From: Takakia lepidozioides
Taxonomy: Eukaryota; Plantae; Bryophyta
Length of the DNA stretch: 64,000 nucleotides
Assembly (NCBI GenBank): GCA_030704615.1
Contig: CM060731.1
Span: forward strand, 14,818,001 to 14,882,000
Direction: 5' to 3'
This document shows, piece after piece, positions 1 to 64,000 of the stretch. The notes below the pieces were generated by a model that worked only from the letters and a program-made list of their open reading frames with translations, was not told the DNA's origin and searched no databases. The position numbers and the translations under genes are program-made. Position 1 is the first letter of the stretch. Each line of letters opens with the position of its first letter.

Positions 1-359
1 TGCACTGTCCAGACTCGAACTCATCAGCCAAGCTGCTCAAGCGGGTATATTTCTGTTCCATCTGTGCAACCAAGTAGGTTGTGTGGAGGGACGAAGATGA
101 GTAGACAGTAGAGGCAAGGCATGGGAGGATTGAGGATGGGGAATTGGAAGCATGGGAGAGTTTGAGAAGGAGAATGCAAAAGGAAAAAACAAGGTGGGTT
201 CTTTCTGGTTCTCCTACTTGCAAGTTGGTATCTTCTCCGACGTTGTTGTTGGTGTGAAGCGAGTGCAAGAGAAGAGATAAGAGAAAGGACCGAGGACACC
301 TGGGTGGCAATTCTTCGAGAAGAGGAAGAAAAGAGCAATTCTCGGAGAAGAGGAAAGAA

Positions 360-3300
360 ATGGGAAGGGTGAAGTTGGAGATAAAAAAAATTGAGAATCC
401 TACCAACAGGCAGGTGACGTATTCGAAGAGGCGCAATGGACTTATTAAGAAGGCGTATGAGCTATCAGTGCTTTGCGACATCGACATCGCGCTCATTATG
501 TTCTCGCCCTCGGGAAAACTGACGCAGTACTGCAATTGCAGGTGTGATGTGTGATGGTTCAACTTTTTCTGGCAACGTTTGAAGAGTCTCTTGCAACAGT
601 GTGTGAGCAGAGAAATGTGAGTGCACTTAGCTTGAGTAGCTTGAGTAGCTTGAGGAGGAAGTGGTAGCACAAGTTGTCAAGATTTTTCTACAGTAATAAT
701 TTACAAAGTCCCTCTTTCGGGGGGAATGTTGGTTTGTTGGGGGCAGTATTGAGGACGTCATCGGTCGGTTTGCGAATTTGCCCATGCACGAGCGCAACAA
801 AAGGTGTGCATCTTCCTTCCGCCCTCTCTCTTCGTTATGTTAAACCACCAACTTTCCTTGAACTTCTAGCGAGTCTTTTTTTCTTTGTGGTGGGGCAGTT
901 TTCAGGATATGATGACTCGCTACTCGAATTTCATGCATCATGACCTCAGCAAATATAGGTGTGCATCCCTCCTTTTCCATTGAATTATTCATCTATAGGT
1001 CCCACTTCTGGCAAATTCCTCTACTGGATCATGTGATATCATGCTCAGTTTTGTTTCAAAGTAGTGACCCTATTCCTTACTGTCTGTGTCAAAGTGTTGT
1101 AATGTAACCAGGGTTTTGGGGTGTTATACATGTAATGTGGCGCCATATTATCGCAATTCAGAAAGATTGAGAACTTGGAGGTATGCTGGGTCCTTGAACC
1201 TCATCACCCATGTTGGCTTAAGGCTTCTAAGCTACAGATCAGTTTCTGAGCTGAGTGAACAAGGAGAGCAAGGTTGCTTGGTAGGTTTCTGCGAGATACA
1301 CAGACTTGAGATTTTTTTTCCAGAGAAAAACTCAGATAATGAATGGGGATGGGTGCATTTTTGCAGTATCTGCACAAGGCATTGAAGAAGCTATCAGGGG
1401 AAAAGGATCTAGCTTCCAATCAACAACTTATTTCTGGAAAGTGAGTATTATGGCCTTGTTTGCTGTGAATTAAGGTAATATTAGAGAAAACCTAGACATT
1501 TGTAATATATGATTCTGCTGCTTGCTATTGGTATCAACCTTACTAGGCATTGTTGAGCTGCAGGGTGTGATTTGTTCCACGATTTACAATTTACCATTCT
1601 GACATATTTGCATGCACATGATGGGATGTTGGGTTGTCATGTGGGACTTGAGCAATCACAGCCAAAGCTATGAGGTTGGGGTGAGTACTGGCATTTGTTC
1701 CTGGTTTACATATCAGCTGTTGTGAGCTAGCATACGCCATGTTCAAACTTTGAGCTCATTTCCACTAATCTTGTGATGTATATATTTAGTGAAGGTGATG
1801 TTGGCTGTCGGGTTTGTGTGAGATAAGAGCTTGGGCTGGCCAAAGCCCTTGTCTCTGGTGGCCCTATGTCTTACTTCTGTGTGAGGCAGGCATTGTGTTC
1901 TACTTGCATAGTATTTATTTACATCGATTGTAAACTCATTTCTTTTATGGCATGGTAAGATGTGTCAATATTCATCAGAGAAAAGATGGGGTGCAGGTAT
2001 TGCAGGAGGAACTAAAGAAGCTTCAACAAGAAAAGAACCATGTGCAACAACAAGCACGGTACCCACCCCTTCTCTCTCTCTCTCAACCCTGGTGGGTGCG
2101 AACCCCACAAAAGGCTCCAGGAGGATTAGTTTTCCACAGGGTCAATGAACCTAAAACCTCTACAGTTTTTAATCCAGTCCATAGAAAGGTGTGTTTTACA
2201 GCTGGTGGGGATGGGTATATGCAGGTTGTATCTAGCAGATGAGCAAATTATCAACACCGTGACATCTGTTCAGCAACTGGCAAACATGGAGACAGAATTG
2301 GAACAAGCTCTGGAAAGAGTGCGTCAACGTAAGGTATGTTAAGTCATCTCACAATTGGTCAAATTTTGCAGGGTACTGCGTTTAATTCAATATGTATTAT
2401 CTGATATCTGACTAGCAACCTGGATTCATGGTGGGGGTGGATTCATTGCAGAACTATATCAACAGTGCCTATCAGGCTGCTAGTGCTATAAATCAAAGAC
2501 AGGTATACTGGGCACAATTCATGACTGAAGCACATTGAATGATCTTCTTGAACAACCAGGCATATGCTTATGGACTCTCCAACCTTGACTATTCTCTCTA
2601 AACTATTAGCAGAATAGAGTTATCCGTAAAGTGAGCCTGAGTTTGGTACCCTGTTTGGACCCGAGTTACGGGTTTCATCCTGAGTTTGAGTGAATCCGTA
2701 AAGTGCAGAAAACTGAGCACGAAGTCAGAAAAGAGGGCACCAAATCATAAACTGGGGATGAGGGCAACCGCTGCTATGGCGCGAGCTCGTGAGCTCTGAC
2801 CGCCTCCGCCTGGACGACCATCAAAACTCGGCACCAAACTCCTGCCACCCCCATTTTCCTAGTCCTGGCAGTTTGGTCCCGTGTTTTTTTCTAGTCGTAC
2901 CGCTTGATCCTGAGTTTGGAGTTTCATACCGAGTTTTGGCCAAACTCAGGGTTCTCATGCCGAGTTTGGGACCCTTTACGGATAACTCTAATGTATCTTC
3001 AAGATTTTCCTTTTAGGTTGGTTATATCCCTACCTGACAATAGCAATTGCTTTTGTGGTGCAGCAGCATGAGTTTCTGGGCAACACGTATCAGCAGGTGT
3101 GTTCAACAGTGTCCTTTGTGATACTGTTATGCTTGTGTGCATGACAGCAACATGGATTTACACTGCGGTTGACTTGTGTAACTACATAGCGTGCGCCTCC
3201 TGATATTTATTCTGTTCAGTCAACATTGTTAACATGTCCAATCAGTTGGGGGACCAACAATTTGGTTGGTCCCCAGCAGAGACCAAAGGTTGAATGTTCT

Positions 3301-4448
3301 CACTATTTAGCTGTTCCTTGCCTTACATGTATCCTTGAACTGAACATTGGTCATCCTTAAGGTTGTCCCTAAGACTTTCATCATGGTGAGGCATGGAGTT
3401 CGGATTTCTTGAGTTGGAATACCTTGTGATTTTCTCAAAGAGCACTGTAGGTGGATGTTGCAGCTGGGGACAAAATCAATGATGATAGGAAGGGGATGGC
3501 ATGCAGATGATCGCGATGCAAGGGGCGCAACAACAATTGACACCTTCACAAGGATCCCAATTTCTGCAGTGGACCACTATGCAGCAGCCTGAGCGTGAGC
3601 AGCAGGCCACTCTCCAAGACTTCATGGAACAACAATCCCACTCTACTTCCATTATGCCTCAGCAAATCTCAAGGTACAGACCTATCTTTGCAACCAGGAC
3701 ATGTTGTTATAGGGAAAGGCTTGCCTGATCTTTGACCAGATTTGGTAGCCACTTTGAAGTTTTCTCCCCTTGCAATTGATACCGGGGTCAAGTCTCGAGG
3801 ACCTGCGGCCTCAGTTGCTAGCAATTTTTCATCGTTGCAGTACAGTAATGCCATTTTCTGTGCTCAAATTGGCTGGGTGAAGGGAAGTGCAAAGTAACAG
3901 TGAGGCCAGTCCATCCAGATACTTTCCAGCTGGATCACATGCAAATTTGCACGAGACATTGGGCCAGATGAACATGCCACAAGGCATTCGCGTGGGTGGG
4001 CAAAGTCTGACCATGCAAGAGTTGGCCATGGACCAGTCAAGCCAGTATGATGATCAGAAAAAGGCCAAACTTGAAGTTGGCAGGGGACCGTATGCAGTGG
4101 CCAGCAATAGTGGGGCTGTGGCAGAGCAACCCACAGAGAGCTTTACAAGACCGGGTGAGCAGCACGCAAGTGCCAGTGCTTCCACCTGGCATCAGTCACA
4201 TCATCATCAGCAGGCATATGCTGGAGCCCAATATCCCCAGGCCTTCTATCAGGTATTTTGATAGCAAACTAGTCCACATGTAGCCTCCAGTTCTCCCCTC
4301 CAAATATCTTGCTATAAGGCTATTAATTGACCATCAGACTTTGAATTCCCTGTGTCTGTGTTCGTCTGCAAGTTATGATTGGATGGTGTTCAGAAATTTT
4401 AAACCTGCACTTTGTCTGCAGAATTCAGATGCATGGAAAGTAGGCTAG
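360..4448 (+). CDS. MIKC*-type MADS-box transcription factor (multi-exon)
   Basis: Exon 1 (360-541) is a MADS domain, [40 protein letters not shown]. Short GT-AG exons follow at about 747-803 ([18 protein letters not shown]), 899-958, 1161-1179 (KIENLE), 1367-1440 ([14 protein letters not shown]), ~1663-1680, 1997-2058, 2225-2333 (K-like, [12 protein letters not shown]), 2452-2502, ~3064-3096, 3507-3673, ~3883-4252 and 4422-4448 (NSDAWKVG*). A multi-exon I region is diagnostic of bryophyte MIKC*. Confidence 0.93.
2615..2990. mobile_element. MITE in MADS-box intron
   Basis: Perfect 17-bp inverted termini tagagttatccgtaaag (2615-2631) / ctttacggataactcta (2974-2990), the outer TA being a likely TSD; internal gagtttg(g) repeats; no coding capacity. 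Confidence 0.8.
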
Positions 4449-6281
4449 TCCCAGCAGTTGGTATCAGTAGTAGAGATGAAGAAGCGAAGGGATTGTCTTC
4501 AGTGGTGAAATGCAATTGTGAAAGAAGAGCATGGGGTGGGAGGAGCAGCGGCCAGCACTAGCCAGAATGATGGATGCCATTGGGGCAGGAGTGATGTCAC
4601 ATCACCAGGGGGAGGAGGGACTGCAACTGCATAGCCACCAGTCAACTGGCCAACAACAGAATGGTCTGGAGTTTAATAGTGGCTTAGCACTGCCAGAGAT
4701 GGATACCTCCCGGTTGCAAACTGCGTGCCAGATTGACCACTCACCTCATCTTCACCTCCCCTCTAGGCCTTCAGTTGGTTGTAGACTGCAATTCTGATGT
4801 CCCAGATTGATGATTGAATTGGTACGATCAGTGTCCACAGGACCACTTTTGCAGTGTGTTCTGGAGTTGTCATGAGGATGGCAAGTGAACCCTCATGTCT
4901 AAACCTGACCTCGAAAGCAATGCACATCTTTCGATATTTCTCACATTGAAAATTGAAAGTTATTTGTTGGGCTAGGTTTCAGACAGAGCTGTGATAACGC
5001 ATTGCAATGAAGCATTTATTTCCCTTTATTTGTGAAAGAGAAGCTCACTAATGTACAAGAACAAACTGATAAGAGTGGAGAGCATCCAGCTTCCCAACCT
5101 GAATGCCAAACAAAACTCACCCATCTTCTGATGGTTGTAGCAAGTTCCAGCAAGGCCTTAGCCCCACAGCTTTGTGGCCAGAAAATTACTTGCTGGGTGG
5201 TTCCTAGTAGGTAGCTGAAGCTGCCCTTCCAACACAATGCATAAGAAATCTTAGAAATGGAGCACTTTGTCCAGTCATATCTGCTAGCAGGCCAATTAAA
5301 GGACAGGTTCAGTCAGACAAAGACTCGTCCAAAAGGGCATAAACATTATTACTGGCCTTTTCTCCATTTCCCAACAACTTAAGGGGGTGTGAAAAAAGTA
5401 TTCAGTGCACTGCATTGGCCTTGCACTTTCACTGCCATCTGACTAATAATCAGACTATTTTTGGTACCCTCAGCAAATGGGAGATTTATCGTGTTACTGG
5501 CCTGAGAACAAGGACATAGAGGAACACAAATGTGGTGAAACTCAAATATTTCGCCACTGAGTTGCGGTGTAGTAACTACCAAATTCCTAACCATGGTGAC
5601 TGCTCATAGGATATACCACGCCCCCCCACCCCCACCCCGTCCACAAAAGTGTAAATGACCCAACCGATTTCAATCATCCTACCAAAATCACCATATCTCC
5701 ATATCCATCCAACAGAGCAGAAGTCTCAGGAAAGCTGTGAATTGAGCATGAAGATATTCTCTCTTTATAACATTCTCAAAGGCGGAAGCCCCATCGGACT
5801 GCAAGAAGCACTGGCGTGTAATACTCCAGTACACTTCTCATCGCAGTTAACTCAAAAGTATTTGGCATACAAAGCCTTCCAGCCAGCCAATTCAAAGTCT
5901 CTTGCTGTCCCAATGGGCCTCTGGGTTTTTTTGCCGCAGACATGGTACAGTTCTTTCCTCGACTCTCTCCCAATGAGTCCTAAGGACTGCAGGCGCACCA
6001 TGCCGAATGAGGTTGAAAAGCCACAACCTCCCTCAAACTCACTCTCACTGGACCTCTTGGGAGCCAAGATGATGATGGCATATGTTTTAGCCTCGTCCAG
6101 AAAAACTATGACCCTGGGGATCCCCCCAAATGGGCACCGCTAAAAATGAATGTGAATCATTCATACAAACTTTACGAACTCCGAAGAATGGGCACAACTC
6201 TCCAACCATGAAAGAGAAGGAAAAATTTGTGGAGAATAGCCTCGGAACCACATGTATGTAATCCTCCATTCTTTGACTGCT

Positions 6282-7513
6282 TCATTCAACCCAGGCCAGA
6301 GAACCAGCAAGGAGAATATTATTTACTAGAGGACCAGGGCAGGGTGCCACATAAGTCACCTTCTTCCTGCATCAACAGACACTTGAACTGGTTAGCGACT
6401 GCTACATGAGATTTTAGTGAACCAATTCAAGGCTTTACTCAGAAAGAAATGAAATGAAATGAAATGGTACTTTATAACGTCCGCGGGACAAAATGGCACA
6501 ACAACAAGAGAGAGGAGACAAATCCAAATCCAAAAAGCAGCCCAAAAGCAACTACTGCTCAAGGAATTGCCTAAGGGTCAAGGTCTCGTGTAGGTACGCT
6601 GCCAAGCATTTCTGATCCTCATAATGGAAGACTTCAGTGAGAGATTGAGTCCCACGGAATAGACAGTGGAATCTCCCACGGGTCTCATAATACAGAGGGC
6701 AAAGAAGAGAGGATAAGTTGTTGATCATTAAGCCATGCATGTAATAGCTTTTCATGCGCTCGTTGACCGCTCCCTGCCTGCTATAGGCTTGAGGGCATGG
6801 TGCTTGTGAGATACAAACCCTCCTGGAGCTGGTCATGGGGTTACAGCCCACTAGGACATAAAACTCAGCCAGAAGTTGCCATACCTTTTCCAAAGCTGGA
6901 TATCGAGTCACAGCAGAGTGAGTGTAAATTTAAGGGCTGGAGTTTGACAAATTTTCCCACTAAACATTTGTGGAGAAGAGAGAATGTACTAATGAGATGG
7001 AGATATGGAGAAGACAGAGAGAGAAGGGGGGGGGAAGGGGGGGGGGGGGGGTGGGACAGAGAGAGAAACCTGGGAACGTCAACCTCTGTGATATAGATAA
7101 ATCCAGCCACGTTACTGCGCCCACCACAGTCCCTTATGTTAAACCAGTACCATTACCATGAGATATACAGATTCTTCCATGAAAAGCTGCTTAGTGGCAA
7201 GACTTCTTACAAGGATGGCAATAAAACATATCTGAAACATAGGTACCTGGATAGTAGATGCTCTGGATCTTTGGCATATGAGACTGCTAGGACAGCATGC
7301 ATGAGGTCACGGCTAATGCTGACGGGGACAACACGAGTTGGGTCTGCTGTAGGCTCGGCACCAATAGGAAGCGCTGACCGAGGTGCCTGGGGCCCACCCC
7401 CAATGCGAAAGACTTGCAACTCACTGAAGTTCGAGACTGAAGCACATGGGGATAGATCGCTCATTCGCCCATAAAAGTACGCCTGCACCAATGTATTCAT
7501 TTAGTGAAGACAG

Positions 7514-7556
<43 letters not shown>

Positions 7557-10500
7557 GCCTTCCCCTACCCACAGCACTGGACTGAAATTTAAACTCGGGG
7601 TGGGGAGTCTACCTTTGTACAATAAACAGATGCAGCGAGGAAAGGGAGATTGTCAATGCCTGATGTGTGGGCAGCCTGAAACAATGTCTGGAGTATTCTC
7701 ATCAGAGAGTAACCCTCTTCTTCAGGTACATCGAGAACATAGTCCCTGCACCTCTCTTCGACAACTTTCAAAATCTTGAGGCTGAGCCTAAAACCCTGGC
7801 CCTATGTCTAACTGCTGTGCAGAACACACAGCAGATTGACGCTTGTGTGAAGGGCTTTCTATAGGAGATCTGAACAAATCGTTTATATCACAGTAAGTCC
7901 CACTACTGGAGAGAGCCCCTCACAAAGGTAGTGTCTGTTCCCTCTCTGTTCAAACAATGTCTTATGAGTGTCTTCTCTCTACCCCTGCCCTTTCTCAGAA
8001 ACTCCTTGCCACCTGTAGCAAACTTAGGGGCTACAGCAGCAGTGCTGGAGTGCTACATTGTGTTTTCTGGCATGATGTCTCCAAACCAGCTACATCTAAT
8101 AATCCATGTGCCCACATGCTTGATGGTTATATGCATGAGCGCCATGTCAATTATCGGATGTCCGTGGTGGGCTGAGATTCCACAACTGGGCCTGGAATGC
8201 TTCCTCTCCCATGGTGCCTATTCTTTAAGGGTACGCCCCAGTGTTCAGAGGGACCGCTAAGAGGAAGTTGGGCGTAAAACTTCCCTGAACTTGTTTCCAG
8301 TTTGTGACATGGGTCCCCTTAAGGATGATCTCTAGGATCTACCTACCCTCAGCACTAAACTGAAATTTAAACTCAGGGCGGGGAGTCTACCTTGGTACAA
8401 TAAACAGATGCAGCGAGGAAAAGGAGATGGTCAATGCCCAATGTTCGGGTGGCCTGAAGAAAATATCCATTTTCTGATACAATGTCCAGGGATTCTCATC
8501 AGAGAGTGACCCTCTTCAGAGCCAGCAAGACAGTCCCTGCACCTCTAACCACCAACTTTCAAAATCTCGAGGCTGAGCGCAAGGTCTAATTGCGGGGCAG
8601 CTCACACAATGCCGATTGATGCTTGTGTGAAGGGCTTTAGGCTAGAGGAAATCTGGAGCCTGAACTGATTGTTTGGTTAAGTCCCACTACTGGAGTGAGC
8701 CCCTCATAAAGGTAGCGTCTTTCCCCACCCAACCTAAGCACAGGGTCTATGGCCACAAGGCTATGGCAAACAACATCTTATGAGTACATTCTGAAACTCT
8801 CTCTCATTTAGTTCTTTACTCCAGTCACTATTGAGTCAGAATTCACAGAGAGCTAGGTATTGTAAAATCCCACTGTGGGTGAAATAGAAGTACCGAAGCA
8901 AGAGTTTGCTCTGAATTGTACATCATAGTGGTATTGAAGGAAAAACAGAACCTCACCCTGGTTTTGTAAATACGACTCCGTTGCCGATACTTGCTGTTGC
9001 GGTTGACAACACCACCAGATTTGTGAAGCTTCACAATTTCAACCCCCGGCTTCTCTTTCAGCACATCCTGAAGCACACTATATAACTTCTCCTGCATAAA
9101 TCAGCAGCTACCATCAGTGACTGTTCAAAAAGAATTCATGCAGATCGATTACAAGTCAAAATCAATCAATTACCCGTAGTATAATTTCAATTGCATAAAG
9201 AATTTAATGGACCACTTCTTGGGAGATAAATAGGTTCCTTCTTCATTCCAAAACAACCATGTGGGATAACAAAAAGTAACCTTTGTAAAACGAGATGATA
9301 TGTTCTGATTGAGCACCTCACAAGTGGCTGATATATGAGGCTCAGAAAGTGCATACCTGTCCAAGTACCAGAACGACGTCCGCACGGAATGTCTCAATCG
9401 AATGTAATAGCAACTGCCATCCATCCATCCCAACAAAGTCTCCATGTTTTAATAGACAAGAACAGTGCAATAAGAGATTCTGCTGTAAGACACTAGCACA
9501 TGAACAAACAAGTCCACAGATTTAGAATTGTCAGTTCTTGCTTGGAAAGTCAAACTAACACAGCTGCAGGTACTGGGACATGGAGCAAATATGAAAGACC
9601 GACAATGAAGAAACAGTCGTTGATTCCATGAGCCATGCAGTCAGTGGTATTTTGATTGAGTATCTTCAGAATTATAAGCTCGTCAAGAGCACACTTCTCA
9701 GTGGATAACCTGAGCTCCAGTTCAGAAATAATGCAAATTTAACCTGGACAAAATAAAAAGAACCACATGACCGCTAAAATCACAACACGTGAACTGATCA
9801 TCCAACAAAGAAATTAAAAGGACCCACCTCATAGCCGATACCCTCAACCCATCCCATGGTATTGATCACCATGCCAGCAGCTCTAACCTCTGCATTAGCA
9901 GCAAATTGTACGTCCAAAGTGTGTGCCAGCTCCTTAACCAGTACCCTATACAAATCTGGGTTCATGCTGCAGCACATCGTCTCTGAACCACATTAAAAGA
10001 AAGCACTTGTTTCAAAGGCAAACTCTCTAACTATGAGGACATATGTTGGACACAAGGCACCAAGAGGTGGACTCCAAAACTCTAATCCTTGGATTCCCAC
10101 AAGCACATAATTCCATCAATGAACACAAGATTTTAGTGATAGAGGCAACTCTTACCGGCTAAAAAATCACAAGACTTCTAGAATCTCCTCTCCCCCTTTT
10201 CTGGTCTATTTAGGCCCACCAAGTCTTATTGCAGCAGGCTATAGCAGGAAAAGTCAAATGCAAAAAGGGGACAAGAAAAGCAATACCAATAAAAAACAAT
10301 TCAGATACCAGACTGACACTATCCATACCTTGGGGTTGTGTGGCCATAGAAGTATACAAGTGGCAAGTCAAGAGGGATGCCCTCAAAAGGGTGAATGGGC
10401 ATCTCAATAGGTGTGGCAGCAATTGTTCCTGGAAGTGTGATAGCACCCTGTCCGATATCTAATTCCACATACGTTGGCTTCCAACCAAGCCTTGCTGCCC

Positions 10501-12392
10501 AACCCAGTAACATCTTTCCAAGGCTGGTCTTCCCTGAGTCTGTGGGCCCAACGACTATCACTCTTGGCCCCTGGCAATGACAAGCGCCCCATCCAATCAA
10601 ACTTACAAAACGGTCAAATGCAAACTGATACGGTGCACTTCATTTACACCAATTTACAACCAACAAACCATCACTTCAAACAAAACACATCTTCAGATGA
10701 AATTCATTAGGATATATGCTATTTAGAAGTCCTTACCTCTGATATTGCAAGTCTCTTATGTTCTGTCATATCCCTGAGCAAGATCAGATATTTCAGCAAC
10801 AAAGCAGATACAAAATCATCTGTTGCAACCTGGGAAAAGAGTTATAATGCTGGAGTAAGCTACCTGAGACATCGGTGAGATGCCATTAGGTAGAGGCAAA
10901 GGGGGAGTAGATGAAGCAGAAGCCTCCCAGGCAAGCTGGCGCCGCCGCTCAAGCACAGCATGCACGTTGACGTAGCTGACCATTGGAGTCTGTTTTCCGC
11001 ACCCCCCCAGCCCACAAGAAAGGCCTGTCTTGTAGCAGTCAAAGTCTCATCTTTACCACCCTGAGAAATTGAAGGGATCTTTGGCACCAAAAGGGTTCAT
11101 TTCTGGTTTTTCTGGTTCTGATGGTCTCTCCCAGTGAAGTGCTTTCGCTTTAGAAAAAGCAGGGTTCAATTTCAACGGCTATGAATGATGCAACTTTGCT
11201 ACCCAGGAAAATGAGTACAAAGAACACGCTGGAGATCTCCACATAAACAAGGGGCTTAGCTTGCCAGACATAGAGAGTGATGTACATCTTAATGTACAAT
11301 TCATCCAATTAAAGAGATTATCGGGTACTCCAGATTCCAGCTAATTGTGGCTTGCAATCCATCAGCTACATTGAGTAAACACTGCACACCTATGAAAAGC
11401 TGAGTATTGAACCAATGAGAGAAATTACCTCGTCAGCAACATATGCCACTTCAGATATTCCATCCAGCTCAATTGTCGCACTAGTCCAAGCAAACACCTG
11501 CAGCAAGACAAATCTTTCAACATGACCTCCCAAATTACAATGCTCCAGCTCCTCTGTCTCTAACCATCCAGTTATCGGCATTGCCATATGTCGGAAATGT
11601 GGTAATAAGCATTGAGAACCTTTCACGCTCTCAGCCCACTGGATTAAACCTCACCTCCTCAAAATTTCAGTCATCAAAGAAATGACAAGTTATATAAGAT
11701 CTCATTTTATTGGTTTGCAGTCATCTGGCATGAGAGAGTGCACATCGCCTGCTGGACACTTGAGCGAAAACTGTCATGGTAGTCACAGGCTTAGCAAAAT
11801 TTAACTCATTGTAGAATTGGATTATCCTCAGGAGGTAAATCTGAACGTGCCTATATGCATTTTGGAAACTTTCCTGTCACTGGAAAAACCCATAGTATCA
11901 TAACATAAAACCCTAAGCCTTAGATGAAACTCCACTCTAATCCAAGAGCACTGAGGGCATGCAAACAGGTGTAGAATTAGAACCACAAATCCCTTGGGAT
12001 ACTGGAGCTCTAATCAGTTGACTTCGAGGCTAGTAAACTCCTGACAGAATTAACCGGACCACTAAAATTCAGAGAAATCACTTCTCTCAGGACCATGCCT
12101 CTCTCTTTCTCTCTCTCTCTCCCTCTCTCTCTCTAACCGCATACAAGGTTGCGAAACCTAATGATCAACTTACAGCAAATTTGTGAGCCGCAGGGAAAGA
12201 GAGCCAAACGGTGGGCGGGAGCTCGGTGCCAAAGATTTCCGCTGTGCCATTCACGAGCTGCAGTCGCAAGGGCGCATCCCAGCCTACCTCCACCCGCAGC
12301 TCACTCTCCTTTTGCAGCTTGAACCTCCTGGTGGGTGCGCCTGTGCCCGACGACCCAGTCCCAGGTGGGCCTCCTGCACTGGTCGAGGCCAT
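6282..12392 (-). CDS. CLP1: CLP1-like polynucleotide 5'-kinase / pre-mRNA cleavage factor II subunit (CLPS3-like), 10 exons
   Basis: Exons: 12392-12174 (MAST...KESELRVEV...GTAEIFGTEL), ~11497-11429, ~10989-10864, ~10570-10330 (Walker A GPTDSGKT, ELDIGQG), ~9967-9828 (INTMGWVEGIGYE), 9413-9357, ~9092-8958 (KSGGVV), ~7480-7246 (YFYG...APRSALPIG), ~7114-7070, 6366-6282 (KKVTYVAPCPG...WVE*). GT-AG boundaries. Confidence 0.93.
6446..6911 (-). mobile_element. 5'-truncated non-LTR retrotransposon (LINE) 3' end in CLP1 intron
   Basis: Minus-strand translation CPLYYETRGRFHCLF...YEDQKCLAAYL resembles a LINE ORF2 C-terminus, followed by an (atttc)n tail (gaaat x4 on the + strand, ~6446-6465). Confidence 0.55.
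7562..8725 (+). mobile_element. Two diverged copies (~7562-7960, ~8343-8725) of a LINE ORF2 3' fragment
   Basis: Direct repeat of ~380 bp; translates LKFKLRAGSLP...QCPMFGWPEENIHFLIQCP, a LINE C-terminal CCHC-like finger. Confidence 0.6.
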
Positions 12393-12865
12393 CTTTCCCA
12401 GCACAGTGCAGGCGCGACTGTGAACCCAAGAGCGAGGAATAGACCAGCAGAAAGAGAAGATCTGAAAGTCAAGCAATGCCGGCACGGGCAAGATCCGAAG
12501 GAAATTGGGTGTGTGAGATTGTGGAAGCTCTCCCTCTGTGGGCAGATGCCTTCTTGCCTCTTCTCACACGCTCTGTGCAATTAGTAGACTCTTCTGTTTG
12601 TATGAAGCCCTACTATTCGCGAGACCCCATTTCCTGCCGTTTCCTAAATCAGAGCTCGGCCCAAAAGAAAATGGCAGCCAATCCTCCCAGCAAAAGCACA
12701 GCATCCTTTGGCATCTATGTCAGGACGTAGCATCCTAAAAGAATATTCTACTAACTGATACGCATATTTCGTTTCTCTGCTGGGACCTGTCATACAAGCA
12801 CAGAGAAGAAGAAGAAGAAGAAGAAGAACCGGAGTAATCAGACCCACAGAGCAGATCAGAGAGGG
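12393..12865. promoter_or_regulatory. Shared divergent promoter/5'UTR region of CLP1 and PSP
   Basis: Start codons at 12392 (-) and 12866 (+) are separated by only 473 bp. Confidence 0.6.
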
Positions 12866-15861
12866 ATGGCAGCTTGCTCCACCCCTCTCCTGAGGCCTCA
12901 GGTGGAGGGCATTGCCAAGGCCCTGTCTTCTCCTTGCGCTCAATGGGAGGGAGGATTTAGATCATGCTGCAGATTGTTGGGCCAGGCTATGAGGGTGTGC
13001 ACATTGGCGAGGCCAGGCCGAAGACCCTTGCAAGTGATGGCTATGGCTCCCCTGAAGCCGAGTCCAGGGAAGCCGAAGAAAGGTACAGGGATTAAACTCT
13101 TGTCTCAAATTGTGTGCATCGGAGCGGGTTCAGGCTGCTAATTATTTGTTGCCGATGGCAGCCAAAACTACCCACATTTGGGTCGTAGGAGTAGAGGAAC
13201 GTGAGTGCATTGACCTCTTCATTGCACTCCTTGAGTTTTCTGGGCGACATCCGAAATTTTGTGGTGTACTTCTTTTCTTTCCAATGTATTGAAATGGCTG
13301 GCCTGCAGCCATATCCCCTGGGGGATGCCCTGTTTTGGGAAAAATACCTACCAGGTCTCCTTTCAGAGTGAGAGTTGTGATAGGGCTCGTGCACAGCCAA
13401 CGGATATGACGCTGCAAGTTCTGAAAGAATTTGAGCTCATTCGTTAATGTAGTCCTCTAGTCATCGAAAGTCTGAAACACATTGAGTCCCTCTGGAGCAG
13501 GGCGCAGCCACTACCGCCATTTTGCATGTATCCATTGGAGGTTTGTGAAACCGTGAACTCATCAGATAAATTTGGGCTTGTAGAGGTGGTGACCACCTGG
13601 AGGAGTGCGGAAGCAGTTTGCTTTGATGTGGACAGCACAGTGTGCCTGGACGAAGGTGTCGATGAACTTGCAGCCTTCTGCGGGGCAGGCGAAGCTGTGG
13701 CTGCCTGGACCGCAAGGTTGACACTGCCTTTCATCTACGTCAGATCTGTAACCCGAACAACCTAGATGTGATTACAATTATTGACACAATCGTGCCTGAA
13801 CCTCGTTGAACGATCTTAAGAGATGATGTTCACTGCAAGACCTTCACAAGAATCACAAGAATCCGAGGTGACACCGACCTGGTTAGTGGATGGGCTGCAA
13901 CACACAGATCTAGAGTTAATTTACCTGTATCAGTATCTGTCTTTTGTCGGCCACCAGTATCAATTAGCATGGAGATGTGTTTTCTTGCCACTTATTGGTA
14001 ACATGAAGTATGAAAAGTTTGCCTGTGACTTTGTTTAAGTAACTTAAGATGTTAATTTATGATACACCAACTTTAAACTAGTGTAAAAAGCACGATTGAC
14101 TGTAGGCAGAAGAACATTGTGAAATCTCTAGACAAAGCTATTGAGTGCAGGGCAGGGCAAGCGATCCAAGTTCAAACTTCACCTTATGCAGGATTTCAGT
14201 TTTATGGAAAGTTTTGGGACTTTCTTGATTCTTTTTATTCTTGGAGACCCAATTCGCCACAATATGGCTCGTTCAACCTGCAGGGCAATGGGCGGGTCTG
14301 TGCCATTTGAAGATGCATTAGCTGCAAGGCTAGCCTTGTTCCGACCCTCTGCCTCCACAGTTGGAAGGTTTCTTACTAGCAAACCCCCCAGGTAAATATA
14401 CTGTGAGTTTGAGAAGGATCTATTGGGGTTGAATGGGTTTACTTGCATTTGGTACGATTGAGTTGATTGGTCAAGTCAATACAAGCTTTTCAGAGAAATC
14501 CATGTTGCTCTTTGTTGGCCTAAATAAGGGCCAAGGTATGAACCATGCCATATCACTGGGCGTGCTAAGGAAAAGATTAGTACTTATCCTACCAGTCCTG
14601 ATGACGAGGACGTTCATTGCAGGCTTAGTCCAGGTATCGAGGAGTTGGTAACAACCTTGCATTATCGTGGAACCCATGTCTACCTTGTTTCTGGCGGTTT
14701 CCGGCAGATGATTGCAGTACATGCTACCTCTTCCTACGCCTGTCCTCTTCCCTGTGCGATTATATAGGTTCTGTGTGTGTGCACATATATTCGTGTCCCT
14801 CTTTCTGTTTTTCTGTCTGCTGCACCAGTCCCATTGCTGTAGCCCTCCAGCTACAGAGGTGACAAATAGTGCTGTGTACGTAACCGCACCGCCACTCAAT
14901 CAAAGAAAATGGAGTCAGAAAGAGAGGGAAGGGGGGGAGAGACTTGACAAAGTGCAGCTAGAAGGTGGTACAAGTATTGTTGATCAGTGTACAGCCTCCC
15001 ATGCAAGAGGATATGTGGTACCCAGAGATGGTATGTGATCCTTCATTCTTGGAAACATTGACATGATCTGTGTTTTGATGGGGCAGCCTGTGGCGGCATT
15101 GTTAAATATACCAAGCAACAATATATTTGCAAACTCGCTCTTGTTTGATGAGAATGGTGATTTCATGGGCTTTGATGCCACAGAGCCCACCTCACGAAGT
15201 GGAGGCAAGGCCACGGCCATAGAACAGATCAAACAGGTTTGTCAGTCTTATTTCCCCATACAGAGATGTTGAACTCGTAACTTGCAGGTCTGAACATCTG
15301 TACAGAAAATGTTCGTTTTGGTTGTCCGAAAGTAGTTGGTGCAAACACTTTTATTGGAGATTTTCCATCAATGCCAAGAAGGGAGTCAAAGCGCCCACTG
15401 GAGCCAGCCTAACTAGGAGCCTCCTTCCAGGCTACTACCCTCTTTTGACAGGGGGTGTAAGTGATGAGCTGTAATTTAGTGCATCTGAACTGACATTACG
15501 GAAGCTGATAGCTTTGGGTACATGTCACAGGAACATGGATATCAGAGCTTGGTGATGGTGGGTGATGGTGCTACGGACCTTGAGGTATCGAATATCTCTT
15601 GACAAGTCAATGCAGTTCTCTTCACATTCTTATTTGGCTGTGTTTGCGGATATGGGTAGTAGGTGGTCTGCGTGTCTGCCTTGTTACTGTGCAGTAATTC
15701 TTTGGTTGCTACTTGTGGGAAAGGCTCGAAGACCAGGCGGGGCGGACATGTTCATCTGCTATGGAGGAGTTCAAGCACGCCCAACTGTTATGGCAGGTGC
15801 CGATTGGTTTGTCCTGAGCTTTGCAGACCTTATCCAATCTCTGGATGACCAGCCATTATAG
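12866..15861 (+). CDS. PSP: Phosphoserine phosphatase, plastid (HAD family), 7 exons
   Basis: Transit-peptide-like exon 12866-13082; ~13584-13715 (motif I CFDVDST), ~14284-14391 (AMGGSVPFEDALAARL), ~14623-14716 (LVSGGF), ~15087-15236 (SGGKA), 15531-15584 (GDGATDLE), ~15724-15861. Confidence 0.95.
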
Positions 15862-17467
15862 TCTACAACTAACAATGGCGCTGATCGTGCATCTAGTCTA
15901 GTTGCTCTGTTGAGGCAGCTAACAATTGTCTAGTAAGTCTTTGCTTCTTAAGCAAAAAGACTGAAGATGGACATGTTCATTTGCTATGGAGGAGAAACAA
16001 CACAGGCTAAACCCACAAGAAAATCCACTCAATGATGTCAATGTAAGACAGATAGGGTCTTTTTCTTCATGGTCTTTTATTCCATTGAAACGTTTTTTTG
16101 ATCTGGTCGGTAGTTTAAAGTGGCCCTTAGCCTCCATGTTGTCTCCTCCTTGGACCTACCCCATAAGAAAAGGGTTTGAAGTTTGAACGTTTGAACCTCA
16201 TCTGGTCCACCATTTTAGTGATTGTTGTGGAATACCACACTTTTCTGCCCAGCCAGTGGCACTTGAATTTCATTCAATTTGGCAAAATCGGTGACATGGT
16301 GACTAGTCAACTGAAACCTCCTCATGGGGTCTGCATTTCACATGGAGCTGTGCGGCCCCTATGTTTTGTAGGGTTATTGTTTCCTTGTATTGTGGGGCCA
16401 ATTCTCTGTCACACACACACCTTCCGAATGCTCATCTCTCCCTCTCCATCTCCTTCATCTACCTAATGTGCCTTGCACAAAAGAGGGCTGGTTGTTGTAT
16501 AAATCTGACATTGCTCTATTGATTTGTAAGCTTCAAAAGGTGCACTGTTGCTGGTCTACATTTCATGCAGCAGAAGTTTCATGGTAGGTTATTATCACAC
16601 ATTTTGAGACCTATCTCATTGAAAACAGATTTTATTTCATAATCACACCAATTCTTGTCGTATGTCCCTCTCTTCTAGAGAAAACCAAATCCTCACCAGC
16701 CCACCGGAATGTGCTGGGGCCCAAGATCCTAAGACAAACGATCCCTGGATGGGCCCAGGAGATGAAAGAATTTACTTAAAATTACTAGGTAGCGAAATCC
16801 TCAAATTCCGTGCTGTTCAGACTTCAAATATGCTTACTAACCAGGCCCACATTGCAAGCTTCATCCATGTACCAAATCTGACATGGTACCTGCGTGTAAA
16901 ACAGGCTGAAAGCAAACAAGTGATCTTGCTTCTCAGTCGAATCCTCGTTGAAAGTACAACATCCAACAGGCAAGAGGTGGGGTTTCCAATCTTTGGGCGA
17001 AACAAACAGAGTATCAGAATGCGGTCATAAATCACACCCAACATTGGTGGAAAGGAAGAAAGAAGGGTGATGAGAGGGAGGACGAGAGAGAGAGATGAGA
17101 AGGGGAGAGAGTGGGGGAGAATCAAAATTTTCAAAATGTCCAAAAGGCAATCATTCCTTTGTCGCGAATTATCGCATTTTATAGCCCATGTGAAGGACTT
17201 CAAATTGGTACAATGTCCCAAGGACTCTACACAACCAAAGGCCACACCAATGGATCCACATATTTACAATGACAGGAGAGAGTGGGTGCAACCTGAAGTG
17301 CTATCATCTGCTAATCAATAGTTAAGGATACAACTAGTGGTATATACACTGTAAATCAAACATTGTAAATATGCGACAAGAAAGGCCATGAAGTAACAAT
17401 TTGTAATAAAATACCAACCAATGTCATTTCAGCCTCTGCATCCCATGTGAGGGCTGGACAAGGAGTG

Positions 17468-18709
17468 TCAATCGCGTGTGGCAACCCAAGTACGGGGCCT
17501 TTCCTCCTCAACCTCCATCTCTGGCTGCGGCTCCGGAGGTTGAAACTCTGACTCAAGGTCTGCTAAATTCTTCAAATCAACCATAGACAGATTGTCTAGC
17601 CTGCGGACAACTAAGTCTGCAGCTCCAAGCTCAAAAATGGGGTGCTTCCCAGCAACAGCCACACACTTCATGCACGCATCGTGGGCTGCCTCCACAGCAG
17701 AATTTGAGTTTCCAAATACAATACACCGATTTGGAATAAAATTGAGTCGCTCAGCTGCATATAGAAACATCTCAGGGTCGGGTTTACCCCTGTATACATC
17801 CTCAGAAGCAAGCACAACATTGAAGAACCCCTCCATGCCTACTGCTTCCATCGCTCTTTCCAAATACTTCCTTGGCCTGGTTGATGCAATGGCAATAGGA
17901 ATATTATACTTCTTCATCGTTTCTATAAACTCCCGGGACCCCGGCCGCAACCTGTAAGTACCACCTTGCATTTCGTCATACAATTTTTCCTTTCTCATTG
18001 CCAGACGCTTCATTTGCCTATGGTCTCTGGACCAGCACAGAACTTCAGAAATTGCCTGCTCGTTCTTCATCCCTTCTGCTCTTTTTAGTAGGAATGTGGG
18101 TGGGGGCTTCCTCCCTTCCTCCTCGGCAAGGGCTGTCCATGCCTTCCTCTCAATATCGGCATCATCTTCCACAATCACACCTTCCCATTCTAGTACCAAT
18201 CCCAGCCATCCGCATCCCATCCGCTCTAGTCGGAGCAGTGGATTGTGCAGAGAGATGTCATCGGCTCTGTTCCTAGGCAGCAGAGGGACGGACAAAGGAC
18301 CTGTCTCAGTGAAGTAGGAGACTTCCAAAGATTTTCTTGCCTTCTCATGTGGCACATGTGCCTCCTCTGTCGCTTCCTTCGACAAGGCCCGCACACAAAG
18401 GCAATGTTCAACTCTATGACCTCTCTTGGAAATTGACCCCGATCTTGAAGAAACCCTAAGGGTGTCTATACTGGAATCAACGGAGCTTCTGAGGGTGGCA
18501 GAGGAAAACATCGGCCTTAGAGGAACGGCATCGTTTGAAGCTTGCATATGTATCCTACTAAGGCCCACATGCTGAACACTAACGATGGAAGAAGGGGAAG
18601 AAAACATGTCGTTTTTCGAGCTGGAGCTGACCGCCTGTGCAGACCCCTGGCCCCGGAGTAGATCAACCACTGCTGGTTGCGCAAGTGACACAATTCTCAT
18701 GGTTGTCAT
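17468..18709 (-). CDS. Plastid HAD-like phosphatase (5-amino-6-(5-phospho-D-ribitylamino)uracil phosphatase / PyrP2-like family)
   Basis: 413-aa intronless ORF with an S/R-rich transit peptide, NRADD-SLHNPLLRLERMGCGW, LEWEGVIVED, GKPDPEMF and CIVFGNSN motifs typical of this plant HAD subfamily. Confidence 0.85.
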   Translation of the reverse strand: MTTMRIVSLAQPAVVDLLRGQGSAQAVSSSSKNDMFSSPSSIVSVQHVGLSRIHMQASNDAVPLRPMFSSATLRSSVDSSIDTLRVSSRSGSISKRGHRVEHCLCVRALSKEATEEAHVPHEKARKSLEVSYFTETGPLSVPLLPRNRADDISLHNPLLRLERMGCGWLGLVLEWEGVIVEDDADIERKAWTALAEEEGRKPPPTFLLKRAEGMKNEQAISEVLCWSRDHRQMKRLAMRKEKLYDEMQGGTYRLRPGSREFIETMKKYNIPIAIASTRPRKYLERAMEAVGMEGFFNVVLASEDVYRGKPDPEMFLYAAERLNFIPNRCIVFGNSNSAVEAAHDACMKCVAVAGKHPIFELGAADLVVRRLDNLSMVDLKNLADLESEFQPPEPQPEMEVEEERPRTWVATRD

Positions 18710-19854
18710 GGCTCTACCAGCTACAGATGTCCACCCTCTCTCTTCGCTCCTGAAGAATCGTTATACACAAAAAATGCACCCAACAGCGAAACCCCAAAGA
18801 AAGGTAACACTAGCCTGCTCAGGCAAGCCCACTAAACCAAACAGTGCTACTACGGATTTGAGAATGGGCGACTAAGAAGAGCAGATAACACTTCGCTTCG
18901 ATGCTAATAGCATGACTTCACTTCACCAAAGGTATGGCGGTCCGATTTCACTCAGCTCCCACTAGTTGTCTCCTTCCTATCAATACAAACGACCCCAACT
19001 GCCTACACCAGGGAAGGAAGGCTGCTTTGGATGCACACTCAAATCTCAGAGACTGCTAAAATTATAGCCCACGGCCAACCAGAGGTACTCGAAACCCTAC
19101 GCAGACAACGACGATTCCCCCGCAACCGAACCCCACTTTGATTTCACTCCCACAACTGTTCGCAGCCAGAAGACACAACCTCCACTCACACAATCCAAAA
19201 TTCGGGTTGGAGGCGAACAAAGCCCGATTCAGGACCCCAGTTCGTCACGGCCACTTGAAAGCGACAACGAAGAACAAGATAATTCACAGTGAAAAACACA
19301 AGAAGGCTGCCTTCAGACGAAAACCTACACCGCAGTCTTCCTCCCTTCTTGTTAGCTTGATTAAGAACTCCACAGAGCACACAAGCTGAGCAGAGAGTTG
19401 AAATATAGCCAAGAAGCAACACAACCCAACCTTGCCCGTCCCTTGATGCCCTCCCTGAGCAGCGTAATTGGCACGAAAGAGCCTCGCTGCGCCGGCGCAA
19501 GGAAGGTGACGATGCAGGCGCTGAGCTCGCTGGCTATGGGGGACGCAGGACAGCCTTAGCTTTGCAGCCCCGCCTAAGTGCGGTCAATGCCCCCACCTGC
19601 TACGTGGCTCCTTCTTACCCTGTTCACGCCCCGCCTACGTGCGGCCTCCTGGAAGACCCCAGAAATACATAAATGGAAGAGAAAAGAAGAAAGTAAAAAG
19701 TCTTCTTCCGCTGAGTCACTCACTCAGGCGGTGACACGCTTTGTGAAAAGAAGCTACTACAATTTTTCTTTTTTCTTTTTTCTTTTTTCTTTTTTTAGAG
19801 AAAGGGGACAGAGGCCCTTTTAATCTTTTTTTTTCTTTTTTCTTTTTTTTCTAC

Positions 19855-21737
19855 AGAACAGGGACAGAGGCCCTGGAAATTTATTAAAGGATGGATGAAG
19901 GTACAATGAAGTGGAAAAAATAACCACCCTGGGGCTCTGAAGGCTTACTGGTGGGATACCACCCGTGACCATAATTCAAGAAACTGGGGACAGAGGCCAG
20001 GCTGAATTAACTTTAATTCTTGTTATTAGTTTTTTTTTTTTTTTTTTGAAGTAGGAAGGGGACAGGGAGTGGACTCGGCCCTGTTCTTTTGTTTCTCAAG
20101 AAGAGAATCCTTCGGGCAGCTTGGCCCCCTTCTATGACACAACTATATATTTACCTTTAATCCTTTATAAAATCAGTGTAGACTCATATGGCGTCATAAT
20201 GGAATATAACAAACTCTGTTGCGGATGTATATCTAGTCACATATACATCCTGCAACATAATTAAAAAAACGTATGCTGACATACAATTTGCCACTTCGCA
20301 GAGAGAGAGAGAAGAATTCCGCGGAAGCCGGCGTAACTAAGAGCCACTTCGCCTCACCCCTCTCCCCCTCTCGGGGGTGGGCCCTTTCCACTTCACATAG
20401 GTATAACACAAGTTTTATACCCTCTACCCTCGTGGTCATGCCCAACCACTGTCACCCATGGCCATAATAAGTATATATTCAACCTTTGAATCTCCTTGAA
20501 GCCTTCTTGGTCCTAGTTGCCACCAGCCCCAACCAATCTCTACAGCAAACACCCCATAGTGAGCCTCCCCTACCGCCGCCTCCCTCCTCCTGCTGGTCCT
20601 TGTTGCCGGCCTCACGTTCTCTTATATCTTTTTTCCTTTGGTCCTCACTGCAAAGTGAGCGTCGCTTGAGTACCGTGAACTCAACTAGCGAGGCGCTACT
20701 TGATCCTACCTCCCTTCCACTCGCCTCCCTCCATTCTAGAACATTCGTCCCTGGATCACCTTGGCCAGCCATGCGCATGAGTGCATGTGGACCCCATATG
20801 CAATTAGCCACCCTTGAGACTGCATGGGGCCATTCATCGATTTTATTTTTTGAAGGATTGGGGTACATATTGGCCCCCTTCTCTTGTTTGCTTTTTCCCC
20901 TGTAATTGATTGGTTACCGAGTGGTAAAGATAGGCCCCACGCCCCAAAGGGGCCAAATAGCCCTGAAGCGAAGTGGCTCTTAGTTACGCCGGCTTCGGCC
21001 GGAGTCTTCTCTATCTTTGGCTTGGTAAGATGGGTCATTTTTTCCTGTCCCTTTTTCTTAATTTGATTTTCCAGGCTTCTATCGCCGCTTTGAAAAAAAA
21101 CAAATCAAAAATAAAACAAAAAAAAAAAAAAAAAAAAACGGGGCCAGGGAGCCACTGCTCACAAATTATTATTATTAGAAATTTTGAAAGGAAATCTTGT
21201 ATCTTAGGAACATAAGTTGTCGGAGCGGTCACTGCCTGGCCCTGTTTCTGTTTTCGGAAAAAATAGAACAGAGCCTCGGTACCCTTCTTGTTTTTGAATT
21301 AAGAAGGGGTGGTCGCTCTATTATTTACAATAATAAATAATAAAGAAACGAAGTTTAGGGACATTGTGGGCGGAGCTTGGGCCAGCATCTTGGTTATGTG
21401 GTGGCAATGTGGAAAAGTTGTTTTGGTTGTTTTCCCAAGAATTGTCATCCATGAGCTCTGGCCGCAACCTGCCAAGTGTCAGATGTAATGGTAATTTTCT
21501 AATAATAATTTTCTAATTTTCTAATCTTTTAATATTCTAGTGAGTTGGAGATTAGTTTTAGAATAGGCAAAAATAGGTAATGTAAAACCCCCAAACAATG
21601 AGAAAAAAATGAAGAAAAAAAATGTATAACATTTTTTTGCAATTGGGTCCAGCTAATAATAGGAGCTATTAGTGGTTATTTTTTCCACCTACTGTATCTC
21701 CTTTTAATAAATTTCCAGGGCCTCTATCCCCTGTTCT
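19855..21737. mobile_element. Non-autonomous foldback/TIR element
   Basis: ~75-bp imperfect inverted ends: gaacagggacagaggccctggaaatttattaaagg...gtggaaaaaataaccac vs gtggttattttttccac...ccttttaataaatttccagggcctctatcccctgttc. Nearby ggggacagaggcc repeats. Confidence 0.55.
20305..21013. mobile_element. MITE-like element nested in the foldback
   Basis: 29-bp perfect inverted core gaagccggcgtaactaagagccacttcgc (~20324) / gcgaagtggctcttagttacgccggcttc (~20968), extending imperfectly to ~50 bp. Confidence 0.7.
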
Positions 21738-23314
21738 CCAACATAAAATAAAATAATAGGGTAGTATGTGCCGTTGGCCAAAATGTTCAATGTCGTCTAA
21801 CTCCAAGTGCAATTTTCTATGCATCCAAATGTGCCTCCTATGTTAACGCCCATCTAAGCCCAAGTGCGATCTCCAATGTCATTCCAACACTTCATTTTGT
21901 AACTTAGTTGAATTTTCAGCGACCAAAATTGTTCATATTCCTATAATTCTCGGCTGGTACATCCAAATTTTGTGAAACCAAATCGGTGCACCCCTACTCA
22001 TGGGCTTTCCAACTGGACCAAAATCGCGGCCTCTATCTAAGCCCAAGTGCAACCTCCAGTGTCCTTCCAACACCTGATTTTGTAATTTAGTTGAATTTTC
22101 AGTGACCAAAATTGTTTATAATTCCATAAGTCTCGGGCCAATCGTTGTCCTAAGAAAGTCCATTTTGTTATTTTTCACAAATTTCTGGCCACCAAAAGTA
22201 CATGAAATTCCAGATCTCCCACACCGCAAGTCCAAAAATCATGAGACCAAGTCGGTGCACCCCTCCTCATCGAGGGCTTTCCAATGGTACCAAGCACCAT
22301 GGCTAGAGCCCCACGGTTTGGGAGATCTCAACGCTACAAAACAAACAAACAAACAAACAAACTGGCTTGCTTTATATATTCACTAGGAGCCTGTGCCGTT
22401 GGCCCAAGTGTCTAGTGTCATCTAAGTCCAAGTGCAATCCCCTATGTATCAAAGTGCATCTCCTATGTCGAGGCCCAAATGCAACCTCTAGGGTAGCCTT
22501 TGCCGTTGGCCCAAGTGTCCAATGTCACGTTTCTTTTCCACAGAGCCTACGGTCAGATTTGAACCGGAGACCTTTCCCTTGATATCTCTCCCGTCGAGGC
22601 TCCAACCATTGTCCAAGGAATGCCCACTTTGCCATTTTTGCTATTTTTTGTGAATTTTCAGCGACCAAAAGTACTTGGAATTCCACATCTCCCACACCGT
22701 AGGTCCAAAAATCATGAGACCAAGCCCGTGTACCCCTCCTCGTCGAGGGCTTTCCAATGGTACCAAGCACCAGGGCTGGGGCCTTGCGATTTGGGACATC
22801 TCAACGTGACAAAACAAAACAAAACAAAACAAACAAACTGGCTTCCTTCATAGATTGATAGGGTAGCCTGTGCCGTTGGCCCAAGTGTCCAGTGTCATCT
22901 AAAGTCCAAGTGCAATTCCCTATGTATCCAAGTGCGTCTCCCATGTGGAGACCCAAATGCAACCTCTAGGGTAGCTTATGCCGTTGGCCCAAGTGTCCAC
23001 TCTCATCTAAGCCCAAGTGTAAGATCTTCTATGTATCCCACTGCGTCTCCTATGTCGAGGCCCAAGCGCGACCTCTAGGGTAGCCTGTTCTGTTGGCCCA
23101 AGTGTCGAGTGTCATCTAAGCCCAAGTGGAAGATCTTCTATGTATCCCACTGTGTCTCTTATGTCGATGCCCAAGTGCGACCTCTAGTGTAGCCTATGCC
23201 GTTTGGCCCATATGTGAAGAATTGAAATCTAAGACCAAGTGTAATTTCCTATGTATCTAAGTGCGTCTCATATGTTGAGGCCCAAGTGCAACCTCTAGGC
23301 CCTAGGGTAGCTTG

Positions 23315-24930
23315 GAGGGTAGCTACCGTAGTTCACGTGAGCACGCTCACGCTTTAAGTGGTAAACGTGAGCAAAATCCCTTAAGCGTGAGCGGATTGCA
23401 AGCATGAGCAGATTAGTGAATGGGATCCTACAACCGAGGGAAGAAGATGGCCTATTGCCATGGACAAAAAATACACTGCACGGACGCAATCTCCACCCCA
23501 TCCGACGGAAGAATCCTTGGTGGGTGACGACCATATGGTACGAATGTGCGATTAAAAGTTGCCGGATGAATGGTTTTGAGATGAATGAAAAAAAGAATGG
23601 ATGAATGTTGGATGACTTTTGGATGAAAAAATGAGCGACATGAATGAACCATGGTGCGTGTGCAAGTGCTCGAGATTAAGGTGTCGTCAACGACATCTTA
23701 ATTCCCAGTACGAGTGGGCACATGACAGCTTACGGAAAAACCAAAATCCCCGAATTTTGTTTCCCAAAAACATTAACCAAAAAAATTTCAACCCAAAAAA
23801 CTTTCAAGGCGAAGAAGCCTTAGCGGTAAGGCGGTGTGTGTGCAGGTGGTGGGGATTAAGGTGTCGTCAACGACATCTTAATTCCCAGCAAGTTTTCAAA
23901 TATATATATATATCCGTTTTCTTTTTTTTCTTTTTCTTTTTCTTTCTGTGCCAGATTAAGGTGTCGTCAACGCCATCTTAATTCCCAGCAAGTTTTCCCT
24001 AATATATATTAAAAAAAACGTTGTTTTTTTTTTTTTGTTCATCCAAAAAATTTCAACCCACAAAAATCTGATGGCGAACAAGCCTTGGCGGTAAGGCGGT
24101 GTGTGTGCAGGTGCTGGGTTAAGGTGTCGTCAACGACATCTTAATTCCCAGTACGAGTTGGCATATGACAATTCATGAAAAAATCAAAAACCCCAAAAAA
24201 ATTCACCCAAAAAAATCTGATGGCGAACGAGCCTTGGCGGTAAGGCGGTGTGTGTGCAGGTGCTAGGGATTAAGGTGTCGTCAACGACATCTTAATTCCC
24301 AGTACGAGTTGGCATATGACAATTCATGGAAAAATCAAAAACCCCAAAAAAATTCACCCAAAAAAATCTGATGGCGAACGAGCCTTGGCGGTAAGGCGGT
24401 GTGTATGCAGGTGCTAGTAAGGTGTCGTCAACGACATCTTAATTCCTAGTACATGTTTTGAAATGTTTATTTATAAAGCACGAGTTCACCTCTCTGCCTT
24501 CTTTAGATTTGGGTGTGAGCATTTCTCTCAACCTTGGATACCTGGAAAAATGACAAGTAACCCCTCCTCAATCCACAAGGCAATGTGGATTCATTGTTGG
24601 CAATATACACTGCACTTTCACAATTGATTTGCAAGCAAGACTAGCATGGTTTAAAGGATTTCGGAGCTCCGGGGATTTCGGAGCTACTACTACAAAACAA
24701 CTTTGTATTATTTCATTTATTTCATTCATCCATGTCTCATTCATCATACAGACATTCATCCGCCATTCATCCCTCATTCATCCCAGCAGCATCCACAACC
24801 GAGCTTGTAATACTGGCCACTATGCGTAGTAATAGGTCTTCTAAGTCGAGTAGGCGCCCGCGGTTATAGAGCAGATTTCTGCTCACGGATTTTTCTGCTC
24901 ACGGGATCTGCTCACAGAATAGCATCCCCC
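23315..24930. mobile_element. Non-autonomous Mutator-like element
   Basis: 9-bp TSD ggtagcttg (23306-23314) / ggtagcctg (24931-24939); G-rich termini; inverted subterminal gtgagca/tgctcac and ggatgaa/ttcatcc motifs; left end is homologous to the MULE terminus at ~56710. Confidence 0.6.
23676..24450 (+). repeat. Tandem repeat (100-180-bp units) with a 26-bp palindrome
   Basis: ttaaggtgtcgtcaacgacatcttaa occurs 6 times (about 23676, 23857, 23956, 24119, 24270, 24418). Confidence 0.85.
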
Positions 24931-26485
24931 GGTAGCCTGTGCCGTTGGCCTAAGTGTTCGATGTCATCTAAGTCCAAATGCATTTTTTTTCCACAGAGCC
25001 TACGACCAGATTTGAACCGGAGACCTTTCCATTGATATCTCTCCCGTCGAGGCTCCAACCATTGTCCCAGGAATGCCCACTGTGCCATTTTTGCTATTTT
25101 TTGTGAATTTTCGGCGACCAAAAATACTTGAAATGCCACATCTCCCACACCGCAGGTCCAAAAACCGTGAGACCAAGCCGGTGCACCCCTCCTCGTCAAG
25201 GGCTTTCCAACGGTACCAAGCATCAGCGCTGGGGCCTCCCGGTTTGGGACATCTCAACGCTATAAAACAAAACAAAACAAAACAAACAAACAAACAAAAG
25301 TTTCGATCCATATATTGATATGATTGTGTACAATAGGCTCATATTTACGCTAGCTTCGGCTGGCGTCATATATATATATATATATATATATAGGTTATGT
25401 GGTGGCAATGTCGAAAACTTGTTTTGATTGTTTTCATTAGACTTGTCATCCATGAGCTCTGACTGCAACCTGCCAAGTGTCAGATGTAATCTAATAATAA
25501 TTTTCTAATTTTCTAATCTTTTAATATTCTAGTGAGTTGGAGACTAGTTTTAGCATAGGCAAAAATAGGTAATGTCACATCATCATTATCAGCCATATCA
25601 TCAATGTCTGTTTTATGGAAGCTGCTAGAACTGTACGACTTGTCCAAAACAAAAGAAAAAAAACCCAAAAAAATGAAGAAGAAAAAAAATGTATTGTATT
25701 TTTTGGCAACTAGTCCAGCTAATATATGATTGTGTAAAGAGGCTCATATTGACGCTAGCTTCGGTTGGCGTCATATATATAATATATATATATGATTGTG
25801 TAATTGCAGTTATGTAGTTAGTAATAGGAGCATTTTGGACTCGGTCACTTCCCTATGAGATTTGAAATGGACCATTTCAGTCCCAGTCGAAATGGTTGGT
25901 GCTATTACTTTAATAAGATTCACCCCAAAAGAGATTGACTATCGTAGTTGCACTCATTATGAGTTTTTGGTCATAGTTTTGTTGTAGTTTCTCTTCGTTT
26001 CTTCACCAACAGTACTTCAATAGCATTCCTTGACACTCCAACCTTGCTTTTTCTAAAGGATCTTATTCAAGTTGGACAAATTTTGTGGAACTCTTTCAGC
26101 TCATTGATTGTGCTGTAGTGGTAATGTAGCTACTTGCTCCAACCTATGTGGGTGCCATTGTTTTTGTAGGGCTCAAAGTTATGGACAGCCTCCATCAATG
26201 AATGGGTCAGTTGAGTAGCCTAGTCAGCAAGTACATGCAAAACCCTTGATCTGATTCTATCCCTTGGGTTGTTTGTTGTTTGTTTGTTTGTTTAGATCTT
26301 CCAAATGCCCTTAGAAGAGAAGGAGATAAGGTTGCATACAGGTGATTGGGCCGCAAGATTCTAGAAAGAAAGATTCAAGAAATGCTAGACGTCATTCGAT
26401 TCCCTCTTTCTTAACCCAATGTACTTTGAAAGAACTATTGTATATCTTACGTTGAAGGTGTCTTTGGGGGTTTTCACTCTTATAG

Positions 26486-27600
26486 ATGGCTCTCCTGAAC
26501 ATCAACACCATGGCAGCTACATCAGTCCTCGATATGGATGGGTCAGAATTGGACCTAAGCGGGGATGAGTTGGTGGAATACGTCGAGCACGTCCTCACAA
26601 AAAAAGAACATTTTTACAAAATTGCTGGACATTTACGCTATACAAGACAACCTCTTAGGCATAGACTTCTTAAAAGTGGCTGGGATGGCACCCAGAGAAA
26701 TCACGTGCAATGTTGTACAAGAGAACATCCCATTGGAGCGAGGTGGATGTAATCGGGGGGTGCGAATGGTGCAGTCATATTTGCGATGGCATTGTGCTCT
26801 CCGTATTGCAAGACTTGAATTGCGAAATGCTATGAGCGATTTGCAGCCGGAACATCTACAACGACGTCAAATGCGAGCATTGTATCGAGGGCAATACACT
26901 GTCATCATCCCAATGCACTTGTGGCATATGTATTGTAAGCATCTATTATTTTTGTAATGATTTGATGTATATGTTTAAGGTATTCCCAAACTTGATGATG
27001 ACCCCTTTAAAATATTGGTTTGGTGATCAACAACATACAATAAACTAGCCAGATGAGGTTTTTGAGTACACGACGCAATTGATGGAGCATCACATTTCGT
27101 AGTTTGGGCAAAAGTGGCTACCAACAAAAAGAATGAGACTCTTTTTGCGGCTTATGCTGAGGCAATCCAACGATTTGGGCATCCTCTCCGAATTCGATCT
27201 GATTTTGCAGGCGAACATGTGTTGGTGCGACAAGACATGGAAGCAGCACGGCCTTCGGTAACTAACATATTTCTAACCGGTGCATCAGTCCATAAACAGG
27301 TATCAAACACAATTTGTATTTGACTATCTTGTTGATTTTGTTGTTTTGATTGTAGCATAAAAATAAATAAAGATTAATATCATGCTAAAGGTTATGAAGA
27401 TCATCATGTGCAGCGAATCGAGCATTGGTGGGTATGTTTGGACTCACTATTTGTTCTTCTTCAAACATCTTTGATGTAAAAAAAACATTCTCGGATCAAA
27501 CCTCTACCATATCTCATCTCTCCTTGTCAACGTCTTTCTCGACCTACAAACTGAGTCCCGGAAAGCGTGGGCCAAAACATGTGCAAACATCATGCGGCAC
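26486..27600 (+). pseudogene. Decayed IS3EU/IS481-like (integrase-core) DDE transposase
   Basis: LWHM...NKLAR*GF*VHDAIDGASHFVVW...FGHPLRIRSDFAGEH...GASVHKQ|RIEHWW matches the LWHIDG-HKL/IDG-SR/RSD-GGEN/SVHNQRIE pattern of this family. GT-AG intron at ~27299-27413; stops and frameshifts. Confidence 0.7.
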
Positions 27601-28193
27601 GACAGGAATGCAGCAGCGATTCAGGGAGAATTCCAAAGCACCTGAGACAAGGGGAGGTCACTTCCAAATATTACCACTTGATGTGCAAAAAAATATAGGG
27701 TGCCAAAAATTCTGAGAAAATAAAATTTAGAATATATTTAGAAATATTATAGGGTACTAATATATTGGCGGCACCACATTTAAATTAAAATAGGGTCCAA
27801 AATAAAGACGGATTCTTCAAAAAAATTAAAACTAATATAGGGTGGAAATAAATTAAAGGGACATGTGTCGATCAGTGACACACAACGGAGAGGGCATAGG
27901 CGCATGTGCACAACAACCCTAGGCTTCCCTCTCTCCTGTCGGCTGCAATTCGTGGTGACATTGTGCTAGACAGAAAGAAATAAAGGGTTGTGCGCTCAAT
28001 GGTGCAAGCATTGTGGCCCATTGGTTTTGAAGCTTGCAAGGCGTGACAATGGAGAAGCGTAGATTGAGAGGGAAGGATGACAACATAAGCATGCCCATAG
28101 GTTTTGAGGGACATGGTGGATAGGCAGAATACAAAAAATGAGAAGAAAGGTAGGGAGCAGGTGGGAGGTCTCTCGACAACCAGTTGATCTCCT

Positions 28194-28545
28194 TGTCAAG
28201 TTAAATAAGCACAGTGTGAAAACAACTAGAATAAAGCTAGTTATTTATATTTAACACTTGGATTTAGGTCAAGTGTTAAGTCAGGTGTCAAGTTTAGTTT
28301 GACACCTGAACCGCCTTATCTTCACAAGAGCGGCAGTCGCGCAGCTCATCTCTCTCGAGTTGAGCCTGCGCGACCGAGCTCCTTCATCGTTTAGAACTGA
28401 GTGTACTTATGATGGGAGGATAGGTTGTTGTGGGGTGGAGTCCCCATAGCTTGGGGTGCCCCTGGCTCGACTATTATCTGAAAGAGTGATGATGAGATGG
28501 ATTTCATGTTTTTTGTGTTAAGAGTGTGTTTCTAGTTTTCTATCA
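28194..28545 (+). repeat. 5' LTR segment B (352 bp; lacks the 85-bp segment A)
   Basis: Near-identical to 38713-39064 (about 6 transitions by eye); followed by PBS ctcgagagagat. Confidence 0.92.
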
Positions 28546-28739
28546 CTCGAGAGAGATCAGCCGTCTATCTAGTTTTCTAGTGCCAAGCTAGATATGATGT
28601 TTTTGTTTTTAAGCACTATTATAATATAGATGGTCATGGTCTTGTACACAGCTCAAGCAATGAGCATAGAATGGCTCTAGCTTGAGTTCGTCTCACATCC
28701 TCAGTCGCAATGGTGGGACTCGGGGGGTATAGGTAGAGT

Positions 28740-30398
28740 GGTTGAAGCACGGCAGCAGCTCGGCCATGGCTGCCTGCCACTTTCAAGCTTCTTCACACTG
28801 CAGCCTGCGCGCATGGAGACGAACTCCGTAACCGCGTCCTATGCTCCCATTTGTCAGGGAGGCTCCAATGAGAGGGTGAGGCCGCAGCGCAGGGGATGGA
28901 TCGAACGGAAGCTGGATTGGATTGAGAGGCATATCAGGAGTGGACGATCGCACGGCATAAGAACACAGCTACGAGTGGTTAAGGCGTGTGCCTGCTAAGT
29001 ACATTGGAGTAGAGCACGTTGATCACGCTCGCAAATTAGCTATTCAAGCCGTTCAGGCTATTCGTGTGTGGCTTGATCTCACCAGCCTGCCTACCACCTG
29101 TGTCGGGGGGCTTGTTACACCACTGCGTGTATATGCTGGGATTCTTGCAGGTGATGAGTTCCATGCCTTAGTGTTTGGTTTTCTCCATTGGGGCGATTTT
29201 GCTGCAGCAGACGTGAATGATGTTATCTTTGCCGAAGGCATCCCTGAGAGCAGCTTCTGTAACCTCCTGGGAATGCAGCGGGTCGAAGTTGTTTACAACC
29301 AGCGTAAGTGCATCCCTCTCTGCCACTATCTCCTGGGGGTGGCGGCAAGACCTGTCGGGCTGCCTCGGCGGGTACGCAGCTGCGGCCTGATGAGGGTGTG
29401 GTCGATGCGGACTTCCATTTCCAGCATCCGTTTGTGTATCTATGGAAGCTAAGTAGATAAAATAATTTTGTTGTCAGGGCCTGGCTTGTGTACGTTCATG
29501 ATTTCGAACTCGTCACCGTGGTAGTACGCTTCCATGAAGAAGTGCATTGTGAGCTTGTAACGGATGGTGCCCAGCAGTGTCTCACTGTTCAAGTAAAGAG
29601 AGAGGTAGTCCGGGGATGCCAGCACGTCAAAGGCCTTTTCAATTTTACATTGCAGCCTGATCCCGGAAGCCATCTCCATAACAAAGGCCCTGTTGTTCTT
29701 GAGCAGCGCAATCCCGTCAGCGGTCGGGTTCAGCAGCTCGACTGCCCGATTCGGGGTCGACGTTCATGCCCTTTGGAAGCTGGGTGAGTAGGTACAGCTG
29801 CCCATCTTTCCCATCTGGTCTAACAGCAGGGAAGAATAGCTGTGGGACGTGAGGGAAGGCCTTGAGGCAGTGGCGCATTTCGTGAATTTCTAAGGCCCGA
29901 AGGCCCAACTTCTGAAGCTCTGCCGTTGTCCTCGTTTCAGTGAAGAAGGGCAATTGCGCATCGTGGGCATGTTTCTCGAGGGCAGGATAGCCCATCCACA
30001 GTTGGCGCGTAGAAAATGAGTTGGGGGTGCATATGTGACAGATCTGGAGCAACTCCTTGTGACTTCTTGGGGTTAGAGTAAGAGCTGCCCATATCACTGT
30101 TGATCGTGCTAGAAGCGCGTTTGTTATTCAGGCAGCTGCCAGCCAGGGGAGCGATGGGAGTGTTTGGGTCGTGGCCCACCCTGTCCATTGCCATATTCCA
30201 TGTCGAGCGGGTTTGGTATGTCTGTTTTGTTGCAAAGAAGTGCTTGTCAGACAGATGTATATCGCTGACGTCGGCATCTTCCTCTTCGGGAGCATCCATA
30301 GAAGTAGCGTTGGCTGCATGGGAGGAATCAGTACGAATTGTAATCCAAGGTGGGCCATGGACTTGAGCAGCCAGCTTGCGAGATGCAGAGCAGTTCAC
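28740..30398 (-). pseudogene. Decayed antisense extra ORF inside the Gypsy element, unknown function
   Basis: Chain of minus-strand ORF pieces (29937-30398, 29717-30097, 29449-29679, 29053-29241) with protein-like composition, between the 5' LTR and gag. Confidence 0.4.
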
Positions 30399-31038
30399 CG
30401 GTGTATGTTCGAAACACCTGTAGGTGAAATCCAGGGAATCTGTGGTGAGAACTACATGAACACGTTTGGAACCTGTTAAGATAACGTGGGAACAACGTTT
30501 AATGGCAAGAACGTTTTGGTGTTAAAATTTTATTTATTTTTTATTTTAAAATAAAAATAAAAATAAATAAAATAAACCCTTTTTGATCTAATTTCAATGA
30601 TTTAGAGCCTAATTGGTCATATCTTTGTCAAATGGACTCCGTTTGACTCAGTTTTTGGGGGGATAGCTGTAGAAAGGGGAAATCTACCTATCTAGACCTG
30701 GTTTTTGTTTTTGGGACTCTGCTAAAAATCTATGGAATTTTTAGAGTGTGAGTGTGCCATGAAAGATCCACAATTCTGTTTCTAGAACCTGTTCTGGTCT
30801 ATATGAGAGACAAATCTGTGGATGGCCTTCTTGTATGGCTGGGGGAAATGAGGACGTAATTGAAGGGCATGTTTCTTTTCATAGCATGTGCACCCAAGGG
30901 GACAAGATTTATGTCTCTCAAGGAACTCAGACTGATTTGAGTGGAGAACAGTTGGATGAGTTGATTGCATACTAAGAGTCAGGCATTAGCAGTATACAAC
31001 AAACTGTTGTAGTTGGCATTGAGGGCCTCAATGTTGCT

Positions 31039-31596
31039 TTGGACAGTCAGAACTCTGTTGGAGCCAGCAGTTCTGCAGCTGTAAGTGAAATACCAAAGTG
31101 GGTGAAAGCTAGGCTTGGAACACAGCCAAAGACAGCCCCGGGGACCAAGGTGTTCAGCCACAAGGCTGTGGTGTACTGGAGCAGAGGAACAGGAGCTACA
31201 CAAGTTTGTGCAATCAGACATGGTTGCAGCCGGACACACTCTGCACAAGGCAACCATGAGCGGGGATTCATTAGCAATGACAAGTTTGTTTTGCTTGATG
31301 GAGATGCAGTCATTCACAATGAGGACACCCGCAACCGTCTCAAAGCTTTCGAGTTGAGAGACTATCAGACCCTACCTTTGTTTTATTTAGTGTTCAGTGA
31401 ACGGGAGATAGGGGAGTATTACTTTGTCTCTACCTGGCAGAAAGATGAGGAGGGTTGGTTAGAGCGAGCGACTATAGCTTGGGACAAGGTTAGTGGCAGG
31501 TTTCTGGACATAGATATACCTCCTACACCTTACCATCATGCAGAGCGAGGCACTTTTGAGAGAAGTCTGGTAGTTGATAGCATAGATCAGGATTAG
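31039..31596 (+). CDS. Extra ORF upstream of gag, unknown function
   Basis: 185 open codons of globular composition; start uncertain (TTG); lies within the element. Confidence 0.45.
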   Translation: MDSQNSVGASSSAAVSEIPKWVKARLGTQPKTAPGTKVFSHKAVVYWSRGTGATQVCAIRHGCSRTHSAQGNHERGFISNDKFVLLDGDAVIHNEDTRNRLKAFELRDYQTLPLFYLVFSEREIGEYYFVSTWQKDEEGWLERATIAWDKVSGRFLDIDIPPTPYHHAERGTFERSLVVDSIDQD

Positions 31597-32064
31597 ATCT
31601 TGCTTGGTCGATCTTCTATTCTTCCCCTCCATCTCTGTACTATTCTCATTACCTTGTACTTGTAGTTGCCAAAGCCTCTCTTGCTGGAGGCCAGTCAGTC
31701 CGGGGTTGTGGGCTGGGATATTCTGCAGGGTCAGCATTGCAGCTTGATTTTGGTGTGGGGGTGTTGATGTTTTGATTTCTTGTGTTTGGATCCCCCCCAA
31801 CACCTGCATGCTTGACTGTGAGCCATGGTTGTTTTGTGTGGGCGCTTGCTTTCATAGGGATTAGGCCGGATTTGATCACCGGTCAATCATAGAGTATGCT
31901 GTCGGTGGTGAGGCTGGAGTGATGACCAGCAAGACCACCAGTGTTTCTTCTATGGTGAGACTGGGTTGATGACCAGCCAACCATAGGAGTTCTTGCGGTG
32001 GATGCAGGTGCAGGTGCCCTGAGCCACTGGGATATGACCCTTAAACTGCAACAAGTGCCCACCC

Positions 32065-33567
32065 GTGTCACTATTAGAATTAATACTAGAGCCTTATAGT
32101 GTCACGTGGGGGGAGGTACACATTGTGAGTGTCATCACGGAGTTACCCAAGGGTTTTGAGGGGAGTACGGCTACGGGCAGTAACAGTGAAAGTGGGTTCA
32201 CAAGACGAGGTATTCGGTTCAGACCACCTTCACCTCCACCCTCAACTAGTGCAGAGTCAGACACAGACTCGGAGGCTTCATCAACAGGTGTGCAGTTTCA
32301 TTCGCCATTGTTGTGGGACGACATGGAGGAGATGTATGGAGCTACCAAGGGGCCTCGTAGGTACTCTGGAGCTGTGGGCACAATTGAGCTGGATGACTTT
32401 ATCCAGGAGTTCGACAGCTGGTGTGATTTGCAGCAGATGCGCAATCCACAGCTGTTCACCCCATTCATGGCGTGGAAGGGACTGTTCCAGCATTTGGAAG
32501 GCCCGCCTATGGACGATTACCACGAGTTCAGGCGAGGACATGAAGCAGAGATTGAGGAGTGGAGGATGTATTGGTTACCTGACTACGTCTCCATTACTCG
32601 AGGCACGACGCGACCAGTAGCTGCATCAGTACCAATATCTCCTACTGCCAGCACTAGTAGTGGAACAAGTAGTGCCGGTACTTCTGCAGGTGGTTCCAGT
32701 TCAAAAGGTGCTACTACTCCTCCTGCCATGACTACAACACATGTGCCTAGATTCAACCCGGTGGTGGAGTTCTTCCAGGAGTTGCGGAGGAACTACCAAG
32801 GTGTACGGACAGAGAAGCTGCGAGGTTTGCAAGACTTCCAGCACAAACCCAGTGAGAGCTTGCGAGAGGCCTACACTCGTATGAGGCGCTTGATAAGTGT
32901 GACCCAAGGGGTTACTGAAGCTCAGGCAATCCAGTTCTGGTATGGAATTTTGGACAAGGAGCTCAGGAGAAGGGTGCGGGATGCAACCCTGTTACAAGCA
33001 GCCCAACCCACATTAGCAGATGTGTTTCTGCTGGCTGAGCGGATTGAGCTCAACATAGTGGAGGAGCGAGTTGTTACCATTGGATTTAGCAAAGACATGC
33101 ATGCACGAGGTGCACCTACCAGCCCACAGGCAGAAGGGACTGCCCAACAACGTGGTCAGGGGGGCAAGGTTTCCCAACCCAAGTTCCATGGAGCTTACAA
33201 GGGACCTCAGGTGCAGAGGCCCGTGGCATCTTTTGCAGGCCAACAGCAACCAGGGGTGATATGTTAGACATGTGGAGGATCCCATGTCAAGAGAGATTGC
33301 CCAGAGAGTGGCAAAAGGCCGGCACAAGCACAGCCTGCACAGTTGCAGTGTGGGCATTGTGGCAAGTATGGGCATGGAGATGCCCAGTGTTATGAGTTGC
33401 GCCAGGCCAGTTCCAAGGGAACAATGGTGGCCGGGGGCGAGGTGGACCAGCCCAGAGAGGACGAGGTGGTCGGGCACGAGGTGCAGGCCAAGGGCAAGCT
33501 CAACATGGCCAAGGACGCGGAGGTCAAGGTGTTGACCAAGGCATGGCCAACCGGCTTCAGCAGCTAG
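32065..33567 (+). pseudogene. Gag with two CCHC zinc knuckles
   Basis: Capsid-like YSG...LDDFIQEFDSWC and QHKPSESLREAYTRM; knuckles C*TCGGSHVKRDC and CGHCGKYGHGDAQC; TAG at 33265-33267. Confidence 0.85.
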
Positions 33568-33636
33568 AGCAGAGGCTCGCTGCCATGGCTACAGCTCAGG
33601 CGGGATGGTCCACCTCCTGCGCCTGAGGGAGGAGAT

Positions 33637-35025
33637 ATGGGAGGCATGGGATTCATGTGCAAAGCAACACTACCACTAGAGCAGGTGGAGTCTGCTGCAG
33701 CCGTGACTCGAGGAATAGCACGAGTTCCTGAGCCACGAGGTGCAGAGGTGGAATTGGATTCACATCGTGGGGAGGCAAGCTGTCAGGCGAGGCTTCCTCA
33801 ATCATTCACATTGACAGAGACAGTGTCGACGCCATCCATGGCACCTAGTTCTTGCCTGACTGTTACCGAGGCGGAGGTTACTATGCCATTGGGGAGAGCT
33901 ACACGTGCAGCACTGACACTTGCTGCCAAGGCTAGTGCAGCCGGTGTGTTGTTGGGGGCAGCCACCTCTGTGTGTCAAGCCCCACTGTTCTCGGCAACCA
34001 TGATTGCGACGCCGGGGGTAAGACCAACTGCAGTGTTCAGACTAGCAGCAACACTCTGCGAGAGTAGGGAGGTCACTTCATCTTCTGCGGAATTACTGGA
34101 ACGTATAGTGGCAGAGGGATCCTCGGATTTGAGGGTCAAGACTGCCACGGCTACACCATGGCAAGCTGCAGCTGCGAGGTTGACGGATCTGCCAGCTAGG
34201 CCAGCCTTTGAGCGCGCCATGGTGACACCTGGAGTTGTCTTGTTAGACAACCAGGGAGGCATTTTCACTTTGAGTGGACCGGCAGGCAAGAAGTACCGGC
34301 CACTGCGGGTCCTGTTGGACTCAAGAGCTCAGCCACTGATGTTGGGCAGAGCTGCTATTGCAGGTTTGGGCCTCATGGAGGCGGATATGGAGCCTTGTCC
34401 TTTCCAGATACACACATCTCTGGGAGGATCAGAGCAGGCTCGGGGCATGACACGGCGTGAGTTGGCCATTGGACTACAAGCAGATCATCCTGTAGATGGC
34501 TCAGTGATGCGAGCCAAGGCCATTGTAACGGACGTAGTCTCTTACGATGTCTTCGTTGGTGGGGCAGTGTTATACCCCATGGGTTTCACCCTGGAATTTT
34601 GGGAGGAGTCAGCATTCTACAGGCCTGGCTGGCAGTCAGGGGATGGTCGTCGTGCACAACTCCCTGTGACATTCATTGGGAGTATTGCGGCTGCCCAGCG
34701 GGGCGAGATGCCAATACTAGCCGCCTTTACAATTGCAGTTACTTGGCCTGGAGAGTTGCTGGAAGGCAATGCCCATGCAGAGGATGTGCCACCTCCAGCA
34801 GAACGGGATGACATGCATGGTATGGCGCAGTTGCCTGCCATGGTTGCTCACACTCCATTGTGGGGTACGAGCAAGGATTTGCAGCAGGCTGCTGATGGAC
34901 GGGTGCAACAAACTTGGGTAGAAGCTTTCGTACCGTCAGGGGAGGAGGAGAGTGGGGTGATTGCACCAGGACCACCCCAGTTGTCGCCATTGGACACCAC
35001 ACCTCTTGTGTGGCAACGCCCGGAT
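33637..35025 (+). pseudogene. Pol N-terminus with aspartic protease
   Basis: VLLDSRAQPLM (DSG to DSR mutation) ... YDVFVGG retropepsin motifs. Confidence 0.8.
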
Positions 35026-35965
35026 GAAGGCATATGCCTTCTGGACTTGTTTGGCGGGATCAGCACTGGATTGGCTGCAGTGCTGCAGGCAGGTGTACGA
35101 GTTCGACGTTACCTGTATGTGGAGAGGGATGAGACTGCATGATGGGTCTCACTGCGCCATGTTGCTTAGTTGGTACAGCAATACCCTGACTTGTTGCCAG
35201 TGTCTGCAGTTCGTGGATACCAACAAGCCTTGTCAGCAGACATTTCCTTGCTGGGGGCGCAGGATTTGGAGCAGGTTGGCTCCATTGATCTGGTAGTGGC
35301 AGGTTGGCCCTGCCAAGGGCATTCATCAGCCGGGCATGGCAATGGATTGCGAGACTCGAGGACGGGTCTGTTTTGGGAGATGGTGCGGATTTTACGCTAC
35401 TTGCAACTTCATCAAGCTGTATCTCCAACATACATCTTGGAGAATGTGCCACTGATGGATGATTCTCGGGCCAGGGTGATGGCCAGTGTGCATCAAGTCC
35501 GGTCGTGGCTTGGGTCAGCAGTGTTGCTGGATGCAGCTACAGTGGGGTCACGGGCTCATCGTCCACGGTTTTGGTGGACTAACTTGATGCCACCCGCACT
35601 ACTCAAGCGTGCATTTGATGGGGTGCAGGCGGCCAGCACACCTCACCGTGGATGGCATTTTGGACACAGGGAAGCAGTCTCAACGTGTGAGACACAATGA
35701 CCGTTCGCCTTTGGCAGTGGTCAACATGGTGGGTCAACCACGAGCAGCATTACCTACACTGCTCAGCTTCCCAGGATCCCATGCTTTTCGGGATGGTGGA
35801 CCTGGCCTCCTGTGGGATGCTCAGTTGCAACAGTTAGTGGAGCCTAATGCCGACGAGCGAGAGCGGGCTATGGGGTTTTCCACTGGGATCACGGCGGTGT
35901 CTTATCTTTCTGAGGCATCACGTCGTCAGGTGTTGGGGCAAGCAATGGATCTCAATTGCTTGACC
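35026..35965 (+). pseudogene. DNMT3-like C5 cytosine DNA methyltransferase domain embedded in pol
   Basis: Motifs in canonical order: I LLDLFGGI, II YVERD, IV DLVVAGWPCQGHS (catalytic Cys codon 35311-35313), V RTGLFWE, VI ILENV, VIII AHRPRFWWTNL, IX ERERAMGF, X RRQVLGQAMD. Two premature stops (35140, 35167) and one frameshift (~35625). Confidence 0.92.
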
Positions 35966-36394
35966 TGGATTATCAGCTTGGCTATGGCTGAGCAACGTAG
36001 AGTGCGGAGTGCACTTCCCTTGACGGTCTCTCTGCCTACCGAGACGGTACAGGCAGCGAGTGGGGGCAGGCCGGTGAGGACCACGGGGTGTAGACATCCA
36101 TGGCACACGTGGGAGGTGCTCGAGGTCCAGAGGGAGTTGGCAGCCAAGGCAGCTGTGATAGATGAGGTTGGGGATTCTTCTCGGGTTGAGGAGGTTCTCA
36201 ATGATGAGATGATGGGGCAGGATGAGGCCTTGTCATTGATTGAGCATGAAAGGAGTACTGCTCAAGAGGTTGCAGCATAGCAACCACGGGACGCGTCCTC
36301 TACCTCTAAGCCCACTGGACTTAAGGTTGCAGTTACGGAGGACAATTGGGAGCCTGACATTGGACCCATTGTCACCGGAGGAGAGAGACGACGT

Positions 36395-37789
36395 ATGCGG
36401 CGGTTCCCGAGGGCTTACAGGAATTGCTTTGCCTTCAGTTTGAAAGACTTGGGAGCACTCAAGGGTCAAGAGATAAGTATTGAGTTGGCCACCGACACGC
36501 CAATCTTTCGGAGACCCTATAGATACAGTGACATGGAGAGGTCTTTGATTCAGATGAGGGCGCAAGATCTCTGGGAGGCAGGTTTGGTGGAGCTCTCTGG
36601 TGGAGAGTATGCTTCAGCCACAGTGATGCCAGCCAAGAAGGATGTCTATGACAATTGGACGGAGAGACGTATGTGCGGTGATTACCGGCCTGTAAATCGT
36701 CAGACCAAGTCCGATAGGTATGCCATGCCGACACCAGAGGAGATCTTTGATGCCATTGGGCATTCCAAGGTCTTTAGCACGTTGGATTTACGATCCGGAT
36801 ATCACCAATTGCCGATCAAGGAGGCGGATAAGCAAAAGACGACATTCTGGGGGATCAATGAGCACGGGAAGGATTGCCTATACCAGTGGCGGTTCTTACC
36901 ATTTGGGCTTAAAAACGCTCCTGCTGAGTTTCAAAGAGTCATGGACAGGATTCTAGCAGGGGTGGAGTTTGCTCGATGCTACATAGATGACATCATCATC
37001 TTTAGTGCTACGGTGGAGGAGCATGAGAGACATCTTCAGGGGGTATTTGAGCGCTTGAGGATGCACGGATTGAAGTTACATCCGGGCAAGTGCAAGTTTT
37101 TCCACAACCAGATTGAATATCTGGGTCACATGATATATCCTGGAGGATTGGGGGTACAGCAGACTAAGGTAGAGTCCATTGCACAGGTTCCACGCCCTAC
37201 GGATGTGAGCCGAGTTCGAGCTTTCATGGGGTTAGCAAACTATTACAGACGGTTTGTTAAGGGATTTAGTGCCATTGCAAAGGCTCTAACCAAGCTGACC
37301 AAGGTGGACCAGGAGTGGCAATGGGAAGATGAGCAAGAACAAGCTTTTCAAGAGCTCAAGGCGAGGTTGACCTCGGCGCCCATCTTGAGACGACCTATCA
37401 GGGGGCGTCCTTTTCAGCTGCATACAGATTGGAGCATGTTGGGGCTTGGAGCGGTGCTCACACAGGTGGATGATGAGGGAAGAGAGTTCGTAGTGGCTTA
37501 TACTAGCCGCTCGAACAACGCTGCAGAGTCTAAGTATAGCTCATATGAGGGAGAATGCTTAGCTGCAGTGTGGGCCGTGGCACACTTCAGGTGCTATCTA
37601 TACGGCAATCTCTTCACCCTTGTCACGGATCACCAACCACTCAAGTGGTTGATGGAGTCAGACAAGCTTACGGGGAAGCTTGCACGGTGGGCACTCATCC
37701 TTCAAGAGTATGACTTTCAGGTGGTGCATCGACCGGGTTTGGTCAATCGCAATGCAGATGGGTTGAGTCGCAATCCATGCACGAGCTAG
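36395..37789 (+). pseudogene. Ty3/Gypsy reverse transcriptase + RNase H
   Basis: RMCGDYRPVN, LDLRSGYHQ, LPFGLKNAPAEFQ, YIDDIII; RNase H LHTDWS...YEGECLA...TDHQPL...ADGLSR. Same frame as the DNMT C-terminal half. Confidence 0.95.
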
Positions 37790-37834
37790 CAGGATGACAC
37801 TAGAGCTCGGTGGCATGGTGAGACGGACGAGGAG

Positions 37835-38342
37835 ATGGTGCCCGGATGGCATGCATCTGCATTTCTGTGTATCTTGGCAGCGGAAGGCCAGGTTGGACCT
37901 ACAACAGGGATGACTGTAGATCAAGTGTCTGAGGACCCTGAGGCCAGCAATGAGCAGGGTGGCGCCAAAGATATACATGAGGATTTAGTTGTGTTGGACT
38001 ACCTCCGCAGTGGAGACACGGCAGCCACTGTGACTGCCAAGGAGAGGGATCGGATCCTACAACGAGCCAAGAGGTTCAGGTGGGAGGGGACACACCTGCT
38101 CCGAGTGTGGGAGGATGGTCGAATGAGGATTGTGCCTCATCCAACACAGCGGGCACGGTTAGTGCGGCATGCCCATGAGGAGTTGGGGCATTTTGGGGTG
38201 CGACGCACTCATAGTCTACTGCAGGGGCAGTATTGGTGGCGTGGTATGCACACAGAGGTGCAACAATTTGTGGCTAGGTGCATGGTGTGTGATAGGGTGC
38301 GTGCTTCATTCAACGCCCCTACTCCACAATTGCACCCTCTTC
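37835..38342 (+). pseudogene. Integrase N-terminal HHCC zinc domain; DDE core deleted
   Basis: AHEELGHFG...YWWRGM...CMVCDR...LHPLP, then an abrupt switch to 3' UTR sequence. Confidence 0.88.
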
Positions 38343-38625
38343 CGAGGAGTAGTGGGAGTGGATAGTGGGAGTGGATACAACCATGGAAGGCTAACAAGAA
38401 ACGCAAGGCCCAGCTACTAGGTGACCTTGAACACACGAGGTCCTGGCTCAAGTTCACAGATTGCAAGACGGCGACTAACGATGGGGCTACTCTTGTACCC
38501 GGCCTCTTGGTCTATAGAGTTTGAGTGCAATAGGGGCAGTGATAGAGGACTTAGTACGGCTGTGGCTATTACATCTTGTAGCTATCTGGAGGTAGAGGGA
38601 CCTACCCACCAGCTATGGGGGCGAT

Positions 38626-39150
38626 TGTGACAGACTACTTTATTGTGCATATATATGTGGTGTGGTTTGGACAGCGATGTAGTTGTGTAGCGATACGTAT
38701 GCGCACGACAGCTGTCAAGTTAAATAAGCATAGTGTGAAAACAACTAGAATAAAGCTAGTTATTTGTATTTAACACTTGGATTTAGGTCAAGTGTTAAGT
38801 CAGGTGTCAAGTTTAGTTTGACACCTGAACCGTCTTATCTTCACGAGAGCGGCAGTCGCGCAGCTCATCTCTCTCGAGTTGAGCCTACGCGACCGAGCTC
38901 CTTCATCGTTTAGAACTGAGTGTACTTATGATGGGAGGATAGGTTGTTGTGGGGTGGAGTCCCCATAGCTTGGGGTGCCCCTGGCTCGACTATTATCTGA
39001 AAGAGTGATGATGAGATGGATTTCATGTTTCTTGTGTTAAGAGTGTGTTTCTAGTTTTCTATCATTGTGACAGACTACTTTATTGTGCATATATGTGTGG
39101 TGTGGTTTGGACAGCGATGTAGTTGTGTAGCAATACGTATGCGCACGACA
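38626..39150 (+). repeat. 3' LTR (A 38626-38710, gc, B 38713-39064) plus an extra copy of A (39066-39150)
   Basis: The two A copies are 85 bp each with 2 differences by eye; B matches 28194-28545. Confidence 0.92.
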
Positions 39151-39368
39151 TCCTTAACAAACCAGCCACAACAATCATGGTGCTTCTCAACTACTTCTCA
39201 AAATCTAGAGGGCATCTGAAATTCAAATATGATGTAACTGACAGCAAATGGATAGACATAAATTCGATTATTAGTTCAGTTACTATGAGATTTGATTTTG
39301 CTCAGAACCTTTATACTTTAAATGATGCTGATGCATCTACTTTGGATAAATTTGTTTCCAGCAAATAA
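39151..39368 (+). pseudogene. 3' part of an unknown ORF interrupted by the Gypsy insertion
   Basis: Removing the element and one TSD copy restores an open frame, ...RQPVDLLNKPATTIMVLLNYFSKSRGHLKFKYDV...; the 5' part (~27870-28193) is degenerate. Confidence 0.5.
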
Positions 39369-40411
39369 AAAAAATCATTACCCCGTATTTGTTTTTCAAA
39401 ATTTCAGGTTAATATAGGGTGTCCAATATTTGTTACCTGCTATAAAATATAAATAATATAGCCTACAAGAAAATATGTCATATTACAAAATTATGTAATA
39501 ATAGGGTGGCCAATAATTCAGAAATAAAATTAATACCCCCATAGAAAATGCCTATTTGCCTCACGTGCCTAGGAAACTAGATAGGGAGTGACCTCCCCGA
39601 GACCTGGGATCATCAAGGATTCATCTGCAGTAGTCCACCGCATGACATCTAAGTCTGGGCCGACCTCCCTCGGCCAAGTAGGTGGCGAGACCTCCGTGCC
39701 CGCCTTCACATCATCATCGACAGCCATGTCATCAACGTCTGTTTTATGGAAGCTGTCAGATATGTCCAGAGTTTCAACGAGAAGTTAACTGGAGACACCT
39801 CAAGCCTTCCTTGAAAACCTCGAGGCTTAATTACAGATATAACAACTCTACTATTAGAAGGTCAATGGCTCTCATTTAAGAGCTTAGAGAGGGCATAGCA
39901 TTAGTGGTAAGCAGTGGTAAGCCTTGTTTGGCTATCCATTACTCTGAGGCTTTGTAGTTATTGGTAGACTATTGAGACTTGTTCTCTGTTGTGGTATCGT
40001 AGTCAAACCCTCACATCGAGGGAGGATGTTTCTGCATACACTGATCACGGTGTTTGTGCCTTATGGTGTAATTAGGGTTTTAATTTTTTTTCCCCAAATA
40101 AATTTTTAATAAAATTCATCAGATCCTCTAACCCTTGTTCTGTAAATAAAATAAAATGTCATGATTGTCCAAATAATATTATTATTTCAGAGTTTTAGAG
40201 TTTGTTCATGTGATTTCATTTTAGATGCATGACAATTGATTCTTTAAACGATTACCATTCCATCCAATATACTATACATTTGTCATATATTAAACGTATG
40301 ACAACTACTACTATGTTGACTAAGTAGTCATCCATAATCCAAGACATTTAATATAATGCAACACATATAACGCATACAACACACTTTATATATATATATA
40401 TTCCAAGCATA

Positions 40412-41244
40412 TTTTTTTTTATTAATAAGGGTAAGGAAAAAATAACCTTACAAAAAGAGCCATAAGGCAGATGATAGAGGTACCACTCGTAGCCAAAAGA
40501 ACTATGAAGTTAAGAGACCACAGGAATCAAGAAACCACCAGCATGAATACAAGAACTCACTAAGTCTACAAGCCATTCAGCGAAAACCTGAGAAAGACTA
40601 CGAAAGTCTAACTACAAGTAATCTTGAAAGCTAACAGAGGAGGAGGAAAGGAATTAAGAGTTGCTTCGCTTCCTTTAGAGGCTCTCAAATGACAAATGAG
40701 TTTTTGATTTCCCCTTTCTGAGACTTCTTTTGCTTCTGCAAATGACTTCTTCTTCTTCAGCAGGTTGAGGGGAGCTTCTGACACTAACAGAGTTGCCAGC
40801 AGGGTCCTCCCATTGCACTCTGGAATCCGAAATTCGCCGGCAGAAAACCCCCCCTTTTCCCCAGGAATTGTCGAATGCAGAGAGGAGCTGGTTCCTCTTT
40901 CTGGTTCCACATTTTGGCAAGGCAGTAACAATTGTCAACCAACACTTACGAGCTTCAGACATCAAGTTTGAGTGAGCCATATGCAAGGTTTTCTGAAGAC
41001 AGGGCATTGCATTTTGAAATACCATAGAACACCTACTCTTCCAGATTTGCCACAGAATTGTACCCGTCAAAGACTCCCACACAGGGCATGAACGGAATGT
41101 TAGGCCGTCTTTAATATTAAAAAAAAAACAGCAGAGGCTGAGAAAGGAAAGATTAGAATTCCAGTTAGCGTAAAGAGTTAGCGTATATATATGTATAAAG
41201 AAAGGGGATGGTCCAAGCCCTGTAGTTTTATAGCCAAGGGACAA
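40412..41244 (-). mobile_element. L1-type LINE 3' fragment
   Basis: ILWQIWKSRCSMVF motif of plant L1 ORF2 C-termini; aataaa/poly-A tail at ~40412-40425. Confidence 0.65.
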
Positions 41245-43061
41245 AAGCCTGAAAGGTACATTGAGGAAAAAATAACCTCATAAAAGTGCCATAGAAGCAA
41301 AAAAATGTTTTTTTGGCTATTAGCTCCTAGTGCAAAATGGCCATGAGTTTAAGTAATAAGTTAATACATTAGTTATTAATAATATGAGCAAATATATTAG
41401 AAACTATCGAAATACAAAAAGATTCTGCCACTGCCAAAATAATTAAGGTAGTTTGTAATTATTTTAACTGTAATAAAGATATTAAACATAACCAAATCTG
41501 ACACGTTTGTTTGCAAATATGTTGGAATAAAAAAAATAATGAAGACATTGACATGTATTTTAGCGGCCATGAGTTTTACTAGAATTTATAGATTAGATTA
41601 TTGCTTAATGTTGGGAACTATACAAATGTAACCAACTGAATAATGAGGCAACTAATCTGGAATTATTTGACACATACACAACCTACGGCATTTCAGTTTT
41701 TCTGAAAATGTATGGGAGGAGTTCTAAAATCATTAATTAAGACGTGAATCTAGAACGCCAGTATTTTCTTATTTTTCTCTAATATTAAGTTTAACATATC
41801 ATGTCCGGGATCATGACTCGGATGCTAACCAATAAATTATGGCTTCACTCATTTATGAGTAACGGTTTGTTGTATGCTTATGGTAGATTTGGAGTTGCAG
41901 TTGATTGTAAGTTGATGTTTAGTGCTGATTCATTAGTTAGTTCACTAGTAAAGATTTCAAAAGCACAGCTGCATGATGCTAGCTATCCATCTATCTCGCT
42001 ATACTCTAGGATTTTTGGGACTTGATGAAGGCAACTGCAGGGAGAGTGGCCAAGCCTATAGAAATTCCACAAACAGGGGAGCTCGCAGGGGAGCTGCTCG
42101 GAGGTGTTGCTGAGCAGCTCATAGACGCACAAAAACGAACGTAATCTGGTGTTATTCCTTCATGTATCATGTGAGCACAAATGTCCCGCCGAGGTCCTGC
42201 CGACATAGTGTTCTCAAATTCTCATGTCCTCGCTGACCGCTGCCGTGGCTCCGGCGTAGTCTGGTAAGTAGTTTGTTTCCAACACTCTCTCTCTTCCTGT
42301 GTCTGCGAACCCCCAATCCTAACGTATTTACGTTCGTCGAAAAGAGGCAACCTGACCTGTCTAGCTTGGACTCATTCCAAACTCATGCGTGCATGGAAAG
42401 TTCAGGCTTTCCTGGTGTTGTTTCCGGACACCAATGGTGCAGTTGTAAAGACAATCTCTTTCATTTACAAAGTTTACTGGTTCTCTTGTTGAGCTCAAGA
42501 AGTAACAATTTGACGACTTGTTAATGATTTCACATCTGATCTCCATCTGATAACGGAGACCTTGAAGGTTTAAACAACTGCTCCGAACATTTATGAACTC
42601 CTCTAATTTAACTCTGTCCCTTTGTTTGTATCGCAGCTGTTTTTCAGGTGGATTTCATCAATCCAAGTGATATCCGTAGGCTCACATGTGCACAAAAATG
42701 TCAATACTTTAGGAAAGATACGAGGGCTGTAGTGTAGATGTAAGTAATTTCCCACGATACTATGAAGTAGACATAATAAACATGAGCACTGTGCTCGAAA
42801 AATTTGGATATCTTTCAAGTGTTATGTACCTAACTCATACTCGATTTAGGGTAATCCAATGCAATCTTAGTTATCACTCTTGACGTGATGTGGCGCTAAC
42901 ACGTCGGCTGTCACGTCACGTCGAATCCGGAGGTTTACACATATAAGTTTTTTTACATTTGACTTTTACGATTTACTTCTACCATTTCTAATGACATAGC
43001 AGCCACGGTGTAAAACAGACATGACCAATTATTAATATTTATTAATTCATTTTAAAAAATA

Positions 43062-44080
43062 CGTCCGCCTATATTGGCGGTCGCTTACAATTTTATATTT
43101 ATTAAATCAAACGACCGCCCATATTGGCGGTCGCTTGTAATTTAATATTTTGTTAAATTGAGCGACCGCCTATATTGGCAGTCGTCGGTTATTTATTAAT
43201 TTATAAATGAAGTGACCGCCCATATTGGCAGTCGCTTGTATTTTTTTATATTTTAAAATAAGCGACCGCCTATATTGGCGGTTGCTTGAAGTTTATTATG
43301 TTTTAAATTAAGCGACCGCCTGGATTGGCGGTCGCTTGCAGTTTATTATATTATTATTATTATTATATTTTTAATATATTTTGTAAAAATATGGCGGTTG
43401 CTCTTTTTTCTATTTAAATTTAGCATTCGCCATTTAGCGGCGGTCGCTTATTTTATTTTATTTTAAATAAAGCGATATTTTTATTAATAAAAAATGTAGT
43501 GACTGCCAATTGCCGGCAGTCGCTTATTTGATTTTGATTCTTAAATATAGTGACCGCCGTTTGGCGGTCGCTCAATTAATATATTTTAAAAAAATGCAGC
43601 GACCGCCATTTGGCGGCGGTCGTTTTTTATTTATTTTGAATCTTGAATTAAGCGACCGCCGTTTGGTTGTCGTTTATTAAATATATTTCTAAAAAATGCA
43701 GGGACCGCCATGGGGCGGTCGTTTTTTTATATTTTGAATCTCGAATTAAGCGACCGCCAAATGGCAGTCGCTTATTAAATAAAATGAAGCGACCGCCATG
43801 TGGCGGTCGCTTTTATTTTAATAAAAACTTTAGCGACCGCCATTTGGCAACTGTCGTTTTTTATTTATTAAGCGACTGCCAAACGGCGGTAGTTTATTTA
43901 ATATATTTTTAAAAAATGCAGCGACCGCCATGTTGCGGTCGCTCTTATTTTCTTTTAAAATATAGCGACCGCCATGTGGCGGTCGCTTTTATTTGTTTTT
44001 AAAATATAGCGACCGTCATGCGGCGGTCGCGTGTTTTTGTTTATTTTTGGAAATCCAGAGACCTGTCGTGTGGCGATCGT
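43062..44080. repeat. Array of ~20 GC-rich palindromes in AT-rich spacers
   Basis: Consensus agcgaccgcc-N4-6-ggcggtcgct at ~40-50-bp periodicity. Confidence 0.85.
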
Positions 44081-45216
44081 TTTGTTTTTTTTAATCATGA
44101 AGCGGCACCTAGCCAGCCACATGGCGAGGCCCCACGGGTCAAGAAAAACGAAACAAATGGGAGGGGGGGTGCAGGTGGTTTTGAACCCTTGACCTCTCCC
44201 ATGGGGGTGTGCGTGGTTGTAGCAGGATAGAATCTAGAAGGTTCTAGATGGAAGATGAAAGTTCCCTAGAAGTTTTCAGAATAATTAGGAAGGTTCCTAA
44301 GAAGTTTGACTTAAGGAATTTTGATTTGAGGCTCTCAAGTCAAACCTATTCATATTATGGAGAGTAGGTCAAATCTTTGATAAAGTCATTTTATGGAGAA
44401 TATGTCAAACCTAGGAAGGTTGACTTTAGAAAGTTTTGACTTGAGGCTCTCAAGTCAAACCTTTAAAATAATCATATTGTGAAGGGTATATAAACGTGCA
44501 ATGAAAGCCTAGAAGGCATCGAGTTGTTTTGGGAAAAAATTGAAAAGTATTTCTATTTTAGTTTGTGTAGATCTTGGGTGTCACAATGGTATCATAGCCA
44601 AGTTTTGCTTAAAGTTGGGAGTGAATACCCTCTTTAGGAGGATTCGATTAAGATGTTTTTTTAAGAGATTTTTGTTGTTAATAATTTTAAATGTTAAATA
44701 GATAGTAGTGATGGTGCATCATAACGATAGTATCAAAATTTTATGGACTTAAATCAACCATTTTTCTGTGATTTTCCTTCGGAGTGTGAGTTTAAAATTA
44801 TATGTCGTCGTAAGGCAGAAATTAGAGATATGATATTGGAGAGGAACAATATCAAGAAGTGTTAACGACATGTCGTCTTTCCTATAATTAGAAATTGGAA
44901 GGTATACATATGTGTATATACATAGTTCATGGATCGAGGTAGATATTTTCCACCTAATTTTCCACCGCCAAATGTATTTAGTATCAATGTGCGCGCCATC
45001 GACAAACATCATCTTGTAAGATTTTTAGTTGCAAAATTTGGAATAGAATTCATGAACCTTGTCATGAGTTCAAACGTCCCTTTTGTATTACCAATAGTCA
45101 CGTACGGGATGGTTTGGGATTGCACTATTTACAGACTGTATTATGATAAGAAAATAGAGATAATATACATTAATCTTAGAAGATAAACACCACGAAAGAA
45201 AGAGTAATGGAGGAAG

Positions 45217-46289
45217 ATGGCGGACAATGAAAAAATGATAGACAACGCACACACTACCCATCAAGCCAATGATCAGATGGTGTGGATAATGGAGCGCTTA
45301 CACGAATTGCATAATGCTCTTGTCACAACCCAACAACAAAACAACGTGTTGATGGAGGAGCTTAAACAAGTAAGACAATTAACCGCCCCGGGACTGGTTG
45401 CTAGTGGGTCGGATACGTTACTGCAAAAAATGACCAAGACATGCAAGGTCGAGCCGTCTAAAGGAAGTTGCGTCATGGGTGATGGATTTATCGAATGGAG
45501 GTACATCTGTCATATTTCCCTACATCAAGTGATTTGGACCACGGAATGTTCATACGATCTTTTCTACTCGACAATGCTTAAACATGGTTATAGACATGGG
45601 AGAGAAGTCAGATTGCAAAAGGAGAACTTTTATTATGGAGCACCTTGAAAGCGGGACTGCTCCAACAATTCAAGGCAGTAGATGCTGTTACAACTGCTCG
45701 AATGAAATTATGGAATTTAGAACAACGCGGGAGTGTGCAAAATTACATTGAAGATTTTTTGAATCTTCAGGTCCAAATCGAAGACGTGAGTCCTGCAGAA
45801 GCTTTAGACAACTTCAAAAGAGAATTGAAGAAAAAAATTCAAGGAGTGGTAATTTTACGCAACTCGGTTGATGTCCACGAAGCAATTTCATTGGCCCAAA
45901 AGATTGAGGGGACGCTACCAAGATACGACAAAGGTATATACGTTCTATTGAACCAGTACGGACCAACGCCTATGGAGCTTGGAAATCTTCGAAGACGGGA
46001 TAACTTCCAATACTCTCAAAGAAATAGGTCGGGAATCAGATATGGGGAAGATAACACACAATGGCAAATAAAATTGAATGACAAGGATGTGACCTCCTCA
46101 ACATTCTCACGAACAGAAGGACAAAGGGAAACTAGACAATGTTACAACTGTGGAAAATTCGGACATCTTGCGGCCAACTGCCGAAGTGGAAGGTACAATC
46201 GACAAACTTATCGAAGACCTCTTAACAGTTTAAGGAGAGGAGAAGATAACGAACATCACAATGAGCAGGAAAACGAGGACAACCAGTAA
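45217..46289 (+). pseudogene. Chromovirus gag (frameshifted) with CCHC knuckle
   Basis: LEQRGSVQNYIEDF, GPTPMELG, CYNCGKFGHLAANC. Confidence 0.85.
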
Positions 46290-47707
46290 GTAGACCTCGC
46301 GGTCTTACTGGTTTTACAAAGAAGAGGAAAAGTGAGGGGCTCTACAAGGAGAAGAGACAAATCAATCATGCGGGCAAGAAAGAGACGCAGTTAATTGTGG
46401 CAGATGGAACCTTGGAAGGTATTCATGTGAGAGTGTTGATAGACCCTGGGGCAACATAAAACTTCTTATTTAGAAAGGCTGCCTTGAAACTAGGACTCCC
46501 CTTAGAAAAAGATGAAAGAGAAGAAGTAGAAATGCCAAATGGACATACAGAGGCTATTGAGACATTACCTAAAAGCATAAAGTTGTCGATCGATAAATAT
46601 AGAGAAATCTTATAATGACGAGTGGTCAAACTGGCTCGATATGACGTAATATTAGGCATGCCTTAGATGGAATCTCACAACCCCGATGTTGATTGGCGTC
46701 GAAAGATAGTCAAAACCCAGAATTGGAAAATATGGTGAGATCGAGTGAGGACACCATATCGAAACCTACCATCATTTGTTATAGGTACTACAACTATATG
46801 TAAGAAAGACGTAATATTTGTAGGGCAAGAGCGTCATCCATAAAATAAGAAACACAAGGTCACAGGCAAGGCCGTGAACCGATTATTCTTCATTCATGTA
46901 AGTCATAGCTCCACGCACAAAACACGTGCGGACCAGGACAGACGGGAGGTCTCCCATCCCAATTAGCGATACACATCAGGCATAGCCAAATTAAATTGAG
47001 GGGTAAACATGTACAAGTTACAACAACCCACCAAAGCCATAAGAGAATGAGGGGTCTGACAGGAACAAACACAAATAGAAAGGCAAAGAGGATGGGAGGT
47101 TTCCCGTCCTTACTCACGCTCTCTAGTCTAAAAGAGTCTGACGGGTGTGATGACGAAACCAAAACATGCACATAGTCAGGTAGGGGAGATCTCCCGTGAT
47201 GATACCTCTCATATCGACATGAGTAATGAAATCCAAAACCGAACAAAGCCTACACAGAAACATAGAGCACAGCCATGGTATCCATCGCTCTGACATGAAA
47301 TGAATAAAAAACAATGAATCATTTGTATTCATAATTTGCGCTTAGAGAATAGCCTCATTGTCAATGTACATTATTTATAATATCCCAGTTGGTGGAAGAC
47401 TGTCACCCGGCTAGTAAGAACGGGTAGCGGATTCTACTCTCATCCCAGATCTCCCCATATGGACATTCCATTGCCCTGCATCTGTTTGAGGGCGTTGTGC
47501 TCGCGAACAGATCTCCTCCTCAGAAATACTCATATACCTGCAGAGACCCTCATGGCCTGTTGGTGTGGTATGTCCATCCTTCTTCTTGTCGGATGTTGAT
47601 TTCATACGACGCTTGGCCTTGACTTCCAGTCGATCCCGGTTTTTTGACTTTTACGACTAAAAATGAGTCGTTACCCCAGTGGTAAATGACACGAATGCTT
47701 CTAGTGA

Positions 47708-49470
47708 TACATCGTTGTCCAACATACATTCTAAGCACACAATCCTAGAAAGTTGTCACAATTGTAGTGATAATGAGAGTGAACACAAGTGAGAATGGAA
47801 GAGCTCGGAAAGCGGTCGTGGCAATAGGTAAATTCGATAAAGTGTATAGTGAGGGCCTGCGTTGGGTTGGTGGGGGGAGAAGCGTTTATGGGGAGTCCCT
47901 GATACAGCAGAATGTCTGGGCAGAGTCTGGCGGGGCATGTGCAAAACTCATGGGGTTGACATACACAGGTGAGGAGCCAGGGCGAGACCGTATGATCGGG
48001 GGGTGTTGTCACAATATTTGAGATAAAGAGATGGCGCTCCTTCTTCTAGCTCTATTCTCAAACTTTCAAACCTTTTGCTTCCACACATGCAAGACTCTCT
48101 CCTTGCAATACCTGCAAAGTCTTGTAACTCAAGAGCTCTCTCCTTGAGCTCTCCACTTCTTTGATGCAATGCAAAAACACTCTCCCTTGCAACACCTTGC
48201 AAGCCTTGTGAGATACTTGAGTTTTTCCTAGCTTTCTCACTCCTTGGTGTACACCAACACAAGTGCTAAGCTAATTCTTACACTCCACTCACAAGCATAA
48301 GGGCATCTTCTTGTAGTGATAATGAAAGTGAACACAATGGAAACACTCCACTCAATCACATAAACTGAGTCAAGCCAAGGGCACCCTTGCTAAAGGAATC
48401 CACCCTACGAAGCACTCAACACACTCCTTCTCAGTACCTAGAGCTATGGAGGTGAGAGAGGCTCATGGAGGTGAGAGAGGCTCATGGAGGCTCAACTACA
48501 AGAAGATGAGCCCTCCTCAACCCTCACAAGGGGAAAACCCCATCCCCATGTCCCAAGTGAGGCTTGACACCTCACTTGGCATATGAGACCAAATGAAGTC
48601 CCAACACACAAAATACAAATATAAATATCCAAAATGTCATAGTTAACTAGAAGTAGGTAATTCTAGTTAACCATGACTAAAACCATGACAACTGTCGTGC
48701 ACCTAAGCATCGTGTCACAACATACATCGTTGTCCAACATACATTCTAAGCACACAATCCTAGAAAGTTATGTCACAATTGCCCTCCTAGCTGGTGATTA
48801 GGTCCCTCTAACACCAGATAGTTAACAAGTATCAATCTCAATAAGATCATTGCTTGGTCTTCAATCGCACAAGTCCCAGTATCCGAAGTCGATAGATCAA
48901 GAGGTCGGGTGCAAAAGTAGCCCCATCGTTAGTTGTCTTCCTACAATCCATGGCTTTCACTAGGGTATCCATGATGTTGAACTCCCACTAACTAGACCTT
49001 GGGTCACTTGTCAACTCCACCATTGTCATGCCCGCTATTTATGTCCAAGGCATCGTGGACACAACCATTCTTCACTAGGAACCTCCTCAAGTGGCGGTGT
49101 CAAGCATCTTATGTGCCACCCCCTTGAGCATTTGTCACACACCAACATGGTCGCGGCACCACCAGCATGCCCACATAGCATGCAACGCAACCCTGCAGGT
49201 ACCACTGCAAGGTTAGGATCCATTCTCTCATCCACATGTGGAAGGTGACATGACGCATAATTACGCACATGGTCCTTCCATACCATGTCATCTCGACCCT
49301 CCAAAATCAACACTCCTGAAGGCAACACCTCCCGTACCCGTAGAATCATACGCCCTGTTGTGACATCCAAGATCGTAGGTGTTGTCTGCTGCATATACAC
49401 ATAGTCCCCAGGGTTGAATCTCCGAATACCTGGTCGATATCCGCCCCCACGATATCGCAATGTGTCTCGG
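47708..49470 (-). mobile_element. Remnant of a second Gypsy element related to the DNMT-bearing one: integrase C-terminus + PHD finger, PPT, LTR, self-priming PBS
   Basis: ORF 49035-49470 with CMLC...MLVCDKCSRGWHIRCLTPPL...WLCPRC (PHD). 3' UTR block actaacgatggggctact shared with 38474-38491. PPT 48778-48792; LTR 48777-48317; PBS ctacaagaagatg. Confidence 0.85.
47800..48012 (-). pseudogene. Fragment resembling a restriction-like (PD-D/ExK) endonuclease of non-LTR retrotransposons
   Basis: CTCPARLCPDILL...IHFIEFTYCHDRF. Confidence 0.45.
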
Positions 49471-52400
49471 TTTAATAAGTGATGTGGAAAATCCAAAAAA
49501 GACATGAGTGAGGTCCCTATAGAATTACAGAGTGTATTGAAAGAGTTCAAAGATGTTTTTCCAGATGACTTACCAGCACGACTTCCGCCAAAGAGAAGAG
49601 TAGATCATAAGATTGAGGTTGTTCCAAATAGTACTCCTTCTTGTAAAGTCCCTTATCGATTAGTTCCAAACGAGTTGGAAGAATGTAAGGCTTAAGTCGA
49701 GGACCTAAGTACTATCAAAGGGCTTTCTAAGACCAAGTGTATCCCCGTATGGAACGCCGGTGTTGTTTGTGAAGAAAAAAAAAAGGAGCAATGCGCATGT
49801 GCATTGATTATCGAGCACTCAACCAGCAGACAGTGAAGAACAAGTACCCGTTACCACGCATAGACGATCTATTTGACCAACTGCAAGGAGCAAAATACTT
49901 TACGAAGCTTGATTTGAGGAGTGGATACAACCAAATTCGAGTCGTTGATGAAGCTGTATATAAGACTGCTTTCCGCACTAGGTATGGACATTTTGAATAC
50001 ATGGTTATGCCATTTGGTCTCACCAATGCCCCAGCCACATTTATGGGCCTCATGAATGATATCTTCCGCCCATTCTTAGATAGATTTGTGATAGTCTTTT
50101 TAGATGATATTTTGATCTATAGTAACAGTCTTGTCGAGCATACAAACCACCTCAAACAAGTATTGCAAGTTCTCCGTGAGAATCAGCTATATGCCAAAAC
50201 ATCTAAATGTGAGTTTGGAAAATAAGAAATAGATTATCTTGGGCATAGCGTGAGTAGGAAGGGAATTGAAATAATGAGTGAGAAAGTAAAAGCTATTCAG
50301 CAGTGGATAGCCCCTGAAGACATTACCCAATTAAGGAGTTTTCTTGGCCTTACCGGATTCTAAAGACGATTTGTACGGGCATTTTCAAAGATTATCCAAC
50401 CATTGACAAATCTTTTGGGCAAAGAAATTAGATGGAAGTGGGGTATAGAAGAGGAGTTAGCATTTCAGGCCTTAAATGATGTGTTGTGTTACAACAAGAA
50501 TGGAAAGATGGATGGCACCCAATGTTATTTTTCTCGCAAATTGTTACCTGCGGAACAAAATTACCATACAACCGAACGAGAAGAATTGGCTATTGTTGTG
50601 GCTACAAAACAGTAGAGGCACTATCTTGGAGACAAAGAGTTCATAGTGGAGACAAACCATAAACCGTTGGTGTACTTGGAGACACAGAAAGATCTATCGA
50701 AGAGACAGATTCGTTGGGCGGAGTGACGTCAACAATTTAACACGAAGATCGTCTATGTGGAGGGAAAACGGCAATTGGCAGATGCAATGCAAGGATGTCA
50801 TGCATGAACACATTGACAGAAATTAACATTCAACCCGATTGATGGAACAAGATAGCGACGGCTTCTAAGGATGATGGGGAGATCGGGGACGGATGTGTAT
50901 CATCTTACTCAATTTGTCTACAAAGACCACTATAGTGTCGTATCCCGATGAGGTTTGAGGTAACTCACAAACTAAATTCATGCTCATATGTTCCCAACGT
51001 CTGTTTGGTACTGGTAGTGGTTATAAAGACCTGCTGGCTTGCAGTTTGTTGACTTATTTTTGTTGACATTTCATGCAACTTCGAGCGTATGCCTCCACCT
51101 CGTCTTGCATCCGTGGCCAATAAAATGTTCGTTTTAGTTGTTCGAATGTTTTTTCAACTCCAACATGTCATGTTATCGCCGTATCATGAGCTTCAAACAA
51201 GACTTTTGTCTTCAATGCAGGTTCATCATGGATCCAAAGTTTATCTCCCTTGAATACCAACCCTCGAACTTCTGTCACCCTGTTCATACTGTTACTTGCA
51301 TTTACATTGGGCCATATACAATGTTGCACTAGAAAATCTGTCACTGCACCTGAACTAGCTCGACTATATCTGGAAGCGGTCTATTCCCATCATGGACTAT
51401 CTAAAGTTCTCATTACTGACAGGGGTACCGAATTTACTAGCTTGTTTTGGAAAAACTTATTTGGTCTTTTTAAAACCAAATTAGCTGTATCAACAGCCTA
51501 TCATCCGGAGTCAGATGGACAGACAGAGCGAGCAAATCGTACAATTGAAGACATGTTGCGGGCCTTTACGTTAGAAGAACAAGAAGAGTGGGATTGGTTA
51601 TTACCATTGGTAGAATTTTCATACAATAACTCGGTCAACGCGTCAACGAAAGAAACTCATTTTTTTTTAATGTATGGCGAACACCCAAATGTGCCAACAA
51701 CTCTTACAAAGTTCAAATCACAAAATAAGGAGTTATTCAATGTAGCCGCGACTAACACATTTGTGCAACAAATTCGACGGGAAGTACATCAAGCTAAAAA
51801 GAAGCTGATGGTTGCCCAAAATCACCAAAAACAGTATGCAAATGCACGTCGACGGGATTAAGAGTTTGCAGTTGGGGATCAAGTGTGGTTGTCTACCACC
51901 AATTTACACATCATTGGATCGCGAAAACTAAGGGCGCGGTTCATTGGTCTTTTTTCGATCATTAAATTTATTGGAGCAGTAGCATACAAGCTGGAGTTAC
52001 CATCACATATGAAGATCTACCCGGTGTTTCACGTTTCTCTAGTACGTTGTTACAAACCTTGACCATCAATATTCAAAGATAATTAAGAACCACAACCTTT
52101 ACCAGAGTTGATAGACGGAAATGAAGAGTGAGAGATCGACCGTGTCATGAAAAAACGCACATACAAACGAGGGCGACATGAGGTGTTGGAATATTTGGTT
52201 TTATGGAAAGGATTTCCATTACATGAAGCTACATGGGAACCGGTGCAAAATCTAGCAAATGATCAATTGGCAATTCAAGCTTTCGAAAATTCGAACAACG
52301 AGAACGTTGCTTCTTGAAAAAGGGAAGGATTGTAACATGGTAGAATCTAAAAGGTTTTAGATGGAGGAAGAAAGTTCTGTAGAAGTTTCTAGAATAATTA

Positions 52401-54865
52401 GGAAGATTCCTAAGAAGTTTGACTTAAAGAAGTTTGACTTGAGGCTCTCAAGTCAAATCTCTAAGATATTCATATTATGGAGAGTAAGTCAAATCTTTGA
52501 TAAAGTCATATTGTGGAGAATATGTCAAACCTAGGAAGGTTGACTTTAGGAAGTTTTGACTTGAGGCTCTCAAGTCAAACGTTTAAAATAATCATATTGT
52601 GAAGGGTATATAAACCTGCAATGAAAGCCTAGAAGGCAACGAGTTGTTTTGGGAAAAAGTTGAGAAGTACTTCTATTTTAGTTTGTGTAGATCCTGGGTG
52701 TTATAGTGGCGACTGACGATTGGCCAGTCGCATCGCGCTGACATGTGGCGAGGCGCCATTGGCTTGTCGCGCCCTTTCAAGCATAATGTCATTTAGGGGA
52801 GGGGGGCTGGTGGGCGCCTATATAAACCATCCCCCCCTCATTTTCTGATCACTTTTGCCTCTGTCATGGTGCGGTTCCTTGGCATCATATGGTTCTTTCG
52901 GACTTCGTTGCTTAGCACTGCCAACGGGAGGTGTAAATGTGATATTTTTGGGGGGGGGGAAAGAGAGAGAGAGAGAGAGAGAGGTTTTGTCGGTTTTTTA
53001 TTGGTCAGTCCCACACCCTTGTTCACGGTTCAATCATCGTATCACCATTTTGCTGTTTTCGGATCTCCGACGATCTGTTTTTTTGTAGAAACTACGAAGA
53101 CACCATCCACACGCGTCCATTGCCGTTTTCTGAGGTTTTGTCCAATGTTGGCCGGTTATAAGAATTTTACATATCCGCCGGTTAAGGTTACTTCAATATT
53201 TTTGGGATAGACACATTCCATGGTTATGTATAAGGATAAATTTTTTATTTTAATATATTCACCGGTTATCTATTCTACAAAATTCTTCAAATTTCGACGA
53301 TTATGAATATGACGGTTAGAGGTGTCCTAAAATTGGTGGATATATATGCAATTGGCGGTTACATATAATATATTGAATTGACACTTGTATTTCTTAATGA
53401 TTTTTGTTAAAAATAATCAATTCCCACATGACATCCAAATGAACCTTTAATAAAGATGAGTAATAGATAGATAATGCTAGAATGCTCCAAGTACATGAGA
53501 GATTTATCCACAATGACAAATAAAATGACTAGAGTAAGAAAGGAAGAAAGTCAAAGAGAGAAATTGACTAACATTTAACATAGCAATAAGTTATACATAC
53601 TGAGCGCACCTCTTACAAAAGTTGCCAATACTAAGGCATGCAGACAATCAATGCAGCTGCGTTGTGTGAGGAGGAAGACAATCATGGCAATCAATGCAGT
53701 TGCGTTGTGTGAGGAGAAACGTGTCATATACTGTAACCGCTCTAGGGGTGGTCAAAACGCCTTACTAATCCGGGTATACAGTGTAGTGCTAACTTTAATA
53801 TATGGTACATATACATATACATACTCACCTCCCAACCGTCGGTTATCTATTTGCTCTGTTTTGTAAAAATACCTTGTATGCGGTTATGTATACCTACTAA
53901 TCAGGGTGATAACCGACTCACTAACCGGGGTAAAGTGCTATACCCGGCCAACACAGGTTTTGTCCCTGTAATGGGCAAAGGGTTATACAATGTCCCTTCT
54001 CAAATATTGAAAACACTCTTTACTAGATATTTTAATGTTTAATTTGAAAAAATATTTAGACGTCAAAATCTATAGTTTACAACCACTTGTCCATATACCA
54101 CCTGACACCTCTAGATTACATGTTTTATACCTTTTAGTAAAAGACGACACCTCAAAAACCCAAAACATAAGATGTTATGGACTAGAGCAAATCGACCTGT
54201 TTTTAGGTGCAAAATAGTCCATAGCTCTCAATTCCTAAGATAACTAGTCCATATAAAAGTGGATCTGGGTTGGATTTAAAAATGACACCCCTAGCGTGTT
54301 TTTCTTTGTGCCACTGTATGAGTGTACATGATATTTTTTCAGTCCATAAGATTTTATGTGTAACATCTGCAGTCCACAATAATCAACTTTAAAAGTCCAT
54401 AGCTCTCTGGTACATGATTGTTTTTGCAATCTAACAATTGGTACACATACCTATTGTAGTTAGAAACCCTACACCATATAAAAATAGATGAAATATTGAG
54501 TTGTTGGACAAATATGGGTAAAACCATGGAGGAATGTCACTGCAAAAACTGCCATGTTACGCAAAAACTGAGACACCCAATTCTGCAAATACCCTATGAC
54601 AACAACAAGAAAGAGAGAGTCACATTAGCCCATGTAGTACTTCGGTTCATGGGCAAGCCATTCAATTGGCCTGAGCCCAAAGAGGTATATAGGACGGAGT
54701 AGACCATAGTCTCGTAGATATGAGATTTGTAGCGATTCAATGGTTCATTTGTGAAGACAGAACTCAATTTTGATCGTGCATGTAATAAATAAAGTCCCAT
54801 TGTAAATACTACATTGCATATGTTCGACCCTGACACCTTTCATCGCAACATAAATGGTTTGTGTA

Positions 54866-55260
54866 TTGTCTCACTGTTTATATTTGTAATGTTCCAAGGT
54901 GCAAGCTGATAGGGCTTTGAGAAAATGATGTATTAGTTCCGTACGAGTTAAACAACTAACGTCCCACACCTCATTTGGATGTGCGACACTACCATGTGAG
55001 GCATGAGTCTGTAAGTAACATGTGCACATGCGGCCTTCGAAGTCCGAACGTGCGATACTAGTCCAGCAAATGCTTTGCTGGAACGTCCGGAGGTCGCATG
55101 TACACCTATTACTTAGTGACTCATGCCTCACATGGTAGTGTCACGCATAAAAATGAGATATGAAACGTAAGTTGTCTAAAACCTATGGAACCAATACATC
55201 GTTTTTCTCAGAACCTTGTCAGAAACATTGGAACATTGGAACATACAAACAGTGACACAG
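54866..55260. repeat. Long imperfect inverted repeat (hairpin 1)
   Basis: Perfect 25-bp core at 54985-55009 / 55118-55142; arms extend imperfectly to ~190 bp. Confidence 0.8.
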
Positions 55261-55449
55261 TACACGGCCAGTTTTGTTGAAATGACATCTGTGAGATTCG
55301 AGCGTATGCAATTTATTATTTACAACGAAACTTTATTTACTCGGAAGACCAGTATTGCTGCTGGAGCGCAAGTTGCAACTGATGGATTATGGTGCGAGTT
55401 CTCTATTGATCGCAGTTGTCACAATCAATGTCAACAATCATATTTACGG

Positions 55450-55780
55450 TAAGGTGTTTGATGCTATTGTTGTTCATGTAGCTGAATTCTGTAGTACTCT
55501 TTTTGCTATTCCCATGCCAACAACATCAGGTCCTCTGAGATCGTCATGTTCAAACGAACGTATCAGCCACCCCGGCCAACTTGCAGCCACGACCCACCAT
55601 AAATTGAATGAATTGGAGATTTGGTGCTCAGTTCCTGGTTTCATGTCCGTGGTGGCTGATACAGAATTCGGAATATGGCAGTCCTAGTGGACCTGATGTT
55701 GTTGGCATGAGAATAGCAAAACGATTCCTAAAGAAATCAGCTACATAAACATCGGCAGTTTGGTTATGCAATTCAAAGAC
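55450..55780. repeat. Long imperfect inverted repeat (hairpin 2)
   Basis: 33-bp core with 1 mismatch at 55501-55533 / 55689-55721; extends outward. Confidence 0.8.
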
Positions 55781-57128
55781 CCATTCAATTTGGTTATGGT
55801 TGTACATATACAGCAAATCTGTTCAGTCTATGAGGGAGCGAGGGGATTTTCCCTGTGTCAGGATTGCTTACTTTTCTCTTATTAAGTTCGGCTTTAACTT
55901 TGTTCATGGTGTTTTGTATAATATGGTCTATTTGACTTAGTATGTCCAGCTGTCTAGCTACTTCTTGCCATTGATGATATGCAAACCATCAGATGTAACC
56001 TTGGTTCTATTCAACAAAAATATACATCAAAAGGACTCATGTGCATCATCACCAGCATTCTGCTAGCTTTCTATATGCAGTTACTTGGCCCTTTACTTAC
56101 TTTTATAGAATCTCTTTAGGCAATACTCTCTTGCGTCTTAGAGAGGCATCATATGAAGGTGGCCACCACCAAGCAAAGTTGTTTGTGAGGTATCACTTCG
56201 GGAGATGCGTGTCCGAGTTAGCTGTACCTGAACATTATAATGATCTTGGGAAACATCTGATCAATGGCTTGTCTGTTTGAACCATTGAAAAATTTCAGTT
56301 CATGGAAATGATGCAGGCCCCAAAATGCATATTGTGAGCACATGTCTATAATTGGTGAGCCTGTGAGCTTGGACATATAACAATGGGCTCATGCAACCAA
56401 TGAGCGCGGATTCAAATTTCAATCACATGAGAATATGTATAACCGTAGAGATAAATTTATTTCATTTCCACAAATTAGGTTTTCATGATATCTCATAACA
56501 CTTTACAATGATGTTTAAAGAAAACCATCTGTAACCAAGTATTCAATAGGTGTCACAATTTGAAAAATAAAAAAACGACCAAATATGATGAATGCCTAAG
56601 CTTAATGTTTGTGTCACTGAACTAACTATTGTTGCAGCTTGGACATGAACTGTTGTTTTAATTTTAGTTTAGTTTATTTTTAATTTGAAAAATACACATG
56701 TCCCATTTACAGCGTAGCTACGGCGTGAGCCCAGCCCCGTGAGCCTGGGAGCTGAGCTCACGTTCAAGCTTTGAAGCGTGAGCTGAGCTCACGCTTCAGG
56801 GAAGCGTGAGCGGCATGAATCTGCTGGAGAAGCAGGTCCTATAGGCGAGGATTGCAGGAAGAGGGCCTATTACCGTGGACAAAACAAAGGAGGCCACCAT
56901 GCACCATGTCTGCAATGCGTGCCAAAAAAGAGGAATATGTAAACATGGCAGATTTGAGCTCAGAATGATTGACACAGTTTATTTCAATTCACAGAGAGAC
57001 GCTTACAATGAATCGCAAGTGCATTTGCCCTCACAAGTGAACAAAATGTATATGTTTGTCATAAAATGAAAAGTCTTCACACGGCAACCTGGAAACCAGC
57101 ATGGGAAGCGGGCATGGCTCGTATGTGT

Positions 57129-60100
57129 TCAAAGAGAAGTTGGCGGAGCTCTACGCGAGGTGTCCCGCTGCAGAAGGGTGATGACTTCTCCGTAGCCTAG
57201 TGTGGCTTGGTGAATGAATTGGTCTCTCTTACCGTCGCAACACATAATTACAAGGTATATGTAATATTGATGCTTGCAGGGGACCCACTTCCCTCTCATG
57301 CCGAGAGCGCCCTCACGCATCGTTACAAAATCCGGACAAGTGCACGATGGGAAATTCCCAATGGTAACTTGATATTCTTTGGCATGAAGAACTGAGCCAA
57401 TTGACAGCACTGTGTAAATCCGTCCATACCCCGGGGAAGGGACTTCGGTGATACGAGTCACCGTAGCCTGCAAAATTCTAGCCGATTCCATCTTGCATTC
57501 GTGATCTGCACCCGAAGCAACACGGCGCACTGTTTTTCCATCTCTTTTTGTTGGGTGGGAGTCGGCACCGGGTGGAGGCATTGTCGGAGCATGTGGCACA
57601 TCTGTGCCGACAGTGCATAAGGGCACCACCCGGGACCGTGCAAGACAAAACCCTCCCTCCTCCAGCATGCTTATCTCGGTTGAGGACAGCGATGTCCCAA
57701 TTTTCACAGGCCAAATTGCGGGGGGAGGGGGCTTCATTATCACGGAAGGACGAACTGTTCCCTTCACGCATCGTGCCATATCGTCTGGGCAGAACCAAAA
57801 CTTGTGTTCTTTTGACTCCCCACTATGGTAAGGTCGGAACAACCCTGTGAATGTTGGAGCTGGAGTCCCCCTGGAGCCTTTGCATATTTTTGATTTGCAT
57901 TTCTTGAAAGAGGGGGTCCGAATTGCCATGCAAGCCACTCTAGATCCTGGTGGGGTGCGTTCTATATGCCAGTCACTATCAATGCAATCAGATTCCTGCA
58001 CCATGGCCACCACCTCCTCCAATGGGATTTCCGCTGCTATGCTTGCATGTTCTGCACCTGCTCCACAGGAGGAGGACCCACCTGGGAAGGGGCCGGCACA
58101 GGACTTAGTCTGCACTGGAGACACCTTTGGCACAGAGAAATTGACCCTGTCTGGCCTATGGGAATCTCCATCTGACCCTGGAAGAGTGTTTAATTTCCTT
58201 TTGCATGATCCAAATCTTTCCTCGCCTTCCAAATGGGGGAGCCTGGATTGCAGAGGGGAGCCTTCAGTGCACCTGTTTAGAGCTCTGGCCATCTTTGACG
58301 GGTCTCCGGACCTACTCGCAGCCCTTAGCATCAACAAAGTCGAATCGGGGCCCTTCCCTCCACCCCGTCCCATCAGAAAATTGCGGTACCTGGTTTGTTG
58401 TGTAAGTGCCCGCACCATGTCATCAGCAGTGGCCACATACAAGTCACGACCTACTTTGGTAGACTGTTGCATCCAGGCGTTGTGAACAGTCTCTGCCAAA
58501 TTACACGATGGCATGTCGGCCAAGTCCTCCAAGGACATGTCCTGCAGGAGGCATTGCATGGAAATGTGAGGAAGGAAAAGAAATGGTAGAGGTTCTTCAA
58601 GTGACAATCGAACAACCCCAAATGAACAGGCACGATGCAAAGTGCAATTTGTGTTTAAGGAAAACTTGTGAGGCTTACCGTCGTCATGAAAGCTCCCCAC
58701 TGTCTGTACCTGAAGTGCCAGAAAACCAACCAGTCCTCCAACTCCTTCAGGTGGATACCTGTAGCAGCACCAGCGGAGAACCACCAAGCCCGGATTGCCT
58801 GGTAAGTGCTCTCAGCTTCTCCCATTGAGGTGGCATTCTTGTACTTCAGACAGAGCCTTCTATGCTCCAACTGAAGGTCAGGGCGAATGCAGCGCTTTGT
58901 ATGACGTGCCAGAGATTGACTCCAATGGAAGAGGCATGTGCGCTCCCTATTTTCCATGGGGACCTTAGGATCCCCAGAACCAAACACGCGCCGCACTGCA
59001 TTGAAATTTGCCTGTGCACTATCAGCCATGAAGCCCGCAAAATTTGTGTTCTGTATTCCATTGCGCTGCATGACGGTCAGGAGGGAATTCCACATGAGCA
59101 TCTGGGATTCAGTGTCCTCCGACTGCATATCACAAATTGCTATGGAGAGCACACGCTGGTACGCTGGATCATACACATGGCACGCCATGGTTGTCCAACC
59201 CTTCACCCGTTTGCAGTGATCAAACATTAACCAACATTTAGCCAAATCTCCTCCAGGTTGCATTCGGCGGACAATGCTCACACCACTGCCTTGGCCCACA
59301 GCGGACATCTTGAACAAATACACTTTGGACGAGCCCTGGCCAGGGAAGATACTGTTTTGAATGAATTCATAGCGACTCCTCCGTTTGAGGTCCATAATGT
59401 TGTCCATGAATCCAGCAGTGCCTGTGCCCATTCTGAGTGCATTCACCTGGTTTCGAATATTGGGAGAGCTCAACACGGAGAAATGGTCCATGACTGCCTC
59501 AAGGGAATCTGCATCCAGCATTGGCTGTGTCGCATCCCCTTCACCCAGTATGTGTTTTTCCAGGAATGCCTTGCTAGCTGCAAGCGCTATAGCAGAAGGT
59601 GTTGCAGAAGGGGCATTATGGAACTCTTGCTTCAGTAGATTTCTAGCGATGTCCACGCTATCCCTGCAACTCCCTTTGGACACAGGATGCTCGTGTGCAC
59701 CCATATGAATGCAGGCACGAGTCATTGTCTTGCATCGATGTGCCACCTGATACATACGAGCGTGGCAAACAGAAACACAGGACGGGGAAAGTTTGCAGAA
59801 CCTGCACACAAAAGTATTGGTCTTGGGAGGTGCAAGCCCTGGGGTGAAAGGATTCAGGGGCACACCTTCCCACTCACTTTCGTTTGGCTGAGCGCTGTTT
59901 CTCAGCCGAGGGCAAGAAATATTCAGGCACTTGCAATGCCCAACGCAAACCGACCTCCGAAATTTCAAGCCAATGTCGTTATGGATGTTCGAAGTTTTTG
60001 TCCTGCACCAAGGATGTCCGTCATGTTTCTTGTCCATGCCCTGCAGAAGCCCAGCCAGTCCACTGGAAGACGTGGGAGGGTTGAGCTCAAACAAGATGTC

Positions 60101-60700
60101 CCCATCAAACTGAGCTGGCACGTATTGAACCCGTTGCACTGGAAGGGACTCCCAATCAACAAAACGTAGCTCGCTCTTGCACCCAAGCACACCTGCGAGG
60201 GCTTTCAATTTTGGAATGACACTTGTTATCTCTTGCAATTCGTCATCATCCAATAAGGGAGTTTGCACTGGCGGAGGAATCTCAGAAACATCCTCCGAGG
60301 ACGAGTCCGAAAGAGTAACGAAGGTAGTGGATGTGCTCACCTCTTGTTTCACAGGAACTGTGCCCTTCTGTTGCACGACCGATGCTGCAGTGCCAGGGGT
60401 AACGACTGATCCTGCTGATTGTCTTCTCTCTTTTCCAAGGACACGGTATGTTCCTGGAAGGACTCTCCACTTCCTTCCACACTCGCCAACCAAGGGTTTC
60501 TCCAAGTGCCCAGAATCCAAATTCCCATCCTCGTCATACACCTCTTTCTGAACAAGCAGAGAACCCAACTCCAGCGGGAACACTGTAACCAGCTCATCCT
60601 CATGAACAACTGCATACCCATCGTCGTCTGCAGTGGCAGTCAGTGGAAGAGTACCTGCATTGGAATGGAATCGAGCGAGTGCATCTCGCTCCCTCGACAT
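57129..60700 (-). CDS. Mutator-like (MULE) transposase with GCM/WRKY-like DNA-binding domain and C-terminal SWIM finger; apparently intact
   Basis: Two long ORFs joined by a GT-AG intron (58678-58542). DDE: WLMFDH, GFMADSA, CLFHW, CNLAETVH. SWIM: SCTCPDF...PCKH. N-terminal RRSVCVGHCKC...HMGAHEHP. Start probably ATG at 60700 (frame open to 61123). Confidence 0.85.
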
Positions 60701-61492
60701 GTTTTCCAGCACTGAACGAAACTGCCGATTCAGAACGGAATCCCCGAACTGAGAGCCCGTAATTATCGAAAGTGGAAATACCACCAGCAAACTGAGGTCA
60801 ACAAGGGTAGCACCAAACCAAAGGCTGCCGGCGATGCATGCCAAGGATGTAGGGATGACGTGCACCTTCACCTCCCACCAACCAGAAAAACCGTTTTGAA
60901 AGACCAGAGCCACAAGAAGCCGTACTGTTTTTGGATGGAAAACAAACCCTGAAAATGACATGAAACCATCCATTATGAAATGACGGCAACAACCCTGGAG
61001 AGCAGTAAACAGGAAGATCCGATTGTAATGAGATTGTGTTGCGCCAGAATAGCACAGAACAAACACCGACACTCCAAGAGATACCTCGCACGAATGTGTG
61101 CAACACATGGTCATATCCGACACAATCCTTTATACCGAATGACCCCATGGGGACGGTCACGGCATAAAAAAAACCACAGGGCATGCAGTACAACACACGT
61201 GGATGCATATGTGAAGCATAACAATTATTGCGAATCTGGAAGAACTGCTCGGAATTGAAAAAGCACTACATTTCTACGGCGCATTCGAATTTGAAAGAAG
61301 GCAAGGAGGCCGCCATGTATTGGCAGGCGGCGAAGTACATCTGACATATATCGCAAATGCATGCAACGGATGTTCTTTTTCTTCGGCGCTTTATTAGCTG
61401 GGTAATACAAAGACGACAAAATGGATGAATTCCGTTCGCACACAATATCAACACCCGCATCCAAATACGGTTGACAACGTCCATTTTTATTT

Positions 61493-62014
61493 TTGTTACA
61501 TGCGATACCAGCACTTGTTGCAAACGTCAAACTGGAGAGCTCCAGGGGCATCGTGGGGAGCCCTTGTTTCCAGCGGAGGAGAAAGAGAAGGAAGTCATTA
61601 TACTTCACGAGTTCTAGAAACAGGAATAGAGCTAGATATAGAATGAGGATGGAAAGAGTGGAGGAAGAGGAAAAGGAGGAAGAAGAGGGAATACAGGAAA
61701 GTGTGGCGATGGAGGAGCAGGAATCTGGAGAAGAACAACAACCCACCATAGTTCCAGGAACAGGCGAGGAGGACACTGCGTCTGAGGGAGAGACAGACGA
61801 CATGGAGGAAGATGTTGACACTGGCCTCACGAACGATCTGACCACGGGAAAGAGGAAGGGGGAGAGGCTCACCTACATAGTCGGCGAAGAGAGCAGCCCG
61901 AAGCGGAAAGGGTCCCCGGCAACTGGGGAGTCTTCTCGAGTAGCTAGGAAAAAGGTAAAATCTACAGGACCCATATTTGTGAAGAATTCGGCTTTCAATG
62001 GCAGGTATTTGTGA
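61493..62014 (+). CDS. Acidic/basic low-complexity ORF divergent from the MULE transposase; possible first exon of an accessory gene
   Basis: 173 codons with a Glu-rich tract, NLS-like KRKG motifs and a possible donor cag|gtattt at ~62004. Confidence 0.35.
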   Translation: MLHAIPALVANVKLESSRGIVGSPCFQRRRKRRKSLYFTSSRNRNRARYRMRMERVEEEEKEEEEGIQESVAMEEQESGEEQQPTIVPGTGEEDTASEGETDDMEEDVDTGLTNDLTTGKRKGERLTYIVGEESSPKRKGSPATGESSRVARKKVKSTGPIFVKNSAFNGRYL

Positions 62015-62034
62015 AAGAAAGAACCATTCAGCGG

Positions 62035-64000
62035 CAGCTCAAACAGTGTGCGTTGCCGCACACTGTTTGAGCTGCACATGTCACTGTTTAAGGGTGCAAA
62101 ATTCTTCCTTCAACGACACCTTTCTGAGGATGAAATGAACCCCGCACTGCCAGCTCAAACAGTGTGCGGCAACGCACACTGTTTGAGCAGATCTTTTCAA
62201 TGTTGTAGGGTGCAAAATTTGGCCTTGGAGTCAGTTATCTGCAGGTGAAATGAACCCTTCCCAGCCAGCCCAAACAGTGTGCGGCGCCGCACACTGTTTG
62301 AGCTGAACATTTCAATGTTTCTGGGTGCAAAATTTGGACTTCAGGGGCACCTTTCTGAGGATGGAATGAACCCTGCACTGCCAGCTCAAACAGTGTGCGG
62401 CAACGCACACTGTTTGAGCTGAACATTTCAATGTTTAAGGGTGCAAAATTTGGACTTCATGGGTACCTTTCTGAGGATGGAGTGAACCCTGCAATGCCAG
62501 CTCAAACAGTGTGCGGCAACGCACACTGTTTGAGCTGAACATTTCAATGTTTAAGGGTGCAAAATTTGACTTCATGGGTACCTTTCTGAGGATGGAATAA
62601 ACCCTGCACTGCCAGCTCAAACAGTGTGCGGCAACGCACACTGTTTGAGCTGAACATTTCAATGTTTCAGGGTGGAAAATTTGAACTCCAGGGGCACCTA
62701 TCTGAGGATGAAATGAACCCTACACTGTCAGCTTAAACAGTGTGCGGCAACGCATACTGTTTGAGCTGAACACTTCAATGTTTCAGGGTGCAAAATTTGG
62801 ACTTCAGGGGCACCAGTTTGAGGATGAAATGAACCCTTCAATGTCAGCCCAAACAGTGTGCGGCAACGCACACTGTTTGAGCTGAACACTTCAATGTTTC
62901 AGGGTGCAAAATTTGGACTTCAGAGGCACCTCTCTGAGGATGAGATGAACCCTTCACTGTCAGCCCAAACAGTGTGCGGCAACGCACACTGTTCGAGCTG
63001 AACATTTCAATGTTTCTGGGTGCAAAATTTGGTCTTCAGGGGCACCTGTTTGAGGATGAAATGAATCCTTCACTGTCAGCCCAAACAGGGTGCGGCAACG
63101 CACACTGTTTGAGCTGAGCACTTCAATGTTTCTTGGTGCAAAATTTGGACTTCAGGGGCACCTATCTCAGGATGAAATGAACAATGTGCTGCCAGCTCAA
63201 ACAGTGTGCGGCAACGCACACTGTTTGAGCTGAACATTTCAATGTTTCTGGGTGCAAAATTTGGTCTTCAGGGGCACCTGTTTGAGGATGAAATGAACCC
63301 TTCACTGTCAGCCCAAACAGTGTGCGGCAACGCACACTGTTTGAGCTGAACATTTCAATGTTATAAGGTGCAAAATTTGGTCTTCAGGGGCACCTGTTTG
63401 AGGATGAAATGAACCCTTCACTGTCAGCCCAAACAGTGTGCGGCAACGCACACTGTTTGAGCTGAGCACTTCAATGTTTCTTGGTGCAAAATTTGGACTT
63501 CAGGGGCACCTATCTCAGGATGAAATGAACACTGTGCTGCCAGCTCAAACAGTGTGCGGCAACGCACACTGTTTGAGCTGAGCATTTCAATGTTTTAGGG
63601 TGCAAAATTTGGTCTTGATGTCTGTTATGTGAGGGTGAAATGAACCCTTCACTGCCAGCTCAGACATTGTGCGGCAACGCACACTGTTTGAGCTGAGCAT
63701 TTCAATGTTTCTGGGTGGAAAATTTGAACTCCAGGGGCACCTATCTGAGGATGAAATGAACCCTACACTGTCAGCTGAAACAGTGTGCGGCAACGCATAC
63801 TGTTTGAGCTGAACACTTCAATGTTTCAGGGTGCAAAATTTGGACTTCACGGGCACCAGTTTGAGGATGAAATGAACCCTTCAATGTCAGCCCAAACAGT
63901 GTGCGGCAACGCACACTGTTTGAGCTGAACACTTCAATGTTTCAGGGTGCAAAATTTGGACTTCAGAGGCACCTCTCTGAGGATGAGATGAACCCTTCAC
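62035..64000. repeat. 116-bp tandem array (at least 17 units), each with a 40-bp palindrome
   Basis: cagctcaaacagtgtgcg-gcaa-cgcacactgtttgagctg recurs every ~116 bp to the end of the window. Confidence 0.95.

Follow-up and report, generated by a model that had tools for sequence, protein, structure and literature searches.

The window, by which we mean the whole 64-kb stretch of DNA analyzed here, holds a decayed Ty3/Gypsy retrotransposon. In the reading that we favor, to which we give a probability of roughly 60%, it is a dead copy from a bryophyte family in which a DNMT3-like cytosine methyltransferase closes the Gag-protease ORF, ahead of a conserved and probably leaky stop codon, and which would integrate by cutting circularized cDNA that its own packaged enzyme would methylate.

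RESULTS

Sequence analysis places the element at 28194-39150 (10,957 bp), well beyond the 33637..38342 of the first-pass annotation, between two identical 4-bp target-site duplications; the empty site, with 28189 joined to 39151, is present in contigs of X1 and X5. A 5-bp duplication, with the element starting at 28195, was ruled out by the 4-bp duplications and TG...CA ends of related elements. Outside its repeats, the element comprises the following features.

28190..28193, plus strand: left target-site duplication, 4 bp, same letters as 39151-39154
28668..30587, no strand: low-copy insert inside the element copy, with antisense ORF fragments; approximate limits from contig depth
30976..31596, plus strand: 206-aa open frame 5' of gag in the high-depth part, a possible accessory ORF
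32323..33390, plus strand: Gag, with two zinc-knuckle-like motifs (33271-33300, 33349-33390) and a premature stop at 33265
34222..34680, plus strand: aspartic protease-like domain (tblastn; relatives weakly match Asp_protease_2)
35023..35960, plus strand: DNMT3-like C5 cytosine methyltransferase domain, motifs I-X in canonical order
36278..36286, plus strand: conserved in-frame stop, TAG CAA CCA, equal to the plant readthrough signal UAG-CAR-YYA
36413..37150, plus strand: reverse transcriptase (RT), YIDD at 36980 (RVT_1, E=3.5e-32)
37320..37780, plus strand: RNase H, with a premature stop 3' of it at 37787 (RT_RNaseH, E=4.9e-36)
37970..38345, plus strand: integrase zinc finger (Integrase_H2C2, E=7.8e-17)
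39151..39154, plus strand: right target-site duplication, matching 28190..28193

The Gag-PR-RT-RH-INT order is that of Ty3/Gypsy elements. Window Gag matches Retrotrans_gag at E=0.0047, below the Pfam cut-off, and shares homology with Gag in Marchantia P0006/P0008; the window protease region had no match in Pfam, and its flap motif reads DSR (LLDSRA at 34312) where relatives have DSG. The first-pass annotation had listed RT, RNase H, and integrase, all of which match in the window, the last through its H2C2 finger only in that about 1.06 kb with the integrase core and the PHD finger has been deleted after 38345; record 25 of X9 has ∼1,060 additional letters between 38345 and 38359. Both rve and PHD are found by Pfam in relatives, among them L064 (rve E=9.8e-14), which is uninterrupted, with a 1369-aa ORF, a stop, and a 1047-aa ORF. 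In the L064 ORFs, Pfam finds no chromodomain and no tyrosine recombinase, with a PHD finger and rve in their place.

The low-copy insert has a summed contig depth of 0.8-2.2e3, similar to the flanks, compared to 2e5-1.2e6 in the element body; Pfam gives nothing above the cut-off for it, none of the 79 related loci considered below matches it, and its antisense frames gain no identity from either comparison. The 206-aa frame likewise has no match in Pfam or the 79 loci, and Atlas matches reach only 0.81, which is uninformative. An IMG/VR search returned no relative of the element, and its CpG and CHG depletion equals that of neighboring sequence, without singling the element out. A HAD gene near the element has its nearest relatives in Sphagnum, at 68-69% to named proteins of that genus, and in its tree it branches with mosses and liverworts but is not firmly placed.

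All of the C5 methyltransferase motifs named by the first-pass annotation are present in the domain, namely, LDLFGGI (35041-35061), GWPCQG (35302-35319), LENV (35437-35448), HRPRFWW (35557-35577), ERERAMGF (35855-35878), and LGQAMD (35933-35950), so that motifs I, IV, VI, VIII, IX, and X and the catalytic residues lie in unpermuted order. As the same annotation had stated, the domain is flanked by protease and RT, its N-terminal half in the protease frame and its C-terminal half in the RT frame. The profile search that it proposed gave a Pfam DNA_methylase match (E=7.8e-14; 52.3 bits, where the cut-off is 22), and its DNMT3-like assignment is upheld: among characterized enzymes the domain is closest to DNMT3. 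The best matches among solved structures are DNMT3A/3B (E=9e-10; DRM, 1e-4; HhaI, 5e-4), profile comparison favors DNMT3A (E=7.5e-18) over DRM (8e-8) and HaeIII (3.5e-6), and Foldseek ranks DNMT3A/B first for a model of the L036 domain (TM about 0.48; pLDDT 60.5). The C-terminal half alone had no match in Pfam and PDB searches and aligns by profile only. In the window, two stops (35140 and 35167) and a frameshift close to 35628 disrupt the domain; it is uninterrupted in L008, L036, L063, L064, and L066. Among 158 full-length domains, the catalytic Cys is kept in 154, the motif VI Glu in all 158, and, in motif VIII, one Arg in 153 and the other in 155. For the L063/L064/L066 pairs, the least saturated and the only ones used since most others are saturated, dN/dS is 0.10-0.16 for the domain, 0.13 for the protease, and 0.04 for RT.

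The domain is a feature of the family and occurs also in elements of Marchantia, Calypogeia, Sphagnum, and Closterium, with 44 to 73% identity to named homologues in the first three. Among 79 loci, which were retrieved with a DNMT query, so that copies lacking the domain could not show up, and which include many near-copies or repeat assemblies of single insertions, a protease lies 5' of the domain in 58 (14 are too short, 7 lack it), RT lies 3' in 54 (22 too short, 3 without), and all domains are present in 19. In a second species, a single 5-kb contig spans 34721-38345 unbroken, and the DNMT and RT trees, neither of which includes a host plant DNMT3, recover the same groups. These data bear out the first-pass claims that the domain is integral and not a later insertion and that the element belongs to a land plant, to which the HAD neighbor branching among mosses and liverworts also points, and the look into other bryophytes that it proposed led to the named homologues in Marchantia, Calypogeia, and Sphagnum. 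Marchantia polymorpha has uninterrupted Gag-PR-DNMT gene models (Mp4g09160 and Mp8g17980), and in a sister clade found in chlorophytes the domain follows RNase H and precedes integrase. The lineage is large: with E<=1e-30 as the limit, the domain has matches in at least 402 clusters of proteins grouped at 50% identity. Our literature search found no land-plant description of the family, and no REXdb clade was assigned to it, as PHD, methyltransferase, and Marchantia do not occur in Neumann 2019.

The stop between methyltransferase and RT (36278-36280) is a conserved feature and not decay, which amends the first-pass view of a decayed copy at this codon. It is kept as UAG-CAR-YYN in five divergent lineages; a single in-frame TAG with CAR-YYA occurs in L036, L071/72, L063/64, L066, and the window, and L065 reads TAG TAG CCA. 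In the Sphagnum-like alignable loci, TAG or TAA occupies the stop in 48 of 49 and CAA follows in 47, and 46 read CAA CCC, off CAR YYA by one base (+6). Most of these loci have an ATG immediately 3', which would permit reinitiation and counts against readthrough; in L064, the first Met 3' of the stop is 117 codons on, within RT. All lineages preserve the frame and the spacing over the stop, and the YYA codon stands for Pro, Leu, or Ser, which argues for constraint at the nucleotide level. The stop is not universal, as P0179 and P0184 continue from DNMT into RT without one. Three DNMT-RT fusion models from Marchantia and Sphagnum (P0014, P0024, and P0036) were rejected as further stop-free cases: part of the stop-bearing linker is missing from them, with the look of a predicted intron. 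UAG-CAR-YYA gives 6-10% readthrough in stable Arabidopsis lines (PMC2754532), and RT-RH-integrase-PHD would likely be made in this way, the methyltransferase ending the Gag-protease ORF. The first-pass description of a methyltransferase built into Pol thus has to be revised.

The repeats follow an A...B-A-B layout, in place of two complete direct LTRs at the ends.

28194..28545, plus strand: repeat A1, 352 bp, left end of the element, starting TGTCA
28348..28359, plus strand: 12-nt segment predicted to start the transcript and to serve as self-primer, perfectly reverse-complementary to 28546-28557
28546..28557, plus strand: predicted primer-binding site of self-priming type, 3' of A1, from complementarity
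38608..38624, plus strand: G-rich polypurine-tract-like site abutting B1
38625..38710, plus strand: repeat B1, 97.7% to B2
38707..38716, plus strand: internal palindromic junction GACA-GC-TGTC
38713..39064, plus strand: repeat A2
39065..39150, plus strand: repeat B2, right end of the element, ending GACA

A1 and A2 are 98.3% identical, with 6 transitions. The self-priming segments pair in the predicted fold, and the primer-binding site lacks a tRNA-type TGG start; such pairs span 12, 13, and up to 16 nt, their sequences differ among three subfamilies, and both the Sphagnum-like family and the second copy in the window keep the complementarity with other letters. The purine tract ends in GGGGGG(C/T)(G/A)A in 13/13 Sphagnum-like loci inspected. 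A putative primer-binding site and polypurine tract are thus in place, as expected for Ty3/Gypsy. In the internal junction, the right-end sequence of the element and its left-end sequence meet across two bases. Where both ends of an element are visible, the 4-bp duplication is exact in 7 of 9 cases, and the B1|A2 junction has a 2-nt spacer in 12/12; A|B junctions are precise in 7 of 10, which could be inherited, and keep primer-site or purine-tract remnants in the other 3. No locus has B before the upstream A (0 of 23 with that A visible). Single-B 3' ends (L019, L023, L025, L026, and L030) were rejected as insertions of one-repeat circles; assembly collapse is their likely origin because L030 and L061 differ despite a common flank. 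Taken together, the self-priming site, the GACA-NN-TGTC junction made of the element ends, and the primer remnants suggest integration by cutting of circular cDNA. A two-repeat circle would offer two identical cut sites, which counts against this model given the strict A...B-A-B polarity. The split repeats, self-priming site, and end-like junction were absent from the first-pass annotation.

DISCUSSION

In the cycle that we propose, the transcript would start within A1 and, by the complementarity observed, prime itself 3' of A1. At the conserved UAG-CAR-YYN most ribosomes would halt and a minority read on, after which, by analogy with Ty3, the protease would release the domains in the particle. 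Because the methyltransferase ends the Gag-protease ORF before the stop, each particle would carry many molecules of it. Reverse transcription would give a linear B-A-internal-B-A DNA, whose ends would join into the A|B junction; the DDE integrase would then cut GACA-NN-TGTC in the upstream repeat with loss of two bases, inserting A-internal-B-A-B with a 4-bp duplication, the end structure observed. Before or at insertion the methyltransferase would mark the new DNA, and the element's own cDNA is its plausible substrate, as the first-pass annotation suggested and as already proposed by de Mendoza 2018 (PMC5890265).

The domain could instead chiefly bind DNA or RNA, or act on element RNA, the insertion site, or host DNA in trans, which we regard as the most serious competitor, though an unlikely one. 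The related Klebsormidium enzyme was inactive in yeast (PMC5890265), the wider clade often has Glu for the Pro preceding the catalytic Cys, and a Gag-level dose exceeds the need of one cDNA; yet the catalytic Cys, Glu, and both Args are near invariant across the 158 divergent domains, DNMT3A/B are nearest in sequence and fold, and de novo CG methylation is recorded for the Dnmt3 domains of dinoflagellate DIRS elements (PMC5890265). Somewhat less probable still is that splicing or separate initiation yields the message for RT and integrase and that A|B arises by extra template jumps on RNA, giving a ready-ended linear cDNA and no circle. The ATG directly past CAA CCC in most Sphagnum-like loci, the strict polarity, and the precise A|B junctions in 7/10 would fit this, but the preserved frame and spacing, the nucleotide-level constraint on YYA, the lack of a usable ATG in L064, and the remnants at three junctions oppose it. 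More speculative, and in our judgment improbable, is that integrase and methyltransferase form a pair akin to restriction-modification in a green-plant-wide Ty3 lineage: of two identical sites on the circularized cDNA, one would be methylated by the packaged enzyme at the CHG cytosines of GACA-GC-TGTC, and integrase would cut the unprotected site only. If true, this would explain both the A...B-A-B polarity and the retention of the domain from chlorophytes to liverworts. That the domain got into a dead element just once, by secondary insertion or capture of a host DNMT3 fragment, or that it is an assembly artifact, we dismiss, for, while the window copy is decayed and holds one unrelated low-copy insert, dozens of loci, and more than one named genome, show the domain order again, with purifying selection, matching trees, no introns, and the contiguous contig of a second species.

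Why retrotransposons retain a DNA methyltransferase was left open in the 2018 report, whose sole Gypsy example is algal and inactive in yeast (PMC5890265). Because Marchantia polymorpha, for which methylation mutants exist, harbors the family, this model plant now allows a direct test of the question. In the cycle we favor, a leaky stop past the methyltransferase would shift its expected dose from Pol to Gag level, and entry of a DDE-integrase element via an internal junction would, if true, be an unusual route among LTR elements. Standard LTR finders may overlook such split-repeat elements.

The closest known system is KnitGypsy-Dnmt3 of Klebsormidium nitens, presented as a lineage acquisition in one alga, whose failure to methylate in yeast its authors call inconclusive (PMC5890265). 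The bryophyte family shares with it the Gypsy domains, an unpermuted intronless Dnmt3-related domain under purifying selection, and a DIRS-like repeat layout (Fig. 4c legend, PMC5890265), in line with the first-pass comparison. It differs in its bryophyte hosts and in the conserved stop parting DNMT from RT, where KnitGypsy-Dnmt3 has DNMT in one ORF with RT and RNase H (PMC5890265 peer-review file), the type that P0179 represents here. No named Klebsormidium sequence is among our homologue-search matches, and the likeness is one of description. DIRS/PAT-type elements integrate by tyrosine recombinase and leave no target duplication; the bryophyte family has a DDE integrase with a PHD finger, 4-bp duplications, and a Ty3-type RT. 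What it shares with SymbioDIRS-Dnmt3 and the split-repeat DIRS/PAT type is the A1...B1-A2-B2 layout and a retroelement-borne Dnmt3 (PMC5890265). EpiLTRs/DAM-LTRs are likewise LTR elements with a DNA methyltransferase and a chromatin reader, but their DNMT is sister to DNMT4 and comes with DAM and a chromodomain; the same preprint treats the "streptophyte Gypsy-DNMT3" as a separate acquisition, and its available text does not use the terms bryophyte, land plant, or embryophyte (bioRxiv 10.64898/2026.05.21.726589).

As for expression and replication, a gag-pol stop is described for Tca2, and the stop of the bryophyte family differs from it, and from tobamovirus-type stops, in sitting after protease and DNMT, not after Gag. 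RIRE2 and SIRE1 have gag-pol stops as well and differ in the same way. With tobamovirus-type readthrough it shares the 3' hexanucleotide after an in-frame UAG (PMC2754532). A primer site complementary to the interior of the upstream repeat is shared with the self-priming chromoviruses Tf1 and Tcn1 (PMC6317226), in which a chromodomain stands where this family has a PHD finger. Like the 2-LTR junction palindromes used by foamy-virus integrase (PMC1180852), the palindromic end-to-end site may be an integrase substrate, although here it is encoded within the repeat and retained in every insertion. Finally, the catalytic domain is of the same unpermuted DNMT3 type as in host enzymes of non-flowering plants such as Physcomitrium DNMT3b, whose genes, unlike the element's, are multi-exon and free-standing (PMC6453930).

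The methyltransferase as a domain of the family

The Ty3/Gypsy element at 28194-39150 carries a split repeat, with parts A and B laid out as A1...B1-A2-B2, and both of its ends are flanked by TCCT.

Parts of the split repeat, from self-comparison
28194-28545: A1
38624-38710: B1
38713-39064: A2
up to 39150: B2

Contigs from sequencing runs X1 and X5 pass directly from 28189 to 39151; this empty site could represent another allele or a related locus. The element body is far deeper than its flanks in the runs (depth is not equal to copy number) except at 28.7-30.6 kb, which is a low-copy insert. This insert (28668-30587) holds protein-like antisense frames (30521->29053, frameshifted) with no Pfam match and an AT-rich palindrome (30527-30573); the segment 29147-29475, whose edges read GT..AG, is missing from X1 and X3 contigs. 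A 206-aa open frame at 30976-31596 (+), in the high-depth 5' region, is absent from 79 related loci and is a possible subfamily-specific accessory ORF.

All six C5-MTase motifs claimed by the first-pass annotation were found, at 35041-35950, with a protease-like region on one side and reverse transcriptase (RT) on the other. Pfam DNA_methylase matches the open fragment 35170-35697 (E=7.8e-14), and the ORFs next after it match RT, RNase H and the integrase zinc finger. The proposed likeness to DNMT3 was borne out: among solved structures the N-half (X at two stops) is nearest to human DNMT3A/3B (E=9e-10), ahead of DRM (1e-4) and HhaI (5e-4). Motifs IX-X also align with DNMT3A in a profile of seven relatives, and DNMT3A/B are the top fold matches of the domain model of metagenome locus L036 (low-confidence predicted structure, pLDDT 60.5). 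The copy, already noted as decayed, is dead, with premature stops at 33265, 35140, 35167 and 37787 and frameshifts within 33394-33603 and near 35628. It has also lost ∼1.06 kb containing the integrase core and PHD, a segment still present in a 5,009-nt contig from a second species.

The N-half retrieved 44 longer proteins at E<=1e-10, and a profile search at least 402 clusters at E<=1e-30. Named proteins from Marchantia polymorpha, Calypogeia fissa and two Sphagnum species confirm the suggested land-plant occurrence; no vascular-plant or Physcomitrium protein was among the named matches of these non-exhaustive protein searches. A metagenome scan gave 79 loci, many of them near-copies, fetched by a DNMT query so that copies without the domain could not show. 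Protease lies upstream of DNMT in 58 of the 79 (14 too short, 7 without), in keeping with a domain that is part of the element; RT follows it in 54 (22 are too short and 3 lack it), and 19 hold all domains. Of 164 rows in which the domain is long enough, 42 are type A (PR-DNMT-RT order), 82 are type B (RT-RH-DNMT-INT order) and 40 are assigned to neither. One branch of the DNMT tree (support 99) separates the types, and they also split on one branch in the RT tree (55 rows). Closterium is among the named type A members; those named in type B are two chlorophytes, Hariotina and Scenedesmus. Type B is a large sister clade (P0038, P0039, P0235 and ∼80 other proteins) with the order RT-RH-DNMT-INT-PHD, and the domain has moved within Pol between it and type A. 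In the type B relative P0043, a G-patch domain separates DNMT from integrase. Across the family domains, the catalytic residues hardly vary, and the least saturated pairs give a dN/dS of 0.10-0.16. The finding is real, and we put the probability that the methyltransferase is an integral, selected domain of the family at about 95%.

A stop after the methyltransferase

The description of the DNMT as built into Pol was not supported in this lineage: a conserved stop lies between DNMT and RT, and divergent relatives have it too. Gag-PR-DNMT proteins of relatives terminate 78-163 residues past motif X (a range that leaves out proteins shortened or fused by gene models). In 48 of 49 alignable Sphagnum-like loci one position holds a stop codon, TAG in 33 and TAA in 15; the next codon is CAA in 47 loci and the one after it CCC in 46. 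A single in-frame TAG precedes CAA CCA in the window copy and L036, CAA CTA in L071/72, CAG TTA in L063/64 and CAA TCA in L066, and L065 reads TAG TAG CCA; the protein around the stop is unalignable between divergent lineages, whose silent-site divergence approaches saturation. CAR YYA after UAG is described as the tobacco mosaic virus readthrough signal, with 6-10% readthrough of UAG-CAR-YYA given for stable Arabidopsis lines (PMC2754532). L064 has no interruption: an ORF of 1369 aa, the stop, and a second ORF of 1047 aa that contains rve and PHD; the first Met past its stop falls inside RT. Readthrough of the stop is highly probable; since the DNMT lies ahead of a conserved stop of leaky type, the methyltransferase would be made at the Gag level. 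Against readthrough, most Sphagnum-like loci have an ATG after the stop, the Sphagnum-like sequence deviates from CAR YYA at +6, and P0179/P0184 have no stop between DNMT and RT.

Ends, priming and integration

The arrangement A...B-A-B, whole or as its 3' part alone, is found again in L012, L040, L045, L059, L061, L062 and L070 and in a second window copy, a 3' remnant of a second subfamily at 47707-49604 (-) that comprises integrase tail, PHD finger (E=7e-11), purine tract, B, junction (GACA-GT-TGTC), A and partial B. All 12 B1|A2 junctions seen read (G/A)ACA + 2 nt + T(G/A)TCA, five with the palindrome GACAGCTGTC, and each terminus of the element corresponds to one half of this junction, the two middle bases being absent. 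An exact 4-bp duplication is present in 7 of 9 elements with both ends visible (L023 matches 3 of 4, L045 none).

No tRNA-type primer site directly follows A1. The first 12 nt after A1 are perfectly complementary to 28348-28359, within A (chance of such a 12-mer in 352 nt, ∼2e-5; random control, 0 matches); the second window copy has its own, different 13-nt complementary pair, and Sphagnum-like copies a different self-priming pair, which reaches up to 16 nt and has often decayed. A G-rich tract lies immediately ahead of B1. Seven of 10 distinct A2|B2 junctions are precise and three contain additional bases: L041/42 carry the primer site's first 9 nt, the second window copy its first 6 nt, and L040 an insert whose end resembles the purine tract.

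Normal reverse transcription from the self-primer and purine tract would yield B-A-internal-B-A. Primer-site or tract remnants are marks of linear cDNA end-joining, as in retroviral 2-LTR circles. A palindromic LTR-LTR junction is reported to be cleavable by foamy-virus integrase (PMC1180852). Because the junction remnants fit end-joining and this precedent exists, we lean towards a cDNA that would be circularised and then cut at the internal site. None of 23 loci, representing no more than 21 insertions, shows the mirror product A-B-A...B, a polarity that circle cutting leaves unexplained.

Neighbouring features

Other features of the window, which also has other intron-split plant genes
350-4258 (+): MADS-box gene with K-domain-like exons, which we take to be MIKC*-like
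17471-18709: HAD gene; nearest named proteins Sphagnum (68-69%) and Physcomitrium (65%); branches alone among mosses and liverworts in a tree, with no starred branch; the host is a bryophyte other than Sphagnum or Marchantia
21748-25490, 43049-44047, 54922-55751: short dispersed or tandem repeat clusters and two hairpin pairs (∼110 nt per arm), MITE- or Helitron-end-like
44217-52709 (+): conventional Ty3 element with Gag (zinc knuckle), RT, integrase and two 380-bp LTRs (44217-44589, 52330-52709; 90% alike); the second DNMT-family remnant is nested within it
57132-61129 (-): a pair of long ORFs that overlap (824 and 560 aa), with a weak SWIM finger in the second (E=0.1); resembles a Mutator-type transposase
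62018-63938: tandem array of ∼116-bp units, a 40-nt palindrome in each

Role and known systems

By analogy, the likeliest role, to which we give even odds, is that the methyltransferase would methylate element cDNA inside the particle. De Mendoza et al. proposed cDNA methylation earlier for their elements, and their text gives the Klebsormidium domain as inactive in yeast and dinoflagellate DIRS domains as active (PMC5890265). The benefit may be host-DNA mimicry, nuclease shielding, insertion-site shaping with the PHD finger, or cut-site choice.

A land-plant or chlorophyte family, the readthrough stop and the end chemistry are undescribed in the literature searched, which left out most subscription papers, Repbase and theses; the figures and main supplement of the 2018 report and the supplements of a 2026 preprint may name more species or include the stop. 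Later papers, in their accessible text, mention "streptophytes" without naming land plants, and the search found no paper for four Marchantia gene ids. The known system to set beside the family is KnitGypsy-Dnmt3 of Klebsormidium nitens, described in the text of PMC5890265 as having Gypsy domains and a DIRS-like repeat layout, with its DNMT in the RT ORF.
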